A stretch of DNA of 64,000 bases from an uncultured Gammaproteobacteria bacterium. Its GTDB lineage: Bacteria; Patescibacteriota; Patescibacteriia; UBA11705; JABHMO01. The notes below the pieces were generated by a model, which saw only the letters and a program-made list of their open reading frames with translations, was not told where the DNA came from and ran no database searches. Positions within the stretch are counted from its first letter, which is position 1. Each line of letters opens with the position of its first letter. The translations under genes and the position numbers were made by a program. The stretch covers positions 19,015 to 83,014 of the forward strand of contig CAZPYM010000005.1 of assembly GCA_964590105.1 (NCBI GenBank), read 5' to 3'. Positions 1-64,000 of the stretch are shown piece after piece.

Positions 1-126
1 TGGCGAAATTAGGAAGGCGGGTCTGCCGGTGCCGCCGGGTTTTGTGATTTTGGCCGGGGCATTTGAGCGATTCCTGACGGAAACAGATTTGAAAATGGAA
101 ATTGAAACCGCTCTGAAAAAGATTTG
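1..126 (+). pseudogene. Truncated duplicate fragment of a PPDK_N-type ATP-grasp gene (paralog of 1225..2220)
   Basis: Frame 1 reads GEIRKAGLPVPPGFVILAGAFERFLTETDLKMEIETALKKI then a stop. This is about 80% nt identical to 1300..1440 of the intact downstream gene but terminates immediately. Its start lies outside the window. Confidence 0.45.
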
Positions 127-152
127 ACCCCAGGAATAATTATTTTTATAGT

Positions 153-1244
153 ATGAAAATCTCAGATTTGAAAAACATTGAATACTGGGCGGAAGAATAC
201 AAGCTTCCTTTGTTTTTGCTTAGCAATAGCTCCGGGGCATTTTCTGATAATTTAATATTTCTTTACAAGAATAATACTATCGGTCTTTATGCTTTTGGAA
301 GTCGCAAAAAGGCTGATGAGCAAAAAGGGTATACTTATTTCATGAAAAAGGACGGGTTTCAAAAATATTTTTTCAGGGTAGAAAAAATTGAAAAATTAGT
401 TAACGCTTTTGTCGATCGAGTTAAAAAACAAAAATTAAAACAACTGGATAATCAAGAATTACAAAATTTATTTTGGGAAAGTCTACGGGTTTTAGAGAAA
501 TATGGCAAAGTGTATGACAAGGCAGAGCCGATTTACCTAAAAAAGTTTGAAAACATAAAAAATAGAAAAGTTCAAAGCAAATTAAATCAAGTCGCAAAAC
601 ATAGATTAAAATTAAAAAAGATGAGCAAGGATATTTTTTATGTTTTGATTGAAAAAATATTAAAAGAATTAGCCGGAAGATCTAGGGTAACGTTTAATGA
701 TTTGTACTTTTACACCATGGATGAGTTGGTTGCGCTATTATTAAAAAACAGAAAAGTAAATATTCAAAAAAGAAAAAATGGTTATATCTTATTCAAATTT
801 AAGGGTAAAAAAGAGATTATTGTTGGACAAAGCTTTATAAAATTTAAACAGTATATAGCAAAAAAAGAAAAATCAGATTTTCAAAACAAAGAGCTTTTTG
901 GCACGGTGGTTAGTAAAGGAAAAGTACAAGGCAGGGTTACTTTACTTTTACATAATAAAAAGAATTTAAATAAAGTGGTTAAAGCTTTTAAAAAAGGAAG
1001 TGTCTTGGTTACGGAAATGACTAGACCAGATTCAATTATGGCGTGTAAAAAGGCAAACGCAATCATTACCGATGAAGGTGGCATAACTTGTCACGCTGCA
1101 ATCATAAGCCGTGAATTCAAAATCCCCTGTGTTGTTGGGACAAAGATCGCAACCAAGGTTTTGAAAGATGGTGACTTGGTTGAAGTTGATGCTGATAAGG
1201 GAGTAATTAAAATTATAAAACAATATGTTAATGAAAAATTTTAA
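153..1244 (+). CDS. PEP-utilising-enzyme mobile (phospho-His swivel) domain protein with a Lys-rich N-terminal domain
   Basis: The C-terminus ITDEGGITCHAAIISREFKIPCVVGT matches the PEP-utilizers swivel domain signature. It overlaps the next gene by 20 nt. Confidence 0.75.
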   Translation: MKISDLKNIEYWAEEYKLPLFLLSNSSGAFSDNLIFLYKNNTIGLYAFGSRKKADEQKGYTYFMKKDGFQKYFFRVEKIEKLVNAFVDRVKKQKLKQLDNQELQNLFWESLRVLEKYGKVYDKAEPIYLKKFENIKNRKVQSKLNQVAKHRLKLKKMSKDIFYVLIEKILKELAGRSRVTFNDLYFYTMDELVALLLKNRKVNIQKRKNGYILFKFKGKKEIIVGQSFIKFKQYIAKKEKSDFQNKELFGTVVSKGKVQGRVTLLLHNKKNLNKVVKAFKKGSVLVTEMTRPDSIMACKKANAIITDEGGITCHAAIISREFKIPCVVGTKIATKVLKDGDLVEVDADKGVIKIIKQYVNEKF

Positions 1245-2220
1245 ACAACTCTCAAAAAAAGATGTCGCTTTGGCGGGTGGGAAAGGCGCTTCTCTTGGAG
1301 AAATGACCCAAGCGAAAATGCCGGTGCCAGCCGGTTTTGTGATTTTGGCCGGAGCTTTTGATCGGTTTTTGGCGGAAGCTGATTTAAAAATGGAAATTGA
1401 AAACGCTTTGAAAAAAGTAAATCCCGATAATATCAATTCCGTGGAAAAAGCTTCCAAAGCAATTCAGGACATGATTTATGATGCCATTATGCCGGAAGAT
1501 ATTGCCAGGAAAATTGAACGAGATTTTGCCAAGTTAAAAGCAACTTACGTGGCGGTTCGCAGTTCAGCTACAGCGGAAGATTCAGCCATTGCCAGCTGGG
1601 CAGGGGAGCTAGACAGTTATTTGAATGTTACAAAAAAGAATTTGCATGAATCTGTGAAAAAATGCTGGGCCTCGCTTTTTACGCCTCGAGCAATATTTTA
1701 TCGGTTTGAAAAACAATTACATAAACAAAAAGTTTCAGTAGCCGTAGTTGTTCAAAAAATGGTTCAGGCAGATGTTTCGGGAATTACTTTCACTGTTCAT
1801 CCAGTTACGGAAGATAGAAATCAAATGGTGATTGAGGCGGGCTGGGGATTGGGAGAGGCGATTGTTGGCGGGAAGATTACGCCGGATACTTATATCGTGA
1901 AAAAACCCAAAATTCAAAATCCAAAATCTAAAAGAAATTCAAAATTTAAAATTCCAAACTCAAGGAACCTTATAATAATGGATAAAAATGTTTCTGAACA
2001 AAAGATGATGGTTGTCCGGGGTGCGAAGGGGACGGTTGGAAAATCAGTGCCAAAAGCAAAACGCCATAAGCAGAAAGTCTCCGATAAACAGATTTTAAAG
2101 TTGGCTGAAATTTGTTTGGATATTGAAAAGCATTACAAAAAACCGCAGGATATTGAGTGGGCGATTGAGAAAAATAAGATTTATATTTTGCAGGCGAGGC
2201 CGATAACAACGTTGAAGTGA
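1225..2220 (+). CDS. Pyruvate-phosphate-dikinase/PEP-synthase N-terminal ATP-grasp (PPDK_N) domain protein
   Basis: GGKGASLGEM, VPAGFVILAGAF, RSSATAEDSAIASWAG and IEWAIE-like motifs are typical of the PPDK_N nucleotide-binding domain. There is a Lys-rich insert PKIQNPKSKRNSKFK. Confidence 0.75.
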   Translation: MLMKNFKQLSKKDVALAGGKGASLGEMTQAKMPVPAGFVILAGAFDRFLAEADLKMEIENALKKVNPDNINSVEKASKAIQDMIYDAIMPEDIARKIERDFAKLKATYVAVRSSATAEDSAIASWAGELDSYLNVTKKNLHESVKKCWASLFTPRAIFYRFEKQLHKQKVSVAVVVQKMVQADVSGITFTVHPVTEDRNQMVIEAGWGLGEAIVGGKITPDTYIVKKPKIQNPKSKRNSKFKIPNSRNLIIMDKNVSEQKMMVVRGAKGTVGKSVPKAKRHKQKVSDKQILKLAEICLDIEKHYKKPQDIEWAIEKNKIYILQARPITTLK

Positions 2221-2257
2221 GAAAACGAGAAATCAAGAAAATAAAAAAACAATTATT

Positions 2258-3418
2258 ATGAAAAGCATAATACAGCAAATAAAAAAAACAAAGTGGTTCT
2301 TTGGCATCAGAAGAGAAGAGTCTTTGTTTTTTTATTCCGCCAAATATTATAATCGAGAAAAATTAACAAAAAGGCAATATGGGAGCAATTTTGTCGAGAG
2401 CGTTTTGTTTCCCAGGGAAAAGCATAATTTAATTAGGCTTTTTAATTTGAATCAATCTAAAATCTTTCATAGTGAATCAGAAAAAAAGATTTTAAAAGAC
2501 CCGACTGTTTTAGAGAAAAACATAAGCAAAGATTATACTTTGTGGAAGCGAATAGATGCGTTGAGTAATAAACTTAAAAATAGCATTAAACAAAATGATT
2601 ATAATTTTAGTTTGAAATTATTTAAAAAACTTATTGAAAAATACGGCGTTTACGGGACAGACTTTTTTGTTATATTTTCACAAGGCATGAAGCTTGAACA
2701 AAACAAAGACAACGTCAACAAATCTGCGTTAAGAAGTCTTGAGAAACATAACAAGTGGAGAAACACAGTTGCTTTTGAAGAAGAAAAGTTAGGCAAGGTC
2801 CTGTTTTGTTTTATAAAGTTTTTAACAAAAAAAACTGGTTTAAAAGTAGCGCCGCTTCAATTAATGAAGTATTTGTCAGTAAGGGAAGTAATTGGTTTTG
2901 CAGAAGGACGAATTAATAATAAACAAATTGAGAGTAAAGTAAAAGCCAGAAAGCAAAATGGTTGCGCGTTTTTTTATTTAAGAAACAAAAAATATCAAGG
3001 CATAGTGATTGACGATAAAAAAACAACAAAACAATTAACCAGTCATTTTTCAAAGTTGTTAAAAGTTCAAAAAGCACAGTCATTAAATGGCATTATTGGG
3101 CAGTCAGCGTTTAGTGCAAAGAATAAAGTTAAAGGCGAGATTATTGTTATAAAAGATAAAAATATTTTGCAAAAAATAAAACCAAATCTTGCCAATAAAA
3201 TTTTAGTTACTACGCAGACTTCGCCACATTTTCTTCCTTATCTTAAAAAAGTTAAAGCAATTATTACAGATGAGGGCGGCATTACTTCGCATGCGGCAAT
3301 TATTTCGCGAGAATTTAAAATTCCTTGCATCATTGGTACGCAAAATGCCACGCGGGTGTTGAAAAATAATGATATGGTGGAACTGGATTTGAAATGCGGC
3401 ACTATTAAAATATTATAG
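2258..3418 (+). CDS. Second PEP-utilising swivel-domain protein (paralog of 153..1244)
   Basis: The C-terminus ITDEGGITSHAAIISREFKIPCIIGT gives the same swivel motif. Its architecture parallels 153..1244. Confidence 0.75.
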   Translation: MKSIIQQIKKTKWFFGIRREESLFFYSAKYYNREKLTKRQYGSNFVESVLFPREKHNLIRLFNLNQSKIFHSESEKKILKDPTVLEKNISKDYTLWKRIDALSNKLKNSIKQNDYNFSLKLFKKLIEKYGVYGTDFFVIFSQGMKLEQNKDNVNKSALRSLEKHNKWRNTVAFEEEKLGKVLFCFIKFLTKKTGLKVAPLQLMKYLSVREVIGFAEGRINNKQIESKVKARKQNGCAFFYLRNKKYQGIVIDDKKTTKQLTSHFSKLLKVQKAQSLNGIIGQSAFSAKNKVKGEIIVIKDKNILQKIKPNLANKILVTTQTSPHFLPYLKKVKAIITDEGGITSHAAIISREFKIPCIIGTQNATRVLKNNDMVELDLKCGTIKIL

Positions 3419-3489
3419 AATTATTTCGATAATGTAAGGGCTCAAGATTTTGAACCTTTACAGCATTGGAGAGATTTTTTTGAAAAAAA

Positions 3490-3521
3490 ACAGCGGCTTA
3501 CCAAGGTGTGGTAAACCGCTG
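3490..3521. terminator. 12-bp-stem hairpin (1 mismatch) between convergent genes, flanked by A-run and T-run
   Basis: cagcggcttacc-aaggtgt-ggtaaaccgctg. Confidence 0.4.
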
Positions 3522-3538
3522 CATGTTGCGGTCGAGTT

Positions 3539-4159
3539 CTAGGCGAACTCTACGACACGGTAGCAACCGAGTCCGAGAGCATCGGTTGGCCGAGTGCCCG
3601 TGAGTCCCTCGACGATCAGGCGATCGTGAGGGCTGTGGTTGATGATGATGGTGAGCTCTTCGTTGCCCTCCCTCGTTGCCGTCAACACACGAGCAACCGG
3701 AGCCTTGAGCAGGGGGAGGTGAAGACGAAGCAAGGCTTCATCCCAGCCGAGCTCAGCGGCGGCTTTCTGGAAGGCCGTATCCTGGCGCAGTGAACGCCAG
3801 ATCGGGCCGTCTTCAGCCGAGGAATAGAAGTCCGTCCGGATTTCTTCCCTCGGGAAACAGAAGCCTCCTTGTCGTCCGGCTTCCTTCAGCCAGCCGGCGA
3901 ACCTGAGATCTTCCTGGATGACACGCAGGGTGTCAAGCCCGCGCAGGCTGCCGCTGACCAGGAAGGCGATCTTCAGCGGCGGATTCATGTCAAAGGGGTC
4001 GTAGCGGAACACCTCGCAAATGACACGGTAAACTTCAGCGGTCATTTTGCGCATTTCTTCGCGAACCCTTTTCTTTCCATTTTCGGTCAGCGGGCCGTCA
4101 TTGGCCATCTGTTTCTCGTAGTCGCCATGTCTGAAAATCACTGCAATTCGTTTTTCCAT
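3539..4159 (-). CDS. Histidine phosphatase superfamily (phosphoglycerate-mutase-like) protein
   Basis: N-terminal VIFRHGDY (RHG catalytic motif). The gene is about 60% GC in an AT-rich neighbourhood. Confidence 0.7.
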   Translation of the reverse strand: MEKRIAVIFRHGDYEKQMANDGPLTENGKKRVREEMRKMTAEVYRVICEVFRYDPFDMNPPLKIAFLVSGSLRGLDTLRVIQEDLRFAGWLKEAGRQGGFCFPREEIRTDFYSSAEDGPIWRSLRQDTAFQKAAAELGWDEALLRLHLPLLKAPVARVLTATREGNEELTIIINHSPHDRLIVEGLTGTRPTDALGLGCYRVVEFA

Positions 4160-4327
4160 CTAGATCCTCCATGTTGAAAAAGTACAAATCTGACTAACTA
4201 CAGAGTATATCAAATTTTTTAGAAAAAGTCAAGGGTTATTTTGGTGTTTATTGTAAATTTAGATAAATTGTTCGGATTAAATCGGTAAATTAACATGCAA
4301 ATTATAAGGAATTGAAGATGAATATTA

Positions 4328-4963
4328 ATGGTAGAAAAATTTCAAAATAAATACAGGATCGCGACAACCCGCATGCAAAATTGGGATTATTCATCGGATG
4401 GATTTTATTTCATCACCATTTGCACGTGTAATAGAATAGAATATTTCGGGAATGTTATTGATGCAAAAATGGAATTAAATGAATATGGGAAGATTGCGGA
4501 TATGTTTTGGTTGGAAATGATAGAACATTTTCCGTTTGTTGAATCGGATGAATATGTCGTAATGCCAAATCATGTGCATGGGATTATTCGTATTAACAAT
4601 CCCGATTTTTTGACGGAAATAATTCATGAAAATGGTCATGCCGGCGTTGTAGAGACAATTCATGACAATGGTCATGCCGGCGTTGTAGAGACAATTCATG
4701 AATTGTCTCTACAACAACCGGGGGCGACGTGTATTTCCCGTCGCCAAATGTTATTGTCAAAAATAATCGGTCGGTATAAAATGCAATCGGCGAAACAGAT
4801 CAATCAATTGCGCGAAACAACAGGCCAACCATTTTGGCAATCGCGGTTTTATGACCATATAATACGAAATCAGGAATCATTGGAACGGATAAGGCATTAT
4901 ATAAGAGTGAATCCTGAAAAATGGTTTAGGGATAGAAATAACGAATTCGGATTAAATATGTAA
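4328..4963 (+). CDS. IS200/IS605-family (Y1 HUH, COG1943/RayT-like) transposase-like protein
   Basis: HuH motif NHVHGII. C-terminal FWQSRFYDHIIRN...RHYIRVNP is typical of IS200-like Y1 transposases. Confidence 0.65.
   Translation: MVEKFQNKYRIATTRMQNWDYSSDGFYFITICTCNRIEYFGNVIDAKMELNEYGKIADMFWLEMIEHFPFVESDEYVVMPNHVHGIIRINNPDFLTEIIHENGHAGVVETIHDNGHAGVVETIHELSLQQPGATCISRRQMLLSKIIGRYKMQSAKQINQLRETTGQPFWQSRFYDHIIRNQESLERIRHYIRVNPEKWFRDRNNEFGLNM
4625..4715 (+). repeat. In-frame 36-bp tandem duplication (2 copies) ending in a perfect 15-bp-stem hairpin, inside the transposase ORF
   Basis: catgaaaatggtcatgccggcgttgtagagacaatt / catgacaatggtcatgccggcgttgtagagacaatt, then gttgtagagacaatt-catg-aattgtctctacaac (4682..4715). 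Confidence 0.9.
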
Positions 4964-4974
4964 TTCTTTTTAAT

Positions 4975-5667
4975 ATGATAACCCAAATAAAATTCGAATT
5001 AAAAAAATACGCCCGACCGGATAAAGTCGCCATTTTCCAAAATTTTTTTAAAACCGGCAAAGGGCAATATGGCGAGGGTGATGTTTTCATTGGCGTGAAT
5101 GTACCGGATACAAGATTGGTCGCAAAAAAATATAAAGATGCGCCATTGAGCGTGGTTGAAAAATTATTCAAATCAAAAATTCATGAGGAACGCTTGCTCG
5201 GCGTTTTTATTCTGGTGCAAAAATATGAAAAAATAAACAACGATACGATAGTCGAATTTTATTTGAAGCACAATCAGAAAATTAACAACTGGGATCTGGT
5301 GGATATGAGCGCGCCGAATATTGTCGGGCATTATTATTTTAATAAAAATAGAAGTCCATTGCGCCGACTGGCAAAATCTGATAACCTTTGGGAAAGGCGT
5401 ACCGCCATTATTGCCACATTTTATTTTATTCGAAGGGGACAGTTTGATGAAACCCTGGCAATCGCGCAGATATTATTGAACGATAAACATGACCTGATTC
5501 ACAAAGCTGTCGGCTGGATGCTCCGTGAGGTCGGCAATCGCGAGAGAAAAGTTGAAGAAGAATTTTTAATAAAGCATTATCGGAAAATGCCACGGACAAT
5601 GTTGCGCTATGCGATTGAAAAATTTGAAGAACCTTTGAGACTGAAGTATTTGAAAGGGATAGTTTGA
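4975..5667 (+). CDS. DNA alkylation repair enzyme (AlkD/AlkC-like HEAT-like-repeat glycosylase family)
   Basis: Family-like stretches WERRTAIIATFYFIRRGQFDETL and HKAVGWMLREVG. Confidence 0.6.
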   Translation: MITQIKFELKKYARPDKVAIFQNFFKTGKGQYGEGDVFIGVNVPDTRLVAKKYKDAPLSVVEKLFKSKIHEERLLGVFILVQKYEKINNDTIVEFYLKHNQKINNWDLVDMSAPNIVGHYYFNKNRSPLRRLAKSDNLWERRTAIIATFYFIRRGQFDETLAIAQILLNDKHDLIHKAVGWMLREVGNRERKVEEEFLIKHYRKMPRTMLRYAIEKFEEPLRLKYLKGIV

Positions 5668-5745
5668 ATTATGAATTATGACGTATGAATTGTGAATTAA
5701 GTTTAAAGACAAATTTACAAATATTATAAATAAGAAGAAAACATT

Positions 5746-6351
5746 ATGAAAAAGATTTATTTGCTGGCAAGTTTGATTCTAGTTTTTGGTTTAACCGCCT
5801 GCACAAGCGTTGCACCTGACCAGCCAAAAGTTGATTCGGAAAAAGTAAACATTGAAAAGGAAGTTAAAAAAGCAACAACCGAAGCCGATACAGTTGAAAA
5901 TGACGGCCTTGAACAAGTCGAAACGCCAGAGTACGATTTGACCGGCTGGCGTGATTTTGAATCAAAGGTTGTTCCGGTGAAGTTTAAGTATCACAAAAAT
6001 TGGTATTACGGCCAAATCAAAACTGAAGCTGATTTCAAGTTGTACCGTTTTGCCGCGACTGAGGATGAGCTATCTGCGGAATATATCAATCCGGAAATAG
6101 CTGAGTATATTGAATTGTATATGTCTGAGGTGAATGCGGTGTCAGACGAATTTTTGACTGAGAATTCAGATAACCCAACTTATAACGAGAAAAAACTTTC
6201 AAATGGGGCAACTTTGGTTTCGGTTGACCTTGGTGATTATAAAACGTATCGTTTAGTGAAAGATAATCAAGCATTTGAATTCAGAGCTTACCAAGAGGAA
6301 CATAATGAGATTTTAGATAAGATGATTTCGACATTAAAATTTGTAGAGTAG
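5746..6351 (+). CDS. Lipoprotein, hypothetical
   Basis: Signal peptide with lipobox LTAC (MKKIYLLASLILVFGLTAC). Confidence 0.6.
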   Translation: MKKIYLLASLILVFGLTACTSVAPDQPKVDSEKVNIEKEVKKATTEADTVENDGLEQVETPEYDLTGWRDFESKVVPVKFKYHKNWYYGQIKTEADFKLYRFAATEDELSAEYINPEIAEYIELYMSEVNAVSDEFLTENSDNPTYNEKKLSNGATLVSVDLGDYKTYRLVKDNQAFEFRAYQEEHNEILDKMISTLKFVE

Positions 6352-6368
6352 CGAGTGGTGAATGATTT

Positions 6369-7625
6369 ATGCCAATAATTAAAATTGAAAAACTGGTAGC
6401 GGGCGGGCAGGGGCTGGCCAGACACGATGGCTGTGTTTATTTTGTCTGGGATGCATTGCCGGGAGAAGAAGTGGAAGTTGAAGTGATAAAAAAGAAAAAA
6501 AACTATGCTGAGGCTGTGGTCACAAAAGTTATTTCAGCTTCGCCCGAAAGAATAGAATCGCGGGAAGCGCATTATTTGAATTGCAGTCCTTGGCAGATTT
6601 TATCCTGGCCGGAAGAATTAAAGTGGAAAAAAATAATCGCCACGGAAAATTTTTTACGGCTGGCAAAGATTGAATTGCCGGCGGATTTGCAAATCGTGGC
6701 GGATAAAAAAAATCAATATCATTATCGCAATAAAATCGAATTCAATTTTATTTATTGCCGAAGCGAATTGCATTTGGCACTTTTTGAACGAAAAACCAAT
6801 GAGCTGCGACTTGTTGAGGAATGTTGCTTGGCGGATGAAAAGTTGAACGATGCGGCCAAAAATATTTTGGCGTGGCTGAATACGCGAGTTGATGCGAAAA
6901 ACTTTCAAAAGTTGGTAGTGCGAGGCGACAGCGGCGGCAGAATATTGGCAGGATTATATGCCAGGAATAAAATTAGTGATTTTATTTGTCCTTTGCTGGA
7001 CAAAACATTGGTTGGCGTGAGTTTTTTTCAGTGGAGCGGCGATGATAATTGGCGGTTGGAACGTCAATTGGGCGAAAATTATCTGGCGGAAACAATAAAT
7101 AACATAGAACTTCGCTATGGAATTGAAAGTTTTTTTCAGATAAACACGCTGATTTTCAAGATAGCTATTGACGACATGGCCGGATTCATTGATTCAAATG
7201 ACAGCGTACTTGATTTTTACTCGGGCGTCGGTTCAATCAGTCTCATGCTCGCCAAAAAGTTCAAAACTGGGCAATTGATCGAATCGAACGATGAAGCGGC
7301 AGGATTTGCCGAGCAAAATATTGAATTGAATAAAATTAAGAATTGCCGGGCGAAAAGAGTGAGAGCGGAAGAAGCCGCTGATTTGATCAGCGCAGAAAAC
7401 GTTGTGCTCCTGGATCCGCCGCGCGCCGGATTGGAGAAAATATTGACGGCGGAGATTATCAAGAAACAACCAAAGCGTTTAATTTATTTATCTTGCGATA
7501 TCGCCACGCAAGCGAGAGACATTGCGCAGTTAAAAGATTTTTATAATCTGGAGTTTATAAAATTGTATAACTTTTTCCCGCGCACGCCGCATATAGAAAG
7601 TTTAGTTATTCTAGATAAAATATGA
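6369..7625 (+). CDS. RNA (uracil-5)-methyltransferase, RlmD/TrmA family, with N-terminal TRAM domain
   Basis: TRAM-like N-terminus. The SAM motif DFYSGVGSISL, a LLDPPRAG-type motif and a C-terminal nucleophile region are present. Confidence 0.75.
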   Translation: MPIIKIEKLVAGGQGLARHDGCVYFVWDALPGEEVEVEVIKKKKNYAEAVVTKVISASPERIESREAHYLNCSPWQILSWPEELKWKKIIATENFLRLAKIELPADLQIVADKKNQYHYRNKIEFNFIYCRSELHLALFERKTNELRLVEECCLADEKLNDAAKNILAWLNTRVDAKNFQKLVVRGDSGGRILAGLYARNKISDFICPLLDKTLVGVSFFQWSGDDNWRLERQLGENYLAETINNIELRYGIESFFQINTLIFKIAIDDMAGFIDSNDSVLDFYSGVGSISLMLAKKFKTGQLIESNDEAAGFAEQNIELNKIKNCRAKRVRAEEAADLISAENVVLLDPPRAGLEKILTAEIIKKQPKRLIYLSCDIATQARDIAQLKDFYNLEFIKLYNFFPRTPHIESLVILDKI

Positions 7626-8047
7626 AAATTACTATTTGTAGCAGTTTGTCTTTTGTTGAGGATGTAATAAAAGTTCGAGATAAACTGGTTCAATGTGGCC
7701 ATGATGTTTTGTTGCCGGAATCTATGAATGAATGTATAGTTTTGGGGGTAAAAGATGCAAAAGCATACTCAAAAGAAAAGCAAGATCAAAGTGTTCAAAA
7801 TATTACTGATAAAATGCGTTTACATTTTGAAAAAATAAAAGATTCAGATGCAATTTTGGTTTTTAATCATTTTAAAAAGGAAGTTGAAAATTATATCGGT
7901 CCAAGCAGTTTTTTGGAAATGGGAATTGCTTTACATTACGGAAAGAAAATCTTTTTGTTAAACCCAATTCCAGATATGGGACTTAGGGATGAAGTTCATG
8001 CTATGCAGCCGGTAATTTTAAATGGAGATTTAAGTTTAATAAAATGA
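7622..8047 (+). CDS. Hypothetical protein (possibly nucleoside 2-deoxyribosyltransferase-like fold)
   Basis: ATGA overlap with the upstream gene and a 4-nt overlap with truB place it in an operon. Weak resemblance only. Confidence 0.35.
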   Translation: MKITICSSLSFVEDVIKVRDKLVQCGHDVLLPESMNECIVLGVKDAKAYSKEKQDQSVQNITDKMRLHFEKIKDSDAILVFNHFKKEVENYIGPSSFLEMGIALHYGKKIFLLNPIPDMGLRDEVHAMQPVILNGDLSLIK

Positions 8048-8685
8048 AACTTGAAGGAATAGTTACAATCAATAAACCAAAAGGACCGACTTCGCATGAT
8101 ATTGTCGATCAGGTTAGGAGGTTAACCGGCGAAAGGCGCGTCGGGCACGCGGGAACGCTCGACCCCCTGGCAAGCGGTGTTTTAGTTGTCGCTATTGGAA
8201 GAGAAAATACAAAAAAAATAAACGAAATTGTGAAAACCGAGAAAGAATATGTTGCCAAGATTAAATTAGGTGAAACGAGCAATACTGATGATGAAGAAGG
8301 AGAAAAAGTTAAAATTTTGAATGTAAAAGGTAAAAGTATTGAAGACATAAAACAAATATTTGGTGGTTTTGTAGGAGAAATTAAACAGGTGCCGCCGGTG
8401 TTCAGCGCTATTAAATTAAAAGGCAAAAAATCATATGAGTTGGCGAGAAAAGGAAAGGCGGTTGCGCTCGAACCAAGAAAAGTTTTAATAAAGCAAATTG
8501 AACTTCTTGAGTATGAATGGCCCTACTTGGAAATTAAAGTTGTTTGCGGGCCTGGTGTTTATATTCGCGCTCTGGCCAGAGATATTGGCGAAAAATTGAA
8601 AACTGGGGCATATTTGGCAGAGCTGCAAAGAACCCGAGTCGGTGATTATACGATAGAACAGGCGATTGACTTGGATAAAATATAA
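8044..8685 (+). CDS. truB: tRNA pseudouridine(55) synthase
   Basis: GPTSHDIV and HAGTLDPLASGVLVV catalytic Asp motif. Confidence 0.9.
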   Translation: MKLEGIVTINKPKGPTSHDIVDQVRRLTGERRVGHAGTLDPLASGVLVVAIGRENTKKINEIVKTEKEYVAKIKLGETSNTDDEEGEKVKILNVKGKSIEDIKQIFGGFVGEIKQVPPVFSAIKLKGKKSYELARKGKAVALEPRKVLIKQIELLEYEWPYLEIKVVCGPGVYIRALARDIGEKLKTGAYLAELQRTRVGDYTIEQAIDLDKI

Positions 8686-8751
8686 TTAACACCTAAAATT
8701 TAAGTTAATTGCTATTTTGGTGTATAATATAAAGGAACTAAAATTCATTTT

Positions 8752-11346
8752 ATGGTAATAGATAAACAGGCTAAAATCATTTTTGATGAAGAGACGGCAA
8801 TGCTGGACCAGCCACAGGGAGAAGGAAGAGAGGCGCTTGACCGCGAACAAGGGGCAGATGAAGCCGTTGAAAAAGCAGCAGAAAGAATGAGAGAACTATC
8901 ACGGCCGGAAACATGGGAAAGAGAAATACAAGAAAACCTGGAACAAGCAGGGCGAGACTTGGAATTTGCAAAAACTTCATTGCAGGCAAGAGTCGGCGTA
9001 GCGGAAGCAACCGGTGAATTGCTGGGTGCAAAAGTGTCAGCAGAAGAAATTGCCGAAGCGCAGGAAAAAATGCAGCAAGTGCGGCAGGCTTTGGAAAAAA
9101 TCAAAGCCATGGATCTGCGGCAGGTATCGCGAAGCGCGGCCGAAGGCATCAAGCAATTTGTGAAGGATAATATGCTAACCCTGAGCCCGCTTTTGATTGG
9201 CCCATTGGCCGCTCTGACCGGCGGTAGTGTTGGCATTGCTGTTCAGGCCTCACTTGAATTGACCGCCGGTATGTACGCGCTGGATAAAGTTTTGGATCGG
9301 TTGATGGATAGCGCTGAAGAAATTATTCCGCCGCAGTATTTCGTGGCTCTGGTGGCCGGCACGACCAATCTGGCAGAACTTGGCACCTCACAGGCCGCGG
9401 CTTTTGCCGGCGATTCGATATCAGAAGTGGCTTCTACGCCACTCGGGAGCAATCCGACTAACTTATATCTGACTGGCTTTGCTTTAATGTCGGCAATGAA
9501 AAAAAGGGCGGTGGCAGAAGGAATTATTCAGCCGGGAGAAAAATTGGGTTTATTAAATATTAAAAAAGTGCTTAAAAGTATAGACTGGAAAAGTGTAAAA
9601 GAACAAGGGGGATCTGCTTCTCTATTTGCGCTTGATGCTTTGATTTTCCAATTTTATGTGCGGCCGGAAATGAAAAAAGCTAATTTTATTCCATTTGCCG
9701 CCTGGTCGGCGATTAATGCGCCAATCATGTTTGAATATTTTCGCCGTACAACTTTTTCGCGCGAATCTCAGGTTGGAAATTATGCGGAAAGCATTGGCGA
9801 AGTCCAGTCAGCACAATTACAACAGGTGATGTTTGAAAATCAGGAGGGAGCCAGTTGCTTGTTTGAATTATTGGAATCGATCCAGTTGTACAAAGGGACA
9901 GAGGATAAAAAAGAAAGAAAAGAGCTGCTGGCAAAGTTGCGCTCATTGACCAAAAATTTGCAAACAAGAGTAGAAGGTGACGGTAATTTTCGTCGAGCAG
10001 TCCAGACTGCGACAGCCGGAGCTTCAATGGAAGATGTACAAAAATTTTTAAAAATCGCCGGTGTCGGAGAAAAGATGGATGTGCTACTTGGAGTTGACGA
10101 AGCGCAAATTAATGAGGCGACTGAGGCAGGATTGAGATTGGGTGAAAATCCCAAACATGCTGATGCCAGCCGCGCCTTTATCGGTATTATCAGCGTGTTG
10201 GAAAGTTATAAAACGGCCAAAACTAAGGAACAGAAACAAAAAGCAAAGGAAAAACTGGAACAAGCATATTATGAGTTAGATATAGAAATGCAGTGGGATG
10301 AGGAATTTGCCGTTGCAGTGGAGAATTCACTGGCCGATGAAAAACTTCAGGACGTGAAAAAAGCTATTGATTATTTGAAAACCGGCAAACAAAGCGATGA
10401 CAGCATATTTGAAAAAATTGATAATCTGGGTGTTTTGCAGATACGCAATTTGCAAAAATTTGCGCAGATTACTGAAGTTCGTTCGCGGGACAGGGTGGAA
10501 AAAATTCAGCCCTTTGTTGCGGTTATGTCGCAAATAGCTGCTTTTCGGCGAGCCAAGAATGAGTCAAGAAAAAAAGATTTACTTTATGATATTAAATTAA
10601 AGCTTGATCACCTAGAGCGGCGAGGCGATTTGGATGAAGATTTTGCCGTCGTTAAGGAGCAGTTATTAGCGGCTGAAGAAATGGCGGAAATTCGCGAGCT
10701 GATAAAATTAAGAGCAACCGGCAATGAATTGGAGGACAAATTAACGGCCGGAGATTTCAAAGATGCTTCCTTTGCTTTATCGCGGCATCAGGAAGTGCAC
10801 GCAGAGCTCGCGCCAAAGATCGGCGAGCTGGCGGAAGCAATTCAAACACTGCATGGTTTAAAAGGCGAAGAAAAAATTCCCGAGGTAGAAAGAACTTTAC
10901 GCAGTCAGATAAAGGATGTTTTGTCAGAGCTTGGGAAAAAAATGCAGGAAGCGGAAATAGTTGAACAGGAAATGGGGAAAATACTTGCGGTTGGCGGCGG
11001 CGAACCGGTAAAAAATTTAATTGAGATGAATTTGGCGCGCCAGAAAAAAATAAAAAATGTTGCAACAATTGCCGGCGGCATAGCGGCGCTTATGGGATTG
11101 TCGGTTGTTTTAGATAAAGGGGTGACGCACATGGCTGAATCAGTAGACTGGCTTGGTAAAGGAGCGGCCGGGTTTTTTATTATGTCGTTTTTAACCAGCG
11201 TAGGTGAATTTTTAACGACGAAAAAATTCTTCCAGCGTGGCGAGGACAGAGCGGCAGTAAAAAATATTGCTGACAGCAATGCCATTAATATCGGGCTGGC
11301 CAAATGCGCTGTTGCCTCGAGCGCCATTCGTAGCTTATTTGTTTAA
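8752..11346 (+). CDS. Large coiled-coil protein (864 aa) with C-terminal transmembrane helices, hypothetical
   Basis: Glu/Lys/Ala-rich heptad-like sequence. C-terminal hydrophobic segments IAGGIAALMGLSVVL and FFIMSFLTSVGEFL. GC is modestly elevated. Confidence 0.5.
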   Translation: MVIDKQAKIIFDEETAMLDQPQGEGREALDREQGADEAVEKAAERMRELSRPETWEREIQENLEQAGRDLEFAKTSLQARVGVAEATGELLGAKVSAEEIAEAQEKMQQVRQALEKIKAMDLRQVSRSAAEGIKQFVKDNMLTLSPLLIGPLAALTGGSVGIAVQASLELTAGMYALDKVLDRLMDSAEEIIPPQYFVALVAGTTNLAELGTSQAAAFAGDSISEVASTPLGSNPTNLYLTGFALMSAMKKRAVAEGIIQPGEKLGLLNIKKVLKSIDWKSVKEQGGSASLFALDALIFQFYVRPEMKKANFIPFAAWSAINAPIMFEYFRRTTFSRESQVGNYAESIGEVQSAQLQQVMFENQEGASCLFELLESIQLYKGTEDKKERKELLAKLRSLTKNLQTRVEGDGNFRRAVQTATAGASMEDVQKFLKIAGVGEKMDVLLGVDEAQINEATEAGLRLGENPKHADASRAFIGIISVLESYKTAKTKEQKQKAKEKLEQAYYELDIEMQWDEEFAVAVENSLADEKLQDVKKAIDYLKTGKQSDDSIFEKIDNLGVLQIRNLQKFAQITEVRSRDRVEKIQPFVAVMSQIAAFRRAKNESRKKDLLYDIKLKLDHLERRGDLDEDFAVVKEQLLAAEEMAEIRELIKLRATGNELEDKLTAGDFKDASFALSRHQEVHAELAPKIGELAEAIQTLHGLKGEEKIPEVERTLRSQIKDVLSELGKKMQEAEIVEQEMGKILAVGGGEPVKNLIEMNLARQKKIKNVATIAGGIAALMGLSVVLDKGVTHMAESVDWLGKGAAGFFIMSFLTSVGEFLTTKKFFQRGEDRAAVKNIADSNAINIGLAKCAVASSAIRSLFV

Positions 11347-11352
11347 AAAAAT

Positions 11353-11727
11353 ATGAATCAAAATAAAATATTGGGACAATTCATTGATTATAAAAATGAT
11401 GAACACACCAGGTTTGTTGAACTCCTGCAGGATTCGATAAGTTTTAGCGCCCGCGAAAAAGCGTTTATGATTATTGATTTTCACAGATATAATCAAATTC
11501 AAAAGCAAAAGTTGGTCAAGGCGTTGGAATCAGACCGCCGGCTGATCAAGGATTTGGAGCATGAATATCCGGAAGAATACGCGCAAAGAGAAATAAGGTC
11601 GAAAAAGGCCTGGATTTTTATGCTGGAAAGATTAGCTGAATATATTCAGGAGCAAAAAACTCGGCAAGCAAAAAAGTTTGATTATGAAGAATTGATGAAA
11701 CTGCGGCAGAAGCTGGATCAGGATTGA
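11353..11727 (+). CDS. Hypothetical protein
   Basis: ORF 7 nt downstream of the previous gene, so probably co-transcribed. Confidence 0.4.
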   Translation: MNQNKILGQFIDYKNDEHTRFVELLQDSISFSAREKAFMIIDFHRYNQIQKQKLVKALESDRRLIKDLEHEYPEEYAQREIRSKKAWIFMLERLAEYIQEQKTRQAKKFDYEELMKLRQKLDQD

Positions 11728-11747
11728 AGTCAAATAAATATTGTTTA

Positions 11748-11778
11748 TAATTTTAAAAACGTCCTTGCTATTGCTCGG
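11748..11778. terminator. Hairpin flanked by A-run and T-run between convergent genes
   Basis: aaaaacgtccttgctattgctcggatgttttt. Confidence 0.35.
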
Positions 11779-11854
11779 ATGTTTTTATAATTGCGCGCTA
11801 CCATGCTACACATCATGGGAGCGGAGCTTTCGATGGCAAATTAGCAAATAAAAA

Positions 11855-13084
11855 TTAATGGATTTTTCTGAGACTCCTCTGATAGTTGATGGCAAAGCGG
11901 TGCGCTTCGTCGCGTACTTGAATCAGAAGTTTTTTGTTTTGCAATATCCACGACTCAATTTTTTTATCAGTAATAAAGAATTCGTTTTTTTTGCGAGCCG
12001 GTCCCTTGGCAATGCCGATGATTGGAATGTTTAATTGAAAAGTTTTCAAAACAGCTTTTATCGCGCTGACTTGCGGCTTGCCGCCGTCAACCAGAAATAT
12101 GTCCGGCAATTGCCATTCTTTGTGATTTAAACGGCGTTCCAGCACTTCGGTAAGGCAGGTCACGTCGCTTTGGCCCTGAACAGTTTTAATTTTGAATTTT
12201 TTGTATTCAGATTTTATCGGTTCGCCATTGACAAAAGTTACCAGACTGCCGACTTTTCCGGTTGAACCAAGATTGGAAATATCATAGCCCTCGATTCGCG
12301 TAACGCGTAGCGTGGAACGCGTAGCGCCGGAATGATAAAAAAATGATTTATTAAGGAGCGCGGTATCGTGAATTTTTTTTAGGGCGAGGACTTGATCTCG
12401 CAGGCGAGAGGCTTGTTCAAAGTTTTCCTGCTTGGAAAATTTTTTCATTTGTTTTTCCAATCCTTTGATAACCTGTTTCTTTTTCCCTGATAAAAATAAT
12501 GATAAAGGCCGAATAATTTTTTGATTGTATTCTCTGGAAATAATTTCGCCGGTGCAGACTCCCTGACACTGTCCGAGCTGATAATAAAAGCAGGCTTTGC
12601 CGCTGTCTGGTTTGCAGGTCGAGAAATGAAAAAGTTTTCGCAAAAGTTTCAGTGTTTCTTTTGTGTTTAATCCCGGAAACGGCCCCCAGATTTTTGAATT
12701 ATTAATTATGAGTTTTGTATTAATTAGTTCGTGCTGGCGGATGCTTTTTAACTGCGGGAATTTGTCCTTCGTTAAATATAAATAATTCCAGCTTTTGTCA
12801 TCTTTGCCTAGAACATTATATTTTGGTTGATGTTTTTTTATGTAGTTTGCTTCCAAAATGATCGCTTCCAAAACCGAATCAGTTTTAATCCATTTGATAT
12901 TACTCACTTCGTGTATAAATGTCTCAATCGGCCGAGGCGATTTTTGTCCGGTGAAATAACTTTTGATTCTTGATTTTAAATTTGTAGCCTTGCCGACGTA
13001 AATCAAAACCTTTTTGGCATTATAAAAAATATATATACCCGGAGAGTTGGGTGCTGATTGGATTTTATGACTTATCGCGGACAT
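11855..13084 (-). CDS. uvrC: Excinuclease ABC subunit C (short form: GIY-YIG plus UvrBC-interaction plus RNaseH-like endonuclease, no C-terminal HhH)
   Basis: N-terminal GIY-YIG (PGIYIFYN...LIYVGKATNLKSRIKSYF). It is 409 aa, shorter than the canonical roughly 600 aa. Confidence 0.8.
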   Translation of the reverse strand: MSAISHKIQSAPNSPGIYIFYNAKKVLIYVGKATNLKSRIKSYFTGQKSPRPIETFIHEVSNIKWIKTDSVLEAIILEANYIKKHQPKYNVLGKDDKSWNYLYLTKDKFPQLKSIRQHELINTKLIINNSKIWGPFPGLNTKETLKLLRKLFHFSTCKPDSGKACFYYQLGQCQGVCTGEIISREYNQKIIRPLSLFLSGKKKQVIKGLEKQMKKFSKQENFEQASRLRDQVLALKKIHDTALLNKSFFYHSGATRSTLRVTRIEGYDISNLGSTGKVGSLVTFVNGEPIKSEYKKFKIKTVQGQSDVTCLTEVLERRLNHKEWQLPDIFLVDGGKPQVSAIKAVLKTFQLNIPIIGIAKGPARKKNEFFITDKKIESWILQNKKLLIQVRDEAHRFAINYQRSLRKIH

Positions 13085-13264
13085 ATTTAATTTTTACCTT
13101 ATAAATTTAGCCAAATATTGAGGTTAAACGTTAATAATTTAGCAAAAAAATAACTAAAATGCAATAGAGGTAGAGTCTTAAATCAGTAGAAAATTGCAGA
13201 AATTCGAATAGTTTTATGATAAACCAGTTGGTTTAAATTGTTAAAATTAGTTAAAAAATAGCTA

Positions 13265-13291
13265 TTGACATTTTAATAGTTTTGATATAAT
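13265..13291 (+). promoter_or_regulatory. Sigma70-like promoter for the JAB-E1-Ubl operon
   Basis: TTGACA (13265..13270), a 15-nt spacer with TG, then TATAAT (13286..13291). It lies about 95 nt upstream of the ATG at 13383. Confidence 0.45.
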
Positions 13292-13382
13292 ATAAATTGT
13301 TCTTTGGACTTTGAAAATATAATATAGTTATTATTTGTTTGGGATTTTTTATCGGGCAAGTATAATCGCAAGGAGGATATCA

Positions 13383-14204
13383 ATGAAAGGAAAAAAATTC
13401 CCAGAGCAGCCTGTCGTCAGAACAAGTCATCGGCACAGTGGGCCGGTGAATGTCGGGCCAAGGGTGTACTGGAGCGTGCGCCAGAAATTCACGCCGCATG
13501 AGTTTGGACCGCAAATCAGCCTTTCCGGTAGCATGCCGGAAGTCTTGATTGTGCCGGAAGCCTTGGCAAAAATGTATGCCTATATCTGCGCCGCCGGCAG
13601 TGATGAAATCAGCTGGCTCGGTACGGTGGAAGATCGCGGCAACAAATATATCATCAAAGAGATATTTCTTGTTGAACAGACTGTCAACGGCGTGGAAACG
13701 GAAATGACCGCAGAGGGAATGGCGGAGCTGTCAGAAGAATTCATGGCTCGTCCGGATGGAGAAACTGTGTGGAAAGAAACTCGCTTTTGGGGACATTTTC
13801 ATCCGTTTTCCGATGCCGGACCGTCCGCTCATGATGAGCGCCAATTGCACGAATTTCTTAATTCCGGGCATGAGTTTTTCCTGCGCGGCATTTGCAGCGC
13901 AAATGGAATAATCCAGTTTACGTTATACTTGATTAACCGCGGAATCATCATTACCGATGTTCCGTGGTCGTTGAACATTGAGGATAACGATGAATTGCGG
14001 CAGCGTACTCTCGCTGAAGTTAAAGAAAAGGTGCGCAAGCGCATTGTTGAGACCGTCAGAGTGATGGGTGGCGGTCACTCCGCTATTGGTAATCCGCCAT
14101 ATGGCCGGACATGTACCAGAAGAGAAGTTGATAATGCGATTGAAAGCTTTAACCAGGAGGGGAGGAATCATGGGCCGAGCGACGACGACCAGCTTGAAGA
14201 ATAA
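13383..14204 (+). CDS. JAMM/JAB (MPN+) metalloprotease domain protein
   Basis: Exact JAMM motif HFHPFSDAGPSAHD (HxHx7Sx2D) with an upstream conserved Glu (DEISWLGTVE). RBS AAGGAGG sits 6 nt upstream of the ATG. Confidence 0.75.
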   Translation: MKGKKFPEQPVVRTSHRHSGPVNVGPRVYWSVRQKFTPHEFGPQISLSGSMPEVLIVPEALAKMYAYICAAGSDEISWLGTVEDRGNKYIIKEIFLVEQTVNGVETEMTAEGMAELSEEFMARPDGETVWKETRFWGHFHPFSDAGPSAHDERQLHEFLNSGHEFFLRGICSANGIIQFTLYLINRGIIITDVPWSLNIEDNDELRQRTLAEVKEKVRKRIVETVRVMGGGHSAIGNPPYGRTCTRREVDNAIESFNQEGRNHGPSDDDQLEE

Positions 14205-14916
14205 TAAAAAGCCGAAGGCACGGGTTCAGCCGCCGGTGGAAGCCGAACTGGATCTTGTTCGCCAGCTTTCAATATTTGATCCCACAAAATTCGCCGAAGA
14301 GCGTATTGACGTGATTGGCGTGGGCGCGGTCGGATCGCATGTGGCTTGGTTTTTGGCAAAAACAGGATTCAAAAACATTCATGTCTGGGACGACGACATT
14401 GTCGCCTCGCATAATGTTCCGAATCAGCAGTTTTTCCTTGACCAAGTCGGTCAAACAAAGGTTGCCGCGCTCGCTGAAAATATCATGCGCGCCACGGGCG
14501 TCATGGTTGCAATGCATCCGGTTAAATTCATCGGACAAGAAGGCCTGGGCAAACATGTTTTCCTGGGTGTTGACAGTATGGAAGCGCGCAAAAGCATCTT
14601 TGACTTGTCGATTAGAATGAAGCTCGGCATTGAAACAATGTTTGAGACTCGAATTGGGTCGGACATTTGCCGCATCTACCTTATTTCACCCATCAGCCCA
14701 GCGCAGATCAGAGGCTGGGAAGAAACACTGTATTTGGATAGCGAAGCGGAAGTTTCTCTTTGCGGTACTGTGCCGTCAATCATTACCACAAGTTCTCTGG
14801 CGGCCGCCGCTGCTGTATGGCAGTTCATCAAATGGCTGTCCAGTCGCGACGTGGAAAATGAGCTGGTCATTGGTTTTCGTCCGGCGTTCAATGTCTTGAC
14901 AAGAAAGTTCATTTGA
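14170..14916 (+). CDS. E1-like adenylyltransferase (ThiF/MoeB/HesA family)
   Basis: Rossmann motif IDVIGVGAVGSHVAWFLAKTG...HVWDDDIV. C-terminal SLCGTVPSIITTSSLAAAAAV aligns with the MoeB Cys-containing loop. RBS GGAGG is present. It overlaps the JAB gene by 35 nt. Confidence 0.75.
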   Translation: MGRATTTSLKNNKKPKARVQPPVEAELDLVRQLSIFDPTKFAEERIDVIGVGAVGSHVAWFLAKTGFKNIHVWDDDIVASHNVPNQQFFLDQVGQTKVAALAENIMRATGVMVAMHPVKFIGQEGLGKHVFLGVDSMEARKSIFDLSIRMKLGIETMFETRIGSDICRIYLISPISPAQIRGWEETLYLDSEAEVSLCGTVPSIITTSSLAAAAAVWQFIKWLSSRDVENELVIGFRPAFNVLTRKFI

Positions 14917-14975
14917 TGTAAAAGGAGAATAGATTATATCAAGTTTGTCCATTTTCCAATCACAGGAGGTGCAAA

Positions 14976-15188
14976 ATGGGAACTGCGCGCGTTGGGAAGT
15001 TGCCTGGACCGCCGTTCAAAGAGGTCGAATTCCGCGACGGAGACTCCGCGGCGGACGTCCTTAGGAATGCCGGTCTTTCAACCGACGGCGGCTATGAGTG
15101 CCGCGTGAATGGTTCGTCTGTTCCGCTGAACACGCGGATCAGACCGGGCGACCAGGTTCTGCTGGTCAAGAAAGTAAAGGGTCAGTAA
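14976..15188 (+). CDS. ThiS/MoaD-like beta-grasp ubiquitin-like protein with a non-canonical Gly-Gln C-terminus
   Basis: 70 aa. CRVNGSSVPLNTRIRPGDQVLLVKKVKGQ aligns with the ThiS C-terminus VNQQIV...DGDQILLFQVIAGG. RBS AGGAGG sits 6 nt upstream. Confidence 0.6.
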   Translation: MGTARVGKLPGPPFKEVEFRDGDSAADVLRNAGLSTDGGYECRVNGSSVPLNTRIRPGDQVLLVKKVKGQ

Positions 15189-15220
15189 GGCCACCTACTA
15201 GTATAAGGAATTAACAACAA

Positions 15221-15252
15221 AGAGCTATCCAGCATTGGCTAGCTCTTTTTTA
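15221..15252 (+). terminator. Rho-independent terminator after the Ubl gene
   Basis: agagctatcc-agcatt-ggctagctct stem followed by TTTTTT. Confidence 0.6.
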
Positions 15253-15266
15253 ATTAAAAAAAACAG

Positions 15267-15296
15267 GGGCGTTCCTTTATAAGGATCGCCCCCTTT
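15267..15296. terminator. Second strong hairpin with T-rich tracts on both sides, bidirectional
   Basis: ggggcgttcctt-tat-aaggatcgcccc, with AAAAAAAA upstream and TTTT downstream. Confidence 0.4.
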
Positions 15297-15594
15297 TCAC
15301 CGTGGCTGGTCAGTGGCAGTTAGCCGTTCATTGTTATCAGCCGCGTCTTGGCCGTTTACCCACGCTGGGGACTTGAGGCTGTCTTGACGCCGCAATGATT
15401 CAGAACGGTCTTTTTTGCCTGGTAGCGGGTCTGGCCGGAGCTCTGGCTGATCAGGCTTTTTTGCGACCCTACTGCTCCTCACAAAGGGCAATATGCGTCG
15501 CAAGCCGGATGAGTCATTGGCTTTCCTGCCCAGACTGGCTATGACCATTTGTTCCACGGTATTTAGATATTAGTATAAATAAAATTTTTGTCAA
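15297..15594 (-). other. Promoter-to-terminator unit of about 300 nt on the minus strand: a candidate small RNA or a low-complexity 86-aa ORF
   Basis: Minus-strand TTGACA (15589..15594), 16-nt spacer, TAATAT (15567..15572). It ends at the hairpin 15267..15296. The ORF 15297..15557 has a GTG start, no SD and an R/S/D-rich product. Confidence 0.25.
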
Positions 15595-15671
15595 GAGGGG
15601 TCGTGTCTATGGCGTATCCCAGCTTTTATAGCGGGTATTAAATATTTAGATAAAAACAAATAATATTAAAC

Positions 15672-15706
15672 AAAAAAGCATGCGAAATGGTTCGCACGCT
15701 TTGTTT
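15672..15706 (-). terminator. Rho-independent terminator for the minus-strand 410-aa gene
   Basis: Minus-strand RNA agcgugcgaa-ccau-uucgcaugcu followed by UUUUUU. Confidence 0.5.
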
Positions 15707-15720
15707 CTATTGGGAGGAAG

Positions 15721-16953
15721 CTATTCGGCTTCCTCGAATTCCTCGGCTACGCCGACAAGGCAGGTACCTCCTCCCTGTCTCGCGCCGCTCGAGCCGTCGT
15801 TGCGGCCGGAGAGCAGTTCATCCCACTTGATCTGCTGGCCCAACTGGAACAGCTGGGACAGGAACTTGTACTCGTTCGGTTCGTCCTTGCAGTTCGGCAG
15901 GAGCAGGATGGCAAGAGTGAATCTCGCGAGACTCTGTTCCAGGCGAACATCGTTCGCCGTTGCCGCCACGCCGAGGATCCGGAGCATCTCGTCCCTGGTC
16001 GTGGCCCCGATGGCCTGCGGCAGGTCCTTGTTGTCCAGGAGTTCCTTGATCTTCTTGGCTTCCGTGGCCATGGCGACTGCCACGGGCAGGCGCATGCCGC
16101 TGAAGAGCGTGTTGATGGCATCGTTGACCGCTTCGGCCGCGTCGTAGAGCATGCCGGTGTCGGGTGGGGTGACCAGGCCTTCCGGCATGGCCGTTCCGTC
16201 CGTCCGCTGGCTCAAGGCCACGGCCATGGCGAGCATCTGGTTTTCTCCCATGTCCGCGAGCCAGGCCTTCTTCCAGTCACGCATGGCGCGGTGGAAGTCG
16301 CGCAAGGCGACCCAGAGCACCATCTTGACGCGGTGGATCAGGTCGGTCTTCCGCCGCTTGGTCACGAATGCCGCTTCGATGTCCATGGCTTCGAGCACTT
16401 CCGCGTAGCGCTTCCTGCGAACCAGCTTGAGCAGGGAGTAGAACTCCTTGCCGCACGGTTCGCTGAGCTCGTCGGCTCGCTGAAGCATGAGGTCGACCAG
16501 CTTCTCCGGCACTTCGAAGAGTCCGAACTGGTCGGCGAGACCGGCGCGGTTGGCGAAGAGCACGGATACGGGCTGTTCGATCTTCAGCACGCCGCCCGCC
16601 TTGATGGTCTTCATGAAGGAATCGTCTTCCTTGACTTCCGGCAGAGCGTCGAAAGCGCCGACCAGGGCAACGGCCGTGCCGGCCGCTGTCGCGACCTGAG
16701 TACGGCCGCGCAGAACGGACGTGAACTGGCGCAGGAGCGCCACCGGAAGACCGAGACCGTCGTCGCAGAGCACCTTGCGCAGGTCGCCGAACGGCGTCAG
16801 ATTCTCGTCTCCCAGCATGTTCAGCGCGCCTTCGCTCGGCTCGCCGATGAGCGGCTTCAGCGCCGCGTCCAGTTGTTCCACCTTTTTGCCGGCCGCGCTG
16901 GCAAGCGCGCCCACTCGGTCATTCCATTTCTGCTTCCAAAGTTCTGTTTCCAT
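15721..16953 (-). CDS. Hypothetical alpha-helical protein (410 aa), extreme GC (about 62%)
   Basis: Long ORF with RBS AGGAGG 6 nt upstream of ATG (METELWKQKW). It has its own promoter and terminator. Its codon usage is foreign to the host. Confidence 0.55.
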   Translation of the reverse strand: METELWKQKWNDRVGALASAAGKKVEQLDAALKPLIGEPSEGALNMLGDENLTPFGDLRKVLCDDGLGLPVALLRQFTSVLRGRTQVATAAGTAVALVGAFDALPEVKEDDSFMKTIKAGGVLKIEQPVSVLFANRAGLADQFGLFEVPEKLVDLMLQRADELSEPCGKEFYSLLKLVRRKRYAEVLEAMDIEAAFVTKRRKTDLIHRVKMVLWVALRDFHRAMRDWKKAWLADMGENQMLAMAVALSQRTDGTAMPEGLVTPPDTGMLYDAAEAVNDAINTLFSGMRLPVAVAMATEAKKIKELLDNKDLPQAIGATTRDEMLRILGVAATANDVRLEQSLARFTLAILLLPNCKDEPNEYKFLSQLFQLGQQIKWDELLSGRNDGSSGARQGGGTCLVGVAEEFEEAE

Positions 16954-17040
16954 GGCACTCCTCCTGTTCACACACGCAACCGCACTGACCCGGCGGGTTA
17001 GGGCAGACCCAAAAGAGTCTGCGTAAAAAGAACCATTAAG

Positions 17041-17069
17041 ATATTAGCAATCCGTATAATTATTGTCAA
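17041..17069 (-). promoter_or_regulatory. Sigma70-like promoter on the minus strand for the 410-aa gene
   Basis: Minus-strand TTGACA (17064..17069 on plus), 17-nt spacer, TAATAT (17041..17046). Confidence 0.4.
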
Positions 17070-17133
17070 GGGGGCTTTTTTGGCTAATATTGCAGGACGA
17101 TATAGCTTGGTCTCATAATTAATATTCATCAAT

Positions 17134-17161
17134 TTGACAAAATTATTAATTGTGTTAATAT
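17134..17161 (+). promoter_or_regulatory. Sigma70-like promoter with extended -10 for the 600-aa gene
   Basis: TTGACA (17134..17139), 16-nt spacer, TGnTAATAT (17153..17161). Confidence 0.45.
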
Positions 17162-17197
17162 GGCACCTTTGTGTTCTTTACAAAAAGGGAGGTGGAA

Positions 17198-19000
17198 ATG
17201 GTCAGCGAAAATCAAGCGTATTTTTCCGACAGCCTGACGCAGGAGGCGATTCAGGCGTTGAAAACAGCCGGGCTGGTTATGGAGGAAAGGTTTGGCATTG
17301 CAGACGGCGTGACCGGCGTGCTGTTCGGCAAAGTCGGCGCGAATGAAGTTTTGATGAGCGTCGGCCTTGAAATTGTTTCAACGAAAAACAGTCTCTATGA
17401 TGGCATCAATTTCGTGGTGTTAAAAAAAGTTGGGCAAAAAACTGATCAGAATCAGCCAGGTCAGGTGCAGATTGAATTTGATAAAAACACGAACTGGGGT
17501 GATACGACAGGCTGGTTGAAACAGGCGGCGATGGATTATCTGGCGCCGATTTTAGCGCCGGAAATACAAAAGATAGTGTTTTATCATCATCACGATGACT
17601 TTGTGGAATTGTTTCGATATCAAAACCAGGATACGATATTTAGGGTTTTTTGGGGCCGTATTGCTGACGGCACAGAAGGAGTTGTGAAGATTGTGGAATG
17701 CGTATCGCTGGTTGGAAACAATATGTTTTTGTCCGGCGACAATGTGCGTTTGAGCGGATATAATGAAATGACGGAAAGAGTGCGCCGGGAGTTGAAATTA
17801 GCGACAGACCGGATGAAAAAGCCGGATTTTCAGCAATATGTTGAACTGCGGAAAAACGTTGTTGCGCATGGGCGTTTTTCATCCTCTGATAATTTTATTG
17901 ATGCAATCATTCAGAAATTGCTGAAAAAGTCATCGCTCATCAAGCGGGTGGAAATGCATTATGAAAAAACTGTTCAACCGGGAAAAGAGATGAAGGACAC
18001 TTTAGTCGTTTGTCTGTTCGCCGGATTGGGACAGAATCACGCTGCGTCCGTAAAGGTGCCGCAAAAAATTTTTGGCCGGGCAGTTTCATGCTTAAAGCAT
18101 TGCGGCCATATGTCATCTGAGATGGAAGAAGGCATCGTGTTCATGGATGGCGACTACGCGGTGGCTGAATTCATCGGCAACACCCTGTATGTGTTTCATC
18201 ATCTTGGTTGTCAGGGTGACAAACATGAAACGGAAATTTTCTGCCATCTGCTGGGACTGGTGGAGGGAGAGTTGACTAAGCCCGAAGAGCAGAAAGCGGT
18301 CGAGCGCGATGCAAGGCGCAGGGCGATTTTGGAAAGATCCCGAGAACAATATGCGGACATGTGCCGCGAGCGTTATAGAATAGAGGTGGAAAGCCTGCAA
18401 CGACTGGTAGGACAAATGAGTGAGCAGGCAGTTGAGTTTCGGAAAAAGTACATTGAGGCGGTGCGCGAGATGGAGTTTTCTGAGCAAAAATTGGTAGTTC
18501 TGTCGCAATCCGGAAAGCCGATTTTGGAAAAATACCGGGCGGAGTTCGATCAGATGACCGCATGGCCAAACGTAAGAATGGTTCAGACTGATAACCAAGG
18601 TATTTTGACGGTAATGACCGATGTTTTGTTCGCGACCGATCCGCGGAGCCAGAAAGTTCACGAAATAGGCGAATTCAAAATCGTCATCAATGTGAAAAAC
18701 GGTGACATTCGCTGGTACAATCAGACGCGTTTGGTTGTCGGCTATGATGGGATACAATTCAACGCGCCTCATGTAAGGGAAAACGGCGCTGCTTGCCTTG
18801 GTAACGCGTCCGGCCCGATCGCCGAGATGGTGGCGCGCCATGAATTCTCGGCGCTGGTGGCGCTGGCTATCCAGTTCGTTGAAACAGTAAATGTTGATCC
18901 GGGCGAGAATTGGGGACCGTTCATTGACAAATGGCCGACGGTGGGCGGACAGCCTGAAAAGGAGAAAAGAAAGCCGCCTAAGAAACGGACAAAGAAATAA
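17198..19000 (+). CDS. Hypothetical 600-aa protein; C-terminal ~130 aa show a UBC/E2-like signature (speculative)
   Basis: RBS GGGAGGTGG precedes ATG (MVSENQ). Near the C-terminus GYDGIQFNAPHVRENGAACLGN resembles the UBC HPN-loop plus catalytic Cys (compare FHPNINSNGSICLDIL). A helix ALVALAIQFV follows. The N-terminal region is His/Cys-rich. Confidence 0.55.
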   Translation: MVSENQAYFSDSLTQEAIQALKTAGLVMEERFGIADGVTGVLFGKVGANEVLMSVGLEIVSTKNSLYDGINFVVLKKVGQKTDQNQPGQVQIEFDKNTNWGDTTGWLKQAAMDYLAPILAPEIQKIVFYHHHDDFVELFRYQNQDTIFRVFWGRIADGTEGVVKIVECVSLVGNNMFLSGDNVRLSGYNEMTERVRRELKLATDRMKKPDFQQYVELRKNVVAHGRFSSSDNFIDAIIQKLLKKSSLIKRVEMHYEKTVQPGKEMKDTLVVCLFAGLGQNHAASVKVPQKIFGRAVSCLKHCGHMSSEMEEGIVFMDGDYAVAEFIGNTLYVFHHLGCQGDKHETEIFCHLLGLVEGELTKPEEQKAVERDARRRAILERSREQYADMCRERYRIEVESLQRLVGQMSEQAVEFRKKYIEAVREMEFSEQKLVVLSQSGKPILEKYRAEFDQMTAWPNVRMVQTDNQGILTVMTDVLFATDPRSQKVHEIGEFKIVINVKNGDIRWYNQTRLVVGYDGIQFNAPHVRENGAACLGNASGPIAEMVARHEFSALVALAIQFVETVNVDPGENWGPFIDKWPTVGGQPEKEKRKPPKKRTKK

Positions 19001-19005
19001 GACAA

Positions 19006-19036
19006 AAGCCGACTCGCAACGAGCCGGCTTTTTTAT
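19006..19036 (+). terminator. Rho-independent terminator after the 600-aa gene
   Basis: agccgactcg-caac-gagccggct followed by TTTTTT. Confidence 0.6.
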
Positions 19037-19072
19037 TTAGATTTTTGAATTTTATCAAAAATTTAAAATTAA

Positions 19073-21655
19073 TTATTTTATAACGCTTTTTAAATATTTT
19101 CCAGTCCAGCTATGCGCGTATCTGGCAATATCTTCCGGCGTGCCGACTTTCACGATTTCGCCGCCGCCGGTGCCGCCTTCTGGGCCGAGGTCAATGATCC
19201 AGTCAGCGCATTTTATCACGTCCAGATTGTGTTCAATTATCATGACAGTATTGCCTTGCGAAACCAGACGTTGAATTACTTCAAGTAATTTTCTAACATC
19301 ATCATAATGCAAGCCGACTGTTGGCTCATCCATCAGATACAGAGTTTTGGTTGTACTGCGCTTGGCCAGTTCGCGGCTCAATTTGATTCTCTGCGCTTCG
19401 CCACCGGAAAGAGTGGTGGCTGATTGGCCGAGAGTCAGATAATCCAGACCGACTTCATTCAGCATTTTAAATTTGTCGTAAACAAATGGCACGTCTCTAA
19501 AAAAATCTTTGGCCTGCTCAATGGTCATATTCAATACATCGGAAATGTTTTTTCCTTTGTAATGAACTTGCAGAGTTTCTTTATTAAATCTTTTGCCCTT
19601 GCAAATATCGCAGGTGACCTCGACGCTTGGTAGGAAATGCATTTCAATCTGCAAACGACCCCGACCCTCGCAATGTTCACAGCGGCCACCGGGACGATTG
19701 AAACTAAATCTGCCGACTTTGTAGCCGCGAATTCTAGCTTCTTGAGTGGAAGCAAAAATCTCACGGATATAATCAAATGCTTTGGTATAGGTCGCCGGAT
19801 TTGAGCGCGGAGTGCGGCCGATCGGGGATTGATCGATTTTTACTATTTTGTCTATATAATCTGTGCCGCTGATTGATTTGTGTTTGCCAACCCATTTATT
19901 CATTCTGAATTTTTTATTTTGAATCGCCCGATAGAGAATGTCGTGCATAAGGGTCGATTTTCCGGAGCCGGAAACGCCGGTCAGGCAAACCAGTCGGCGT
20001 AAAGGAATTTCTACAGTAATGTTTTTTAAATTATGTTCAGCCGCGCCGACTATTTTGATTATTGGCGTATTTTTGTCAACCTTGCGCCTTTGCGCTGGTA
20101 GGGGAATCATTAGTTCATTGCGTAAATATTTGCCGGTTAGGGAATCTTTTGCTGAGCCCTGAAGCGCGCAATCAAGCTCGGTTTTTGCCTGAACAATTTT
20201 GGTGTTCAAAATGTTATTCAACGGGCCGTTAAATACAATTTGTCCGCCATGAATTCCGGCGCTCGGTCCGATATCAACCAGCCAGTCACTGGCAAGAATC
20301 GTATTTTCATCATGCTCCACAATAATAATTGTGTTGCCGATATCGCAAAGGTCGCGTAGGGTGGAAACCAGCTGGTCATTGTCTTTTTGATGAAGTCCGA
20401 TTGTCGGCTCGTCCAGCACATAGAGCGCGCCGACCAGTTTGGTGCCAACCTGTGAAGCCAGTCTTATTCTTTGCGCCTCGCCGCCGGACATGGTGCCGGC
20501 GCGGCGATTTAGCGTCAGATAATGAAGGCCAACATTTAGCATGAATTCCAGGCGGTTTTTTATTTCATTCAGAACCACGCCGCTGATTTCCAGTTGTTTT
20601 GTGGTCAGCTTTTTATCCAGTTTAGAAAAAAAGTCAAAAGCCTCGGCAATGGTAAAGTCTGAAATCTGCCAAATATTTTTTTCGGCAATTTTGACGCTTA
20701 GCGCATTTTTATTCAGGCGTTTTCCTTCACACTTCGGACAGGGTTCATTACTGAATAATTCTTTTATCCCAAGTCCGGTGCAATAGTCGCAGTAGCCATA
20801 AGGGCTATTGAAACTGAAAAGCCGCGGTTCTATTTCCGGAAAGCTGTAGCCGTCATTAACGCAGGAGTATTCGGTGCTGAATATTTTTTCAGTTTTGTCG
20901 GGATAAATAATAGTGCAAAGCCCATTGGAAAGTTCGATCGCGTTTTCAACCGCTTCGGCAATTCTTTGCAAAACTGTGGGCGTATTATCAATCGCCGAAG
21001 CATTGAGCATGGTGATTTTGTCAACAACAACTTCAATGGTATGTTTGTCGTTTTTTGCCAGCAAAACGCGGTTTTTTAGTTGTTTAAATTTTCCGTCGAG
21101 ACGCGCTTCGGCAAAGCCATTATTATAAATATCATACAGGAGCTGGTGATATTCGCCCTTGCGTCCGCGGACGATTGGCGAGAGAATTTGCATTTCAGCT
21201 GGAGACAAAGTTTTTTCATTTTTAAATTTATTAATAATCCGGTCGACTATTTCATCTGAAGTTGTTTTTTCCATGATCGCTTCGCAAAGCGGGCAGTGCG
21301 GTTGGCCGATTTTGGCAAAAAGTACTCTTAAATAATCATATACTTCAGTAATAGTGGCGACGGTTGAGCGCGGATTGGCGCTGTGCGCTTTTTGATCAAT
21401 CGAAATGGCGGGGGACAGGCCGGTTATTTCGTCCACATTTGGTTTTTGCAGGCCGCCGAGAAATTGTCTGGCATATGACGACAAGCTTTCAATATATCTT
21501 CTCTGGCCTTCGGCAAAAATCGTATCAAAAGCCAGGCTGGATTTTCCTGATCCGGAAATGCCGGTAAACACGATCATTTTGTTGCGCGGAATTTCCAGAT
21601 TAATGTTTTTTAAATTATGTTCGCGCGCGCCTTTGATTGTGATTTTATTTTCCAT
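19073..21655 (-). CDS. uvrA: Excinuclease ABC subunit A
   Basis: [18 protein letters not shown]...[14 protein letters not shown]. Two ABC ATPase modules and Zn-finger Cys pairs are present. The start is refined to the MENK Met. Confidence 0.9.
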
Positions 21656-21783
21656 AAGTGTTACGGATGTACAGATTTGCAGGTACGGATTATGCAGATT
21701 CATTGGAGGAAATAGATAACAGGGGTTCACTTGAAATTATACGAAGCCATCGCTAATTCAGCCGCAATCTGTACTATCTGTAA

Positions 21784-22791
21784 TCAAATTTGTACATCTG
21801 TACTTGTCTTAAGTTGGCCGCAGGCGGCATTGATATCCTCGCCAAATCGATGGCGGACAGAGGTTTCGAGGCCCCTTTCAATTAAGATGTTTTTGAAGTT
21901 TTCAATGGCCGCGGGAGTTGAAGCTGTGAATTTACCGGTGGAATTGTATGGTACCAGATTGACAACGCAGATTCTGCCTTTTAATAAATCTGCCAGTTGT
22001 CGCGCCTGTTTTCCTGAATCATTAATTTCCTGAATCAAGGTATACTCAAACATGACTTTGCGGTTGGTGTCAAAGATGTATTTGTCGACAGCGTCCAGCA
22101 CTTTTTTTAACGGATACTTTTTATTCAAAGGCATAAGGCTGGAACGCAGTTCGTCGTTCGGCGCGTGCAAAGAAATAGCCAGATTGACTTGCGGTTCTTT
22201 TTTTGCCAGTTCTCTGATTCCGTCCACAATGCCGCAGGTGGAAATGGAAATCCTGCGACTACCGATATTGAAGTAATTTTTATCTTTGAAAATTTTTATG
22301 GCCGCGAAAACATTTGCCGAATTTAGAAACGGTTCGCCCATGCCCATGAAAACAATATTGGTAACTTTTTGATCTTGAGATTTTAGAATTCTAGCAAACA
22401 TTAAGACTTGTTCTGCTATTTCAAGAGTAGAGAGATTTCTTTTGAATCCCATTTGTCCGGTGGCGCAAAATTCGCAGGCCAGTGGACAGCCGATTTGCGT
22501 TGAGACGCAGACTGTGTTCCGGCCATCTCTGTGGCGCATGAGTACGGTTTCAACTTTTTTCCCGTCTTCAAATTCAATCAGCGCTTTGGCGGTAAATTTA
22601 TCATTGGAATAAAAAATTTGAGCCTTGATTTCCAAGGGACATTTTTCATTTAGCTCTTGCCGCAATTCTTTTGGCAGGCTGGTGGCGTTTTCCCAGTCAT
22701 CAATCAGTTCATTAAAGATTGCTTTGTAGGTTTGCTTTTGGCGAAAAGCCGGAAGCGTTTTTAATTCATTATTCAGATTTTCTAAATTCAT
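21784..22791 (-). CDS. rlmN: Radical-SAM 23S rRNA (A2503-C2)/tRNA methyltransferase
   Basis: CPLACEFCATG (CxxxCxxC) and the MGMGEP motif. Confidence 0.85.
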   Translation of the reverse strand: MNLENLNNELKTLPAFRQKQTYKAIFNELIDDWENATSLPKELRQELNEKCPLEIKAQIFYSNDKFTAKALIEFEDGKKVETVLMRHRDGRNTVCVSTQIGCPLACEFCATGQMGFKRNLSTLEIAEQVLMFARILKSQDQKVTNIVFMGMGEPFLNSANVFAAIKIFKDKNYFNIGSRRISISTCGIVDGIRELAKKEPQVNLAISLHAPNDELRSSLMPLNKKYPLKKVLDAVDKYIFDTNRKVMFEYTLIQEINDSGKQARQLADLLKGRICVVNLVPYNSTGKFTASTPAAIENFKNILIERGLETSVRHRFGEDINAACGQLKTSTDVQI

Positions 22792-23014
22792 AATTAAAAT
22801 TTGCCCCGTTCCTGCTCGTACTAGGGGGTAGTGAATAGATTATTTGTCTGCAGTATACGATTATCAGAGTGTTTTGTCAATTTGAGAAAGTCGGCGGTTT
22901 TATGTTTTCACTAAATTTACTAAAATAAACCCTAGAGAGGTTGACAAAGTGTTTTTTTATTGATATATTAATTTGTCAGTGCTCTTTGAACGGCGAATAA
23001 AAGGAGGTGATAAG

Positions 23015-23590
23015 ATGGAATGGTTGATTATTTGGACGCCTGTGATTGTCGGAGGAATTGTTTTCATCTATTTTGCCGGCAAAATGGTTGGACTGTATTT
23101 GAACAAAAATCAGAAAAGAAACAGGCGAGTTTTTCTTGTTTATTTGTTTAGCTTGCTAGCGGTTGCCATGATTACGGCAATCTATACCGTTAGCGTTTTG
23201 ACAGAAAAAGACGAGAAAGAAGATCAGCCGGCAAAAATTTCTGTTTGCGAACAGTTTTTCCGCGTGGGTGATATTCAGGTTCAGCTGATGCGGAATAGTG
23301 TGCTTTTGGAGAACGATGGGCCAGAACGCATGGGCCGGACATACTATCAGTTTGAAACGCGGGAAATGACGAACGGAATGTACGGCGATGCCAAAGTCTG
23401 GAAACACAATACTGTGTTTGCCGGATTGAATCCCGGAGAATATTATCACTATCTTCAGGGTGCGCGCATGGCTGAAGACATTGAGTTTGTGCGCATCCGG
23501 CCGGAAGGCGGGAGCAAGTGGTATGAGATTGACGTCTCGAAGTGCGAAATGAAATCTTTTGCTGTTCAGCCGGGGAAGCCGCCCTGGTAG
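23015..23590 (+). CDS. Hypothetical membrane protein
   Basis: RBS AGGAGGTG precedes ATG (MEWLIIW). Two N-terminal TM helices. Confidence 0.45.
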   Translation: MEWLIIWTPVIVGGIVFIYFAGKMVGLYLNKNQKRNRRVFLVYLFSLLAVAMITAIYTVSVLTEKDEKEDQPAKISVCEQFFRVGDIQVQLMRNSVLLENDGPERMGRTYYQFETREMTNGMYGDAKVWKHNTVFAGLNPGEYYHYLQGARMAEDIEFVRIRPEGGSKWYEIDVSKCEMKSFAVQPGKPPW

Positions 23591-23747
23591 CGGCTAGAAA
23601 TACAAAAAACCGGACGCGACCGAGTCGTTGTCCGTTTTTTTTTGTTGCAAAGTGAGAAGAAATATTATCGCGTGCGGCGGGGTTTTATTGTTGTTGCGGC
23701 GGGATTCTGGAATCCCGCCTACACAAGAAGGATATTGCGGCGGGATT

Positions 23748-25790
23748 TTATTTGAGCTTTAACCGAAGCAGGCGGATCTCATCGCGCAGTACAGCGGCCA
23801 GTTCGAATTCCAGTTTATTGGCCGCCTGCTTCATTTGCATTTCCTTGTCTTTTATAATTATGTTAATCGGCCGATTGTCGCCTTGTAAATCCAGTTTGAG
23901 AATTGATTTTCTTGTTTCTTGATTTCTTGATTTTTTATTCTTCATAACAGTGAGTCCGAAGTCAGCCAAAATATTATTAATTGCCTTTTCAATTGTCTTC
24001 GGGGTAATGCCGTGTTTTTTGTTGTAGGCGATCTGAGTTTTTCGACGGCGATTGGTTTCCGTGAGCGCTCGCTTGATTGAATTGGTTATTTCATCGGCAT
24101 AAAGTATAACGCGACCATTGATATTTCTGGCGGCTCGGCCGATTGTTTGAATCAAGCTGGTATCGTTGCGCAAAAAGCCTTCTTTGTCAGCATCAAGGAT
24201 CGCCACCAGCGAGACTTCCGGGATATCCAATCCTTCGCGTAAGAGGTTTACGCCAACCAATACATCAATCTTGCCTTGCCGCAATTCAGTGATGATCTGA
24301 ATGCGTTCCAGCGTATTGATATCGCTGTGCAAATAGGAGACTTTGAAGCTCAGCTTTTTGAGATAATCAGTTAAATCTTCGGCAGTTCGCTTTGTTAAAG
24401 TTGTGACTAATGTTTTTTCCTTGATTTTTATTTGTTTGTGAATTTCAGAAATTAAATCCTCGACCTGTGTTTTGCCTAATTTAGTGTTATTTGTTCCAGC
24501 TTTGGCAGTGATTGCTTTAATTACAACGTCCGGGTCAACCAATCCTGTCGGTCGGACTATCTGTTCAACGATTTGTTGGCTTGATTTTAATTCATATTCA
24601 GCCGGCGTGGCAGAGGTGTAGATTACTGAACAAATTTTGTGTTCAAACTCGTCGGAAGTCAGTGGCCGATTGTCCCCGGCGCTCGGCAGGCGGAAGCCAT
24701 GTTCAATCAAAACACTTTTGCGTGCTTTGTCTCCATTGTACATGCCGCGGATTTGCGGCAGAGTGACATGAGATTCGTCAACCACCGTTAAAAATTTTTC
24801 AGAGCATTTTTGAAAATAATCAAGCAAAGTAAAGGGCGGCCGGCCCGGCGCGCGGCCGTCAAAGTGCCGTGAATAATTTTCTATGCCGGAGCAATAGCCA
24901 ATATTGGCAATCATTTCAAGGTCATATTTAACCCGGCGAGACAATCTCTCATGTTCTAATAATTTGCCTTGTTTTTTGAACTTCGCCAGCTGTTCTTTTA
25001 ATTCCTGCCGAATATTTTTGAAAGCGGTCTCTTTTGTTTGCTCTCCGATAACATAATGCTTGGCCGGAAAAAGCCAGATATCTTCAACTTGTTTCAGGGC
25101 GATGCGGGTGACAGGATCCAGTACTTCAATCAAATCAATCTTGTCGCTGATTTCAAAACGAATTATTTTTTCTTCATTGATCGGCATGATTTCAAACACT
25201 TGTCCGCGCATTCGAAAGTAACCGCGCTTTAGATCAGAATTAGTGCGGTTGAATTGCATTTCAATCAGCTGTTCCATCATCGCCCGGCGATCAAGTTTTT
25301 GATTTTTTTTCAGATGCAAAACAATGCGTTCATATTCAGCCGGCGAACCAAGGCCATAAATTGCAGAAACAGAAGCAACAATGATCACGTCCCGGCGGGT
25401 TAAAAGCGCTTGCGTACACGCGTGTCTTAGTCGGTCAATTTCTTCATTAATCTGCGCTTCTTTTTCTATATAAGTGTCAGAAGACGGTAAATATGCTTCC
25501 GGCTGATAATAATCATAGTAGCTGACAAAAAATTCTACCGCATTGTCCGGAAAAAACTGGCGGAATTCATTGCAAAGCTGAGCGGCCAGAGTTTTGTTGT
25601 GCGCTATTACCAGAGTGGGTAATTGAACTTTTTCAATCACATTGGCAATGGTAAATGTTTTTCCAGAGCCGGTTACGCCGAGTAGTGTTTGTTTGTCAAA
25701 GTCCTTGTCCAGTCCCTGAACAAGTTTTTTGATCGCTTGCGGCTGATCACCGGTCGGCTTGTAATCAGATTTTAATTTGAATCGGTTCAT
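23748..25790 (-). CDS. uvrB: Excinuclease ABC subunit B
   Basis: TGDQPQAI, GVTGSGKT and the C-terminal UVR domain ...LRDEIRLLRLKL. Confidence 0.9.
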   Translation of the reverse strand: MNRFKLKSDYKPTGDQPQAIKKLVQGLDKDFDKQTLLGVTGSGKTFTIANVIEKVQLPTLVIAHNKTLAAQLCNEFRQFFPDNAVEFFVSYYDYYQPEAYLPSSDTYIEKEAQINEEIDRLRHACTQALLTRRDVIIVASVSAIYGLGSPAEYERIVLHLKKNQKLDRRAMMEQLIEMQFNRTNSDLKRGYFRMRGQVFEIMPINEEKIIRFEISDKIDLIEVLDPVTRIALKQVEDIWLFPAKHYVIGEQTKETAFKNIRQELKEQLAKFKKQGKLLEHERLSRRVKYDLEMIANIGYCSGIENYSRHFDGRAPGRPPFTLLDYFQKCSEKFLTVVDESHVTLPQIRGMYNGDKARKSVLIEHGFRLPSAGDNRPLTSDEFEHKICSVIYTSATPAEYELKSSQQIVEQIVRPTGLVDPDVVIKAITAKAGTNNTKLGKTQVEDLISEIHKQIKIKEKTLVTTLTKRTAEDLTDYLKKLSFKVSYLHSDINTLERIQIITELRQGKIDVLVGVNLLREGLDIPEVSLVAILDADKEGFLRNDTSLIQTIGRAARNINGRVILYADEITNSIKRALTETNRRRKTQIAYNKKHGITPKTIEKAINNILADFGLTVMKNKKSRNQETRKSILKLDLQGDNRPINIIIKDKEMQMKQAANKLEFELAAVLRDEIRLLRLKLK

Positions 25791-25835
25791 ATAGAACGAT
25801 TGTACATAGTCTGAAAATTATTTTCAACCTATTTT

Positions 25836-25868
25836 CAAAATCAAAAAGAGCGTTGAAAAATGCGCTCT
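25836..25868. terminator. Hairpin (agagcg/cgctct) with flanking A-run and T-run
   Basis: aaaaagagcgttgaaaaatgcgctcttttt. Confidence 0.35.
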
Positions 25869-26087
25869 TTTTGTTACCTCAGTCTATCTTTTGTCGTCTT
25901 TTTCCGGCTTGGCGGTCTTGCGCAAAGATAGTCTGGGCTTTTTCTTGTAGCCCAGATATTTTTCTAGTTTTTTTTGTTTTTTTTCTCGATAACGCTCCAG
26001 CGGAGTTTTGTATTTTTTTTGCATATTTTTTTAATGTGTTATGAAATGGATAGTGGCTTAATTTCATTATATACAATTTTGTTCAGG

Positions 26088-26116
26088 TTGACAAAGGAGG
26101 TGGTAGACAGTAAGAT
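26088..26116 (+). promoter_or_regulatory. Candidate sigma70 promoter
   Basis: TTGACA (26088..26093), 17-nt spacer, TAAGAT (26111..26116). Confidence 0.3.
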
Positions 26117-26146
26117 GAATTTGATAGCCTATTTAGGAGGTGAATA

Positions 26147-26515
26147 ATGGAAAAACTCCAGCGAGTGATGGTTAACTATGCTGATTGGAGCCAATATGGT
26201 TGCCCATATTGCCGGCGTCAAGAGTCATTGGCGGGTATTTCCAGAGGAACTGTGTATTCGGTGGTGAGATGTTCAGGATGCAGAAAACTTTTTGCCATCC
26301 TTTTTTCGCCGGATTACATGAAGGTGCAGCACTTTTCCGGCCAAGGAACAATTGATCTTTTGGTCCGTGAAGATGACGGCGATAAAGTTCGCGTATTCAA
26401 TTATGAAGATTTGGTTCAGGCGGCAGAGAGGTTCCAGTCGATCGTTGCGCAATTCCGTGACCGTGAATTTGTTCTTCAAAAGCATCCGCAACCTGAAAAG
26501 GTTAAGCGTCGCTAA
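26147..26515 (+). CDS. Hypothetical protein with CxxC...CxxC zinc-ribbon
   Basis: CPYCRR ... CSGCRK. RBS AGGAGGTG is present. Confidence 0.45.
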   Translation: MEKLQRVMVNYADWSQYGCPYCRRQESLAGISRGTVYSVVRCSGCRKLFAILFSPDYMKVQHFSGQGTIDLLVREDDGDKVRVFNYEDLVQAAERFQSIVAQFRDREFVLQKHPQPEKVKRR

Positions 26516-26523
26516 AATCAAAA

Positions 26524-26552
26524 ATCCGCAAAACATTCGCGGATTTTTTTTA
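26524..26552 (+). terminator. Rho-independent terminator
   Basis: atccgcaaaacattcgcggat followed by TTTTTTTT. Confidence 0.55.
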
Positions 26553-26565
26553 TTTGGCGGAAAAA

Positions 26566-27219
26566 TTATTTATTATTGATTTCTTTTTCCAGTTCAATCA
26601 AAAAATTCTGCATTTTTTTAATTAATTTTTTTGACAATCGCTTGGCGGTCTCAGTGTTCAAATTATCAAAAAAGCTTATCTGAAAATTAATTTGATCGGC
26701 AACAGTGACTATTGCTGTTTTTTTTGCACGAAAGTATTTGTCAAAATTAAAATTATTAAATCCCCAGGATGAGCCCTTTGTATTTCCTGTTAGGTATTCA
26801 GGCAAATAGTTTTTTGACATACAGGCTCGCATAATCCCGACATTGCCAAGTGAATCAAGCATGTCAGCGTCGCGCAGAATAGCTAATAATTCCCCTGGTA
26901 GTTTTTGGATAGTATTGTGATGCCTGATGGCAAAACAGATTTCATTGATTTTCGACTTGCTGAAAAGGTTTAAGTCGGCCAAAATTTTTCGACTGATTTT
27001 CGCGCCGGCAATTCCATGGCGATTGACTTTTCTTACCCGCGACAGACCGATGTCATGTAGAAGGCAGGCTGCTTCGAGTAATTCGCGTTGAGGAAATCCT
27101 TCTTTTTCTGCAATGATCAAGGCCCAGCGTCTTACGCGTTCAACGTGTTTGTAGTCATGGGCGACTTTGGTTAATTCTTTCTGCGCTATTTTTTTTAATA
27201 TTTTTATTTTTTTCGTCAT
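26566..27219 (-). CDS. HD-domain phosphohydrolase
   Basis: H...HD motif: HDYKHVERV ... LLHDIGLSR. Confidence 0.7.
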   Translation of the reverse strand: MTKKIKILKKIAQKELTKVAHDYKHVERVRRWALIIAEKEGFPQRELLEAACLLHDIGLSRVRKVNRHGIAGAKISRKILADLNLFSKSKINEICFAIRHHNTIQKLPGELLAILRDADMLDSLGNVGIMRACMSKNYLPEYLTGNTKGSSWGFNNFNFDKYFRAKKTAIVTVADQINFQISFFDNLNTETAKRLSKKLIKKMQNFLIELEKEINNK

Positions 27220-27812
27220 AGTTTAATGAATTTATTTAGTCGCTGTTTTGTTTTCTTTGCCCCCCTGAACATAAATGATTTTATTCCGAGAAGCTTTGCG
27301 ACTGCAATGTTTTTAGCTGAATCGTCAAAGTACAGACATTCGTTCGGTCTTAATTTGTTTTCTTTCAAAATTAGTTTTATCGCCCTTGGGTCCGGCTTGA
27401 TGAATCCGGTTTTCCATGAATAGTAAATTTTATCAGGCAATGATTTAAGGAAGGGAAAGTTTTTTTTGTAATAATTTGCTCTTTCCGCAAAGTTGTTTGA
27501 AAGGATAAATATTTCAATGCCTCGGCTTTTTATTTCTGTGGCTAATGTTGTCATTTCAAGGACTTGTTTTTCCGCTTTGAACCAATAATCGTAAAATTTA
27601 TGTTTACTTAGATTAACGTTCCATTTTTTTAGATATGGTTTCCAGTGGTAGTAAAGGCTTTTCGCTCCTGGTTTTCGTACTTGGGCCATAATTTTTTTTA
27701 ATGCGGGCATGAATTTTTCATTGGCAACACCAAAGTCCTCGGCAAAACGTTCATTTAGCAGTTTGCTTTGAATAAAGACGCCGTTTAAATCAAATATTAC
27801 AGCCTTGATCAT
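27216..27812 (-). CDS. HAD-superfamily hydrolase
   Basis: N-terminal VIFDLNGV (DxD motif) and a C-terminal YFDDS motif. Confidence 0.7.
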   Translation of the reverse strand: MIKAVIFDLNGVFIQSKLLNERFAEDFGVANEKFMPALKKIMAQVRKPGAKSLYYHWKPYLKKWNVNLSKHKFYDYWFKAEKQVLEMTTLATEIKSRGIEIFILSNNFAERANYYKKNFPFLKSLPDKIYYSWKTGFIKPDPRAIKLILKENKLRPNECLYFDDSAKNIAVAKLLGIKSFMFRGAKKTKQRLNKFIKL

Positions 27813-27947
27813 AGTAGTATTTTTAAGTTAATTCTTTGTTTTATATTACCATAATCTTGATTATATTAAAACATTGTGCTAGAATAATTTTGTTGTTATA
27901 ATAATTTTACAATCTCGGTTTATCGGGGTTGATTCTGGGGCGGTATT

Positions 27948-28000
27948 AAAGTAGCAAACTGGAGTCCCGCCATTGGCGGGATAAATCTGCCGGCTCTAGC
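27948..28000 (+). repeat. Partial tRNA-Tyr-like repeat (D-arm to variable-arm homolog) immediately upstream of the GIY-YIG ORF
   Basis: aaagtagcaaactggagtcccgccattggcgggataaatctgccggctctagc parallels 28378..28430. Confidence 0.4.
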
Positions 28001-28016
28001 GATTGTTGAGGCGACT

Positions 28017-28265
28017 ATGTGTTTTGTCTATATATTGAAAAGTCAATTAAGAAATCGATATTATATTGGCTCTACATCTGATATCGGAAAAAGATTAAAA
28101 GAGCATAATTTGGGATTGGTTCGCTCAACAAAATATTATTGTCCATGGGAATTATTTGTACTTGAAGAGTATGAAACAGTAGAGCAAGCTCGAAAAAGGG
28201 AAAATCAGATTAAAAGTTATAAAGGGGGAGAAGCATTTAAGAGACTTGTGCAAATTAAAAAATAA
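28017..28265 (+). CDS. Small GIY-YIG nuclease-family protein
   Basis: FVYILKS...YYIGSTSDIGKRLKEHN at 82 aa. Confidence 0.75.
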   Translation: MCFVYILKSQLRNRYYIGSTSDIGKRLKEHNLGLVRSTKYYCPWELFVLEEYETVEQARKRENQIKSYKGGEAFKRLVQIKK

Positions 28266-28270
28266 TTTTT

Positions 28271-28356
28271 GGGTCGGTACCAAAGCAGTCAACTGGGGCA
28301 GACTGTAAATCTGCTGGCTTTAGCCTTCGTAGGTGCAAATCCTACCCGGCCCACCA
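28271..28356 (+). tRNA. tRNA-Tyr (anticodon GTA) with long variable arm and encoded CCA
   Basis: Acceptor gggtcgg/ccggccc. Anticodon arm gcaga-ctGTAaa-tctgc is identical to E. coli tRNA-Tyr. T arm gtagg-tgcaaat-cctac, then A-CCA. The D arm is atypical. Confidence 0.6.
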
Positions 28357-28377
28357 AAAAGTAAGGAAATAAAATAT

Positions 28378-28463
28378 CAAAGCAGTCAACTGGGGTCCCG
28401 CCATCGGCGGGATAAATTTGCTGGCTTTAGCCTTCGCAGGTGCAAATCCTGCCCGGCTCACCA
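28378..28463 (+). pseudogene. Degenerate tRNA-Tyr-like copy lacking the 5' acceptor strand and with the anticodon arm replaced by a cccgcc/ggcggg hairpin
   Basis: It shares the D-loop, variable arm, T arm and 3' ccggctcACCA with the tRNA at 28271..28356. Confidence 0.4.
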
Positions 28464-28653
28464 AAATTTAATTTGAAATAGGAAAGTCGCCTGAAGCGGA
28501 CTTTTTTATTGCCAAAATCAATTGTTTGTGATATCATCCTTACATAATAATAAACCACATATCTTTCTTGGCTATTTTTAGCTGAAAATTAGTGTGCCTG
28601 CTCGCCTGGCGAGTTCCACTGATTGGAAAGATAGAGGAAAAAAGGAACAATTT

Positions 28654-29442
28654 ATGTCAAACATTCCGAGTCTAGAAGACTTGATGAAAGCCGGAGTTCA
28701 CTTTGGACATCAAAGATCAAAGTGGTATCCGAAAATGGAGAGATTTATTTTCACGGAAAAAAACAACATCCATGTAATTAATTTAGAAGAAACGCAAAAA
28801 CAGCTGGCAAAAGCTTATGAGTTTATTGCCCAAACTGTTGCCACCGGCGGAACAATTCTTTTCGTGGGTACAAAAAGACAAGCGCAAGAGATTGTCAAAG
28901 ATGCGGCTCTTTCCTGCGGCATGCCCTATGTGGTTTACCGTTGGCTTGGCGGCACTCTGACAAACGCGGCTTCTGTGCTTGGCTTGGTAAAAAAGTATAG
29001 GAAATTAAAAGAAGACAAAGCCACGGGCGCCTTGGCCAAATTCACAAAAAAGGAACAGTTGGATATTGATCGCGAGATCGAGCGGCTGGAAACAATTGTC
29101 GGCGGCATTGAAAAATTGGACAAGATTCCTGACGTCATGTTTATTGTTGACATGAAAAAGGAAAAAACAGCAGTTCAGGAATGCCTTCGCAAGAAGGTTC
29201 CATTTATTGCAATTTGCGATACCAATGTTAATCCGGATTTGACTGATTATCCGATCCCTGGAAATGATGACGCGACCAGCTCAATTAAAATTTTAGTAAC
29301 TTCAATAGCAGCGGCAATCAATGATGCCCGCCAGCAAAACGACAAAGCCGGAGAAGGAAAAACTGTTGGCGAGATCAAAGAAAATGCTGAGGTTCCACAA
29401 CTTCCAAAAAATAAAACTTTTAAGCCAGCGACCAAGGAGTAA
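28654..29442 (+). CDS. rpsB: 30S ribosomal protein S2
   Basis: MKAGVHFGHQRSKWYPKM... is the canonical S2 N-terminus. Confidence 0.9.
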   Translation: MSNIPSLEDLMKAGVHFGHQRSKWYPKMERFIFTEKNNIHVINLEETQKQLAKAYEFIAQTVATGGTILFVGTKRQAQEIVKDAALSCGMPYVVYRWLGGTLTNAASVLGLVKKYRKLKEDKATGALAKFTKKEQLDIDREIERLETIVGGIEKLDKIPDVMFIVDMKKEKTAVQECLRKKVPFIAICDTNVNPDLTDYPIPGNDDATSSIKILVTSIAAAINDARQQNDKAGEGKTVGEIKENAEVPQLPKNKTFKPATKE

Positions 29443-29493
29443 TATTCCCGCCAAAAAGCAGGGGGATTTTCTTGTTGTTCGCAATAAAAATTT

Positions 29494-30081
29494 ATGACAG
29501 ACGTACAAACTATAACAAAACTTCGTAACCAAACCGGCGCCGGCATGGTAGATTGCAAAAAAGCCATTGACGAGTCTGGCGGCGATTACGAAAAGGCAAT
29601 TGAAATTCTCCGGAAAAAGGGGGAGATCAAAGCGGCAAAAAAAATCTCGGAAAGAGAAACCAAGGATGGGATTGTTTACTCTTATATTCATTCAAACAAC
29701 AAAGCCGGCTCGATGCTGGAATTGTTTTGCGAAACTGATTTCGTGGCCAAGACTGAAGACTTTCAGGGACTGGCGCGCGACCTGGCCATGCAGATCGTGG
29801 CGATGTCGGCTGAGTATTTAAAGCCGGAAGATGTTCCGGTAGATATTATTGAAAAAGAAAAAGAAATTTATCGGGAACAGCTACGCTCCGAAGGCAAGCC
29901 GGCGGAAATTATGGAGAAAATAATGCAGGGAAAACTGGACAAATTCTATGAAGACGTTTGTTTAATGAAGCAGGCCTATATCAAAGATGACAAAATTTCC
30001 ATTGAATCTTTGATCAATCAGTTGATCGCCAAAACCGGTGAAAAAATTGAGATTGGCAGATTTGTCAGGTATCAACTTTAG
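29494..30081 (+). CDS. tsf: Elongation factor Ts (short form)
   Basis: ITKLRNQTGAGMVDCKKAI...GDYEKAIEILRKKG. Confidence 0.85.
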   Translation: MTDVQTITKLRNQTGAGMVDCKKAIDESGGDYEKAIEILRKKGEIKAAKKISERETKDGIVYSYIHSNNKAGSMLELFCETDFVAKTEDFQGLARDLAMQIVAMSAEYLKPEDVPVDIIEKEKEIYREQLRSEGKPAEIMEKIMQGKLDKFYEDVCLMKQAYIKDDKISIESLINQLIAKTGEKIEIGRFVRYQL

Positions 30082-30116
30082 AAAAACCCCGCGACCTAAT
30101 TGCGCGGAAAAATATT

Positions 30117-30911
30117 ATGAAAATTGCTGAGATACAATTTAGCCCTTGGGACAAAATATATTATTTTAGCCTGAGCGAAGAACAAATTGCCCAGGGTGAT
30201 TATGTTGTCGTTGAAACTAAATTGGGAACTGAAATGGGGAAAGTTGTTGGTTTTTCAGAATTAACAGAAGATGAAATAGGCAAATTACCAGAGCCGCTCA
30301 AGCCGATTTTGCGCAAAGCCAATAAAGAAGATTTGGAAATAGTTCTGCAGAACAAACGGAAAAAATCCGCGGCATTTAATGATTGCCGCGCGCTGATTAA
30401 AAAATTTGGCTTGCCTATAAAATTGGTTGACGTGCATTTTACTTTTGACGGTTCGAAAATAACTTTTGCTTTTATTGCCGATGGCCGGGTTGATTTCCGC
30501 GAACTATTGAAAGAGCTTATTAAAATTCACAAAAAAAATATTCGGTTGCAACAGCTGGGCATCCGCGACGAAATCAAAGTCAGCGGAGATATCGGATGTT
30601 GCGGACGCAATTTGTGCTGCCAGTCTTTTTACAAAGATCTGGGCAATGTTACTTCAGATTACGCGGATTTGCAGCAGGTGGCTCACCGCGGTTCAGAGCG
30701 GCTTTCCGGCGTTTGTGGCAGATTAAAATGCTGCTTGACTTATGAAAAAGATTTGTATAATGAGCTGGCCGACAATTTGCCGATGATCGGTGACAAAATC
30801 AAAACTCCGCATGGACGCGGAGAGGTAATCGGCTGGCATGTTTTGAAACAAACAGTGGATGTTTTGCTTGATGACAAAGATACGATTGTCGAAGTGCCTA
30901 TTGAAAAATAA
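30117..30911 (+). CDS. PSP1 C-terminal domain protein (RicT/YaaT-like)
   Basis: Cys-rich PSP1 signature GDIGCCGRNLCCQSF...GVCGRLKCCLTYE. Confidence 0.7.
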   Translation: MKIAEIQFSPWDKIYYFSLSEEQIAQGDYVVVETKLGTEMGKVVGFSELTEDEIGKLPEPLKPILRKANKEDLEIVLQNKRKKSAAFNDCRALIKKFGLPIKLVDVHFTFDGSKITFAFIADGRVDFRELLKELIKIHKKNIRLQQLGIRDEIKVSGDIGCCGRNLCCQSFYKDLGNVTSDYADLQQVAHRGSERLSGVCGRLKCCLTYEKDLYNELADNLPMIGDKIKTPHGRGEVIGWHVLKQTVDVLLDDKDTIVEVPIEK

Positions 30912-30979
30912 AAATAGGCATTTTTTTGTTTTGTGGTATAATGTATTGGATAGAATCAACTATTTGAAATTTTATATTT

Positions 30980-32035
30980 ATGAAAAAAGAGCTGGAACAA
31001 TTAAGCCAAAGCGCCAAGCAGGCAATTGAAAACGTTGGCACTTCAAAAGAATTAGAAAAAGTTGAACAGCAATATTTCGGGCGCAAAGATGGGGAACTCA
31101 ATAATATTCTCAAGTCGCTCAAAACTTTGTCGGACAAGGAAAAAAAGATTTTTGGCGAAGCGGCCAATTCCATCAAGCAAGAATTAAGAAATTTGCTGGA
31201 ACAAAAGAAAAATTCTTTGGGCGACAAGCAAGTCAGCGAACAAATTGAACAGGGCGAGCTGGATGTGACTCTGCCCGGTAGAAAAAAAGATTTAGGATCA
31301 TTGAATCCTGTTTCAACTATTCAGTATGAGTTGGAAAATATTTTTCGTTCGCTTGGTTTTATGATTTTGGATGGCCCGGAATTGGAATCAGAATATTATA
31401 ATTTCGAAGCGCTTAATGTTCCGGAACATCATCCGGCCAGAGACATGCAGGATACGTTTTATATCAAGGGCAAGGATCAAGGAGCAAGGAGCAAAGACGA
31501 AGAAAGACTATTGTTGCGAACGCATACTTCGCCGGTTCAGGTGCGTGCCATGCAAAAGTACGGCGCTCCGTTGCGGGCAGTGGTGCCCGGTCGGGTTTTT
31601 CGTTATGAAGCTCTTGATGCGTCTCATGAAAATACTTTTAATCAGCTCGAGGGGTTAATGATTGGCAAAGATATTTCAATTGTCAATTTAATTGCGGTAA
31701 TGAAAACATTGCTAAAAGGAATATTTAAAAAAGATATTAAAGTCAGATTGCGCCCGGGATATTTTCCTTTTGTTGAACCGGGTTTTGAACTGGATATTCA
31801 TTGCCTGATCTGCGATGGTCGCGGCTGCAGCGTCTGCAAAAATTCCGGTTGGGTGGAGCTCCTCCCCTGCGGCATGGTTCATCCGAATGTGCTTCGTGCC
31901 GGTAATATCGATCCGGATGAATTTTCCGGTTTTGCTTTTGGACTTGGTCTTACACGGCTGGTGATGATGCGTTATGGCATTGATGATATTCGACTGATTA
32001 ATTTAGGCGATTTGCGATTTCTAAAACAGTTTTAA
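30980..32035 (+). CDS. pheS: Phenylalanine--tRNA ligase alpha subunit
   Basis: Class II motifs FRYEALDASHENTFNQLEG and GFAFGLGLTRLVMMRYGIDDIR. Confidence 0.9.
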   Translation: MKKELEQLSQSAKQAIENVGTSKELEKVEQQYFGRKDGELNNILKSLKTLSDKEKKIFGEAANSIKQELRNLLEQKKNSLGDKQVSEQIEQGELDVTLPGRKKDLGSLNPVSTIQYELENIFRSLGFMILDGPELESEYYNFEALNVPEHHPARDMQDTFYIKGKDQGARSKDEERLLLRTHTSPVQVRAMQKYGAPLRAVVPGRVFRYEALDASHENTFNQLEGLMIGKDISIVNLIAVMKTLLKGIFKKDIKVRLRPGYFPFVEPGFELDIHCLICDGRGCSVCKNSGWVELLPCGMVHPNVLRAGNIDPDEFSGFAFGLGLTRLVMMRYGIDDIRLINLGDLRFLKQF

Positions 32036-32047
32036 TAATTATTATAT

Positions 32048-34483
32048 ATGAATATTTCACTCAACTGGTTAAAAGAGCATGTCGAGGGGCTGGAAAATAT
32101 TGACCCCGCAGAACTTGGCCTAAAACTGACCATGTCTACGGTAGAGGTTGACAGCATGAAAAATTTGGCCAGCACTCTGGACAAGGTTGTCGTGGGGCAG
32201 ATTGTCAGCCTGCGAAAACATCCCAATGCCGATAAATTAGTATTAGTTGAAATTAATATTGGTGACAGGCGAGTCAACGTTGTTTGCGGTGGCAGCAATC
32301 TCCGGGAAAATATGCTGGTGGCGCTAGCTCTGCCCGGAGCAAAAGTTCGCTGGCATGGTGAGGGCGACTTGGTTACGCTGGCGCCGGCCAAAGTCCGCGG
32401 TGAAGACAGCGAAGGCATGATTTGCGCCAGTTCAGAACTTGGCTTGGCTGGTCTTTATCCTAGTACAAAAGAAAATGAAATAATTGATTTGTCGGATAGC
32501 GGATTTACAATTGGCGATCCGCTGGCCGAAGCAATGGGTTTTGATGATGTTATTTTTGAAATTGATAATAAATCCCTGACCAACCGGCCGGATTTGTGGG
32601 GGCATTATGGTATGGCCAGAGAAGTCGCCGCTTTATATGGATTAAAATTAAAACCTTATCAATTGGCAAAGATTAAACCGGCAAAGCAATTTAATTTAAA
32701 AGTTAAAGTGGAAGATTCCAAACTGTGCCCGCGTTATATGGGCATTGCGCTCCGCGGAATAAAAATCGTTGAATCTCCGGTCTGGCTGAAGAAGCGTTTG
32801 GAATCAATCGGCCAGCGGCCGATCAATAATATTGTTGACATTACAAATTTTGTAATGAATGAGCTTGGCCAGCCCTTGCACGCTTTTAGCGCTGATAAGA
32901 TTAAAGATGATGAAATTATTGTGCGCAGGGCGGGGGATGGCGAGAAAATTATAACGTTGGACGGAGAAAAAAGAGTTTTGGCTGAGGATGACCTGGTAAT
33001 TGCTGACAGCGACAAGGCAATCGCCTTGGCCGGGGTAATGGGGAATTTGAATTCACACATTGATGACAAAACCAATACGGTAATTCTTGAATCGGCGAAT
33101 TTTGACGCCACAACCATCAGAAAAACTTCAAGCCGGCTGGGACTGCGCACCGAGGCGGCCATTAGATTTGAAAAAAGCCTGGACCCGAATTTATGTGAAA
33201 CAGCTCTGAAAAAAGCAGTAGCTCTAATCCTGGAAATAATCCCAACCGCTGAAATTGTCAGCCCGCTGGTTGACGCCAAAGATTTTGAATTATTTCAGGG
33301 GCCGATTGAACTAAACTGGGATTTTGTGAACAAAAAAATTGGTCAGGCGATAGGTCAACAGCAAATAATAAAAATTCTTAGTAATTTGGGTTTTGAAGTA
33401 AGCGAAAAGAAGTCAGGTTTGCTGATTAAAATTCCAAGCTGGCGGGCGACCAAAGATATCAGCATTAAAGAAGATTTGATTGAAGAAATCACTAGAATTT
33501 TTGGTTATGATGAATTAGACCCGATCATGCCGAGCGCAATAGTGGAATATACAGCTGAAAATAGCCTGCGGAGGCTTGAAAGAGACATGAAAAATGTACT
33601 GGCGCTGAGTCTTGGCGCCAATGAAGTGTACAATTATTCTTTTGTTAGCAAAAAATTACTGGAATCTTTTGGCCAGGCGATAAATAATTTGGAGTTGGAA
33701 AATCCCTGGGATCAGGATTTGTGCTATCTGCGCAAAAGCTTAATCCCGAACCTATTGCAAAATGCAGTTGATAATTCCAGGTTTTACAATCAGTTTTCTT
33801 TATTTGAAACAGGAAAAGTTTTTATTAATGATAAGAGCGGCGAGCCGGTAAAGCAGGACGCAAAAGTTAATTTGCCGACACAGGATTTAATGGCCGCCGG
33901 CGTGATTGTATCTGACCGAACAGATAATTTTTTGGATTGCAAAGGAATTATTGAAACATTGTTTAATAAAATGAAGATTGAAGTTGACTACGATGGAGCA
34001 GTTCCGGCCTTTGCCTGGTGTCATCCGAAAGAGTGCCTGACAATATCCATTGGCAAAGAAGTTGTCGGATATGTTTCAGCCATTCATCCGGCTATTGCCA
34101 GAAAATTGGATTTGCGCGGGCAAGCGGCAATATGGGAAATAAACCTGACCAAGCTAGTTGACCATGCTTATCAGATAGAAAAATTTAAAATTTTGCCGAA
34201 ATTTCCGGCGATTGAGCTGGATATTTCAATTACAGTGGAGCAAAATGTTCCCTGGAAAAATATTCAAGGCATTGTTGATTCTGCGGAACCGAAAATTATT
34301 CGGCGGGTGGAGTTGTTGGATGTGTTTAAAAATGATAAAATAAAAGCAGGGAATAAGAGCCTTACCTTTCGAATTACTTACCGCGCCGACGACAGGACAC
34401 TTGAGATGGCGGACGTCAATAAATTGCAGGAAAAAATAATTAATCAATTGAAAAAGGGCGTGGGCGCGGAAATCAGGCAATAG
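32048..34483 (+). CDS. pheT: Phenylalanine--tRNA ligase beta subunit
   Basis: MNISLNWLKEHV N-terminus. It is 811 aa and sits directly after pheS. Confidence 0.9.
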   Translation: MNISLNWLKEHVEGLENIDPAELGLKLTMSTVEVDSMKNLASTLDKVVVGQIVSLRKHPNADKLVLVEINIGDRRVNVVCGGSNLRENMLVALALPGAKVRWHGEGDLVTLAPAKVRGEDSEGMICASSELGLAGLYPSTKENEIIDLSDSGFTIGDPLAEAMGFDDVIFEIDNKSLTNRPDLWGHYGMAREVAALYGLKLKPYQLAKIKPAKQFNLKVKVEDSKLCPRYMGIALRGIKIVESPVWLKKRLESIGQRPINNIVDITNFVMNELGQPLHAFSADKIKDDEIIVRRAGDGEKIITLDGEKRVLAEDDLVIADSDKAIALAGVMGNLNSHIDDKTNTVILESANFDATTIRKTSSRLGLRTEAAIRFEKSLDPNLCETALKKAVALILEIIPTAEIVSPLVDAKDFELFQGPIELNWDFVNKKIGQAIGQQQIIKILSNLGFEVSEKKSGLLIKIPSWRATKDISIKEDLIEEITRIFGYDELDPIMPSAIVEYTAENSLRRLERDMKNVLALSLGANEVYNYSFVSKKLLESFGQAINNLELENPWDQDLCYLRKSLIPNLLQNAVDNSRFYNQFSLFETGKVFINDKSGEPVKQDAKVNLPTQDLMAAGVIVSDRTDNFLDCKGIIETLFNKMKIEVDYDGAVPAFAWCHPKECLTISIGKEVVGYVSAIHPAIARKLDLRGQAAIWEINLTKLVDHAYQIEKFKILPKFPAIELDISITVEQNVPWKNIQGIVDSAEPKIIRRVELLDVFKNDKIKAGNKSLTFRITYRADDRTLEMADVNKLQEKIINQLKKGVGAEIRQ

Positions 34484-34518
34484 TCGCTCAAGTTTCAAAA
34501 ATAAAATAAAAATAAAAT

Positions 34519-34791
34519 ATGCTGGAAACAAGCCAGGATTTATTCTATCTTGTATTGGCTTTTTGTGTTTTGTGGTTTACGGTCTTTGTTTGTTGGATGT
34601 TGTACTATTTTATTAGAATGTTAAAGCAAACAAACCAATTGTTGACAGATATTCGTGAAAAGATTGAAAGGGTTACAAGTGTTTTTTCGTTCATCCGCTC
34701 AAAAATTGTGGAGCAGGGAGTAAAAGGACTGATGAGCTTTGTGTCGGCGGTCACGGGCAAGAGTGCCAGGAAAAATAAAAACAAAAAGTAA
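34519..34791 (+). CDS. Small membrane protein, hypothetical
   Basis: Single N-terminal TM helix. Confidence 0.35.
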   Translation: MLETSQDLFYLVLAFCVLWFTVFVCWMLYYFIRMLKQTNQLLTDIREKIERVTSVFSFIRSKIVEQGVKGLMSFVSAVTGKSARKNKNKK

Positions 34792-34800
34792 TTTGCCAAT

Positions 34801-37326
34801 ATGTTTGATTTTGAAGTAGATACTTCTAGCGTATTTGATTTATTTTCCGACCCTTTAGTTTTAATGGGATTAGGACTTGTAGTTCTAATTTTTTTGTTGG
34901 TTATTGCGATTATAATAATTAGGCATATTGTTTTAGGAAAAAATAAAGTTTCCAAATCATTTGCCCGCAAAATATTACTGGTCACAGTGCCAAAACAAAC
35001 CGAGGAAAAGGCTGACGCGGCCCTGCCTAATTTGCAACAGATACAGGAAAAGATAGGCGTGACAGAATCATTTTTTTCCACTATTGCCGGCCTTCCATCA
35101 GAAAAAGGGATTAAAGCTTGGTTTTCCGGACATAAAGATGTTTTTTCTCTGGAAATTGTGGTGGTGGACGGCAAAATAAATTTTTTCATTGCTGTGCCGG
35201 CTCATCTTCTTGAATATGTTCAGGAGCAAATCAATGCTCAGTTCACTCATGCTTTTATTGAGGAAGTGCCAGATTATAACATGTTTTCACCAAAAGGATT
35301 TATCAAAGGCAGAATGATGCATTTCAAAAGTCCGGATTTTTTACCGATCAAAACATACAAGAAAATGGAAGCTGATCCTTTGAATGCGCTGACCAATGCG
35401 CTTAGTAAAATTGATGAGCATGATGGCGCGGCCATTCAAATCATTATAAAATCAGCGCCGCCGTCATGGAGAGCGCTCGGCGTGAAAGTGGCGTCAAAAA
35501 TGCAGCAAGGTAAAAAATATGAAGACGCGTTAAAAGACGTCAAGGGCGGTCCGTCCAAGTGGATCAGTGATATTTTTAAGACGACAAAAACCAAGAGCCC
35601 GGATCAACAGCAGACCCAGCCGGAACAATATCGTCTGACGCCGCAGGAAGAAGAAATGGTCAAGGGGATTGAAGAAAAAGCCAGCAAAGCAGGCGTTAAT
35701 GCTAATATCAGAATCGTTGTTTCGAGTGAAAATCAAACCAGGCTGGATGGGTATCTAAATAATTTAACCAATGCTTTCAGTCAATACAATATTTATAATT
35801 ACGGAAATTCATTTGAGCCGCTGGACCGGCCGATGAAAAAATTAATTAATGATTTTATTTATCGTAATTACGATGAAGGCCGGAGTTTTGTCCTGAATAC
35901 CGAAGCCCTGGCCAGTATTTATCATTTGCCTATTCCGCGAATTAATGACGCGCCAAATATCCGCTGGCTGGAGGCCAGAAAAGCGCCACCGCCCTCGAAT
36001 ATTCCGAAGGAAGGCGTCCTGCTCGGATACAATCTTTATCGTGGTAAAAGAACAGATATTAGAATGACTCGTGAAGACAGACGACGGCATGTGTATACTC
36101 TTGGTATGACCGGAACCGGTAAATCATGGTTGATCATGGGTATGTGTATGCAGGACATTGCCAATGGCGATGGCTGTTGCTATATTGATCCGCACGGCGA
36201 CGCGATAGACCATATTTTAAAACGGATACCAAAAGAAAGAGCTGAAGATGTTGTTCTTCTTGATCCGGGAGATATTACAAGACCAATCGGTTTGAATTTG
36301 CTTGAATTTAAAACGCAAGAACAAAAAACATTTGCCATAAATGAAATAATGGCTATTTTTGATAAGTTGTATGATTTGAAATCTACCGGCGGACCAATGT
36401 TTGAACAATATTTCAAAAATGCCGCCGCACTAATTATGGCTGATCCAGAGTCAGGTTCTACGTTAATGGAAATTTCTCGCGTCTTGGCGGATGATGATTT
36501 TAGAAAATATAAATTATCAAAGTGCGCAGATCAACTGGTTAAGGATTTTTGGGAAAAAGAAGCGCAAAAAGCCGGCGGCGAAGCTTCGCTCGCCAATATG
36601 GTTCCATATATTACCAGCAAAATGTCACCGTTTATTAGTAATGATTTTGTGCGCCCTATTATTTCACAGCAAAACAGTACTATTGATTTTGCTGAGATAA
36701 TGAATTCACAAAAAATATTATTGGTTAAGTTGGCTAAAGGTAAAATTGGCCAGATTAATTCTGATTTACTGGGTATGATTGTTATAGGCAAACTTTTGAT
36801 GGCTGCGCTCGCTCGAGGCGATATGGCGGAAGAAGAAAGAAAAGATTTCTATCTTTATGTTGATGAATTCCAGAATTATTTGACAGACAGTATGGAAATT
36901 ATTTTGTCAGAAGCCAGAAAATACCGTTTGTGTTTAGGCATTGCTCATCAGTACGTTGGTCAATTAGTTAAAAGTGGAGACACGAAGTTCAAGGACGCAA
37001 TTTTTGGCAACGTGGGCACCAAATGTTCATTCAGAATCGGCGTTGATGATGCGGAAGCTCTGACCAAGGAATTTGCCGGCGTGTTTAATGAAAGCGATTT
37101 TCTTAATTTACCGGCTTATAATTGTTATGTGAAATTATTGATTGATAATGCGAATCCGCCCGGCTTTAATATGGCGTCAAATACTCCGGATCAAATTCCC
37201 GGTTTACCAAAATCTAATCCGCAGTTGGCTGAGGCTATTAAGAAATTATCAAAATTAAAACATGGCAAAGACCCAGAGATTATTGCTATGGAGATTAAGG
37301 AAAGACAAGCGAAGACGTTTAGCTAA
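34801..37326 (+). CDS. Membrane-anchored P-loop ATPase of the TraD/VirD4/TrwB (type IV coupling protein, DUF87-like) type
   Basis: N-terminal TM helix. Walker A GMTGTGKS. Walker B YLYVDEFQNY. Confidence 0.55.
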   Translation: MFDFEVDTSSVFDLFSDPLVLMGLGLVVLIFLLVIAIIIIRHIVLGKNKVSKSFARKILLVTVPKQTEEKADAALPNLQQIQEKIGVTESFFSTIAGLPSEKGIKAWFSGHKDVFSLEIVVVDGKINFFIAVPAHLLEYVQEQINAQFTHAFIEEVPDYNMFSPKGFIKGRMMHFKSPDFLPIKTYKKMEADPLNALTNALSKIDEHDGAAIQIIIKSAPPSWRALGVKVASKMQQGKKYEDALKDVKGGPSKWISDIFKTTKTKSPDQQQTQPEQYRLTPQEEEMVKGIEEKASKAGVNANIRIVVSSENQTRLDGYLNNLTNAFSQYNIYNYGNSFEPLDRPMKKLINDFIYRNYDEGRSFVLNTEALASIYHLPIPRINDAPNIRWLEARKAPPPSNIPKEGVLLGYNLYRGKRTDIRMTREDRRRHVYTLGMTGTGKSWLIMGMCMQDIANGDGCCYIDPHGDAIDHILKRIPKERAEDVVLLDPGDITRPIGLNLLEFKTQEQKTFAINEIMAIFDKLYDLKSTGGPMFEQYFKNAAALIMADPESGSTLMEISRVLADDDFRKYKLSKCADQLVKDFWEKEAQKAGGEASLANMVPYITSKMSPFISNDFVRPIISQQNSTIDFAEIMNSQKILLVKLAKGKIGQINSDLLGMIVIGKLLMAALARGDMAEEERKDFYLYVDEFQNYLTDSMEIILSEARKYRLCLGIAHQYVGQLVKSGDTKFKDAIFGNVGTKCSFRIGVDDAEALTKEFAGVFNESDFLNLPAYNCYVKLLIDNANPPGFNMASNTPDQIPGLPKSNPQLAEAIKKLSKLKHGKDPEIIAMEIKERQAKTFS

Positions 37327-37373
37327 AAAGAAGAAGTGAATATTAAAAAACAAAAATAAAAATAAAAACAAAT

Positions 37374-38018
37374 ATGTTTTGGTTTTTCAAAAAAAACAAG
37401 ATTGAAGAAAAAGAAGTAGAAAAAGAAAAAGTTACCAAAAAAAGCGTCGGTAAAAAGGCTAGCTCAAAAATGACTAATGCCCAAATTTTGCAAGCTTTGA
37501 ATCAAATGCAAAAAGAACTTGAGCGATTGAAACTGGCAGTGGGCGGTGGCGCGGTAGCGGTACCTGAAAGCGATGCCGACAAGATTGTGGAACAAGCTTT
37601 GGGCGAAATCCAGAGTCGGACTGAGGCTGTGCAGAAAAGCGGCAGTGAAAAAATTATTGAAGGAGTTTTTGATGGTCAGGGCATGGTGGGCGCGGATGGC
37701 GCGCGTTATGACGTGCCGGCAAATTATGCTTCCAAGTCAAAACTGGTTGAGGGCGACATTCTGAAGCTGACGATAAATAACATGGGAGCTTTTGTCTATA
37801 AACAAATAAAACCGATTGAACGTGAACGGATTGTTGGAATATTGGATCAGGACCCGCAAAATCTACAGTTTTACGCTACGGCCGGCGGAAAAAAATGGAA
37901 GCTGATTACCGCCAGCGTTACATATTTCAAGGGCGAATCCGGCGACGAAGTCGTTTTTCTGATACCGGCAGAAGGCGGGAGCAAATGGGCGGCAGTGGAG
38001 AATATTGTTAAAAAGTAG
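37374..38018 (+). CDS. Hypothetical protein with Lys/Glu-rich N-terminus
   Basis: ORF 47 nt downstream of the ATPase. Confidence 0.4.
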   Translation: MFWFFKKNKIEEKEVEKEKVTKKSVGKKASSKMTNAQILQALNQMQKELERLKLAVGGGAVAVPESDADKIVEQALGEIQSRTEAVQKSGSEKIIEGVFDGQGMVGADGARYDVPANYASKSKLVEGDILKLTINNMGAFVYKQIKPIERERIVGILDQDPQNLQFYATAGGKKWKLITASVTYFKGESGDEVVFLIPAEGGSKWAAVENIVKK

Positions 38019-38154
38019 AGAGGATGAATAATCCCTCGATTCGTCGTTCCTCTTTGCTCGGGACGACAAAGAGGAGGAAGAAACAGGATAAGCGATTCAC
38101 GCTACGCGATTAAAAATAAAAAGCGCTCCGTCATGGCGGGGCGCTTTGTAGTGG

Positions 38155-39033
38155 TTAAGCCAGCAAAAGCTGGTATTTTTCCAGCTGATATTCGGGAACT
38201 GCTTTCAGATCAGAGTGAATGGCGAAGCCGCTAAGGGCCCGGCCGCAACCGCATTGGTCTGAAACGATCACTTTGGCAAGGCCGGTGATGATCGGCGCTA
38301 TGAGCGGCTTGAAAGGTTCAAGTCCGGCAACCACTTCATCCGCGTCAACGCCTTTTTCGTCCATTCTCCAGGAATCATAGTCTGCCGGCAGGCAAATGAC
38401 TGCGTAGCACAATTGCGCTTCGCGCGCCAGTCTGGCTTCCGGCATGGCGGTCATGCCGACCACGTAAGCCTGGAGCGAATTTTTGAAGAAAAGCGATTCT
38501 GCTCTGGTTGAATAATTCGGCCCCTCAATGACTACATAGGTGCCATTGGCTTGTAGCGCGGTGGGGTTTCTTGAAGTAGACAATAGTCTAATCAAACAGG
38601 CGTGGAAAGCTGGACAGAACGGATCAGCCAGACTGACATGCGCCACCACATCATTGTCGCCTTGAAAAAAAGTGCGCGGACGAAGGCCGCGGGTAAAGTC
38701 AAACAACTGCGTTGGAATAACCAGGGTTTCTCCCGGCACGATATGTTCCTGCAGACTGCCCACGGCGCTGATAGACAGCAGGTGAGTGACGCCGCAGTGC
38801 TTCATTGCCCAGACGTTGGCCCGGTAGTTGATACTCGACGGACTGTAGACATGTCCGGCCCCATGCCGATTCAGGATGAAGGCAAAGTAGCCATTATCAA
38901 GCTGGACTTGCTTGATAGTGTCAGATGGCTGGCCAAATGGGGTTTCAATCTCGAATTCATCAATCACGGGGAAGGGTAAATGAACAAGAGCTGTCCCTCC
39001 GAAGATTCCTAGAATCGGCGATTTTGCGGTCAT
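38155..39033 (-). CDS. mtnP: S-methyl-5'-thioadenosine phosphorylase / purine nucleoside phosphorylase family (PNP_UDP_1)
   Basis: MTAKSPILGIFGGT...HGAGH...VTHLLSISAVGSL. RBS GGAGG 5 nt upstream. GC is higher than in the flanks. Confidence 0.65.
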   Translation of the reverse strand: MTAKSPILGIFGGTALVHLPFPVIDEFEIETPFGQPSDTIKQVQLDNGYFAFILNRHGAGHVYSPSSINYRANVWAMKHCGVTHLLSISAVGSLQEHIVPGETLVIPTQLFDFTRGLRPRTFFQGDNDVVAHVSLADPFCPAFHACLIRLLSTSRNPTALQANGTYVVIEGPNYSTRAESLFFKNSLQAYVVGMTAMPEARLAREAQLCYAVICLPADYDSWRMDEKGVDADEVVAGLEPFKPLIAPIITGLAKVIVSDQCGCGRALSGFAIHSDLKAVPEYQLEKYQLLLA

Positions 39034-39201
39034 GATTCCTCCATTTGTTGTTCGAAAAAAATACACAAACAAAAATATTTTACAGCAATAACTGAGATAA
39101 AGCAAGGCATTTATCCGGGTTGATTTTAAAGTATTTATTTGGTAAGATGTTCCTGTAACGCATAACGCGTAGCGTGTAACGCATAATGCATAATTTTTTC
39201 T

Positions 39202-40857
39202 ATGTCAATCGCATTATATAGGAAATACAGGCCAAAAACTTTTGCCGAGGTTTCCGGACAAAATCATATTAAGATTACTTTGCAAAATGAAATTGAGTCC
39301 GACCGGGTGGTCCATGCTTATCTTTTTTGCGGTCCTCGGGGAACCGGCAAGACCACTTTAGCCAGACTGTTGGCCAAGTCTGTCAATTGCCTGGATATTC
39401 AACCTGGCGGAGAGCCTTGCAACAAGTGCCAGAGTTGTCTTGACCTGATTGATAATAAAGCTCTTGATATTATTGAAATTGATGCTGCTTCCCATACCGG
39501 AGTTGATAATGTGCGCGAAAACGTTATTCAAAACGCTCGTTTTACGCCGACGAAAAATAAGTTTAAAGTTTTTATTATAGATGAAGTGCACATGCTATCC
39601 ACTCAAGCATTTAACGCGCTGTTAAAGACTCTGGAAGAGGCGCCAAAGCATGTGATATTTATTTTGGCTACTACTGAAGCTCACAAAGTACCGAGTACGA
39701 TTATTTCGCGTTGCCAAAGATTTGATTTCAAAAAAATAAATTTCCCTGAATTGGTGGATCGTCTGAAATGGATTCTTAGCATGGAAGAGGTGCGAGTTGA
39801 TGAAAAAGTACTCTTCATGATCGCCAAACAATCCGGCGGTTGCGTACGCGACGCGGAGAGTTTATTGGAACAGGTCATGTCACTTGGTGAAAAAAACATT
39901 ACCCTGGAACAGGCAGAATTGATTTTGCCGCAGGCGGATTTTGATTTGCTTTACAATTTGTTTTCCTGCATTGTCAAGAGGCAAACCGCGACGGCCATTG
40001 AGCTCGTTAATAAGTTGGTGGCCGATGGAATTGATATTGTGATCTTCACTAATGATTTTATTGAATTTTCGCGCCGGATTCTATTGTACAAAATCAATGG
40101 CAATCTGGAAGAATTTTCCAGAGAGATTGAAGATTCAGTAGCCGAAAAAATATTGCAATTGCTACCTCAAGTTTCAGAAGAAAGAATTGTGTCAATAATT
40201 ATGAAATTTATCAGCAGTAAGGAACTATTCAAGCAAAGTTATATTGTTCAGTTGCCTTTGGAAATCGCCATATTTGAATTGACCAGTACCGGCGGTGGCA
40301 GTCGGGTCCCGGAACCTAATTTAAAGCCAAAGGAAACATCGCCTGCTCAGCCGGTTTATCAGTCATTACCGGAGCCAGACAAAGCAGTGGCGGCGGAAAA
40401 GTCGGTCGTAACCTCGGCGGAAGCAACCGGGGAAGCTTCCGCGCCCGAAGAACAACAGCCTGAAGCGCAGGCGCAAGTAACCGGTCCGATTGATTTGACT
40501 GTGATTAATAGTATGTGGGGCAAGTTTCTAGAACTTGTAAAAGTGCAGAATTATTCTCTTTATATGTCGCTTCGCATGGGCAAGCCGATTTCTTTTGAAG
40601 GCAATGTTTTGTGTTTGGGCTTTATCTTTGAATTGCAAAAGCAAAGAATTGAATCCCATGAAAACAAAAAAATTATTGCCCAAATTTTTCAGCAGCTATT
40701 TTCCGAGCGCATTGAATATGAAACAAGGATTGAGCCTAGTTTGACCCTGGCTGATTTTTCCAATCACCAGAATGACAGTTCGCCGGCGCCAATGTTTGAA
40801 AATTCAATATCTGACTTGGCCAGCGAGTTTGACGGGGAAGTGGTTGATGAAATCTAA
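39202..40857 (+). CDS. dnaX: DNA polymerase III subunit gamma/tau
   Basis: YRPKTFAEVSGQ...GPRGTGKTT Walker A and the C..C..C zinc module CNKCQSC. Confidence 0.85.
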   Translation: MSIALYRKYRPKTFAEVSGQNHIKITLQNEIESDRVVHAYLFCGPRGTGKTTLARLLAKSVNCLDIQPGGEPCNKCQSCLDLIDNKALDIIEIDAASHTGVDNVRENVIQNARFTPTKNKFKVFIIDEVHMLSTQAFNALLKTLEEAPKHVIFILATTEAHKVPSTIISRCQRFDFKKINFPELVDRLKWILSMEEVRVDEKVLFMIAKQSGGCVRDAESLLEQVMSLGEKNITLEQAELILPQADFDLLYNLFSCIVKRQTATAIELVNKLVADGIDIVIFTNDFIEFSRRILLYKINGNLEEFSREIEDSVAEKILQLLPQVSEERIVSIIMKFISSKELFKQSYIVQLPLEIAIFELTSTGGGSRVPEPNLKPKETSPAQPVYQSLPEPDKAVAAEKSVVTSAEATGEASAPEEQQPEAQAQVTGPIDLTVINSMWGKFLELVKVQNYSLYMSLRMGKPISFEGNVLCLGFIFELQKQRIESHENKKIIAQIFQQLFSERIEYETRIEPSLTLADFSNHQNDSSPAPMFENSISDLASEFDGEVVDEI

Positions 40858-40903
40858 TTTATCTGTTATTATATTTTCGAAAATAAAAGCTTTTCCGTAG
40901 AGC

Positions 40904-40974
40904 TCGGAGGTCGTCTAATGGTAGGACGACAGGTTCTGGCCCTGTTAATCTAGGTTCGATTCCTAGCCTCCGAG
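40904..40974 (+). tRNA. tRNA-Gln (anticodon CTG)
   Basis: Cloverleaf: acceptor tcggagg/cctccga with U1-A72 and discriminator G73 as in bacterial tRNA-Gln. D-loop GG. Anticodon loop ttCTGgc. T-loop TTCGATT. No encoded CCA. Confidence 0.8.
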
Positions 40975-41012
40975 CTTTGCTGAAAAGTTTAGCCCAATTC
41001 AGAGATATAAGA

Positions 41013-41049
41013 AAAGAGCCTCATGATCGAAGGCTCTTTTCTTTTTTTT
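41013..41049 (+). terminator. Rho-independent terminator after the tRNA
   Basis: aagagcctc-atgatcg-aaggctctt followed by a T-run. Confidence 0.55.
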
Positions 41050-41057
41050 ACGTTTTT

Positions 41058-42017
41058 TTAATTATTGAACGGACCTTGTATCTTGATTTTTTTACTGGCA
41101 TCTTTGCGGGCTTGCTCAGTGACCCAACGTCGTTTTGTAGGATCAACGTTGGCGCTGTGCTCTGGATAAGCTTCTTCAGCTTCCTTGGCGGCCACTCGGT
41201 CTTTTTTTCGGCTGAATAATTTTTTGAACCAGCCAAATGGACCTTTCAGGCTTTTTTCATATTCATTAGCCCCAGCCTCCAGCTTTTGCGCGGCAGCGAT
41301 TCTGTCAGCTTCAGCTCGAGCCAATTCTTTTTGTCTGTCTAGTTTAGCTTTGGCCGCGTCTTCTACTTCGCTGGCCTCAATGTCGGTTTTTATTTCCGCC
41401 ACTTGCTGTTCAAGGCTTTTCTTTTTCGGCAGTTCAATGCCTTCCCAGCGGGCTTCAAGCTCATTTCTGGCTTTGATGTCATCAGCTGCGCCTTCGTTTA
41501 ACAATTTTAGGGTTTCCTGTAGATCTGAAATTTCTTTTTGCATTTCAGCGGCCTGCTTGCGTAAGCTATTTAGTTCAAATACCTTGTCCGTTGCCTCTAA
41601 TCTCTGGGCGGCGGTACTATTTTTTTTGTCCATTTGCATGGCATCGTACTTTTCATAATCAGCATCAATGTCGCCGTTCAGTTCATAAAATTTGGCTAGT
41701 TTTTCCGAAGCCTGAACCAATTTGGTGGTGTTGTACCATTTTTTGTAAAGAGTTGTGGTTTTGTCCCAGCCCTTTGTGCCCATTGAGCGCATGTATTTTT
41801 GATTTTCCTGAAATAAAGCGTTTGCCTCAGCCGCAGCTTTGGTTTGTATGTCTTCGTACAGCTTAATTTGAGGAGCTGATACAAAAATTGATCGATCAAC
41901 AGCTTCTTTTTCACGGCCTTCACCTTCGACCGTATCTAGAGCGGCTTTTTCCTGATCAGCTAATTCACTTTTACTTTTTTTTAATTCTTCTGTTTTCATA
42001 GGATTTTCTATTGACAT
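41058..42017 (-). CDS. Coiled-coil Lys/Glu/Ala-rich hypothetical protein
   Basis: Long ORF that is predominantly heptad-like. Confidence 0.45.
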   Translation of the reverse strand: MSIENPMKTEELKKSKSELADQEKAALDTVEGEGREKEAVDRSIFVSAPQIKLYEDIQTKAAAEANALFQENQKYMRSMGTKGWDKTTTLYKKWYNTTKLVQASEKLAKFYELNGDIDADYEKYDAMQMDKKNSTAAQRLEATDKVFELNSLRKQAAEMQKEISDLQETLKLLNEGAADDIKARNELEARWEGIELPKKKSLEQQVAEIKTDIEASEVEDAAKAKLDRQKELARAEADRIAAAQKLEAGANEYEKSLKGPFGWFKKLFSRKKDRVAAKEAEEAYPEHSANVDPTKRRWVTEQARKDASKKIKIQGPFNN

Positions 42018-42270
42018 AATTATTTCTTAGTTCGATGAATTAAATTAGCAAAATTATATAAGTTAAATACTTTAATTTATTATATCAAAATTAAAGGAAA
42101 TTATCTAGTTTTTACTATATAATTATAGCATATGTAAATATATTTGTCAATACGTTGGCTAAAATTAGTTAAAATTGCTCATTGGCAGGATAATTTTTTT
42201 GTAATATAATAGGGGCATAAACCTGAATGATCAACAAAGAATCGTAGATTATTATCAGCTCTATTAAAAT

Positions 42271-42660
42271 ATGGATTATTTTAACGAACTCAAATTATTA
42301 AACTTGCCGCCGGGAAAATTTGCGATTTTTGGTAGTGGTCCCATGGCTGTCAGGGGAATTAGAAATTCCGCTGATCTTGATATTATTGTAAAGCAGGATT
42401 TATGGCAAGCGCTCGTTATTAAGTTTCCGCTGGCTTTGCAGCACAATCCAACTTGTCTCGAAATTGGCAATATTCAAATTTACAAAGATTGGCTTGAACT
42501 ATCAGATAGAATTGATGAAATGATTGATAGCGCGGAGATAATCAAAGGATTTCCTTTTGTTCAGCTTAAATATGTTGTGCAATGGAAAAAGCAGTTTGGC
42601 AGGGAAAAAGATATTAAGGATATCGAATTAATTCAAAAATATAATAATGATCATAAATAA
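42271..42660 (+). CDS. Minimal nucleotidyltransferase-fold protein (Pol-beta superfamily), putative
   Basis: GSGPMAVRGIRNSADLDIIV fits the hG[GS]...DhD NTase pattern. Confidence 0.35.
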   Translation: MDYFNELKLLNLPPGKFAIFGSGPMAVRGIRNSADLDIIVKQDLWQALVIKFPLALQHNPTCLEIGNIQIYKDWLELSDRIDEMIDSAEIIKGFPFVQLKYVVQWKKQFGREKDIKDIELIQKYNNDHK

Positions 42661-42709
42661 ACATTGTAAAAAACATTGGGATTTAGAGACACTTATTATT
42701 CGGGAAAAT

Positions 42710-43885
42710 ATGTATAAGCAATTTAACGCAATTATTATTCACTACGATGAAATAGGTTTAAAAGGAAAAAACCAGAAATTTTTTATTGGTCGCTTGATCA
42801 GTAATGTTCAGAAGCTTTACTCGAACATTGATTCGGCAAAAAAGATACAGGTTAAAAAAGGCGAGGGCAAAATAATTATTTCAGGGAATATTCAGAAAGA
42901 TAATTTTGATAAAATGGCTCTGTTGCCGGGAATTTCCAATTTTGCGCCGGCAATTGTCTGTGGCACTAAGCTGGAGGATATTAAACAAGCAGCCAATCAA
43001 ATTGTTCAAAATTATCAACCAAAAACATTTAAAATTGAAACAACCAGAAGTTATAAACAGTTTGAATTGAACTCACAAGAATTGAGCAGGGAAGTCGGCG
43101 GTTATGTTCTTGCCGGGGGGCGTGATTTGAGTGTTGATCTTCACAAACCAGACCTAACCATAAAAATTGAGCTGGCAAAAATTCAAACCTGTGTTCTTGG
43201 GAAAAAAGAGCAGGGGATTGGCGGCTTGCCGGTCGGGACTGCGGGCAGGGTGATTTGTCTGCTTTCCGGCGGCATTGATAGTCCGGTGGCGGCATCGCAA
43301 ATAATGAAAAGAGGAGCGCAAGTGATTTTCGCGCATTTTCATAATCAAACTATTAATAAAAAAGGAGTGGAGAACAAAATCAAAAATATTGTCCGACGCT
43401 TGGCGCGGATTCAGGGAGAATCGACTTTGTACATTATTCCATTTGCTGATTTGCAGAGGCAGGTGATCGCCGGCATTCCCGCGGACTTACGAATGATAGT
43501 CTATCGAAGGTTAATGTTTAGAATTGCCGAGCGGATTGCTGTCAATGAAAAAGCCAAAGCTCTTGTCACTGGCGATAGTTTGTCGCAGGTCGCTTCGCAA
43601 ACTCTGGAAAATTTGGAAGTTATTTATAATGCTTCAAATATGCTGAAGCTGGCGCCTCTGATCGGTATGAATAAAATTGAGATTACAAATTTGGCTAAGA
43701 AAATTGGAACTTACGATGTTTCCGTGGAGCCGTATGAAGATTGTTGCAACCTGATGATCGCCAAGCACCCGGAGACTCATTCTAAGCTAAAAGATGTGTT
43801 AAAGGCGGAGGGTAATTTGGATGTTAAGAGTTTGATTGAAGAGGCTGTTATTAATTCACAATTATTAATTGAATTTCCAATGTAA
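42710..43885 (+). CDS. thiI: tRNA 4-thiouridine synthase / sulfur carrier transferase ThiI (THUMP plus PP-loop)
   Basis: PP-loop LLSGGIDSPVAA. THUMP-like N-terminus YDEIGLKGKNQ. Confidence 0.85.
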   Translation: MYKQFNAIIIHYDEIGLKGKNQKFFIGRLISNVQKLYSNIDSAKKIQVKKGEGKIIISGNIQKDNFDKMALLPGISNFAPAIVCGTKLEDIKQAANQIVQNYQPKTFKIETTRSYKQFELNSQELSREVGGYVLAGGRDLSVDLHKPDLTIKIELAKIQTCVLGKKEQGIGGLPVGTAGRVICLLSGGIDSPVAASQIMKRGAQVIFAHFHNQTINKKGVENKIKNIVRRLARIQGESTLYIIPFADLQRQVIAGIPADLRMIVYRRLMFRIAERIAVNEKAKALVTGDSLSQVASQTLENLEVIYNASNMLKLAPLIGMNKIEITNLAKKIGTYDVSVEPYEDCCNLMIAKHPETHSKLKDVLKAEGNLDVKSLIEEAVINSQLLIEFPM

Positions 43886-43931
43886 GTCGTAGTTGAAAAT
43901 TGAAAATTATAAATTTATTGAAAAATAAAAA

Positions 43932-44141
43932 TTGGAAATTCGAAATCATATGGAATGTAGGCAAAACAAAAATCTAAAACATTGCAACTGCGCTTATGAG
44001 CCTTGCCCGCGCAAGGGAATTTGCTGCGAGTGCTTGAAATATCACTTGAAGAACAGAGAACTGCCGGCGTGTTGTTTTTCAGCTGAAGAGGAAAAGACTT
44101 TTGACCGGTCAATTGAGACCTTTATAAGGAGTAATTCTTAG
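43932..44141 (+). CDS. Small Cys-rich protein (9 Cys in 69 aa), hypothetical metal-binding
   Basis: CNCAYEPCPRKGICCECLKYH...PACCF. Confidence 0.4.
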   Translation: MEIRNHMECRQNKNLKHCNCAYEPCPRKGICCECLKYHLKNRELPACCFSAEEEKTFDRSIETFIRSNS

Positions 44142-44317
44142 GTTTGGGGAAGTGCGGGGGAGTCGGATGTTCATTCTTCTGAGGCGGGGGAGTAGCCACT
44201 TCCTTTTTTTATTTTATTCGTAGCCATTTGTAGATTTATATCAGATTAGTAATCGGGCGCTTGCCTGTGGATAACTTTTTGACCCGCAACCCTATCAATA
44301 ATACAATGCAGATAGGA

Positions 44318-44332
44318 ATTATTCTTAATAAT
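44318..44332. promoter_or_regulatory. 6-3-6 AT palindrome (ATTATT ctt AATAAT), candidate Fur-box-like operator
   Basis: Perfect inverted hexamers 20 nt upstream of the fur start codon. Confidence 0.3.
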
Positions 44333-44351
44333 GTAATTTGTTTATATACTT

Positions 44352-44756
44352 ATGCCAGATTTTCAGTTTAAACCTCGCACAACCAATCAACGCCAAGTGA
44401 TTTACGATTATGTTGTGGCTACTTCCCTATCGCATCCGACTGCTGAAATAATTTTTCAGGCAGTGAGAAAGAAATTGTCGCGGATCAGTTTTGGTACTGT
44501 TTACAGAAATCTGCTGGTTTTGGAAGGGCAAGGATTGATTGTACCTCTATATTACACAAAAGATCACGTCAGGTATGACGCGATAGTTGACAATCATTAT
44601 CATTTTATCTGCCAGAAATGCGATAAAGTGAAAAATGTTAGTTTGGAGGAGATGCTGGAATTGGAAAAGCAAATTGCAAAAAGGCATGGTTGGGAAGTCA
44701 CGGGGCATGCTTTGTATTTTTATGGTGTTTGCGCGGATTGCCGGCAGGTAAAATAA
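44352..44756 (+). CDS. fur: Fur-family transcriptional regulator (Fur/Zur/PerR)
   Basis: FGTVYRNL, HYHFICQKCDKV, and the C-terminal CADC. Confidence 0.8.
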   Translation: MPDFQFKPRTTNQRQVIYDYVVATSLSHPTAEIIFQAVRKKLSRISFGTVYRNLLVLEGQGLIVPLYYTKDHVRYDAIVDNHYHFICQKCDKVKNVSLEEMLELEKQIAKRHGWEVTGHALYFYGVCADCRQVK

Positions 44757-44821
44757 GAAGTTAAAATAATTTCAAATAAATAAAAAAACCTGCAAGACGA
44801 GGTTTTTTATTATTTTAATTA

Positions 44822-45343
44822 TCAATTGCAGGCAAAAGATTTCTCAATGCTTTCAAAAGCATTTTTGTTTTTGCTATGATCTTCGTTTGCTTCCTGAAAA
44901 ATCAAGCCGGTAGATGCGCTAGGACAATCTTTGGCAATAATATATCCTTGATGCTTGATGTCCTGCACTTTGAAACTGTAATTAACACGATTATTTTTGG
45001 CATCAATTTCCCCAAATTTAATTTCTATGCCGTGATCTTCAGCGTATGTTTTTTGATAATATACTTTCAGTATTTCAAGCATTTGTTCTGCCGGCAGTGA
45101 ATTGGTTGTCCATTTGACCAGCACTAGCCCGCTTTCGCTTGATCCTTGTTTTTCGCACACTGCGAAATATTCATTTTCCAAAATTTGCTTATCTTCGGTT
45201 ATTTTCCATTCCGCCGGACAATCAAACCGAATGCCGGCCTTTGAATAAGTGGCGCCTTTTTCTTCAACGGTTTGCTTCGGTTCGGATGAACAGCCAGTCA
45301 GCAGGACAAGCAGAACGGCTGATAATATAAATAAAGTTTTATT
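44822..45343 (-). CDS. Lipoprotein, hypothetical
   Basis: MNKTLFILSAVLLVLLTGC lipobox. Confidence 0.5.
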   Translation of the reverse strand, partial: NKTLFILSAVLLVLLTGCSSEPKQTVEEKGATYSKAGIRFDCPAEWKITEDKQILENEYFAVCEKQGSSESGLVLVKWTTNSLPAEQMLEILKVYYQKTYAEDHGIEIKFGEIDAKNNRVNYSFKVQDIKHQGYIIAKDCPSASTGLIFQEANEDHSKNKNAFESIEKSFACN

Positions 45344-45693
45344 CATAAAGATTATTTGTTTGTACATTTTGATTGATAACATTGACAGGGTTCGGGATCG
45401 CTCGATGCAGTCCAGGTCTTTGCCACAGGTTTTTTCCCACCATTTCAGATTAACGCATTCAGTTGCCCCTTTGCAAGCGCAGTAGCCGTAATCTGAGGCT
45501 AAAAGGGGTTATTTGCCTCGGGAATCGTGGTCTCGGCACTGTTTTGCGCCCTGGAGTAGCCGCTGACAATGAAAACCAGGAATATAATTAAAATGATTTT
45601 TTCATAGGTAATTAAAGCTCAAATTCTATTTCCATTTTAGCATAATTCGTGTATTATATGAAGGATGGGAGAAAGAAGATAGATTCTTTTTTT

Positions 45694-45924
45694 ATGTGCT
45701 TAACCAAGCCTGTGCAAATAATTTCAATTGATAGTGAGACTGCTGAGATTATGGACGATCACGGCGCTCTACGAACCATTATTGTTGCCGCGGTTCAGGA
45801 TGTTCAGGTCGGCGATTGGGTTTTAGTAAATGCAAATCTGGCAGTTCAAAAGATTAATGAAAAAGAAGCGCTTGAACTTAAAGAGCTTGTTAAGTTGATG
45901 GACTCAAACCAGTTAATCAGTTAA
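45694..45924 (+). CDS. HypC/HupF-like hydrogenase-maturation-factor-fold small protein (orphan)
   Basis: Begins MCLTKPVQIISID... then VGDWVLVNANLAVQKI, which is the HypC pattern (MC(L/I)xxP...VGDYVLVHVGFA). The in-frame Met 45 nt upstream makes the start ambiguous. Confidence 0.4.
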   Translation: MCLTKPVQIISIDSETAEIMDDHGALRTIIVAAVQDVQVGDWVLVNANLAVQKINEKEALELKELVKLMDSNQLIS

Positions 45925-45970
45925 TCTAGTTAATCAACGAATTAACTAATTAACCAATTAACTAATTAAC
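45912..45970. repeat. Inverted array of short repeats: 3x GTTAATC followed by 4x ATTAAC (its reverse complement)
   Basis: gttaatcagttaatctagttaatcaacgaattaactaattaaccaattaactaattaac spans the stop of the HypC-like ORF and lies upstream of the EamA gene. Confidence 0.8.
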
Positions 45971-45976
45971 ATTTAT

Positions 45977-46897
45977 ATGACCAACACAAAAAAGGGAATT
46001 TATCTTGCTTTGGCCACAGCGCTCGTGAGCGGCGTGGCTGTTTTCCTAAGTAAATTCGCAACCGCCGCAGTGGGCGATTCAAATGTTTTTACGACCGCGA
46101 AAAATATTGTCGTGGCTTTGATTTTAAGTCTGCTAATCCTGACTCCGGCGCTCTGGACAAAACTGAAAAGTTTGAAAAAGGGCGATTGGATCAGATTGGC
46201 GGCGATTGGAATAGTGGGTGGGAGTATCCCCTTTCTGCTATTTTTCAAGGGGTTGTCAATGTCCGGCTCGGTAAATTCAGCTTTTATTCACAAAACATTA
46301 TTTATTTGGGTAATGCTCCTGGCAATTCCCTTTCTTAAAGAAAAATTTTCCAGGATTCAATTGGCGGCGTTCGGGCTACTTGTTGTAGGGAATTTTTTGT
46401 TAGTCGGCATCAAATCATGGAGCTTTGGCAGTGCTGATTTGATGATTCTCGGCGCCACATTGCTATGGGCTGTGGAATATATTATTGCCAAAAAAGTTTT
46501 GGTCAGGATTGAGTCCAAAATTGTTGCCTGGTCGCGAATGTTTTTTGGTTCAATAATCCTGATTGGCTTTGTGTTATTTATTGGCAAGGGAGCGGCTTTA
46601 GTCAGTATGAATACGACCCAATGGGCTTGGATTGGCTTAATTTCGGTCTTTTTGCTGGGCTATGTTTTGACCTGGTATGAAGCCCTGAAACTCCTGCCGG
46701 CTTCTATTGTCACGAGTGTTCTCGTCATTGCTTCGCCGATTACCACGCTTTTGAACACAATTTTTGTTCAGCACAAATTTTCTTTGAATCAGGTTTTTGG
46801 CAGTCTGATTATAGCTGTTTCGGTTGGCTTGATATACTATGGATTTGTGAAGTTTCAGGCGCAAGAAAAGCTTGAACAGGTGGCTCTTAAAAATTAG
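45977..46897 (+). CDS. EamA/DMT-family transporter (10 TM)
   Basis: Two tandem 5-TM EamA-like halves. Confidence 0.7.
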   Translation: MTNTKKGIYLALATALVSGVAVFLSKFATAAVGDSNVFTTAKNIVVALILSLLILTPALWTKLKSLKKGDWIRLAAIGIVGGSIPFLLFFKGLSMSGSVNSAFIHKTLFIWVMLLAIPFLKEKFSRIQLAAFGLLVVGNFLLVGIKSWSFGSADLMILGATLLWAVEYIIAKKVLVRIESKIVAWSRMFFGSIILIGFVLFIGKGAALVSMNTTQWAWIGLISVFLLGYVLTWYEALKLLPASIVTSVLVIASPITTLLNTIFVQHKFSLNQVFGSLIIAVSVGLIYYGFVKFQAQEKLEQVALKN

Positions 46898-46933
46898 AGA
46901 TTATATAAAATTACAATTAAAAAACGCCCAACT

Positions 46934-46961
46934 AAGTTGGGGCGTTTTTTTGATTATATAT
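46934..46961. terminator. Bidirectional rho-independent terminator
   Basis: aaaaaacgcccaact-aagttggggcgttttttt. Confidence 0.55.
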
Positions 46962-46964
46962 AAG

Positions 46965-48212
46965 TTATTGAAATATATTATCCCCTGCCGAATACCCAGT
47001 ACTCCAGGCCACTTGTAAATTATATCCGCCGGTCGGGCCGTCAAGATCCAGAATTTCGCCGGCAAAATACAGGTTGTCAAGAATTTTTGATTTCATGGTC
47101 TGCGGGTCAACTTCTTTTAGGTCAACGCCGCCGGAAGTTATAATGGCTTTTTCAAAGCCAACAAGACCTTTGACTGTAAGTTCAAACTCTTTGAGAAGTT
47201 TAAGTAATTTTTTCCGTTCGTCCTTGGTAATTTCATTTACTGCTTTGTCCGGCTTGATTCCCGATAATTCAATTATAACAGGGATGAGCTTTCCCGGCAG
47301 TAATTTGTCTAAACTGTTTTTGAATTTTTTGTTTTTTTGTTCTTCGAAATCGCGTAGAATTCTTTTATCCAGAGTCGGATAATCCAGGGCCGGTTTGAAA
47401 TCAATTTTTATTTTTAGGTTTTTATTAATGTTGGAACTTATTTTTTTGCTTAAATCCAGGATAACCGGCCCGCTCAAGCCATTGGCGGTGAAAAGCGCTT
47501 CGCCAAATTCAGATGCCAATTTCTGCCCCGCCCATAAACTGACCTCAGCGTTTTTTAAACTTAATCCTTCAAGTCTTTTTACAATTTGTTCTTTAACAAT
47601 AACGGGAGTAAGCGCAGGTTTTGGCTCGATGATTGTGTGACCGAGTTGTTTCAGCCATTTGTAAGCTTCGCCGGTAGAACCCGTGCCGGGATAAGATTTT
47701 CCGCCGGTAGCGAGAATATAATTGTCCGCTTGAATTTCTTCGCCGTTCATCAAGATGATTTTTTCAATTTTATTATTTTTGGCTGTTATTTTTTTGACCG
47801 AACTATTAAACTTAACTTCCACTTTATTGATTTCTAAATATTGAACCAAACAATTAACTACATCTCGAGCCTTGTCTGAAACTGGAAAGACTCGGTTGCC
47901 CCTTTCAATTTTTGTTTTTAATCTGTGTTTTTCGAAAAAGTCCACGACTTCTTTGTTGGGAAATTTATTTAGGGCGGAATACAAAAATTTTCCATTTGGC
48001 CCGTAAGCATTAATTATTTTTTTCAAATCTTCCTCGGCATTGGTAATGTTGCATCTGCCTTTGCCGGTAATGAGAAGTTTTGCGCCGAGAGTATTATTTT
48101 TCTCGATCAAAGCAACGCCGGCGCCGAGTTCTGCCGCGTGTCCGGCGGCCATCATGCCGGCCGGTCCGCCGCCAATAACGGCCAGCTGGTATTTATTCTT
48201 GGTCATAAGCAT
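46965..48212 (-). CDS. FAD-dependent oxidoreductase, HI0933/BaiN-like (aminoacetone-oxidase family)
   Basis: N-terminal LAVIGGGPAGMMAAGHAA dinucleotide-binding motif. C-terminal GGVDLKEVDP. Confidence 0.7.
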   Translation of the reverse strand: MLMTKNKYQLAVIGGGPAGMMAAGHAAELGAGVALIEKNNTLGAKLLITGKGRCNITNAEEDLKKIINAYGPNGKFLYSALNKFPNKEVVDFFEKHRLKTKIERGNRVFPVSDKARDVVNCLVQYLEINKVEVKFNSSVKKITAKNNKIEKIILMNGEEIQADNYILATGGKSYPGTGSTGEAYKWLKQLGHTIIEPKPALTPVIVKEQIVKRLEGLSLKNAEVSLWAGQKLASEFGEALFTANGLSGPVILDLSKKISSNINKNLKIKIDFKPALDYPTLDKRILRDFEEQKNKKFKNSLDKLLPGKLIPVIIELSGIKPDKAVNEITKDERKKLLKLLKEFELTVKGLVGFEKAIITSGGVDLKEVDPQTMKSKILDNLYFAGEILDLDGPTGGYNLQVAWSTGYSAGDNIFQ

Positions 48213-49881
48213 TGATAATGGCTTCGCTGACTATCATACCATCTACGGCAGATGAAACAATGCCGCCGGCATAGCCAGCTCCTTCGCCCGCCGGATAGAT
48301 GCCGGCAATATTTGATTGCTTTGTTTCATTGTCGCGTGTAATGCGTAGAGGCGCGGAAGATCTGCTTTCAATTGCCGTTAAAACAGCGTCTGGGTGGGCA
48401 AAGCCTTTTAGTTTTTTTTCCAGTTCCGGTAGTGCTTCTCTCAGGCTATTAACCACAAAGTCCGGCAAACAATCATCCAGCGATGCCGGAGTCACTCCGG
48501 GTTTATAAGTTGGAATTATGCTTTTAATTTCCTTTGATTTTTTCATGTTTAGAAAATCGCCAACAAGCTGAACAGGGGCAAAATAATTTTTACCGCCGAT
48601 TTCAAAGGTCTTTTGTTCCCATTTTTTTTGAAATTCAAGGCCGGCTAGCGGATGATCTGATTCAAAGTCTTTGCTGGCGACATTTACCAGCAGGGCGGAA
48701 TTTGAATTTTCTCCGTCCCGAGCATATTTGCTCATGCCATTGGTGACAACACAGCCTTCTTCAGATATGGCCGGCACTACGTAACCGCTAGGACACATGC
48801 AAAAGGTGTATACGCTTCGATTTTTGGCGCTATGGCTGACTAATTTATATCTGGCGGAACCTAATTTTTTGTGATTGAAAAAGTTATCGTATTGAGCTTT
48901 GTTTATGGCTTCGGCTTTGTGCTCTATTCGTACGCCGATTGAAAAACCTTTTTGTTCCAGGTTTAATTTTCTTTTAAATAGCATTTTATAAGTGTCGCGG
49001 GCAGAGTAGCCGATGGCCAGGACCAGCTTGTCAGTTTTTATTTGTTTTTGGCCATTTAAAATTACGGCAGTTAATTTGCCGTCTGAGATTTTTATATCAG
49101 TTAATTCTGTGTTGAAGCGCACTTCGCCACCGAGCTTAATAATTTGTTTTCTGATGTTTTTGGCAACTTCCCTTATTTTGTCCGTGCCAATATGCGGCTC
49201 GGCATCCCAAAGTATTTGTTCCGGCGCGCCGGCCGTCACCAGTTCGTCAAAAATATATTTTATGCGCGGATTGGTGATGAGGGTGTTTAACTTGCCGTCT
49301 GAAAAAGTGCCTGCCCCTCCCTCACCGAATTGAATGTTTGATCTGGGGTTTAATTTTCCGGTTGAAAGAAAAATCTCAACATCTTTTATCCGCGAATCAA
49401 CATCAGCTCCGCGGTCTATAACCAGCGGATTCAAGCCGGCTTTTGCCAATACTAGCGCTGCAAATAGGCCGCAAGGACCTGTTCCCACTACGATTGGGTG
49501 GCTTTTGGTTTTTGCCAGATCAATCGGAGGAATCTTATAAATGTATGGCTCTTTAATTTTTATTCGATGGCGGGTGATGTTTTGTTGAACAAGTTTTTTG
49601 TTCAGTGTTTTTTGTTCATCTTTTACTGCAACATCAACAGAATACACAAAATAAATCATCAGGCGTTTTTTGCGCGAGTCTATGGCGCGTTTTGTTATAG
49701 TGAAGCGTGTTATCTCGGCTAAACTTAAATCCAGAATCTGAGCAATTTTTCTTGGCAGTTCGCTGTCCGCGTGAGTGATTGGCAGGGTAATTTGTTGGAT
49801 GGAGATCATGTGTTTTTGGCAGTCATTATTTCTGTTTGTGGTAATACCAATCCGGAGTATAATCCAAAGAAATTCCGCCAA
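48193..49881 (-). CDS. FAD-dependent dehydrogenase (COG2509-like)
   Basis: IVVGTGPCGLFAALVLAKAG Rossmann motif. The real start is probably the MISIQQ Met near 49812. Confidence 0.6.
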   Translation of the reverse strand: MAEFLWIILRIGITTNRNNDCQKHMISIQQITLPITHADSELPRKIAQILDLSLAEITRFTITKRAIDSRKKRLMIYFVYSVDVAVKDEQKTLNKKLVQQNITRHRIKIKEPYIYKIPPIDLAKTKSHPIVVGTGPCGLFAALVLAKAGLNPLVIDRGADVDSRIKDVEIFLSTGKLNPRSNIQFGEGGAGTFSDGKLNTLITNPRIKYIFDELVTAGAPEQILWDAEPHIGTDKIREVAKNIRKQIIKLGGEVRFNTELTDIKISDGKLTAVILNGQKQIKTDKLVLAIGYSARDTYKMLFKRKLNLEQKGFSIGVRIEHKAEAINKAQYDNFFNHKKLGSARYKLVSHSAKNRSVYTFCMCPSGYVVPAISEEGCVVTNGMSKYARDGENSNSALLVNVASKDFESDHPLAGLEFQKKWEQKTFEIGGKNYFAPVQLVGDFLNMKKSKEIKSIIPTYKPGVTPASLDDCLPDFVVNSLREALPELEKKLKGFAHPDAVLTAIESRSSAPLRITRDNETKQSNIAGIYPAGEGAGYAGGIVSSAVDGMIVSEAIINAYDQE

Positions 49882-50335
49882 AAGCGACCGGTTGACCTTG
49901 TTTGTGAGTTTGGCGATTGAAATTTAAACTTTGTTCCGCAATTTTTTTGATTATGTCCAGCTTTCTTTTTAAGCTTTCATCCTGGATCGATTGTTTCCTT
50001 TTTTCTAAAAATTTCAGATAGGCTAAACTAATACTTTCAGATAAAAGCCAGCTAACTCCGGCTCGGCCCTCGTTTGTGTTTGTTTTATTAATTTTTTCAA
50101 TAAATCCTTTTAGTTGCGCCTGCCAGTCTGCCGGATTTTCCTTTTTAATTTCTTCAATCAGAAAAGCCAGGCTTACTCTGGAGCTTGTAGTTTCTATGGC
50201 CAAACCCTCGACGTTTTTAAGTTGTTCTAGTAGATTATCATATTCCGTAATTTCAGTTTTGAAAGGTTCTTTTTGCGTTTTATTTCCATCTTTCGTAATG
50301 GAGGCACGTGAAATTTGATTTTTAAAACCTACCAT
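49826..50335 (-). CDS. Hypothetical protein
   Basis: ORF only. Confidence 0.35.
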   Translation of the reverse strand: MVGFKNQISRASITKDGNKTQKEPFKTEITEYDNLLEQLKNVEGLAIETTSSRVSLAFLIEEIKKENPADWQAQLKGFIEKINKTNTNEGRAGVSWLLSESISLAYLKFLEKRKQSIQDESLKRKLDIIKKIAEQSLNFNRQTHKQGQPVAFGGISLDYTPDWYYHKQK

Positions 50336-50363
50336 ATTTTTATTTTTAAAAATATTAAATTGT

Positions 50364-52442
50364 CTAGATCCCCATGAATTCTTTTTCTTGTTTTGTTATA
50401 TAAAATTTAAGTGCTTGGATTGTCTTGTCGAATTCATCAGGATTGTCTATGTTTGACCTAATTTTTTCTTGAAGCTTCATTATTTCAAGAAGATCCTCCT
50501 CGTCCACCTGTGCGCCAATAGAGGTACTGAATTCTGTTAAAAGTGTTTCAACTCTATCAGGGGTACGTGTTTCGAGGGCTTCAAATCCTCTAACTAAATC
50601 TCTAACTTCGTTACTAATGGTTGCTTGCTCGAATGATTGGAAAAGTTCTTCAATGTCTGATGTATTTTCATCAAGCTCTGGTGCAAATTCGAAAACCGCG
50701 TTATCGCTTGAATACCTTAATTGACCTATAAGTGATTTTTTTTCTTCCTCGGTTTTGGCCACTCTTATTTGCCTTATGATTTTCGCCATGTGTTCCATGA
50801 CATCTTCCGAAACGCCAAAATCTTCCATAGCTTTTTTAAAGGCCTTGGTTGAAATTTTATCACCAAAGAGATCACCGATTAGTGCTTGTGACCTGGAAAT
50901 ATCCATAGTAATATGCGGAACCATCCTGCCCTTGTTTTCTGCTATTTTAATATCTTTTAATACACCGGCGTATTGTCCTAAGGTCATTTCTACTGTGACT
51001 GGGTTAAACTGATTCTCAATAGCACTGTGAAATCCTGATTTTCTGACCGCATCAGGCTCGTTATCTGCTAGTGTGCGTAACTGAGCTTTGTACATTTCCA
51101 GGGCTTCAGACGTGACTTCTCCTCCGTGTTTATCGGCAAAAAGTTTTACTTTTTGTAATATTTTGATAACCCTTGGTTCCCTAAAGAAAGCTGGGCATTT
51201 TGTTTCCGCTGTGACTCCCAGGGCGTCAACTGTTGAGGTGATTGAGCGAATCAGATCAGGATTAAACCCTTTTTTTGGATCGGCTGGAGTTCTGTATTCT
51301 GATTTTGGATAGCTGTGTTGTAAAATTCCGTCTCTGATCATTTCATAACCATCTTTACCGAATTTTTGTGTGTAATATTCTGTATTGGCTTCTATGAATT
51401 TTGTGCTGAAAAGAGGATGGTCTTTGGAAGCGGCAAAACTTGCTTTTGCCTGCGCCACACCGACTGTGTAGCCTAAATCGTGATCAATGATAATTTGATG
51501 AATTAAAACTTTGTCTTTGGCTGAAATTTTATTGCCCAAACTGGCCATCATTTTGTCAGCCATTGTCATATTGCCTTCCAAAATATGTCTTGTGCCGTGG
51601 TCGCTGCCGGAAAAAACCTGTTTGTCTCTCTCTGTCTGGTAAGCTAATTTTCTGGCATTATCCCGAGTTACTTCAAAAATTTGTTCGGGCGCCGCATCTG
51701 GGAAAGCCTCTGCATAAACGGCTGTAAACTTTTCCGCTTCTGCATGAATTAATCTTGCTTCATCTTCTTTAATAAAACCTTTTTCAGTTAGTTCTTTTAG
51801 TTCTGAAGAAATTTGTTCGCTAATTTGTTCAGTCCTTTCAATAGTCACCTCAGGTCTATGTCTCAATTCCAACCGGTCAAGGATATCTGAGGTAATGGAA
51901 TCCGGTTTTATCGCCCCGGCTTCTATTTTTCCGGCCAATGCGTTGTAAGCTTCACGCTGCGCCGTTTCGTGATCTTCTAATGTTTTTGCTCCTCGGTGGG
52001 CTTGACTAACTAGTCCTTCTCCGTAATCATCTTTAGTTTTTGCTCTTAATTCAGCTAATTGTTCCCGCGTGTAAGTATCTTTAAGTCCGGTTGATTTTTC
52101 CGTTGTCTCTTCCAGCGCTGCTCCGGTCGGAACTTCGGCAATAATTTTATTCAGCGTTTGTGAGGAAAGTGCCAAGGTTTGTTTCTGGATCTTGGCAATG
52201 GTCGTTTTTCCCGCCTCAACATCTTCAGTCCCGCCAATTGAAATAGCAGCTTTTTCCACGCGGGAAGAACCTGCTTCAATGGTTTCGGCAGCTGTTTCTT
52301 CAACTTTTTTTGCTGTTTGACCTGCCAATTCGATTAGATCTTCTGGTGTTTCAATCTTTCCTACTGGCCTTTCTGCTAATTTGGGCAGTTTTTCTGTTTT
52401 TGGCTGGATTTCTTGATGTTTTAATTGTTCTGCCTGTGGCAT
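50364..52442 (-). CDS. Large hypothetical protein with HD-like motif
   Basis: HGTRHILEG ... IIIDHDLGYT resembles the H...HD phosphohydrolase signature. Confidence 0.4.
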   Translation of the reverse strand: MPQAEQLKHQEIQPKTEKLPKLAERPVGKIETPEDLIELAGQTAKKVEETAAETIEAGSSRVEKAAISIGGTEDVEAGKTTIAKIQKQTLALSSQTLNKIIAEVPTGAALEETTEKSTGLKDTYTREQLAELRAKTKDDYGEGLVSQAHRGAKTLEDHETAQREAYNALAGKIEAGAIKPDSITSDILDRLELRHRPEVTIERTEQISEQISSELKELTEKGFIKEDEARLIHAEAEKFTAVYAEAFPDAAPEQIFEVTRDNARKLAYQTERDKQVFSGSDHGTRHILEGNMTMADKMMASLGNKISAKDKVLIHQIIIDHDLGYTVGVAQAKASFAASKDHPLFSTKFIEANTEYYTQKFGKDGYEMIRDGILQHSYPKSEYRTPADPKKGFNPDLIRSITSTVDALGVTAETKCPAFFREPRVIKILQKVKLFADKHGGEVTSEALEMYKAQLRTLADNEPDAVRKSGFHSAIENQFNPVTVEMTLGQYAGVLKDIKIAENKGRMVPHITMDISRSQALIGDLFGDKISTKAFKKAMEDFGVSEDVMEHMAKIIRQIRVAKTEEEKKSLIGQLRYSSDNAVFEFAPELDENTSDIEELFQSFEQATISNEVRDLVRGFEALETRTPDRVETLLTEFSTSIGAQVDEEDLLEIMKLQEKIRSNIDNPDEFDKTIQALKFYITKQEKEFMGI

Positions 52443-52453
52443 ATAATTATGGC

Positions 52454-52636
52454 CTAGTTGCTCAGGGTTTTTCTAATCTCTTTTATCTTTTTTTGTTCCA
52501 GTTCTTTTATGAACTGATTGATAATTGTATTCTGTTTAATTTTTAGCTTGTTTAATTTAGCCAAATATTCCGCATAAATAGCTTCAATTTTTTTGGCTTT
52601 TTGTTGGAGCTCTTTTTGGGATATTTTTGGATTCAT
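52454..52636 (-). CDS. Small coiled-coil protein, hypothetical
   Basis: 60-aa Lys/Glu-rich ORF. Confidence 0.3.
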   Translation of the reverse strand: MNPKISQKELQQKAKKIEAIYAEYLAKLNKLKIKQNTIINQFIKELEQKKIKEIRKTLSN

Positions 52637-52738
52637 ACGTTAAAAGTTATACATGGCGGCGAGATAATCATTCTGGTTATTATAATATTACTAGAAAATT
52701 CGATAAAATACAATAATAATTGTTTTACCTCGGTTAAA

Positions 52739-52975
52739 TTATGAGCTCCTGTTGTTTGGATTTTTTTCAGGATAACAACAAAGCACATTGTCGAGATATT
52801 CAATCCCGCAAAAATATTTGCAGATGGAAATGTTTTTTACAGCGCACTTGTGTTTATTGTTTTTTTCAGCTTCGTTCCAGGGGCATTTTATTTGTTTCCA
52901 GGATACCTTGTCTCTGGAGGTTAAGTCAATGTCCATGTTGGCGCCGTCTAGTTTTTTAATTATTTTTTTATTCAT
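52739..52975 (-). CDS. Small Cys-rich protein, hypothetical
   Basis: CPWNEAEKNNKHKCAVKNISICKYFCGIEYLDNVLCC. Confidence 0.3.
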   Translation of the reverse strand: MNKKIIKKLDGANMDIDLTSRDKVSWKQIKCPWNEAEKNNKHKCAVKNISICKYFCGIEYLDNVLCCYPEKNPNNRSS

Positions 52976-53081
52976 GTGTTTATGGTTTGTTTTATTATGG
53001 AAATCCAAAAGTTTGGTTTTGCCTATTTAAAAACAAAACAACTTATTTATTATAAATAGGCTGCTTTGTAATGTGACTTGC

Positions 53082-56000
53082 TTACTCATTCATCTTTGTT
53101 CTTGTTTCTGATCCGAAATGTCCGATAGCCGGATAAAGGTTATTGGCTTGTTGAAATTTAATCAGGGCTGACCGAGTCAGGCTACCGAAAAGATCGGTTT
53201 CATTGCCGGGCGAGCCCGGACTGGAGTCAGTTAATTGAAAACCATTGTTATTCAGATATTTTTGTAATTCTCTGACGTCTTCTCCCTGCATATTTATTTC
53301 CAAATCCCTAGTAAATATATAACCCTGCGGTTTTACAATATTTTTGCCGTCCGCGAAGGAAATACTATCTTTTATTGTTAGGATAGCGTCCCATTTGTAG
53401 TTATAATAATTAAAGGCAGCCTCATTTATGATCAAGCTCTTTAAATTGTTTTGGATGAGATAAACTTTAACCGAATTATTGTATTTGATTAGTTCCCCTT
53501 CATATGACGGGATTTCTTCGGTAATAACTTCTCCTGTGTTGAATATAATATTATTTTCTACTGTTTGAATATCATTCCAGTCATAGCCAAGATTTTCAAA
53601 TGTTTTGGCGTCAACAATCCAGCGCACTTCCTCGTTTTCAACCAAGTAAACTTTTGGCGAATCAGGATATTTGATTAGTTCCCCTTCATATGACGGGTTT
53701 TCTTCGGTAATAACTTCTCCTATGTTGAAGACAATATTATTTTCTACTGTTTGGATATCAGTCCAGGCATAGCCAAGATTTTCAAATGTTTTAGCGTCAA
53801 CAATCCATCGCATTTCCCCGTTTTCAACCAAGTAAACTTTTGGCGAATCAGGATATTTGATTAGTTTGCCATCGAGTGTGGGTTCGGTATTTGGAATCGT
53901 CACAATGGGCAAAACAGTGTCAACCGGTGGCAGGCTGGTGGTGGGCGGAGGCGTGGAGACTGGCGCGCTCCCACTGCTTGGAGCAACGACAACGGGCGCC
54001 ACATATCTTCTGCCGGTTGAGCCGGTAGTAAAATTCCAGGTTGTTGTGTCTGCTATTCCTGCAAAACTATTGCCTATGGCGTTATCAAAAGCAGAGGCGT
54101 CTATTTTTATATAATAAGCAGTACTGCCGGACAGGTCCAGTGTCGGATCCAATGTTATTATTGTTGTGCCGGAGCCGGAAATGTCGGCGGTGACATCAAA
54201 TGTTTGGATAATTGTATTGTCTGATTTATACAAAACAATATTGCCAGTTTCCGCATCTACGGCTTCCGAAAAGGTAATAACTAAATTTGAAGTAATGCCA
54301 GCTGATTCCGCATCGTCGGCAGGCGACAGTGTTGCTACAATTGGCGCTGTTGTATCAATAATCAAGGCTTTGGACGCGGCCAGAGTGGTCGTGGGGGTGT
54401 AATTTGATAATGCGTTGCCCGCTTGATCGGCGATGGTGCCGGAGATGGTGGCGTCAAGATCAAGCGAGGTATCTCCGGCCTGCACCGTGTAATTGCAAGT
54501 TCCGGTGGCCTCATTCGTGGCCGTGAAAGTGCAAGTGCGATCAGTGTCGCCGGTCTCAAGTGTAATTGTTATATCTCCCGTAGAAGTAATTGCTTCGGAA
54601 AAAACAACGTCAATGTCAATTACCGTGCCTGCATTGTAGGTCCCATTAGTTTTACTTGAAGAAATGGATGTAATGGTCGGCGCGGTGGTGTCCCAAGTTA
54701 AATTGAAGGTGTCCGTGGCGGAATTGCCTGCATTATCCGTTGAAAGTAATTGAATAACATAGTCATCGTCCACAGAAGCGGAAATGGTTGTATCCTCAGC
54801 CGCTGATGTGCCAAAAGTAATTGTGCCGGAACCCGAAACCTTTGACCACAGGTAGCTGGCTATGCCGGAAGTTGCGTCCGTTACGGTGGCATTTTGAGTA
54901 AACTGGCTTTTTTGAGTCGAATTTGTTCCGGCTTCAACGGTGGGAGTGGTGGTGTCAATGACCAGCTCTTTCGACGCGGCCAGCGTGGTCGTGGGGGTGT
55001 AACTTGATAATCCATTGCCTGCTTGATCAGTAATGGTGCCGGAAATCGTGGCGTCAAGATCAAGCGACGTGTCACCGGCTTTGACCGTGTAGTTGCAAGT
55101 GCCGGTGGACTCATTCGTGGCCGTGAAAGTGCAAGTGCGATCATTATCGCCCGTTTCGAGGGTAATAATTATAACGCCGCTCGAGGTGACTGCTTCGGAA
55201 AAAACAACATCGATGTCAATTACCGTATCTACTGTATATGAGCCATTGGTTTTACTTGAAGAAATGGAGGTAATGGTCGGAACGGTAACGTCGGTAGTGA
55301 AAGTGGATAATTTGGGATTGGCCGCGGATTCAAACCCGTGATTGTCAATAATGTAAGCGTAATAGTTGTGCGCGCTGTCGCCATCCTCGAATAGAGCGGT
55401 GTAAGAGCAGGAAGGGTTGGAAGCGGAAGCGGTGGAATTGCACCACTGTCCGCCTATGCCGCAAGCGCCGCCGGCAAAATCATTTGATTTACAAACATAC
55501 AAAGTCACGGTGTCCGCACTGCCATCGATGTCAGGATCAGAGGCGGTCGCGGAAAAGGTAACGTTTGCACCAAGTTTTGTCGGATCCGGGGAATCCGCTA
55601 TGGCTGAAAAGCCGGGCGCATGGTCGACTGTGAATGGAGATCCGGGATCCTCCGCGCCTTGGGCCGATGCGGAACATTCGGAAAATTCATTATAATCGCA
55701 GACAAAAGCATACCATTCGTTTGATTCATCATCTCCTATGAGTGTGGTGTAGGTGACAGTGGCCGGTGCTCCGGAAGCGGTCGATGTGGAAATCGCCCAA
55801 CTGTCCCCGTCGCAAGTGGGCGCGCCGTTATTAACTGCGGTTACGGCATCGGTTTTACAAATTGCCAAATAATAATTATCTGACTGGGTGTCTGTGGCTG
55901 TCGCGGTAAATGTTACATTGCTTCCGACTTTGGTTGGGGTGGTTGAACTTGAATTGCCGTCCGATGGTCCAGCTGAAATGGTTGGCGCGGTATTGAGATC

Positions 56001-58280
56001 ATCCCAGCCGGTGACGCCGGAAATGGCCAGAGAGTGCGCGCCGGCGTGCCAGTCTGCTCCGCCGGTAGTCGCTGAGTCTTGCAAAGATAAATAATCGCAA
56101 CTAACAGTATCTGATGCTTTGCTCAACGTGGCCTGTGTTCCGGCTGAGGATGAATCTATGACGATCTCATTGTCGGCCGTGCCGGTACAGGAAAAAGTAT
56201 TGCCGATTATTTGAGTGGTACTGGCGGGAAAGGTTATTGCGTTTGAAGCGTTAACTGTTAAATTGTAAAACGTGGAAGCGCCGGTGAGCGCATGAGTGCC
56301 GGATAAAAAGGTGACTGTGCTCGAATTGGCTGTAAATAAACCTGAATCATTCAAAAAATCACCGGTTAAACTGACTCCGGTAGTTCCGGAAATTTCCAAG
56401 GTTCCGTCGGTAATAGTAATATCGCCGGTCACACTTGAGCCATTGCCGGACAAAGTGAGCTGGGATGTAGCGCTGTTTTGAGTAACACCCGTTACATTTG
56501 AATCGATAACGCCGCTGATGGTTGTGGCGCCGGTGGTTGTTCCTTGGTTGGTGATGGTTCCGGCCATGTTTATCGAAGCGCCGGACAGCGTAACATCGGA
56601 CGAGCCGGTACCGTTCATGATAATATTTCCGGTGCCGGAAATGGATCCGCTTAATGCAAGCGAGTTGGCGGTGGGGGCTACTGTTAGGTCGTTGGCCAAA
56701 GTAATGGCTCCGTTAAAAGTCGCGTTGGCAGACCCGGTAATACTCAAAAGGCCACTGCAATCGGCGGCTACTGTAATCGGATTGGCAAAGGTGAGCGCGC
56801 CGGCCGCGTCCAATGTAGCGGCTTTGGTGCCGCCACTCTTTCCAATGGTGATGATATTGGCATCATCACCAAAAGCATTAACGTCATTTGAACCTATAAT
56901 CGTTCCGACATTAAGGCTTATTCCGCCGGTAAAAGTATTTACGCCTGATAGGGCAAGCGTGGTGGTGGTTATTTTTATTATGCTTCCAGCGCCCGATATG
57001 GTAGAGGAAATCGAAATATTGTTTGGTCCGCCTATGGTAAGCGCGCCGCCGGCAGTTATTCCGCCCTCGCCGATAGTCAGGGTGCCGCCGTTATTATCAA
57101 TTTCTCCTCCGCCTGCGCTAATCGTAAAGCCCCTGGTGTATGTGCCTGCTTCGCCGGTGTAGACCAATGTTCCTGTGTTAAAACCATCACCCAAAACTAT
57201 GGGAGTAGCGGCGTTTCCCAGGGAGCTGTTTCCTCCATCAACAACAATCTTGTTGGCGCTGATTGTTCCCTGATTTATGATCGTGGCTCCGGTATAAGTA
57301 TTCGCGCCGGTCAAGCTGACAGTGCCGGTGCCGATTTTTGCTAGATTATATTCTCCGGAAATGACACCGCTGATTGAAAGCATGGCCGCCTCGCCAGATA
57401 CATTTAAGGTGGCATCTGCGGTAAGGGTGAGGGGGCTGGAAATGGTGCCGAGGCCGGAAATATTATTCATCGGTGAGCCGGAAAATATTACGGCCGTGGC
57501 TCCGGAGATTGTGCCCATTACGCTAAGGTTGCCGGTGACTGTAATGCCACGGGTGCTGGTGGCAATCTCTATGCTTGGATTCATTATATTAAGTTGTCCC
57601 ACTGATACGCTGCTGGCATCAATTGTTATCGTTCCGGAGCCTGAATTTTGATCGAAAAAAACAAGATCGCCCACGATGGGAATATTTTCCGCACTGGCAG
57701 TGCCGCCGGAAGTGGGAGCCCAGTGATCGGGCGCATCGGACCAATTGCCCGCTCCGCCCACCCAATATCGAGCCATCGGATCAGGATCCACGATCCAGTC
57801 AATGTCCATGTCTCCGGTGATTTTTAAATCAAATGTAGCAGTTGATTTTTGGAGATCAGTAAGTAATATTTGATAAGTATTTTCCTGGTTTATTTCTGGG
57901 AAAACGATTAAAGGATTTTGGCTATCCGGCAGGTAAACGGTCACGGTTTTTTGCGCGCTTTCGCCTCGCGGTCGAGCAAATAGCGTGATGTCGTTTTCCT
58001 TGGTTAACGGCTTTTCAAAAGTCACTCTGATATATTGACCGTCCAGCATTTCCGCCCAGTTGTTGTCCTTTTCTTTGACCGTATCGAAAAGGTCTTCAAT
58101 TGCGTTTTTATTTTCATCTAACCTGAAAGCTTTGGATATAAGAATTCTGCCGGACGGGGATTGCTGAGTCTCTTGCATGGCCAATACTTGTTGGTCAATT
58201 AATTGACTGCAAAATAGTAAAATAAATAAAATAAAAACCAGAAGCAGTTTGAGCTTTAACTTCTTTTGTAACGCTGTCAT
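53082..58280 (-). CDS. Giant (1732 aa) secreted repetitive surface protein with beta-helix-like Gly/Thr/Ser repeats, Ig-like tandem domains and a C-terminal peptidoglycan-binding domain
   Basis: Signal peptide. About 200-aa unit duplicated (TITSISSSKTNG...TCTFTATNE...TCNYTV). Three roughly 60-aa C-terminal repeats (EGELIKYPDSPKVYLVENGEMRWIVDAKTFENLGY). The tail GEDVRELQKYLNNNGF...LTRSALIKFQ is PG_binding_1-like. Confidence 0.75.
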   Translation of the reverse strand: MTALQKKLKLKLLLVFILFILLFCSQLIDQQVLAMQETQQSPSGRILISKAFRLDENKNAIEDLFDTVKEKDNNWAEMLDGQYIRVTFEKPLTKENDITLFARPRGESAQKTVTVYLPDSQNPLIVFPEINQENTYQILLTDLQKSTATFDLKITGDMDIDWIVDPDPMARYWVGGAGNWSDAPDHWAPTSGGTASAENIPIVGDLVFFDQNSGSGTITIDASSVSVGQLNIMNPSIEIATSTRGITVTGNLSVMGTISGATAVIFSGSPMNNISGLGTISSPLTLTADATLNVSGEAAMLSISGVISGEYNLAKIGTGTVSLTGANTYTGATIINQGTISANKIVVDGGNSSLGNAATPIVLGDGFNTGTLVYTGEAGTYTRGFTISAGGGEIDNNGGTLTIGEGGITAGGALTIGGPNNISISSTISGAGSIIKITTTTLALSGVNTFTGGISLNVGTIIGSNDVNAFGDDANIITIGKSGGTKAATLDAAGALTFANPITVAADCSGLLSITGSANATFNGAITLANDLTVAPTANSLALSGSISGTGNIIMNGTGSSDVTLSGASINMAGTITNQGTTTGATTISGVIDSNVTGVTQNSATSQLTLSGNGSSVTGDITITDGTLEISGTTGVSLTGDFLNDSGLFTANSSTVTFLSGTHALTGASTFYNLTVNASNAITFPASTTQIIGNTFSCTGTADNEIVIDSSSAGTQATLSKASDTVSCDYLSLQDSATTGGADWHAGAHSLAISGVTGWDDLNTAPTISAGPSDGNSSSTTPTKVGSNVTFTATATDTQSDNYYLAICKTDAVTAVNNGAPTCDGDSWAISTSTASGAPATVTYTTLIGDDESNEWYAFVCDYNEFSECSASAQGAEDPGSPFTVDHAPGFSAIADSPDPTKLGANVTFSATASDPDIDGSADTVTLYVCKSNDFAGGACGIGGQWCNSTASASNPSCSYTALFEDGDSAHNYYAYIIDNHGFESAANPKLSTFTTDVTVPTITSISSSKTNGSYTVDTVIDIDVVFSEAVTSSGVIIITLETGDNDRTCTFTATNESTGTCNYTVKAGDTSLDLDATISGTITDQAGNGLSSYTPTTTLAASKELVIDTTTPTVEAGTNSTQKSQFTQNATVTDATSGIASYLWSKVSGSGTITFGTSAAEDTTISASVDDDYVIQLLSTDNAGNSATDTFNLTWDTTAPTITSISSSKTNGTYNAGTVIDIDVVFSEAITSTGDITITLETGDTDRTCTFTATNEATGTCNYTVQAGDTSLDLDATISGTIADQAGNALSNYTPTTTLAASKALIIDTTAPIVATLSPADDAESAGITSNLVITFSEAVDAETGNIVLYKSDNTIIQTFDVTADISGSGTTIITLDPTLDLSGSTAYYIKIDASAFDNAIGNSFAGIADTTTWNFTTGSTGRRYVAPVVVAPSSGSAPVSTPPPTTSLPPVDTVLPIVTIPNTEPTLDGKLIKYPDSPKVYLVENGEMRWIVDAKTFENLGYAWTDIQTVENNIVFNIGEVITEENPSYEGELIKYPDSPKVYLVENEEVRWIVDAKTFENLGYDWNDIQTVENNIIFNTGEVITEEIPSYEGELIKYNNSVKVYLIQNNLKSLIINEAAFNYYNYKWDAILTIKDSISFADGKNIVKPQGYIFTRDLEINMQGEDVRELQKYLNNNGFQLTDSSPGSPGNETDLFGSLTRSALIKFQQANNLYPAIGHFGSETRTKMNE

Positions 58281-58360
58281 AATTTTTTACCAGTTTGTTA
58301 GTCTTGGGTGGTTAAATATATATAAAATTATAGCACTTTCGCTTGGATAATTGAATAGGA

Positions 58361-59968
58361 CTAATCCACAGGTGTGGTAATTAAATAAAGTTTGCCGTCG
58401 GTAAAAAATAAATCACCCAGGAAATTAATTCCGAGCTTTGGTGCGACAAATTGTTGTTTTGTCGCGTTGGTTATCATTCCGGTGCTTTGCAGATCGTTAT
58501 ACAAAAATTCCCGCTCAGTGTCTATGTCAGGGCTGATTTGGTGGGTTATACCCCATTTGATACCGCTGTCAAAGCTGGCCGTGCCAACGTAAATGGCGGC
58601 TCCATTTTCCATAATATAGTTTGTTTTCCAAAAACGCGCATGGTGCCTGGTGCGGACATTATTCGCGTCAGTCGCTTTTTCAAAACCAAAGTCATGCACA
58701 TTGGCATTCCAAAAGTCTGGCGTTATCGGCGCTTGGGAGTATGGATTTTTCCAGAAAGCCGCCCGCGCCAGTTTTGTTATGCCGGGAACGCTGATATTGT
58801 CAGCCAGTTGCCAGCCGGCTTTTTGAAACAGATCAAGCAGCTGCTGATCATTCTTGGCAATAATAACGAAACTTAATGGTTCCTGAATATTGCCCAATAA
58901 TGTTTCAGTGTATTTTAATTGATCGGGATTAAAAATATTCATTACTTCAGTTGTCGTGACGGCGGCGGAAGCTTGAAACATCATCAGCTCAGGCGTTTGA
59001 TAATTAAAACCAAAAATAATGTATAAAAATATTGAAGCGAAAATAAGGCCAAAAGTGGCTAGGCGTTTTTTTGTTTTCGGGAAAAAAGTATCAGGTTTTT
59101 GTTTTTTATGCAGAAAATACTCTAAAAAACCAATAGCAATAATCAGCCAAATCGCGCCTACTAAATATCCGCCCCAGACATCGCTCACGTAATGAACGCC
59201 CAGATACAGGCGGCTAAAACCGATTAGAAATATCAGTATGAAGGTGATAAAAAAGATATTTATTTTTCTTTTCCATTTTTTTGAATGTTTTATTAATACA
59301 TAAGCAATAAAGCCATATAGAGCAATGGCAATAGTGGCGTGTCCGCTCGGAAAAGAAAATGAATTTTCAAGATAAAGGGCAACGCTCGGTCTGGCGCGAT
59401 GGAAAATCAGTTTTCCGGCAAAGGTAAAAATTTCGCTTCCCGCGATGCAAAGTAAAAGCGGAATAATATATGATCGTTTGTTCCAAAGCCATAAAATTAA
59501 AATCGCGGCAATTGTGAAGATTAGGACAATCTGCCATTTGCCAAGCAAAGTAACCCAGAAAAAAAATCTTGTCAGCGCCGGATGGCGAAAAGCCGCCAGT
59601 AAATTGGCGGCGCGAATGTCAGCGGAAACAATAATTTCGGAATTGATAATGCTTTCAATGACGCCTCCGAAAAGAAAAAGAATATAAAGCAGGGCGAGTG
59701 AAAGAAGCGTAAGCGGCCGGCCATAAAAGTGGTTTTTCTTTAGTCGATTCTTTATGAATTTAGCAAGAATTTTATGGCGTTCAATAAATTTTATAACTTC
59801 AGGATTTTCAGCTATGGCTTGTTTGATTGATCGCCAAATTGAAAACAAAAAAGAAAAAAGTTTTTTACCTTTTCTAATAATAAGCCATTTAAGCAAATAG
59901 ATAACGGTCAGAAAACCGATAAAAATAATGATAAAGATACTGGCCCTGGTTGACCATGGAATAATCAT
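58361..59968 (-). CDS. PAP2 (type-2 phosphatidic acid phosphatase) family membrane protein with about 230-aa C-terminal extracytoplasmic extension
   Basis: PAP2 motifs: KLIFHRARP, PSGHAT, SRLYLGVHYVSD. Confidence 0.75.
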   Translation of the reverse strand: MIIPWSTRASIFIIIFIGFLTVIYLLKWLIIRKGKKLFSFLFSIWRSIKQAIAENPEVIKFIERHKILAKFIKNRLKKNHFYGRPLTLLSLALLYILFLFGGVIESIINSEIIVSADIRAANLLAAFRHPALTRFFFWVTLLGKWQIVLIFTIAAILILWLWNKRSYIIPLLLCIAGSEIFTFAGKLIFHRARPSVALYLENSFSFPSGHATIAIALYGFIAYVLIKHSKKWKRKINIFFITFILIFLIGFSRLYLGVHYVSDVWGGYLVGAIWLIIAIGFLEYFLHKKQKPDTFFPKTKKRLATFGLIFASIFLYIIFGFNYQTPELMMFQASAAVTTTEVMNIFNPDQLKYTETLLGNIQEPLSFVIIAKNDQQLLDLFQKAGWQLADNISVPGITKLARAAFWKNPYSQAPITPDFWNANVHDFGFEKATDANNVRTRHHARFWKTNYIMENGAAIYVGTASFDSGIKWGITHQISPDIDTEREFLYNDLQSTGMITNATKQQFVAPKLGINFLGDLFFTDGKLYLITTPVD

Positions 59969-60073
59969 TCGTTTGTTTTTAGAATACTATTAATTAAATA
60001 AATCTTACCGTCAGTAAAAATAAATCATCTAAAAATTAGCGCCGATTTTCGGATTGACAGAGAGTTGTTTTTT

Positions 60074-60604
60074 TTAGTCAAAAAATTCAGGCGATTGAAA
60101 TCGGGCCAAGGCGCATTTTGTAGCATCCTTGAATTCATCCACTCTGTTATAAAGGCCCTTGGATAGAATTCCATTTGTGCCATCGTATTGTCTAATCTTG
60201 CCACCTGTATCGTTCATCAGATTTTTGATCAAAGGGCCTAATTCTTCGCCTCCCTGAATTCTTCTCTGAATAAATTTTGGAAGTTGCATTTTGGCGCTCG
60301 TGCCTACGCCGACCTGGCCGCGCTTATTCATAATTGCAACAATACCGCCAAGAAACATCCCGTACTTATTAGTATCGACATAACCTTCCATCCCGATATA
60401 ATAGTCAGCATCCGAGTATTTCAATTTTGCGTTTTTTGCTCTATTAATGGCGCCATTAATTCCTTCTTCTTCGGTCAGGGGTTGCTCGGAAACATTAGAG
60501 AAGAATTTTTCGCCAATCATTTCAACATTAGACCAGATTTTGCCAAGCACCTCTTCAATTGCTTGAATTTTGGCTTTATTCTTTGTGCAAATTATTATTT
60601 TCAT
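60074..60604 (-). CDS. Non-canonical purine NTP phosphatase (YjjX/DUF84 inosine/xanthosine triphosphatase family)
   Basis: MKIIICTKNKAKIQAIEEVL...EQPLTEEEGINGAINRAKNA parallels YjjX (VVCATTNPAKIQAI...[20 protein letters not shown]). Confidence 0.65.
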   Translation of the reverse strand: MKIIICTKNKAKIQAIEEVLGKIWSNVEMIGEKFFSNVSEQPLTEEEGINGAINRAKNAKLKYSDADYYIGMEGYVDTNKYGMFLGGIVAIMNKRGQVGVGTSAKMQLPKFIQRRIQGGEELGPLIKNLMNDTGGKIRQYDGTNGILSKGLYNRVDEFKDATKCALARFQSPEFFD

Positions 60605-60624
60605 ACGAAATGCTTAAATAGAAG

Positions 60625-61026
60625 CTATTTTTTATAACGCTCATTAAAGGCTTCCTCGTCGCCATATTTTACAAAATTTTTGTGATGTTCCGGCGGTTTG
60701 AAGCCAGCGTATTTGTCGTGCATTATGCCGCACCAATATTTTTCTGTTTCCCCTGCAATAACTGTCCAGTATGACATAAGGCCGTTTCCATAGCCGCAAT
60801 ACGCGCAACCAATCTTTTCATACCAGGTGAGGTACTTTAATTTGTGCCTGTCGATTCTAATGTGATCGGATCTTTTGATGTACTTTATTCCGTACAGAAG
60901 AAAACAACTTCGATGATAAATTTCAATCCAGAGATCAAAGATTACCAGCGGAACGACAATGCTCCAAATTATCGGTAAAGAAATAAGTTCTTGCATTTTT
61001 CTGCTTTTGTCATTTAGGTTTTGCAT
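60625..61026 (-). CDS. Hypothetical membrane protein
   Basis: N-terminal TM helix. C-terminal CAYCGYG...WCG. Confidence 0.35.
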   Translation of the reverse strand: MQNLNDKSRKMQELISLPIIWSIVVPLVIFDLWIEIYHRSCFLLYGIKYIKRSDHIRIDRHKLKYLTWYEKIGCAYCGYGNGLMSYWTVIAGETEKYWCGIMHDKYAGFKPPEHHKNFVKYGDEEAFNERYKK

Positions 61027-61166
61027 TTGGTCAAGTGTTAGGATTAGTTTTTAGTATTCAATTCTGTCTCAGCGGCTTTTGTTGTTGTAAAAAGATACGG
61101 TAAATTCATCCTGCCAAGTTACCTTTCGTCATGGGTACTTTTTGACAATTGCAGGACTTGGGACAC

Positions 61167-61721
61167 TTAATCTTTTTTAGTGGCAAAATATAATTTTGTT
61201 TGGATTAACGTTGCGCCAAGTTGTATTATAAACATTGTTAAAAATAAAATTGTAAATCCCCATTGATTTATAATTAATGTTCCAATGAACGAAGCGATGC
61301 CAACGGCCAGGTATGCGCCACCGCCCTCGAGTCCCCATTGTGAACCCTCTTTTCCTTTCTCAATATGTTTGGCAAACAAAGCAATGAGTGGCGCCGATAA
61401 GCAAGCTGTGCCTATGGCAAAGATAATTTGGAGAATAAATAATTGCCAGGGACTTGAAATTATCAAATATAGCAAACTGCCAAGAGCATACATCCCATAA
61501 CCCAAAATTGTAATCAATTTTTTGTTTAGTTTATCAGATATTTTTCCGACCAAAATCATTAGCATGCCGGTAGATAGGCCGAAAACCGTGACTGTAAAGC
61601 CCATATCCAATATACTGCCGCCAATTTTTTCAACGAAAACAGCATAAAACGGACCAATTAAATTGTCGCCGAAATTCGCCATTAGACTGGCGCTCAATAA
61701 TATTTTATAGGCCTTTTTCAT
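61167..61721 (-). CDS. MFS-transporter-like half-size (6-TM) protein
   Basis: Six predicted TM helices with an MFS-like loop GKISDKLNKK. It is only 184 aa. Confidence 0.45.
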   Translation of the reverse strand: MKKAYKILLSASLMANFGDNLIGPFYAVFVEKIGGSILDMGFTVTVFGLSTGMLMILVGKISDKLNKKLITILGYGMYALGSLLYLIISSPWQLFILQIIFAIGTACLSAPLIALFAKHIEKGKEGSQWGLEGGGAYLAVGIASFIGTLIINQWGFTILFLTMFIIQLGATLIQTKLYFATKKD

Positions 61722-61732
61722 TTGGTGGATTG

Positions 61733-62881
61733 TTATCCTGGCAAGGTTTCTTTTTGAAATCCTTCTCTGATTTGTTTTATCTCGTTGAAAGTTTCGAGCG
61801 ACCTTCTGACTTTTTTTATTTGTTTGCGTTTTTGATTATTTTTTTCTTCAATTTTAAATAGCTCCATAGCTATCCTTATCATTTCGTCGGCAGACATTTC
61901 AGCTGATTCGTGAATTTTTTCAGCTAAAGGTTGAAAGGATCCTCTCATTTGTTCGGCGCCTTTTTTAAATGCCGGTTGTTGCAATATAATTTCTAGAATT
62001 TGTTCGGGTGTCATTTCTGGCGTCAGCTGTTCGGCCACAGCTTCAAAAATTTTGCGTCCGTGTTTGGTATGGGCAGAAAACTCGTTTTCATAGACTTTTT
62101 CAACATCGTCAATGTCTTTTTCCGTAATAGCGCCTGTTTTTATGAGTTTTTGAATATCGGTTAAATCATAGTTTCTGCCTTGATGCAGTTTGTAATAAAG
62201 AACTTTGCCGGGGTGCGACTGATTGAGAGGTTTTCCTTGAAATTCAATTGGATATGGCTTTCCCCATTCTTCAGGCAGGGCGACACCTGAGCTTCCCGTC
62301 GGTTGACCGGCGGCGTTTTTTTCTACGACATGAACATCAACAAAGTTCAATGATTTATCCCGGCGAATTTTTCCTTTTGCATCAATAGCGGCAATGAGCA
62401 TATGCTCTGTGTCGGAATCCTGAAATTTTTCATGGCCCACTCGCTTCATAACTTTTTTTTTCGTTTCAGCCAATGTTCTGGACAAAAACAAGCCGTACCC
62501 CTTTTTTAATAACAGCGCCTCCAATTTGGCCAGCTCGTCTTTTTCAACTGAAATGTCAACGTCTTTGTGGTTGCCGATATAATTTCCATTCAACAATGAA
62601 ATATTCAGCGCGCCGTCAATGTGCCAATTTAGTTCGGAATTTTCAAAAATTTCACTAAGTTCACTCAGTCGTCTGTCCATTTCCTGCGCTTGCTCCGGTG
62701 TTACTGGTTTGCGTTCAAAGTTTTCATCAAGATTTTCTTGATCAAAAGGTTCCCAAGGCGGTTGTTCTTGTTCGAAATATTTCTCCCGATTTTCTGTGGC
62801 CTGCCGTTCTTCAGTCGTCATCATGCTTTCGGCCAGGTCAGTTTCTTTTTGCGTTGGGTTATAGAGCTCTTTTTGCATCAT
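61733..62881 (-). CDS. Nucleotidyltransferase-domain protein, putative
   Basis: WHIDGALNISLLNGNYIGNHKDVDISV matches a minimal NTase hG[GS]...DxD pattern. Confidence 0.35.
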   Translation of the reverse strand: MMQKELYNPTQKETDLAESMMTTEERQATENREKYFEQEQPPWEPFDQENLDENFERKPVTPEQAQEMDRRLSELSEIFENSELNWHIDGALNISLLNGNYIGNHKDVDISVEKDELAKLEALLLKKGYGLFLSRTLAETKKKVMKRVGHEKFQDSDTEHMLIAAIDAKGKIRRDKSLNFVDVHVVEKNAAGQPTGSSGVALPEEWGKPYPIEFQGKPLNQSHPGKVLYYKLHQGRNYDLTDIQKLIKTGAITEKDIDDVEKVYENEFSAHTKHGRKIFEAVAEQLTPEMTPEQILEIILQQPAFKKGAEQMRGSFQPLAEKIHESAEMSADEMIRIAMELFKIEEKNNQKRKQIKKVRRSLETFNEIKQIREGFQKETLPG

Positions 62882-62948
62882 AAGTATTGTTGTTTTGTGT
62901 ATGTCAGATGTTTTTTTAAGAAAAAGCGGATTAGCAAAGCTGATTAAT

Positions 62949-63344
62949 TTATTTGGCAGGGGTTGTTTTTCGATTTTTAAACCAACCAACAAGAAATAAA
63001 ATTCCAATAAAAAAGGCGATTCCGGCAATTTGTATGATCCAAACTATATAGTACCATCCAAAACCGGTGGTAATAATATTTTTCAAAACAAATCCAATAT
63101 ATAAAATTCCTGCAAGCATGAAGACGATTCCCCCGACAATCTCGCGTTTCCAGGAAATTATTAAAACAATCAGCAAGATAATTGCCGGAATGTTGTGCAT
63201 AAGCAATCCCAGGATTGTTCCCCAAAATCCATAATTTCCTTCAAAAATATCCAAAGACATCAAAGACAAGAACAATACAAAAATTATTGACAATACTCTC
63301 GGCGTCCAAAATATAAATTTGTTGATTTTTTTCTCCATATTCAT
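62949..63344 (-). CDS. Small 4-TM membrane protein, hypothetical
   Basis: Hydropathy only. Confidence 0.4.
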   Translation of the reverse strand: MNMEKKINKFIFWTPRVLSIIFVLFLSLMSLDIFEGNYGFWGTILGLLMHNIPAIILLIVLIISWKREIVGGIVFMLAGILYIGFVLKNIITTGFGWYYIVWIIQIAGIAFFIGILFLVGWFKNRKTTPAK

Positions 63345-63377
63345 TCAGTTATAAACTTGGGATATTATTTTGGTGGC

Positions 63378-63794
63378 CTATTTCTGGTATTTATAGTCAT
63401 AGGTCCCATAGGAGACAGTTAATTCCTCGCTTTTTTTTATTTTTCTTAATGCGACGAAAGTATTTCCGTTATCAATTGTTTTTAGATTCGGGCGCTGTGA
63501 ATCATTCAGGAAAAAAGAAATATCCATGCCGTTCAGGGCGCATTCGGGAACAAAAACGGTTTTATCTTTTTCAATTACATAAAAATCGTCAACCATTTTT
63601 TGTACTTCTTTGTCCAGGTTTTTTAATTGGGAAAAGTCAAATTTGTACCACCGTTGCCTTATTCCCTTGAAAGGATTGGTGTTTTTCGGAATGTCTCTAA
63701 TGGCAAAAACGCCGACTCCTTGGGTGGCAGAGGGGCGCAATCTGCAGTAGGTATTTTTTAATCTTTTCAGAATTTCATTTTTTTTGCTTGGCAT
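63378..63794 (-). CDS. SET-domain-like protein (putative protein lysine methyltransferase)
   Basis: GVGVFAIRDIPK (GxG), FLNDSQRPNL (NH-like), ELTVSYG..Y (post-SET-like EELxxxY). Confidence 0.45.
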   Translation of the reverse strand: MPSKKNEILKRLKNTYCRLRPSATQGVGVFAIRDIPKNTNPFKGIRQRWYKFDFSQLKNLDKEVQKMVDDFYVIEKDKTVFVPECALNGMDISFFLNDSQRPNLKTIDNGNTFVALRKIKKSEELTVSYGTYDYKYQK

Positions 63795-64000
63795 AAATGC
63801 GTTTCGTAATTATTTTTTTAATGTTTTGCCGGGACAGGCTGGTTAATCCTTGGTTATTGGACATAACGTTTGCATTTGTTTGATCAGATCTTTTTTTATA
63901 TAAAATTTATTCAAGAAATAGCTTTTTGTATTCGAATTTATTAAGACTATTTTCAATATCCTGGTAGGTTTTGCCGCAGATCATCCCGCCGGCAACAAAG

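What the first reader, a model, noticed from the sequence alone, without database searches (positions are those of the whole stretch)
13085..19072. GC-anomalous island between uvrC and uvrA encoding a JAB - E1 - Ubl module plus two large unknown proteins: candidate novel ubiquitin-like conjugation system
uvrC ends at 13084 and uvrA at 19073. The about 6 kb between them differs in composition: about 50-62% GC against about 35-40% in the flanks. It is organised as self-contained units with sigma70-like promoters (13265..13291; 17134..17161; minus-strand 17041..17069) and intrinsic terminators (15221..15252; 15672..15706; 19006..19036). An operon with overlapping or tightly spaced genes encodes three proteins: a JAMM metalloprotease with exact HxHx7Sx2D, a MoeB/ThiF-type E1, and a ThiS/MoaD-like beta-grasp protein. 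Downstream there is a convergent 410-aa alpha-helical protein and a 600-aa protein. JAB+E1+Ubl triads are the hallmark of prokaryotic ubiquitin-like conjugation and of sulfur-carrier systems, and of recently described anti-phage Ubl systems. Here the triad has landed in an island inside the nucleotide-excision-repair cluster of an AT-rich small-genome bacterium, with partner proteins that match nothing I recognise.
Basis: partly seen in the sequence, partly recalled or inferred. Interest (0 to 1): 0.9.

Follow-up and report, generated by a model that had tools for sequence, protein, structure and literature searches.

The report
New ubiquitin-like tagging operon island
A 6-kb foreign island between the DNA-repair genes uvrA and uvrC of a tiny uncultured (Patescibacteria) bacterium carries a four-gene ubiquitin-like protein-tagging machine (peptidase, E1, small tag, and a giant E2-like enzyme) that I found to be a large, apparently undescribed operon family shared by such bacteria and big phages.

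Summary
Between uvrC (11855-13084, -) and uvrA (19073-21730, -) lie five intact genes with raised GC (48-63% against 41.6% for the window), each unit with its own promoter-like and terminator-like sites.

The JAB, E1 and Ubl calls are correct. The 600-aa "unknown" protein (here X) is the missing piece. Its C-terminal domain models as a UBC/E2 fold and carries a near-invariant P-H-V-x3-G-x2-C-L motif, with the same spacing as the eukaryotic E2 motif HPN...C.

X belongs to a family of more than 2,300 representatives that has no Pfam, NCBIfam, PADLOC or PDB sequence match. Of 33 independent metagenomic or viral loci with enough sequence, 30 show the order X-JAB-E1-Ubl.

The Ubls end almost always in Gly-Asn (Gly-Gln here), which implies that JAB trims them. 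About 45 related genomes keep uvrA next to uvrC, and none carries these genes, so this is an insertion.

The module occurs in both cellular and large-phage contigs. It does not match CBASS, Bil, Bub or the 6a-6e operon types. The 410-aa protein is a rare, phage-associated accessory and not a core part. The biological role is inferred to be phage-host conflict, direction unknown.

The parts
13265..13293 (+). Promoter-like site (TTGACA-17-TAATAT) upstream of the JAB-E1-Ubl operon
   Evidence: sequence read
13383..14204 (+). JAB/JAMM metallopeptidase, 273 aa. ATG follows the RBS AAGGAGG. Predicted to trim the pro-Ubl and to act as a deconjugase.
   Evidence: Invariant Glu plus HxHx7SxxD in family alignment A6. 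Motif present in 47 of 51 family members. PADLOC JAB E=0.007. No Pfam or PDB sequence hit.
13794..13835 (+). JAMM zinc-site motif HFHPFSDAGPSAHD
14170..14916 (+). Minimal E1 of 248 aa with a single adenylation domain. It overlaps the JAB gene by 35 nt and follows the RBS GGAGG. It has GVGAVG and a conserved S-x-C-G (Cys198).
   Evidence: Pfam ThiF 3.6e-13. Invariant residues in A5. S-x-C-G in 37 of 39 members. PDB relatives are MccB, ThiF, UBA5, Cap2 and BubCD.
14976..15188 (+). Ubl of 70 aa, a ThiS/MoaD/SAMP-type beta-grasp protein that ends ...VKKVKG-Q
   Evidence: Pfam ThiS 2.7e-4. Family profile hits SAMP2 at 2.4e-4 and ThiS. C-terminal G-N/G-Q is conserved.
15216..15251 (.). Hairpin plus T-run that ends the JAB-E1-Ubl operon
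   Evidence: I12
15255..15562 (-). Candidate structured RNA of about 300 nt with its own promoter-like site (15594-15567) and terminator hairpin (about 15297-15262). Whether it belongs to the system is unknown.
   Evidence: RNAfold z = -5.45. No Rfam hit. No homologue in 2 Mb of fetched loci.
15675..15702 (.). Two-way terminator hairpin (12 pairs) downstream of the 410-aa gene
15721..16953 (-). Alpha-helical protein of 410 aa with unknown function (63% GC, GC3 83%). ATG follows the RBS AGGAGGAG. It is an accessory or passenger, not a core component.
   Evidence: Six homologues. Next to a Cys-less X paralogue in L009 and next to a PurZ-like gene in L007. Absent from the other modules.
17041..17069 (-). 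Promoter-like site for the 410-aa gene, divergent from the promoter of X
17134..17161 (+). Promoter-like site for X
17198..19000 (+). X, a 600-aa giant E2-like protein. It has a variable N-terminal region (residues 1 to about 270), a small conserved alpha/beta domain (about 313-360), a long helical or coiled-coil region (about 363-437), a UBC-like domain (about 439-580) and a basic tail.
   Evidence: Family of 2316 representatives. AF2 pLDDT 83. Fold searches. hhalign. The N-terminal region is nearly unique.
18512..18937 (+). UBC/E2-like domain of X
18794..18796 (+). Codon of Cys533, the predicted catalytic cysteine in APHVRENGAACLGN
   Evidence: Invariant in the 141-sequence alignment A3. The motif is present in 140 of the top 150 hits. 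It aligns to the catalytic Cys85 of UBE2D2.
19004..19032 (.). Two-way terminator hairpin (13 pairs) between X and uvrA
11855..13084 (-). uvrC, the left flank and host gene
19073..21730 (-). uvrA, the right flank and host gene

Best explanation
The island is horizontally acquired DNA, inserted at a variable uvrA-uvrC junction of a Patescibacteria (Magasanikbacteria/Kuenenbacteria-like) chromosome. Its core is a self-contained four-gene ubiquitin-like conjugation module of a large, apparently undescribed family: X (E2-like), a JAB peptidase, a minimal E1 and a Ubl.

Proposed mechanism:
1. The JAMM peptidase removes the residue after Gly69 of the 70-aa pro-Ubl (Gln here, Asn in most relatives).
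2. The 248-aa single-domain E1, probably a ThiF/MoeB-like homodimer, adenylates Gly69 and may hold it on its conserved Cys198.
3. The Ubl passes to Cys533 in the UBC-like C-terminal domain of X.
4. X has no E3 partner. It picks targets through its coiled coil and variable N-terminal region and attaches the Ubl to them. JAB can reverse the modification.

What is shown: the gene content, the intact catalytic motifs, the family-wide linkage, the fold model and the insertion. What is inferred: every chemical step, the targets and the biological role. Because the module moves between cells and large phages, sits in variable islands and shows tandem diversification of X, the role is most likely phage-host conflict. 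The 410-aa gene and the structured-RNA candidate are co-resident cargo of unknown relation to the module.
For: Linkage. All four proteins are homologous to an X-JAB-E1-Ubl operon in another contig at 33-42% identity. Of 33 non-redundant viral or metagenomic loci with at least 2 kb after the last X gene, 30 have JAB and E1, and 25 have a detectable Ubl, in the same order.

X as an E2.
- The AF2 model has pLDDT 83, and above 90 in the C-terminal domain.
- The best-ranked Foldseek PDB hits are E2s.
- The profile aligns collinearly with human E2s, with Cys on the catalytic Cys (P about 1e-3).
- Gly, Cys and Pro are invariant and His is nearly invariant in 141 sequences.

Other components. JAB has an invariant Glu plus HxHx7SxxD. 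E1 has an intact adenylation site and a conserved S-x-C-G. The Ubls end G-N or G-Q. JAB pre-processing of a Ubl is documented for BilC/BilA (PMC10557695).

Island status. GC and GC3 are raised. uvrA-uvrC synteny holds without these genes in about 45 relatives.

Not housekeeping. Scores are far below the ThiF, MoeB and ThiS cut-offs.

Mobility. The module's flanks are cellular in some loci (RecA, PGK, TIM, PilM, RecG) and phage-like in others (terminase, topoisomerase II, RtcB, ThyX).
Against: The E2 assignment rests on a predicted structure and on weak scores. Foldseek E-values are 0.1 or worse. The hhalign probability is only 6-18%. There is no Pfam UQ_con hit and no PDB sequence hit.

The position of E1 Cys198 relative to the active site was not checked structurally. 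The E1 has no ubiquitin-fold or other recognisable E2-docking domain.

The conserved Asn or Gln after the Gly is unusual for a mere leaving group. No conjugation has been observed, and no target is known. About a quarter of X-family members lack the Cys. Literature outside the searchable library might already describe the family.
Confidence: 0.68

Rival explanations
1. The machinery is the same, but it is a phage weapon and not a host defence. Large phages use X-JAB-E1-Ubl early in infection to tag host proteins or protect their own. On this reading the copy in this bacterium is a captured or remnant phage module. This differs from the best explanation only in the direction of the conflict.
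For: The module lies in IMG/VR contigs of 57-207 kb next to terminase-like, SbcCD-like, topoisomerase II, RtcB, ThyX and Apyc1-like genes. The E1 hits PHROG 15670. The 410-aa neighbour has homologues beside a PurZ-like gene and a phage kinase. In the TGA-recoded 565-kb contig the module sits in an 8-kb block without any TGA sense codon.
Against: Several loci are clearly cellular (RecG, PilM, RecA, PGK, TIM, P-type ATPase). The window copy has no integrase, no att repeats and no other phage genes. It is identical in at least six samples of one population. There was no hit in 50,697 deposited phage genomes.
Confidence: 0.3
2. It is a sulfur-carrier or small-molecule biosynthetic set, of the ThiS-ThiF, MoaD-MoeB, CysO-Mec+ or QbsE-QbsD type. 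On this reading JAB only unmasks the carrier's Gly, and X is a biosynthetic enzyme and not an E2.
For: The Ubl and E1 are nearest in sequence to ThiS/SAMP and ThiF/MoeB. JAB-Ubl-E1 triads are known in sulfur pathways (PMC1779556).
Against: Scores are far below the equivalog cut-offs. No rhodanese, cysteine desulfurase, ThiG, MoaE or CysM gene lies in the window island, and none appeared among the commonest families flanking 19 other loci. The constant partner is a protein with a UBC-like fold and a Cys motif. The module also occurs in phages.
Confidence: 0.07
3. The chemistry is MccB- or Pup-like and acts on the conserved terminal Asn or Gln. The E1 would modify the C-terminal Asn (through a succinimide or adenylate, as in microcin C biosynthesis), or the terminal amide would be deamidated and ligated, in place of conjugation through Gly.
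For: The residue after Gly is at least 90% Asn across the family, and Gln in the window. The best PDB hit of the E1 profile is MccB at 1.6e-10.
Against: The MccB match covers only the common Rossmann part, and ThiF aligns over 186 residues. There is no MccB peptide-clamp domain in a 248-aa protein. Some Ubls carry a further residue after the Asn. A conserved JAB and a Cys-bearing E2-like protein would then have no obvious role.
Confidence: 0.05

Closest known systems
Bil systems (Type I BilABCD = '6d'-like; Type II = CEHH/'6c'), bacterial ISG15-like anti-phage ubiquitination (PMC10557695; PMC11601596)
   Same: Four separate genes encode a Ubl, an E2, a JAB peptidase and an E1. No E3 is present. 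The Ubl carries an extension after its Gly, and in Bil the JAB removes that extension. Bil operons lie in variable or defence islands.
   Different: The Bil E1 is a multidomain IAD-AAD-CYS protein, whereas the E1 here is one 220-250-aa adenylation domain. The Bil E2 is a small stand-alone protein, and per PMC1779556 the 6d E2 lacks the classical His. Here the E2-like domain keeps a P-H motif and sits at the end of a 400-1000-aa protein with a coiled coil. The gene order is Ubl-E2-DUB-E1 in Bil and E2-DUB-E1-Ubl here. X and JAB show no sequence hit to any solved structure.
Type II CBASS Cap2 (E1-E2 fusion) and Cap3 (JAB)
   Same: The E1 Rossmann region matches PADLOC Cap2 models at about 1e-14 and PDB Cap2 at 1.8e-7. 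JAB weakly matches the PADLOC JAB model.
   Different: There is no E1-E2 fusion and no CD-NTase. Here the moiety conjugated is a dedicated beta-grasp Ubl.
Bub systems (6E/DUF6527; PMC11601596)
   Same: It is a diverged bacterial E1/E2/Ubl pathway. BubCD is a distant hit of the E1 profile at 2e-5.
   Different: Bub works through oxyester (Ser/Tyr) intermediates and lacks catalytic Cys. It has Ubl-E2 or JAB-E1 or E2-E1 fusions and the DUF6527 serine protease. Here Cys is conserved in both E1 and X, there are no fusions, and there is no DUF6527.
Archaeal SAMP / UbaA / JAMM sampylation
   Same: The best solved relative of the Ubl is SAMP2. Both have a single-domain E1 and a JAMM protease.
   Different: Sampylation has no E2, and SAMPs end in an exposed GG. 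Here an E2-like partner is nearly always present, and the Gly is masked.
Eukaryotic E2 with UEV partner (for example Ubc13-Mms2)
   Same: In tandem loci a Cys-bearing X is followed by a shorter paralogue that keeps the fold signature but has lost the Cys and His. This resembles an active E2 paired with an inactive variant.
   Different: No interaction has been shown. The window has only the active form. X carries large extra domains.

Membership tests
JAMM/MPN+ metallopeptidase | Glu ... HxHx7SxxD zinc and catalytic motif | tested here: met
   HFHPFSDAGPSAHD lies at residues 138-151. Glu, both His, Ser and Asp are invariant in A6. The motif is present in 47 of 51 relatives.
JAMM/MPN+ metallopeptidase | Match to a curated JAB or Prok-JAB profile | tested here: inconclusive
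   No Pfam, NCBIfam or PDB sequence hit. PADLOC JAB gives only E=0.007.
E1 (ThiF/MoeB/UBA) adenylating enzymes | ThiF-type Rossmann domain above the Pfam cut-off, with GxGxxG and the Asp/Arg/Lys adenylation residues | tested here: met
   49.6 bits against 28.1. G50/G52/G55, D74/D76, N82/N85/Q86, K97, D135 and R140 are invariant.
E1 (ThiF/MoeB/UBA) adenylating enzymes | Catalytic cysteine that accepts the Ubl | tested here: inconclusive
   Cys198 in S-x-C-G is conserved in 37 of 39 members. Its position relative to the active site was not modelled.
Housekeeping ThiF/MoeB + ThiS/MoaD | Equivalog-level score and cognate biosynthetic genes nearby | tested here: not met
   ThiF scores 64.6 bits against 159 and ThiS 23.8 against 80. 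The neighbours are uvrC, uvrA, rlmN and uvrB.
Beta-grasp Ubl (ThiS/MoaD/SAMP) | Profile match to the family and a C-terminal Gly | tested here: met
   ThiS scores 21.9 bits against a cut-off of 22.5 for the single sequence. The family profile hits SAMP2 at 2.4e-4, PF1061 and ThiS. Gly69 is invariant but penultimate.
UBC/E2 fold | Helix, four-stranded meander, loop with the active Cys, then C-terminal helices, with structural similarity to E2s | tested here: inconclusive
UBC/E2 fold | HPN...Cys active-site motif | tested here: met
   The X motif P-H-V-x3-G-x2-C-L aligns with P-N-I-x3-G-x2-C-L of UBE2D2, with His in place of Asn. Pro, Gly and Cys are invariant.
UBC/E2 fold | Match to Pfam UQ_con or to any solved E2 by sequence | tested here: not met
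Bil (Type I/II) | Multidomain E1 (IAD-AAD-CYS) | tested here: not met
   The E1 is 248 aa with one ThiF domain, and relatives are 219-260 aa.
Bil (Type I/II) | Gene order Ubl-E2-DUB-E1 with a small stand-alone E2 | tested here: not met
   The order is X-JAB-E1-Ubl in 30 of 33 loci. X has a median of about 390 residues before the motif.
Bub (6E/DUF6527) | DUF6527 serine protease, and E1/E2 without catalytic Cys | tested here: not met
   No DUF6527 hit. Cys is conserved in E1 and X.
Type II CBASS | Cap2 E1-E2 fusion with a CD-NTase | tested here: not met
   PADLOC hits cover only the E1 part, and there is no CD-NTase in the island.
Any functional Ubl-conjugation system | ATP-dependent covalent attachment of the Ubl to proteins | not testable with these tools
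   This needs biochemistry.

The most novel reading that the evidence does not exclude
X-JAB-E1-Ubl is a further, previously unrecognised lineage of prokaryotic ubiquitin-like conjugation systems, centred on Patescibacteria and the large phages found in the same environments. In it, a giant E2 with a built-in coiled coil and a hypervariable N-terminal 'receptor' replaces the E3. This E2 is often duplicated in tandem or paired with a Cys-less, UEV-like copy. The Ubl carries a conserved Gly-Asn terminus whose Asn has a function of its own.
Probability: 0.5. Interest if true: 0.85.

Novelty: new variant of a known kind. Interest (0 to 1): 0.75.

Why it matters
Bacterial ubiquitination-like systems (CBASS Cap2/3, Bil, Bub) were characterised only recently, and each revealed new chemistry and a link to the origin of eukaryotic ubiquitination. 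This module would add another branch:
- a minimal E1;
- an E2 that keeps the classical Pro/His-Cys signature but is fused to a coiled coil and a variable recognition region;
- UEV-like paralogues;
- a Ubl with a conserved Gly-Asn end.

The family is large (more than 2,300 representatives at 50% identity) yet invisible to Pfam, NCBIfam, PADLOC and annotated PHROGs. It lives in lineages (Patescibacteria and large uncultured phages) whose conflict biology is almost unknown. It gives a concrete four-protein system that can be reconstituted in vitro.

Tried and rejected
- The word-index homologue search made X look like an orphan with one hit. An exhaustive HMMER search overturned that with 2316 hits.
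- AF2 with a two-sequence alignment was useless at pLDDT 46. A 141-sequence alignment fixed it.
- Alignment A3 was too diverse for a locus search, so I used 12 trimmed C-terminal segments (A4).
- A word-index search with A4 gave only 12 fragments.
- tblastn of a typical X against 50,697 deposited phage genomes found nothing.
- The afdb50 fold library was unavailable.
- BFVD gave only uncharacterised phage proteins.
- No att-like direct repeats flank the island.
- The 410-aa protein has no Pfam, PHROG or NCBIfam hit and only a weak phi29 head-fibre match at E=0.006. It has no relative in IMG/VR.
- The structured-RNA candidate has no Rfam family and no homologue in fetched loci, so covariation could not be tested.
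- The identical island copies from other samples have no polymorphism, so no selection test was possible.
- Whether the 565-kb TGA-recoded contig is a phage or a cell stayed unresolved.
- Literature searches found no description of this operon type. That is absence in this library only.

Full report
OBSERVATION

The region 13085-19072 holds five intact genes between uvrC (11855-13084, minus strand; GIY-YIG, UVR and RNase H domains) and uvrA (19073-21730, minus strand). rlmN and uvrB lie further right.

Ribosome-binding sites fix the starts:
- JAB, 13383-14204, 273 aa
- E1, 14170-14916, 248 aa, overlapping JAB by 35 nt
- Ubl, 14976-15188, 70 aa
- a 410-aa protein, 15721-16953, minus strand
- X, 17198-19000, 600 aa

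Gene callers on 14 other contigs from at least six samples carry the same island, at 100% identity in five of the six copies compared and with one mismatch in the sixth. They give exactly these lengths.

The window is 41.6% GC, with median gene GC3 of 41.8%. JAB, E1 and X are 48-50% (GC3 about 54%), the Ubl is 59%, and the 410-aa gene is 63% (GC3 83%). uvrC and uvrA are 38.9% and 44.0%.

All four share the hexamers TTGACA and TAATAT. The three hairpin terminators are also found.

WHAT THE GENES ARE

E1. It is a ThiF-type adenylation domain (49.6 bits against a cut-off of 28.1). The nucleotide- and Mg-binding residues are all invariant across 13 relatives, and so is a Cys in S-x-C-G (Cys198), which is present in 37 of 39 family members. 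Its nearest solved relatives are MccB, PaaA, ThiF, UBA5, UBA1/NAE, Cap2 and, more distantly, BubCD. Against NCBI's curated models it falls far below the ThiF and MoeB thresholds (64.6 against 159 bits). It is not a housekeeping enzyme.

Ubl. It is a borderline ThiS match on its own. A family profile hits SAMP2, PF1061 and ThiS.

JAB. It has no curated-profile match apart from a weak PADLOC JAB hit. It does have the complete Glu...HxHx7SxxD signature, which is invariant in relatives.

THE KEY RESULT: X

A word-index search found a single homologue of X. That homologue sat in an operon X-JAB-E1-Ubl in which all four products are homologous to the window's proteins at 33-42% identity.

An exhaustive profile search then showed that X belongs to a large family: 2316 representatives at E <= 1e-3 and 482 at E <= 1e-30. 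The family has no Pfam, annotated PHROG, NCBIfam, PADLOC or PDB sequence match.

Evidence that the C-terminal domain of X is E2-like:
- The family's C-terminal domain carries a signature A-P-H-V-x3-G-x-A-C-L-G-N. Pro, Gly and Cys are invariant and His nearly so in 141 sequences.
- With that alignment AlphaFold gives a confident model (pLDDT 83, above 90 in the C-terminal domain). It shows a helix, a beta-meander, the Cys loop and three helices.
- Foldseek against the PDB ranks E2 enzymes first (UbcH7, UBC13, UbcH5B, Ube2W), but without significance.
It places the X Cys on the catalytic Cys and P-H-V on P-N-I of the HPN motif. The scores are weak, with P about 1e-3 and probability 6-18%.

I conclude that X is an E2-like enzyme with Cys533 as the active site. 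My confidence in that is about 0.8, and it rests partly on genomic context.

LINKAGE

Searching viral and metagenome contigs with the conserved domain returned 79 loci. Of 33 non-redundant loci with at least 2 kb downstream of the last X gene, 30 carry JAB and E1. A Ubl is detectable in 25, almost always in the order X-JAB-E1-Ubl.

Variants include:
- the Ubl placed upstream;
- Ubls with N-terminal extensions;
- two complete modules in one contig;
- tandem arrays of up to six X genes;
- a recurrent pair of a long Cys-bearing X followed by a shorter paralogue whose motif has lost His and Cys. The arrangement is reminiscent of E2 plus UEV.

The N-terminal part of X is variable in length, from 127 to 997 residues before the motif. 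In the window it is nearly unique.

The Ubls end almost uniformly in ...LLV(K/R)KI(K/R)G-N, sometimes with one more residue. The window has G-Q. A masked Gly next to a JAB matches the documented pre-processing of BilA by BilC (PMC10557695). The conservation of the Asn itself is unexplained.

ISLAND STATUS

uvrA identifies the host as Patescibacteria. The best matches, at 76-79% identity, are to contigs labelled Kuenenbacteria, Patescibacteria group or Gammaproteobacteria. The matches at 67-73% are mostly labelled Magasanikbacteria, Parcubacteria or Gammaproteobacteria.

In about 45 of the 80 fetched loci uvrC follows uvrA. The gap ranges from 5 bp to 4.5 kb and holds unrelated ORFs, some with deviating GC. 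None of the loci has any of the five island genes. The junction is thus a variable spot, and the island is an insertion. No integrase and no flanking direct repeats were found.

WHO CARRIES THE MODULE

- Cellular neighbourhoods: RecG, an amidase, malic enzyme and PilM on a 742-kb contig; a P-type ATPase and a CCA-adding enzyme; RecA, PGK and TIM.
- Phage neighbourhoods: terminase, SbcCD-like genes, topoisomerase II, RtcB, ThyX, Apyc1-like and DatZ-like genes.
- The few members with names come from Paceibacterota or Parcubacteria MAGs.
- No deposited phage genome has it.
- In the 565-kb contig, whose genes use TGA as a sense codon, the module lies in an 8-kb block free of TGA sense codons. This is another sign of foreign or specially regulated DNA.

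THE 410-AA PROTEIN

It has six homologues. In one 3-kb contig it follows a Cys-less X paralogue. In others it follows a PurZ-like adenylosuccinate-synthetase homologue and a phage-type kinase. It is absent from all other modules and has no informative profile match. Its extreme GC3 sets it apart even within the island. I treat it as an accessory or a passenger. Its divergent promoter arrangement with X, and the L009 adjacency, leave a functional link possible.

COMPARISON WITH KNOWN SYSTEMS

The classification of Iyer et al. 2006 (rows 6a-6e; PMC1779556) and the later work on CBASS Cap2/Cap3, Bil types I and II, and Bub (PMC10557695, PMC11601596) give the defining features of each known system. 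This module fails each of them:
- no E1-E2 fusion and no CD-NTase (CBASS);
- no multidomain IAD-AAD-CYS E1 and no Ubl-E2-DUB-E1 order (Bil);
- no DUF6527, and no loss of the catalytic Cys (Bub).

It works like these systems but is not a member of any of them. Searches of the available literature found no description of it. That does not exclude one elsewhere.

VERDICT

It is sharpened as follows. The island carries a new family of E2-JAB-E1-Ubl conjugation operons, which is a new variant of a known kind. X is the E2-like specificity and catalytic subunit.

Shown: anatomy, conservation, linkage, fold model and insertion. Inferred: the thioester cascade, JAB trimming, target choice by the N-terminal region of X, and a role in phage-host conflict whose direction is open.

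Noticed in passing
window 15255-15562 (-): Candidate structured RNA of about 300 nt between the Ubl gene and the 410-aa gene. It has its own TTGACA-16-TAATAT promoter-like site (15594-15567) and a GGGGCG/CGCCCC hairpin followed by T8. The minimum free energy is -123.9 kcal/mol against -93.9 +/- 5.5 for shuffles (z = -5.45), and the 5' and 3' ends pair. There is no Rfam match and no homologue in 2 Mb of fetched loci. It overlaps an 86-aa ORF with a GTG start, no RBS and a low-complexity product.
   Followed up: partly
L002 5234-12940 (contig Ga0194052_1000001, 565 kb): The genome uses TGA as a sense codon. Flanking genes carry 2-14 in-frame TGA each and almost no TGG. An 8-kb block that holds a PAN/Mpa-like coiled-coil AAA ATPase and the X-JAB-E1-Ubl operon has no in-frame TGA and normal TGG use. 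It is either a standard-code island in a recoded genome or an early-gene block of a recoded huge phage. Phage versus cell was not resolved.
   Followed up: partly
L139, L142, L120, L149 (metagenome loci): Tandem arrays of X-family genes occur, up to six in L139. Across the tandem loci generally (for example L118, L137, L138, L154), long Cys-bearing copies are recurrently paired with short Cys-less copies. The pattern suggests diversification of the E2-like subunit.
   Followed up: partly
L010-L087, junction downstream of uvrA: The uvrA-uvrC junction of Magasanikbacteria-like Patescibacteria varies from 5 bp to 4.5 kb and carries unrelated cargo, sometimes at a deviating GC (L046, L067, L017). 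It may be a hotspot for insertions.
   Followed up: partly
L007/L008 294-4897 and JGI 3300071358 contig: Homologues of the 410-aa protein lie in a conserved four-gene cluster: a phage-type kinase-like gene, a gene with a possible vWA-like motif (by eye), a PurZ-like 2-aminoadenine-pathway adenylosuccinate-synthetase homologue, and the 410-aa homologue.
   Followed up: partly
window 3539-4159 (-), 38155-39105 (-), 53082-58280 (-): Other genes in the window have raised GC. A 206-aa ORF at 57.6% GC has no Pfam match. A PNP_UDP_1 phosphorylase is at 50.7%. A 1732-aa surface protein (Big_5, PKD, PG_binding_1) reaches about 50% over 54-58 kb. The genome looks mosaic.
   Followed up: partly
window 8752-11346 (+): An 864-aa protein immediately left of the uvrC neighbourhood has locally raised GC (up to 53%). 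Its only matches are a marginal Na_Ca_ex hit at the C-terminus (25.5 bits against a cut-off of 24.9) and a sub-threshold PAP_NTPase hit. Function unknown.
   Followed up: no
L010, L016, L017, L019 and others: Many contigs whose uvrA is 68-79% identical to this Patescibacteria gene are titled 'uncultured Gammaproteobacteria bacterium' in TPA assemblies. This is probably a labelling artefact in those records.
   Followed up: no
L092 3714-4556 (+): The 207-kb viral contig that carries the module also encodes an Apyc1-like (anti-Pycsar) metallo-beta-lactamase 3 kb upstream. This suggests a counter-defence neighbourhood.
   Followed up: no

Follow-up and report, generated by a model that had tools for sequence, protein, structure and literature searches.

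A small GIY-YIG nuclease gene beside tRNA-Tyr, flanked by palindrome-bearing tRNA copies, as a candidate selfish cassette

A gene for an 82-aa GIY-YIG protein lies directly against an intact tRNA-Tyr gene in the window (the whole 64-kb stretch of DNA analyzed here), between two partial tRNA-Tyr copies that each contain a GC-rich palindrome. Homologous genes are found beside tRNA genes in other bacteria, and the pattern in the window is far beyond chance. We lean toward reading the locus as a single instance of a selfish cassette that occurs widely, namely, a minimal free-standing element resembling a GIY-YIG homing endonuclease that would break tRNA genes. Such an element targeting tRNA genes is apparently undescribed. 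A full-text literature search, with most subscription journals outside its coverage, turned up no account that links small cellular GIY-YIG genes to tRNA genes and palindromes.

All four parts of the locus are on the + strand, in the order copy A (27937-28001), the ORF (28017-28265), tRNA-Tyr(GTA) (28271-28356), and copy C (28378-28463). The ORF and the intact tRNA had been proposed in an earlier note made from the sequence alone, and both are real. The ORF product matched the Pfam GIY-YIG domain (PF01541) over residues 1-67 with an E value of 3.8e-16 and 59.6 bits (cutoff, 22.6), and GAGG lies 6 nt 5' of its ATG. After 5 nt, the stop codon is followed by a class II tRNA gene with a long variable arm, found by ARAGORN at 28271-28356 and by the Rfam tRNA model (RF00005) at 49.1 bits (gathering score, 29). 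Its T loop is TGCAAAT, with G at position 55. This unusual loop also occurs in relatives and is a trait of the lineage. The intact tRNA and the ORF lie 21 nt 5' of copy C. Apart from two tRNAs, Rfam 15 matched no RNA family in the region or in the 64-kb window.

A candidate sigma-70-like promoter (TTGATT-17-TAGAAT with TG; 27857-27885, + strand) lies 5' of copy A. It comes from a consensus scan only and is the weakest part of the locus description, matching at 9/12 in a region where 10 such sites were observed and 4.0 were expected. On the other side, an imperfect hairpin read from the sequence (AAGTCGC-CTGAA-GCGGACTT, with one bulged G) is followed by T6 (28484-28508, + strand). A strict terminator consensus scan made no call there. 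A terminator occupies the equivalent position in locus L047, and the hairpin is likely a terminator that closes the unit before the rpsB promoter and leader.

The 82-aa protein consists of the catalytic domain followed by just a conserved 15-aa tail. It keeps all of the catalytic residues (GIY Tyr, YIG Tyr-x-Gly, Arg, His/Asn, and Glu). Y5, Y16, G18, R26, H30, and E62 were invariant across 120 homologues, and N31 and E50 were 98% conserved, which argues that the nuclease is under selection. The C-terminal motif specific to the subfamily, IKSYKGGEAFKRL, is present in the window ORF (family tail, IKSYKGGEAFKxL). The top PDB sequence matches were UPF0213 BH0048 (1ZG2), SLX1, and I-TevI, and match strength was weak (E = 0.001 for 1ZG2, 0.017 for SLX1, and 0.29 for EF2693 [1YWL]). 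NCBIfam has no curated name for the family. Its group I intron endonuclease model (TIGR01453) matched the window ORF at 23 bits, below the cutoff of 56. The family, with 5,435 clusters at 50% identity, appears to be a distinct subfamily with its nearest branch Slx1/UPF0213-like.

Copy A is a partial copy with the same hairpin as copy C, as the earlier note had it. However, it begins at 27937 rather than at 27948 and includes the 5' acceptor strand. The sequence, an alignment, and a blastn-short map give its makeup as the GGGGCGG acceptor strand, U8A9, and D arm (approximately nt 1-28), the palindrome, and then nt 36 to approximately nt 56, consisting of TAAATCTGC and the start of the variable arm, to about 28001. 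It ends 16 nt short of the ORF start, without a T arm or a 3' strand. Copy C had been described as degenerate, with a foreign hairpin for the anticodon arm and no 5' acceptor strand, and our alignment and blastn-short map agree. It lacks nt 1-10, matches the intact tRNA-Tyr at 18/18 positions over nt 11-28, and is 92% identical to it over nt 36-86. The variable arm, the T arm (GCAGG/CCTGC), CCGGCTC, and ACCA are retained.

The T stem of copy C differs from that of the window's intact tRNA (GTAGG/CCTAC) and is shared with the intact tRNA-Tyr of L047. These two genes also occupy equal positions relative to the terminator and the rpsB leader. The positional orthology of copy C to the 3' half of this gene in a relative and the common T-stem allele identify copy C as the wreck of the old resident tRNA-Tyr gene upstream of rpsB. 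Descent from a different functional allele explains the compensatory T-stem pair of copy C.

The palindromes, which have no strand, replace nt 29-35 of the tRNA in both copies. Palindrome A (27965-27981) is TCCCGCC-ATT-GGCGGGA, with a 7-bp stem and a 3-nt loop, and its computed fold is -14.6 kcal/mol (z = -3.5). Palindrome C (28396-28412) is TCCCGCC-ATC-GGCGGGA and stands where the intact gene has CAGACTG. Both stop exactly between anticodon bases G34 and U35. A search of the 64-kb window for GGRGTCCCGCCATYGGCGGGATAAAT returned exactly two matches (27961-27986 and 28392-28417), both in tRNA-Tyr copies, and 0/100 shuffles gave any. In total, the window has these two short-loop palindromes and one long-loop CCCGCC...GGCGGG at 23714-23744. 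The consensus is (T/C)CCCGCC-N3-GGCGGG(A/G). It is not a tRNA-Tyr-specific feature, because a metagenome scan shows many other contexts. We also ruled out TAAA as a part of the element at Tyr loci. At those loci it belongs to the anticodon loop itself (native U35-A38), and it is missing beside palindromes in protein-seeded loci. The hairpin resembles type I-E CRISPR repeats, but there is no array and there are no cas genes, so this reading was rejected.

The earlier note had suggested a mobile GIY-YIG/tRNA-like cassette, or a tRNA-like target that was inserted into repeatedly and partly duplicated. Recurrence supports this. An intact tRNA gene adjoined 12/12 of the distinct homologous ORFs examined (window, L001, L035, L036, L045, L052, L056, L058, L059, L062, L063, and L072), always on the same strand, with spacing from an 18- to 38-nt overlap to ~90 nt. 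The tRNAs were Tyr, Ser, Pro, and Thr isotypes, and hosts included Patescibacteria, Methylomirabilis, Bacteroidota, and Endomicrobiales. Nearly all 12 homologues were flanked by partial copies of the adjoining tRNA with CCCGCC...GGCGGG palindromes, and the palindrome breakpoints were in the anticodon, T, or D loop. Three ORFs end within the tRNA, with its conserved U8-A9-G10 as a TAG stop codon (L001, L058, and L072), and those of L045 and L036 stop deeper inside it.

The breakpoints are shared between loci. Partial copies of tRNA-Tyr break at nt 28|36 or 35|36 (numbering of the 86-nt gene) in five independent loci (window, L001, L036, L045, and L065). The palindromes of L065 are inserted precisely at 35|36 with nothing deleted, and its downstream copies begin at nt 36. 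A T-loop junction, GTTCG|palindrome, was seen in L036, L052, L056, and L062. In L001, the pseudo-copy departs from the intact tRNA-Tyr at only two sites and is otherwise 100% identical to it. Palindromes with a common 13-nt core (CCGCCATCGGCGG) stand at these sites, one in place of nt 29-35 and the other in place of part of the T stem. This is precise replacement, not slow decay. Palindrome C recurs unchanged at the equivalent tRNA-Tyr position in L001 (Methylomirabilis) and in L045/L024. The 17-nt palindrome is the same in the window (Patescibacteria), L045, and L001, although the window and L001 ORFs are only 36% identical.

The palindromes and ORFs also retrieve each other. Among loci retrieved by protein only, there were 20 palindromes in 8.3 kb near the ORFs and 1 in 23.5 kb elsewhere (Poisson P of about 1e-28). 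Loci retrieved by palindrome only had the ORF beside tRNA-Tyr in 4 cases, and at least 13 further ones lay by tRNA genes or fragments or within RNase P RNA genes. Three loci (L014, L017, and L022) had palindromes and partial tRNA copies but no ORF in the DNA retrieved. Therefore, the ORF may not be needed in cis.

Older tRNA genes are split in two other loci. In L052, an upstream 5' fragment (GGAGAGG) is complementary to a downstream 3' fragment (CCTCTCC-G-CCA), and both differ from the intact tRNA-Ser that sits between them with the ORF. The older gene of L062 is split in the same arrangement. The number of tandem pseudo-copies differs among samples (L045 versus L050/L024; L063 versus L065), and whole ORFs are duplicated in tandem in L058, L072, and L001. 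The ORF and tRNA 5' half are joined to different 3' halves and downstream genes in the window versus L004 and in L045 versus L047. These variable joins, along with the orthology of copy C, also favor a cassette with partial duplication. Variable joins, pseudo-copy numbers, and tandem ORFs look like signs of recent recombination, but L004 and L047, the hybrid contigs, may be chimeras that the assembly made at a shared repeat and not real recombinants. For comparison, relatives that lack the ORF (L069-L071) have a plain tRNA-Tyr near rpsB and no palindromes, although they are only about 70% related. No close relative yielded a strictly syntenic empty site. By RpsB, the nearest ones are only ~70% identical, and they either lack tRNA-Tyr or have it on the other strand.

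From this architecture we infer a route of double-strand breakage and repair. The ~80-aa nuclease gene, which adjoins the 5' or the 3' end of a tRNA gene in the same orientation, is probably transcribed from the tRNA operon. Its product would break tRNA-gene DNA at conserved loop-coding sites: between G34 and U35 in tRNA-Tyr and, in several other tRNAs, either just past the TTCG of the T loop or in the D loop. Recombinational repair from a cassette-bearing copy would then duplicate tRNA segments. One intact tRNA would always be retained beside the ORF because selection demands it, and broken pieces of the resident gene would persist as flanking partial copies. The GC palindromes exactly at the breakpoints are presumed to be cis elements of the system. 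By plugging the cleavage site, they might protect redundant copies from further cuts; alternatively, they might be the structure that the nuclease recognizes. The partial copies would give the ORF tRNA-homologous arms on both sides, allowing the cassette to be copied into a naive tRNA gene of the same kind. On this reading, the resident tRNA-Tyr upstream of rpsB in the window became copy C, the intact tRNA-Tyr now upstream of it with the ORF is new, and copy A is the displaced 5' portion. The activity and specificity of the nuclease, the way in which the palindromes are installed, and present-day mobility are likewise presumed. Site-specific cleavage is suggested only indirectly, by the shared breakpoints at G34|U35 of tRNA-Tyr and at TTCG|A of T loops.

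Some points count against the cassette reading. The presumed target is still present in the intact tRNA by the ORF, and cutting of the element's own locus must therefore be avoided or tolerated. No DNA-binding domain, a homing-endonuclease trait that would account for site specificity, is recognizable in this 80-aa catalytic domain. To our knowledge, there is no repair pathway that installs a constant 17-nt palindrome at a break. Furthermore, tblastn searches of phage and plasmid collections (E ≤ 1e-5) returned zero homologues of the small family, so that no horizontal vehicle is documented.

The strongest rival, which we consider possible but clearly less likely, is that the GC palindrome is itself mobile. 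A REP- or MITE-like unit of 17-20 nt would enter the loops of DNA stem-loops (for example, those of tRNA or of the unit itself, and RNA-gene joints that are single-stranded), and the GIY-YIG protein would be a trans-acting, structure-specific nuclease or "transposase," as RAYT is for REP. The position of the ORF at tRNA genes and the tRNA duplications would be secondary, and only redundant tRNA copies would survive hits. The many ORF-free contexts of the palindrome are consistent with this. Three RNase P RNA genes that are otherwise full length carry it in J5/7, as an insertion relative to the Rfam consensus. It lies between a Shine-Dalgarno-like GAGGA box and ATG in L011 and L033, it occurs in AT-rich intergenic DNA, and it is found in either orientation relative to the tRNA (L022/L043 versus the Tyr loci). 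In L001, palindromes are nested in the loops of other palindromes. Every breakpoint is at a loop-coding position, and the structure-specific nuclease SLX1 is among the closest structural relatives. However, REP systems typically have hundreds of copies, and the window has just two or three palindromes in 64 kb, all but one at the tRNA-Tyr locus. Mobility of the palindrome does not itself explain the fusion of the ORF to the tRNA 5' end in 12/12 cases or the tandem amplification of ORF and tRNA, and we know of no mechanism by which a GIY-YIG enzyme pastes DNA. This explanation also overlaps with that of a selfish cassette and does not exclude it.

A bolder combination, which we put forward only tentatively and as rather unlikely, is that the small GIY-YIG protein and the CCCGCC-N3-GGCGGG palindrome form a previously unrecognized mobile system. 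A structure-specific nuclease would cut the loops of DNA stem-loops (those of tRNA genes, RNase P RNA genes, and the palindrome itself), install or propagate the 17-nt palindrome, and drive tRNA-gene duplication. Its loss would be difficult, because it would end up joined physically to the one intact copy of an essential tRNA. In a still bolder version, the hairpin and adjoining tRNA-derived segment might be a guide for the nuclease.

We regard a function at the RNA level as improbable. Transcription of the partial copies and hairpins would yield tRNA-derived structured RNAs acting together with the nuclease, either as guides (a hairpin handle and a tRNA-derived segment complementary to tRNA genes) or in processing and stability, with RNase P and RNase Z punctuating the transcript and GC hairpins blocking exonucleases and regulating translation of the mRNA for a toxic nuclease inside a tRNA operon. 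In 12/12 cases, the ORF and tRNA point the same way, the ORF has no evident promoter of its own, and it abuts the would-be RNase P site. Hairpins lie 4-36 nt before start codons or right over stop codons. Pseudo-tRNAs of Bacteroidota keep the acceptor and T arms with a hairpin for the D arm, and ARAGORN calls one of them a tRNA. Copy C also folds better than shuffled sequences (z = -2.3), but copy A does not (z = -1.0). Many partial copies, such as copy C in the window and the downstream copies of L063, lack one acceptor strand and have no tRNA-like fold, and no Rfam family matched. In addition, an 80-aa protein with no RNA-binding domain is unlikely to be an RNA-guided enzyme. The earlier note had offered a tRNA-derived structured RNA family partnering the nuclease as another possibility, and we found no positive support for it. 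A DNA-level element fits better, given that the palindrome is also found reversed within tRNA fragments and lies in RNase P RNA genes, 5' untranslated regions, and intergenic DNA, including contexts that do not look transcribed.

It is very unlikely that the locus has an ordinary history in which the ORF is incidental, with the partial copies as attL/attR remnants of integrase islands at tRNA-Tyr or products of unequal crossing-over 3' of a tRNA gene (as in E. coli tyrT) and the hairpins as terminators. Partial tRNA copies around inserted DNA are a classic integrase signature (PMC9897764), and each tandem unit of L045, L050, and L022 has a terminator-like hairpin. However, there is no integrase, and although direct repeats exist, the "island" between them is only about 330 bp, with the 82-aa GIY-YIG gene as its sole ORF. 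The palindromes lie inside tRNA copies with no T runs after them. Identity of palindrome and position across phyla and the 12/12 adjacency of ORF and tRNA cannot be coincidence; these recurrence statistics effectively refute an ordinary history, and the locus flanks are specific to each host's tRNA. Finally, copies A and C have tRNA-like flanks, and copy C has a compensatory T-stem change, but it is hardly conceivable that they are intron-interrupted or split tRNA genes, because the 5' anticodon-stem strand is missing (with nt 29-35 replaced, no anticodon stem or anticodon would exist after any excision), copy C lacks the 5' acceptor strand and copy A the T arm and 3' end, and ARAGORN and Rfam called no tRNA in either, even at E ≤ 10.

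Few "nuclease family protein" annotations are commoner in bacterial genomes than those of small stand-alone GIY-YIG proteins, to which no biology has been assigned. If they are selfish elements that target tRNA genes, this would explain their abundance. It would also account for breaks in metagenome assemblies at tRNA loci and for much of the contamination of tRNA gene sets by odd or partial tRNA calls. The cassette would offer a way in which streamlined genomes, for example in Patescibacteria, duplicate and turn over tRNA genes. It would carry over to cellular genomes what has recently been shown in phages for SegB, namely, amplification of tRNA genes by a GIY-YIG homing endonuclease. At the breakpoints, the constant palindrome gives a concrete, testable handle on the specificity of an 80-aa catalytic domain.

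Among known systems, SegB is the closest case to the proposed cassette. It is phage encoded and, at about 220 aa with a DNA-binding region, is much longer than the 82-aa protein, whereas the small family is cellular and consists of an ~80-aa catalytic domain only. The shared features are the GIY-YIG catalytic domain, a gene among tRNA genes, tandem copies of tRNA-Tyr, and breaks in tRNA genes, which are presumed for the small family. SegB of phages T4 and T6 is a free-standing GIY-YIG homing endonuclease in a tRNA gene cluster (PMC2330249; PMC13096335). [quoted passage not shown] The small family differs in probably falling on the Slx1/UPF0213-like branch, with a TIGR01453 score well under the cutoff. 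GC palindromes at the breakpoints and fusion of the ORF to the tRNA are features of the small family that have not been described for SegB.

UPF0213/Slx1-like proteins (BH0048 and EF2693) are also stand-alone GIY-YIG proteins of ~80-100 aa with the same catalytic residues. E. coli YhbQ is another UPF0213 or bacterial Slx1-like small GIY-YIG protein. However, the similarity to this group is weak, and the C-terminal tail motif marks the small family as distinct. A 2006 survey of GIY-YIG proteins by Dunin-Horkawicz et al. has a "Slx1 cluster" and reports no tie to tRNA genes or palindromes (PMC1564403).

Integrase islands and prophages in tRNA genes prefer the anticodon loop and T loop as sublocations, according to Williams 2002 as cited in PMC9897764, and their attL/attR sites likewise duplicate part of the tRNA. 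Their inserts are 5-100 kb, versus about 0.3 kb here. Unlike them, the window's system has no integrase, duplicates either the 5' or the 3' part, has palindromes that replace the crossover region, and forms tandem copies. REP/REPIN-RAYT and IS200/IS605 systems (PMC3116915; PMC3733652) similarly pair short GC-rich palindromes, nested and in either orientation, with a single-copy nuclease or transposase gene. We rejected membership in these groups: the partner is a GIY-YIG protein and not an HUH Y1 transposase, there is no consistent GTAG/CGTC tag, copy number is very low, and the palindromes lie within tRNA-gene copies rather than being extragenic. Group I introns with homing endonuclease genes in the anticodon loops of bacterial tRNAs (PMC3984707) also link a nuclease to tRNA at a point in the anticodon loop. 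However, the window's system has no ribozyme or splicing, and tRNA function would be kept by gene duplication rather than by intron removal.

The window is AT-rich (42% G+C), and its ribosomal protein S2 has its nearest sequences in Patescibacteria (Falkowbacteria/Parcubacteria). An 82-aa GIY-YIG ORF lies on the plus strand at 28017-28265 (domain match, E=3.8e-16), and 5 nt past it both ARAGORN and Rfam found an intact tRNA-Tyr(GTA) at 28271-28356 (+). The earlier note had proposed both features and, at 28378-28463, a degenerate copy with a foreign hairpin and no 5' acceptor strand, and all three are borne out. This degenerate stretch, copy C (+), consists of tRNA nt 11-28, a GC-rich palindrome, and nt 36-86; nt 1-10 are missing and nt 29-35 (CAGACTG) are swapped for the palindrome. 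In the alignment, nt 11-28 match the intact tRNA-Tyr at 18/18 positions and nt 36-86 are 92% identical. A third partial copy with the same hairpin had been placed upstream of the ORF from 27948; it is there, but it starts at 27937. This copy A (+) does have a 5' acceptor strand (GGGGCGG); it continues through U8A9 and the D arm to the palindrome, then has TAAATCTGC and the first part of the variable arm, and ends 16 nt short of the ORF ATG. When the three tRNA-like stretches were aligned and mapped onto the intact gene, the palindrome had the same position in copies A and C. On the right, both palindromes therefore end between bases 1 and 2 of the anticodon. The 26-nt motif around TCCCGCC-ATY-GGCGGGA occurs exactly twice in the 64 kb and in none of 100 shuffles, and the palindrome was also found in other genomes and metagenomes.

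No tRNA or other Rfam model detected copies A and C. Their anatomy and the absence of a tRNA-model match rule them out as tRNAs, with or without an intron. A candidate promoter-like site lies 5' of copy A, and an imperfect hairpin with a T run follows copy C. Therefore, copy A, the ORF, tRNA-Tyr, and copy C look like a single transcription unit ahead of rpsB. At T-loop position 55, tRNA-Tyr of this Patescibacteria lineage has G and not the near-universal U (TGCAAAT or TGCGAAT) in the window and in comparison loci L045, L047, and L069-71; the T loop of contig L004 is the canonical TTCGAAT. A third cluster of related palindromes is present at 23670-23750, between two convergent genes and just downstream of uvrB. 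It contains TGCGGCGGGATT-CTGG-AATCCCGCC, CCCGCC-19 nt-GGCGGG, and repeats of TGCGGCGGG(G/A)TTTTATT. No tRNA was detected beside this cluster, which might represent a remnant of T-arm-like repeats or a terminator acting in both directions.

We scanned species-representative genomes for the palindrome plus TAAAT. The one match (L001) was in a Candidatus Methylomirabilis MAG, where the order on the tRNA strand is tRNA-Thr(GGU), intact tRNA-Tyr, a spacer, and a pseudo-copy of the organism's own tRNA-Tyr. A metagenome scan for the palindrome yielded 39 loci. We searched all six-frame ORFs of the palindrome loci with an HMM of window-ORF homologues, and a small GIY-YIG gene immediately adjoined tRNA-Tyr in three (L024, L035, and L036) and tRNA-Thr/Tyr in L001. 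As the reverse test, we took the genomic context of eight further homologues picked by protein similarity only. In all eight, a tRNA gene adjoins the ORF on the same strand: tRNA-Tyr (P0003, P0010, and P0027), tRNA-Ser (CGA in P0020, at a distance of 4 nt, UGA in P0045, and GGA in P0061), or tRNA-Pro (P0073 and P0090). Adjacency and co-orientation thus hold for 12/12 distinct ORFs from the window, the palindrome-found loci, and the protein-picked loci, with spacing from an 18-38 nt overlap up to about 90 nt apart. For P0003, the tRNA 5' end supplies the last five codons and the stop codon of the ORF, and in L001, L058, and L072 the ORF runs through the acceptor strand and ends at the conserved U8-A9-G10 (TAG). 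Class II tRNAs, which have a long variable arm, are 6/8 of the neighbours at protein-seeded loci (Tyr three times, Ser three times), and tRNA-Leu is among the palindrome loci without an ORF. These neighbours hint at a preference for class II tRNAs.

At every ORF locus except L047, the neighbouring tRNA is also present as partial copies, and GC palindromes mark their discontinuities. The L001 pseudo-copy is without nt 1-10, a 17-nt palindrome identical to that in the window replaces nt 29-35, and part of the T stem has given way to a second palindrome that shares its 13-nt core (CCGCCATCGGCGG). Apart from these two replacements, it is 100% identical to the intact tRNA-Tyr. Therefore, the palindromes are precise, recent substitutions and not products of decay. 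In L052, the 5' fragment GGAGAGG and palindromes precede the ORF and an intact tRNA-Ser with a different acceptor stem, which is followed by GTTCG, two palindromes, and ...CCTCTCC-G-CCA. The outer fragments are complementary to one another and represent the two halves of an older tRNA-Ser. In L062, an older tRNA-Ser copy is intact through the TTCG of the T loop; two palindromes and then AATCCCAC separate it from the ORF, after which comes a new, intact tRNA-Ser. At the tRNA-Tyr arrays L063/L065, palindromes are inserted exactly at the G34/U35 border of the upstream copy, and downstream lie two or three tandem units that start exactly at U35 and in which a palindrome replaces the T arm. The tandem unit of L058 and L072 is the ORF fused to tRNA-Pro nt 1-10, a palindrome for the D arm, and the remaining tRNA.

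All breakpoint classes map to loop-coding positions of the tRNA: nt 35/36 of tRNA-Tyr (five lineages), TTCG/A in the T loop (four), and the D loop or D arm (four). The palindrome arms covary on both sides (TCCCGCC/GGCGGGA, CCCCGCC/GGCGGGG, TGCCGCC/GGCGGCA, and GTCCCGC/GCGGGAC), and some palindromes are nested within the loop of another. At the protein-seeded loci there are 20 palindrome matches in 8.3 kb around the ORFs versus 1 in 23.5 kb elsewhere. The number of tandem units varies from sample to sample. The tandem tRNA-fragment/ORF loci appear hard to assemble: N runs, read as assembly gaps, break the arrays in the NCBI MAG that encodes P0010 (L063/L064). At the start of another contig (L055 1-65), an Illumina adapter sequence (AATGATACGGCGACCACCGAGATCTACACTCTTTCCCTACACGACGCTCTTCCGATCT) runs into the palindrome region that precedes the ORF, an artefact at an assembly break point. 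A DDE transposase fragment (L072 909-1268) adjoins the tandem ORF/pseudo-tRNA-Pro units.

The history of the window locus can be read against L047, from a related organism, where an intact tRNA-Tyr is fused to the P0003 ORF and a terminator and rpsB-tsf-PSP1 come next, the same gene order as in the window. Relative to the terminator and rpsB leader, copy C aligns exactly to the position of the 3' half of the L047 tRNA-Tyr, and the two share the T-stem allele GCAGG/CCTGC, whereas the intact tRNA of the window has GTAGG/CCTAC. Copy C is therefore what is left of the resident tRNA-Tyr gene, with the ORF and the now-functional tRNA-Tyr just upstream of it. Judging by the sequence, the 5' acceptor strand of copy A pairs with the 3' strand of copy C at 6/7 positions, which fits an origin of both in older resident copies. 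Among more distant relatives, some lack a tRNA upstream of rpsB and others have a plain tRNA-Tyr with neither ORF nor palindromes. One relative has reverse transcriptase and bAvd genes, which look like a diversity-generating retroelement, immediately upstream of rpsB (L068 435-1850), at the place taken by the GIY-YIG/tRNA-Tyr unit in the window. In two contig pairs (window versus L004 and L045 versus L047), the ORF and tRNA 5' half are 100% identical, whereas the tRNA 3' halves and downstream genes differ; the switch point is in or before the variable arm in both. Contig L004 (1548-2029, compared with the window from 28271) is 100% identical to the window across HAD, copy A, and the ORF as far as the 5' half of tRNA-Tyr. 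The L004 tRNA 3' half is canonical (GGTTCGAATCC) and precedes a different terminator and a lipoprotein-like gene, without copy C or rpsB. Such pairs reflect either recent recombination inside the tRNA gene or chimeric assembly across a repeat that occurs at two places; both readings imply that an identical ORF and tRNA 5' half are present in two contexts.

Across 120 homologues, the catalytic Tyr, Tyr-x-Gly, Arg, His-Asn, and Glu are essentially invariant, and so is a C-terminal IKSYKGGEAFKxL motif. Past this motif the tails vary strongly, which would follow if they are translated from whichever tRNA sequence comes next. The best matches among solved structures, all weak, are UPF0213 BH0048, SLX1, and the I-TevI catalytic domain, and no curated NCBIfam model fits. 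The subfamily has 5,435 clusters at E<=1e-3 and 467 at E<=1e-10, with no members in the phage and plasmid collections searched. P0241 (214 aa) and P0242 (205 aa) have two GIY-YIG domains per called ORF, consistent with tandem ORF duplication and read-through.

The best-supported reading is that the locus is a minimal free-standing, homing-endonuclease-like GIY-YIG element living on tRNA genes. The nuclease would cut tRNA-gene DNA at conserved loop-coding sites, and recombinational repair would duplicate tRNA segments. Selection would retain one intact tRNA copy, which would end up fused to the ORF, while redundant pieces would stay, the break site being replaced by the element-specific palindrome. 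With their tRNA homology, the partial copies might then act as arms through which the ORF is copied into naive tRNA genes.

The palindrome also occurs away from the ORF. Partial tRNA copies with palindromes, and no ORF in the fetched DNA, were found at tRNA-Leu, tRNA-Pro, and tRNA-Ala loci, and the palindrome is also in AT-rich intergenic DNA. Relative to the Rfam consensus, it forms an insertion in J5/7 in three RNase P RNA genes that are full-length in other respects (L015 3077-3442, L021 1013-1378, and L023 4437-4817). The main rival reading is that the palindrome is the primary mobile unit and the protein its structure-specific nuclease. This is compatible with most of the data, and such a unit may belong to the same system as the GIY-YIG element. 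The partial copies may conceivably act at the RNA level, a role that is unsupported. The recurrence excludes coincidence, and likewise an ordinary history of integrase action or unequal crossing-over.

Some of these palindromes have settings of their own. The RNase P RNA genes are bacterial class A; their insertion reads TCCCGCC-ATN-GGCGGGA-TAAA, directly after GAGGAAAGUCCG..., and a second similar hairpin lies a little beyond it. The same or a near-identical hairpin separates a GAGGA Shine-Dalgarno-like box from the start codon in three loci (L011 about 5981-6001, L033 257-277, and L068 about 1955-1985, just upstream of rpsB); when folded, it would bring the box near the ATG as a hairpin-bridged ribosome-binding site. 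In soil metagenome contigs (L009, L018, L020, L025, L028, and L032), a longer AT-rich palindrome, ttattttaaattttg-TCCCGCCATCGGCGGGA-TAAAttttaaat, has this palindrome as its core; it is repeated across many contigs and resembles a dispersed repeat of the MITE or terminator type. L030 1-200 has units of about 118 nt in which GTAG-TCCCGCC-ATG-GGCGGGA-TAAA alternates with TCCCGCC-ATG-GGCGGG(A/C)-GGGTCGC, an organisation similar to REP/BIME, with a GTAG head present.

We found no description of the GIY-YIG/tRNA/palindrome association in the full-text literature searched or in the 2006 GIY-YIG survey (PMC1564403). Partial tRNA genes are known to come from integrase-mediated integration and from CRISPR spacers (PMC9897764). 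The closest precedent for the window element is SegB, a phage GIY-YIG homing endonuclease that lies among tRNA genes, cuts inside them at a T-loop-like motif, and amplifies, via homologous recombination, a segment with its own gene and tRNA-Tyr (PMC13096335). We therefore regard the window element as a variant among the tRNA-associated GIY-YIG homing endonucleases. Three of its features could be categorically new: an enzyme reduced to the catalytic domain, the fusion of ORF and tRNA, and palindromes at breakpoints in loops.
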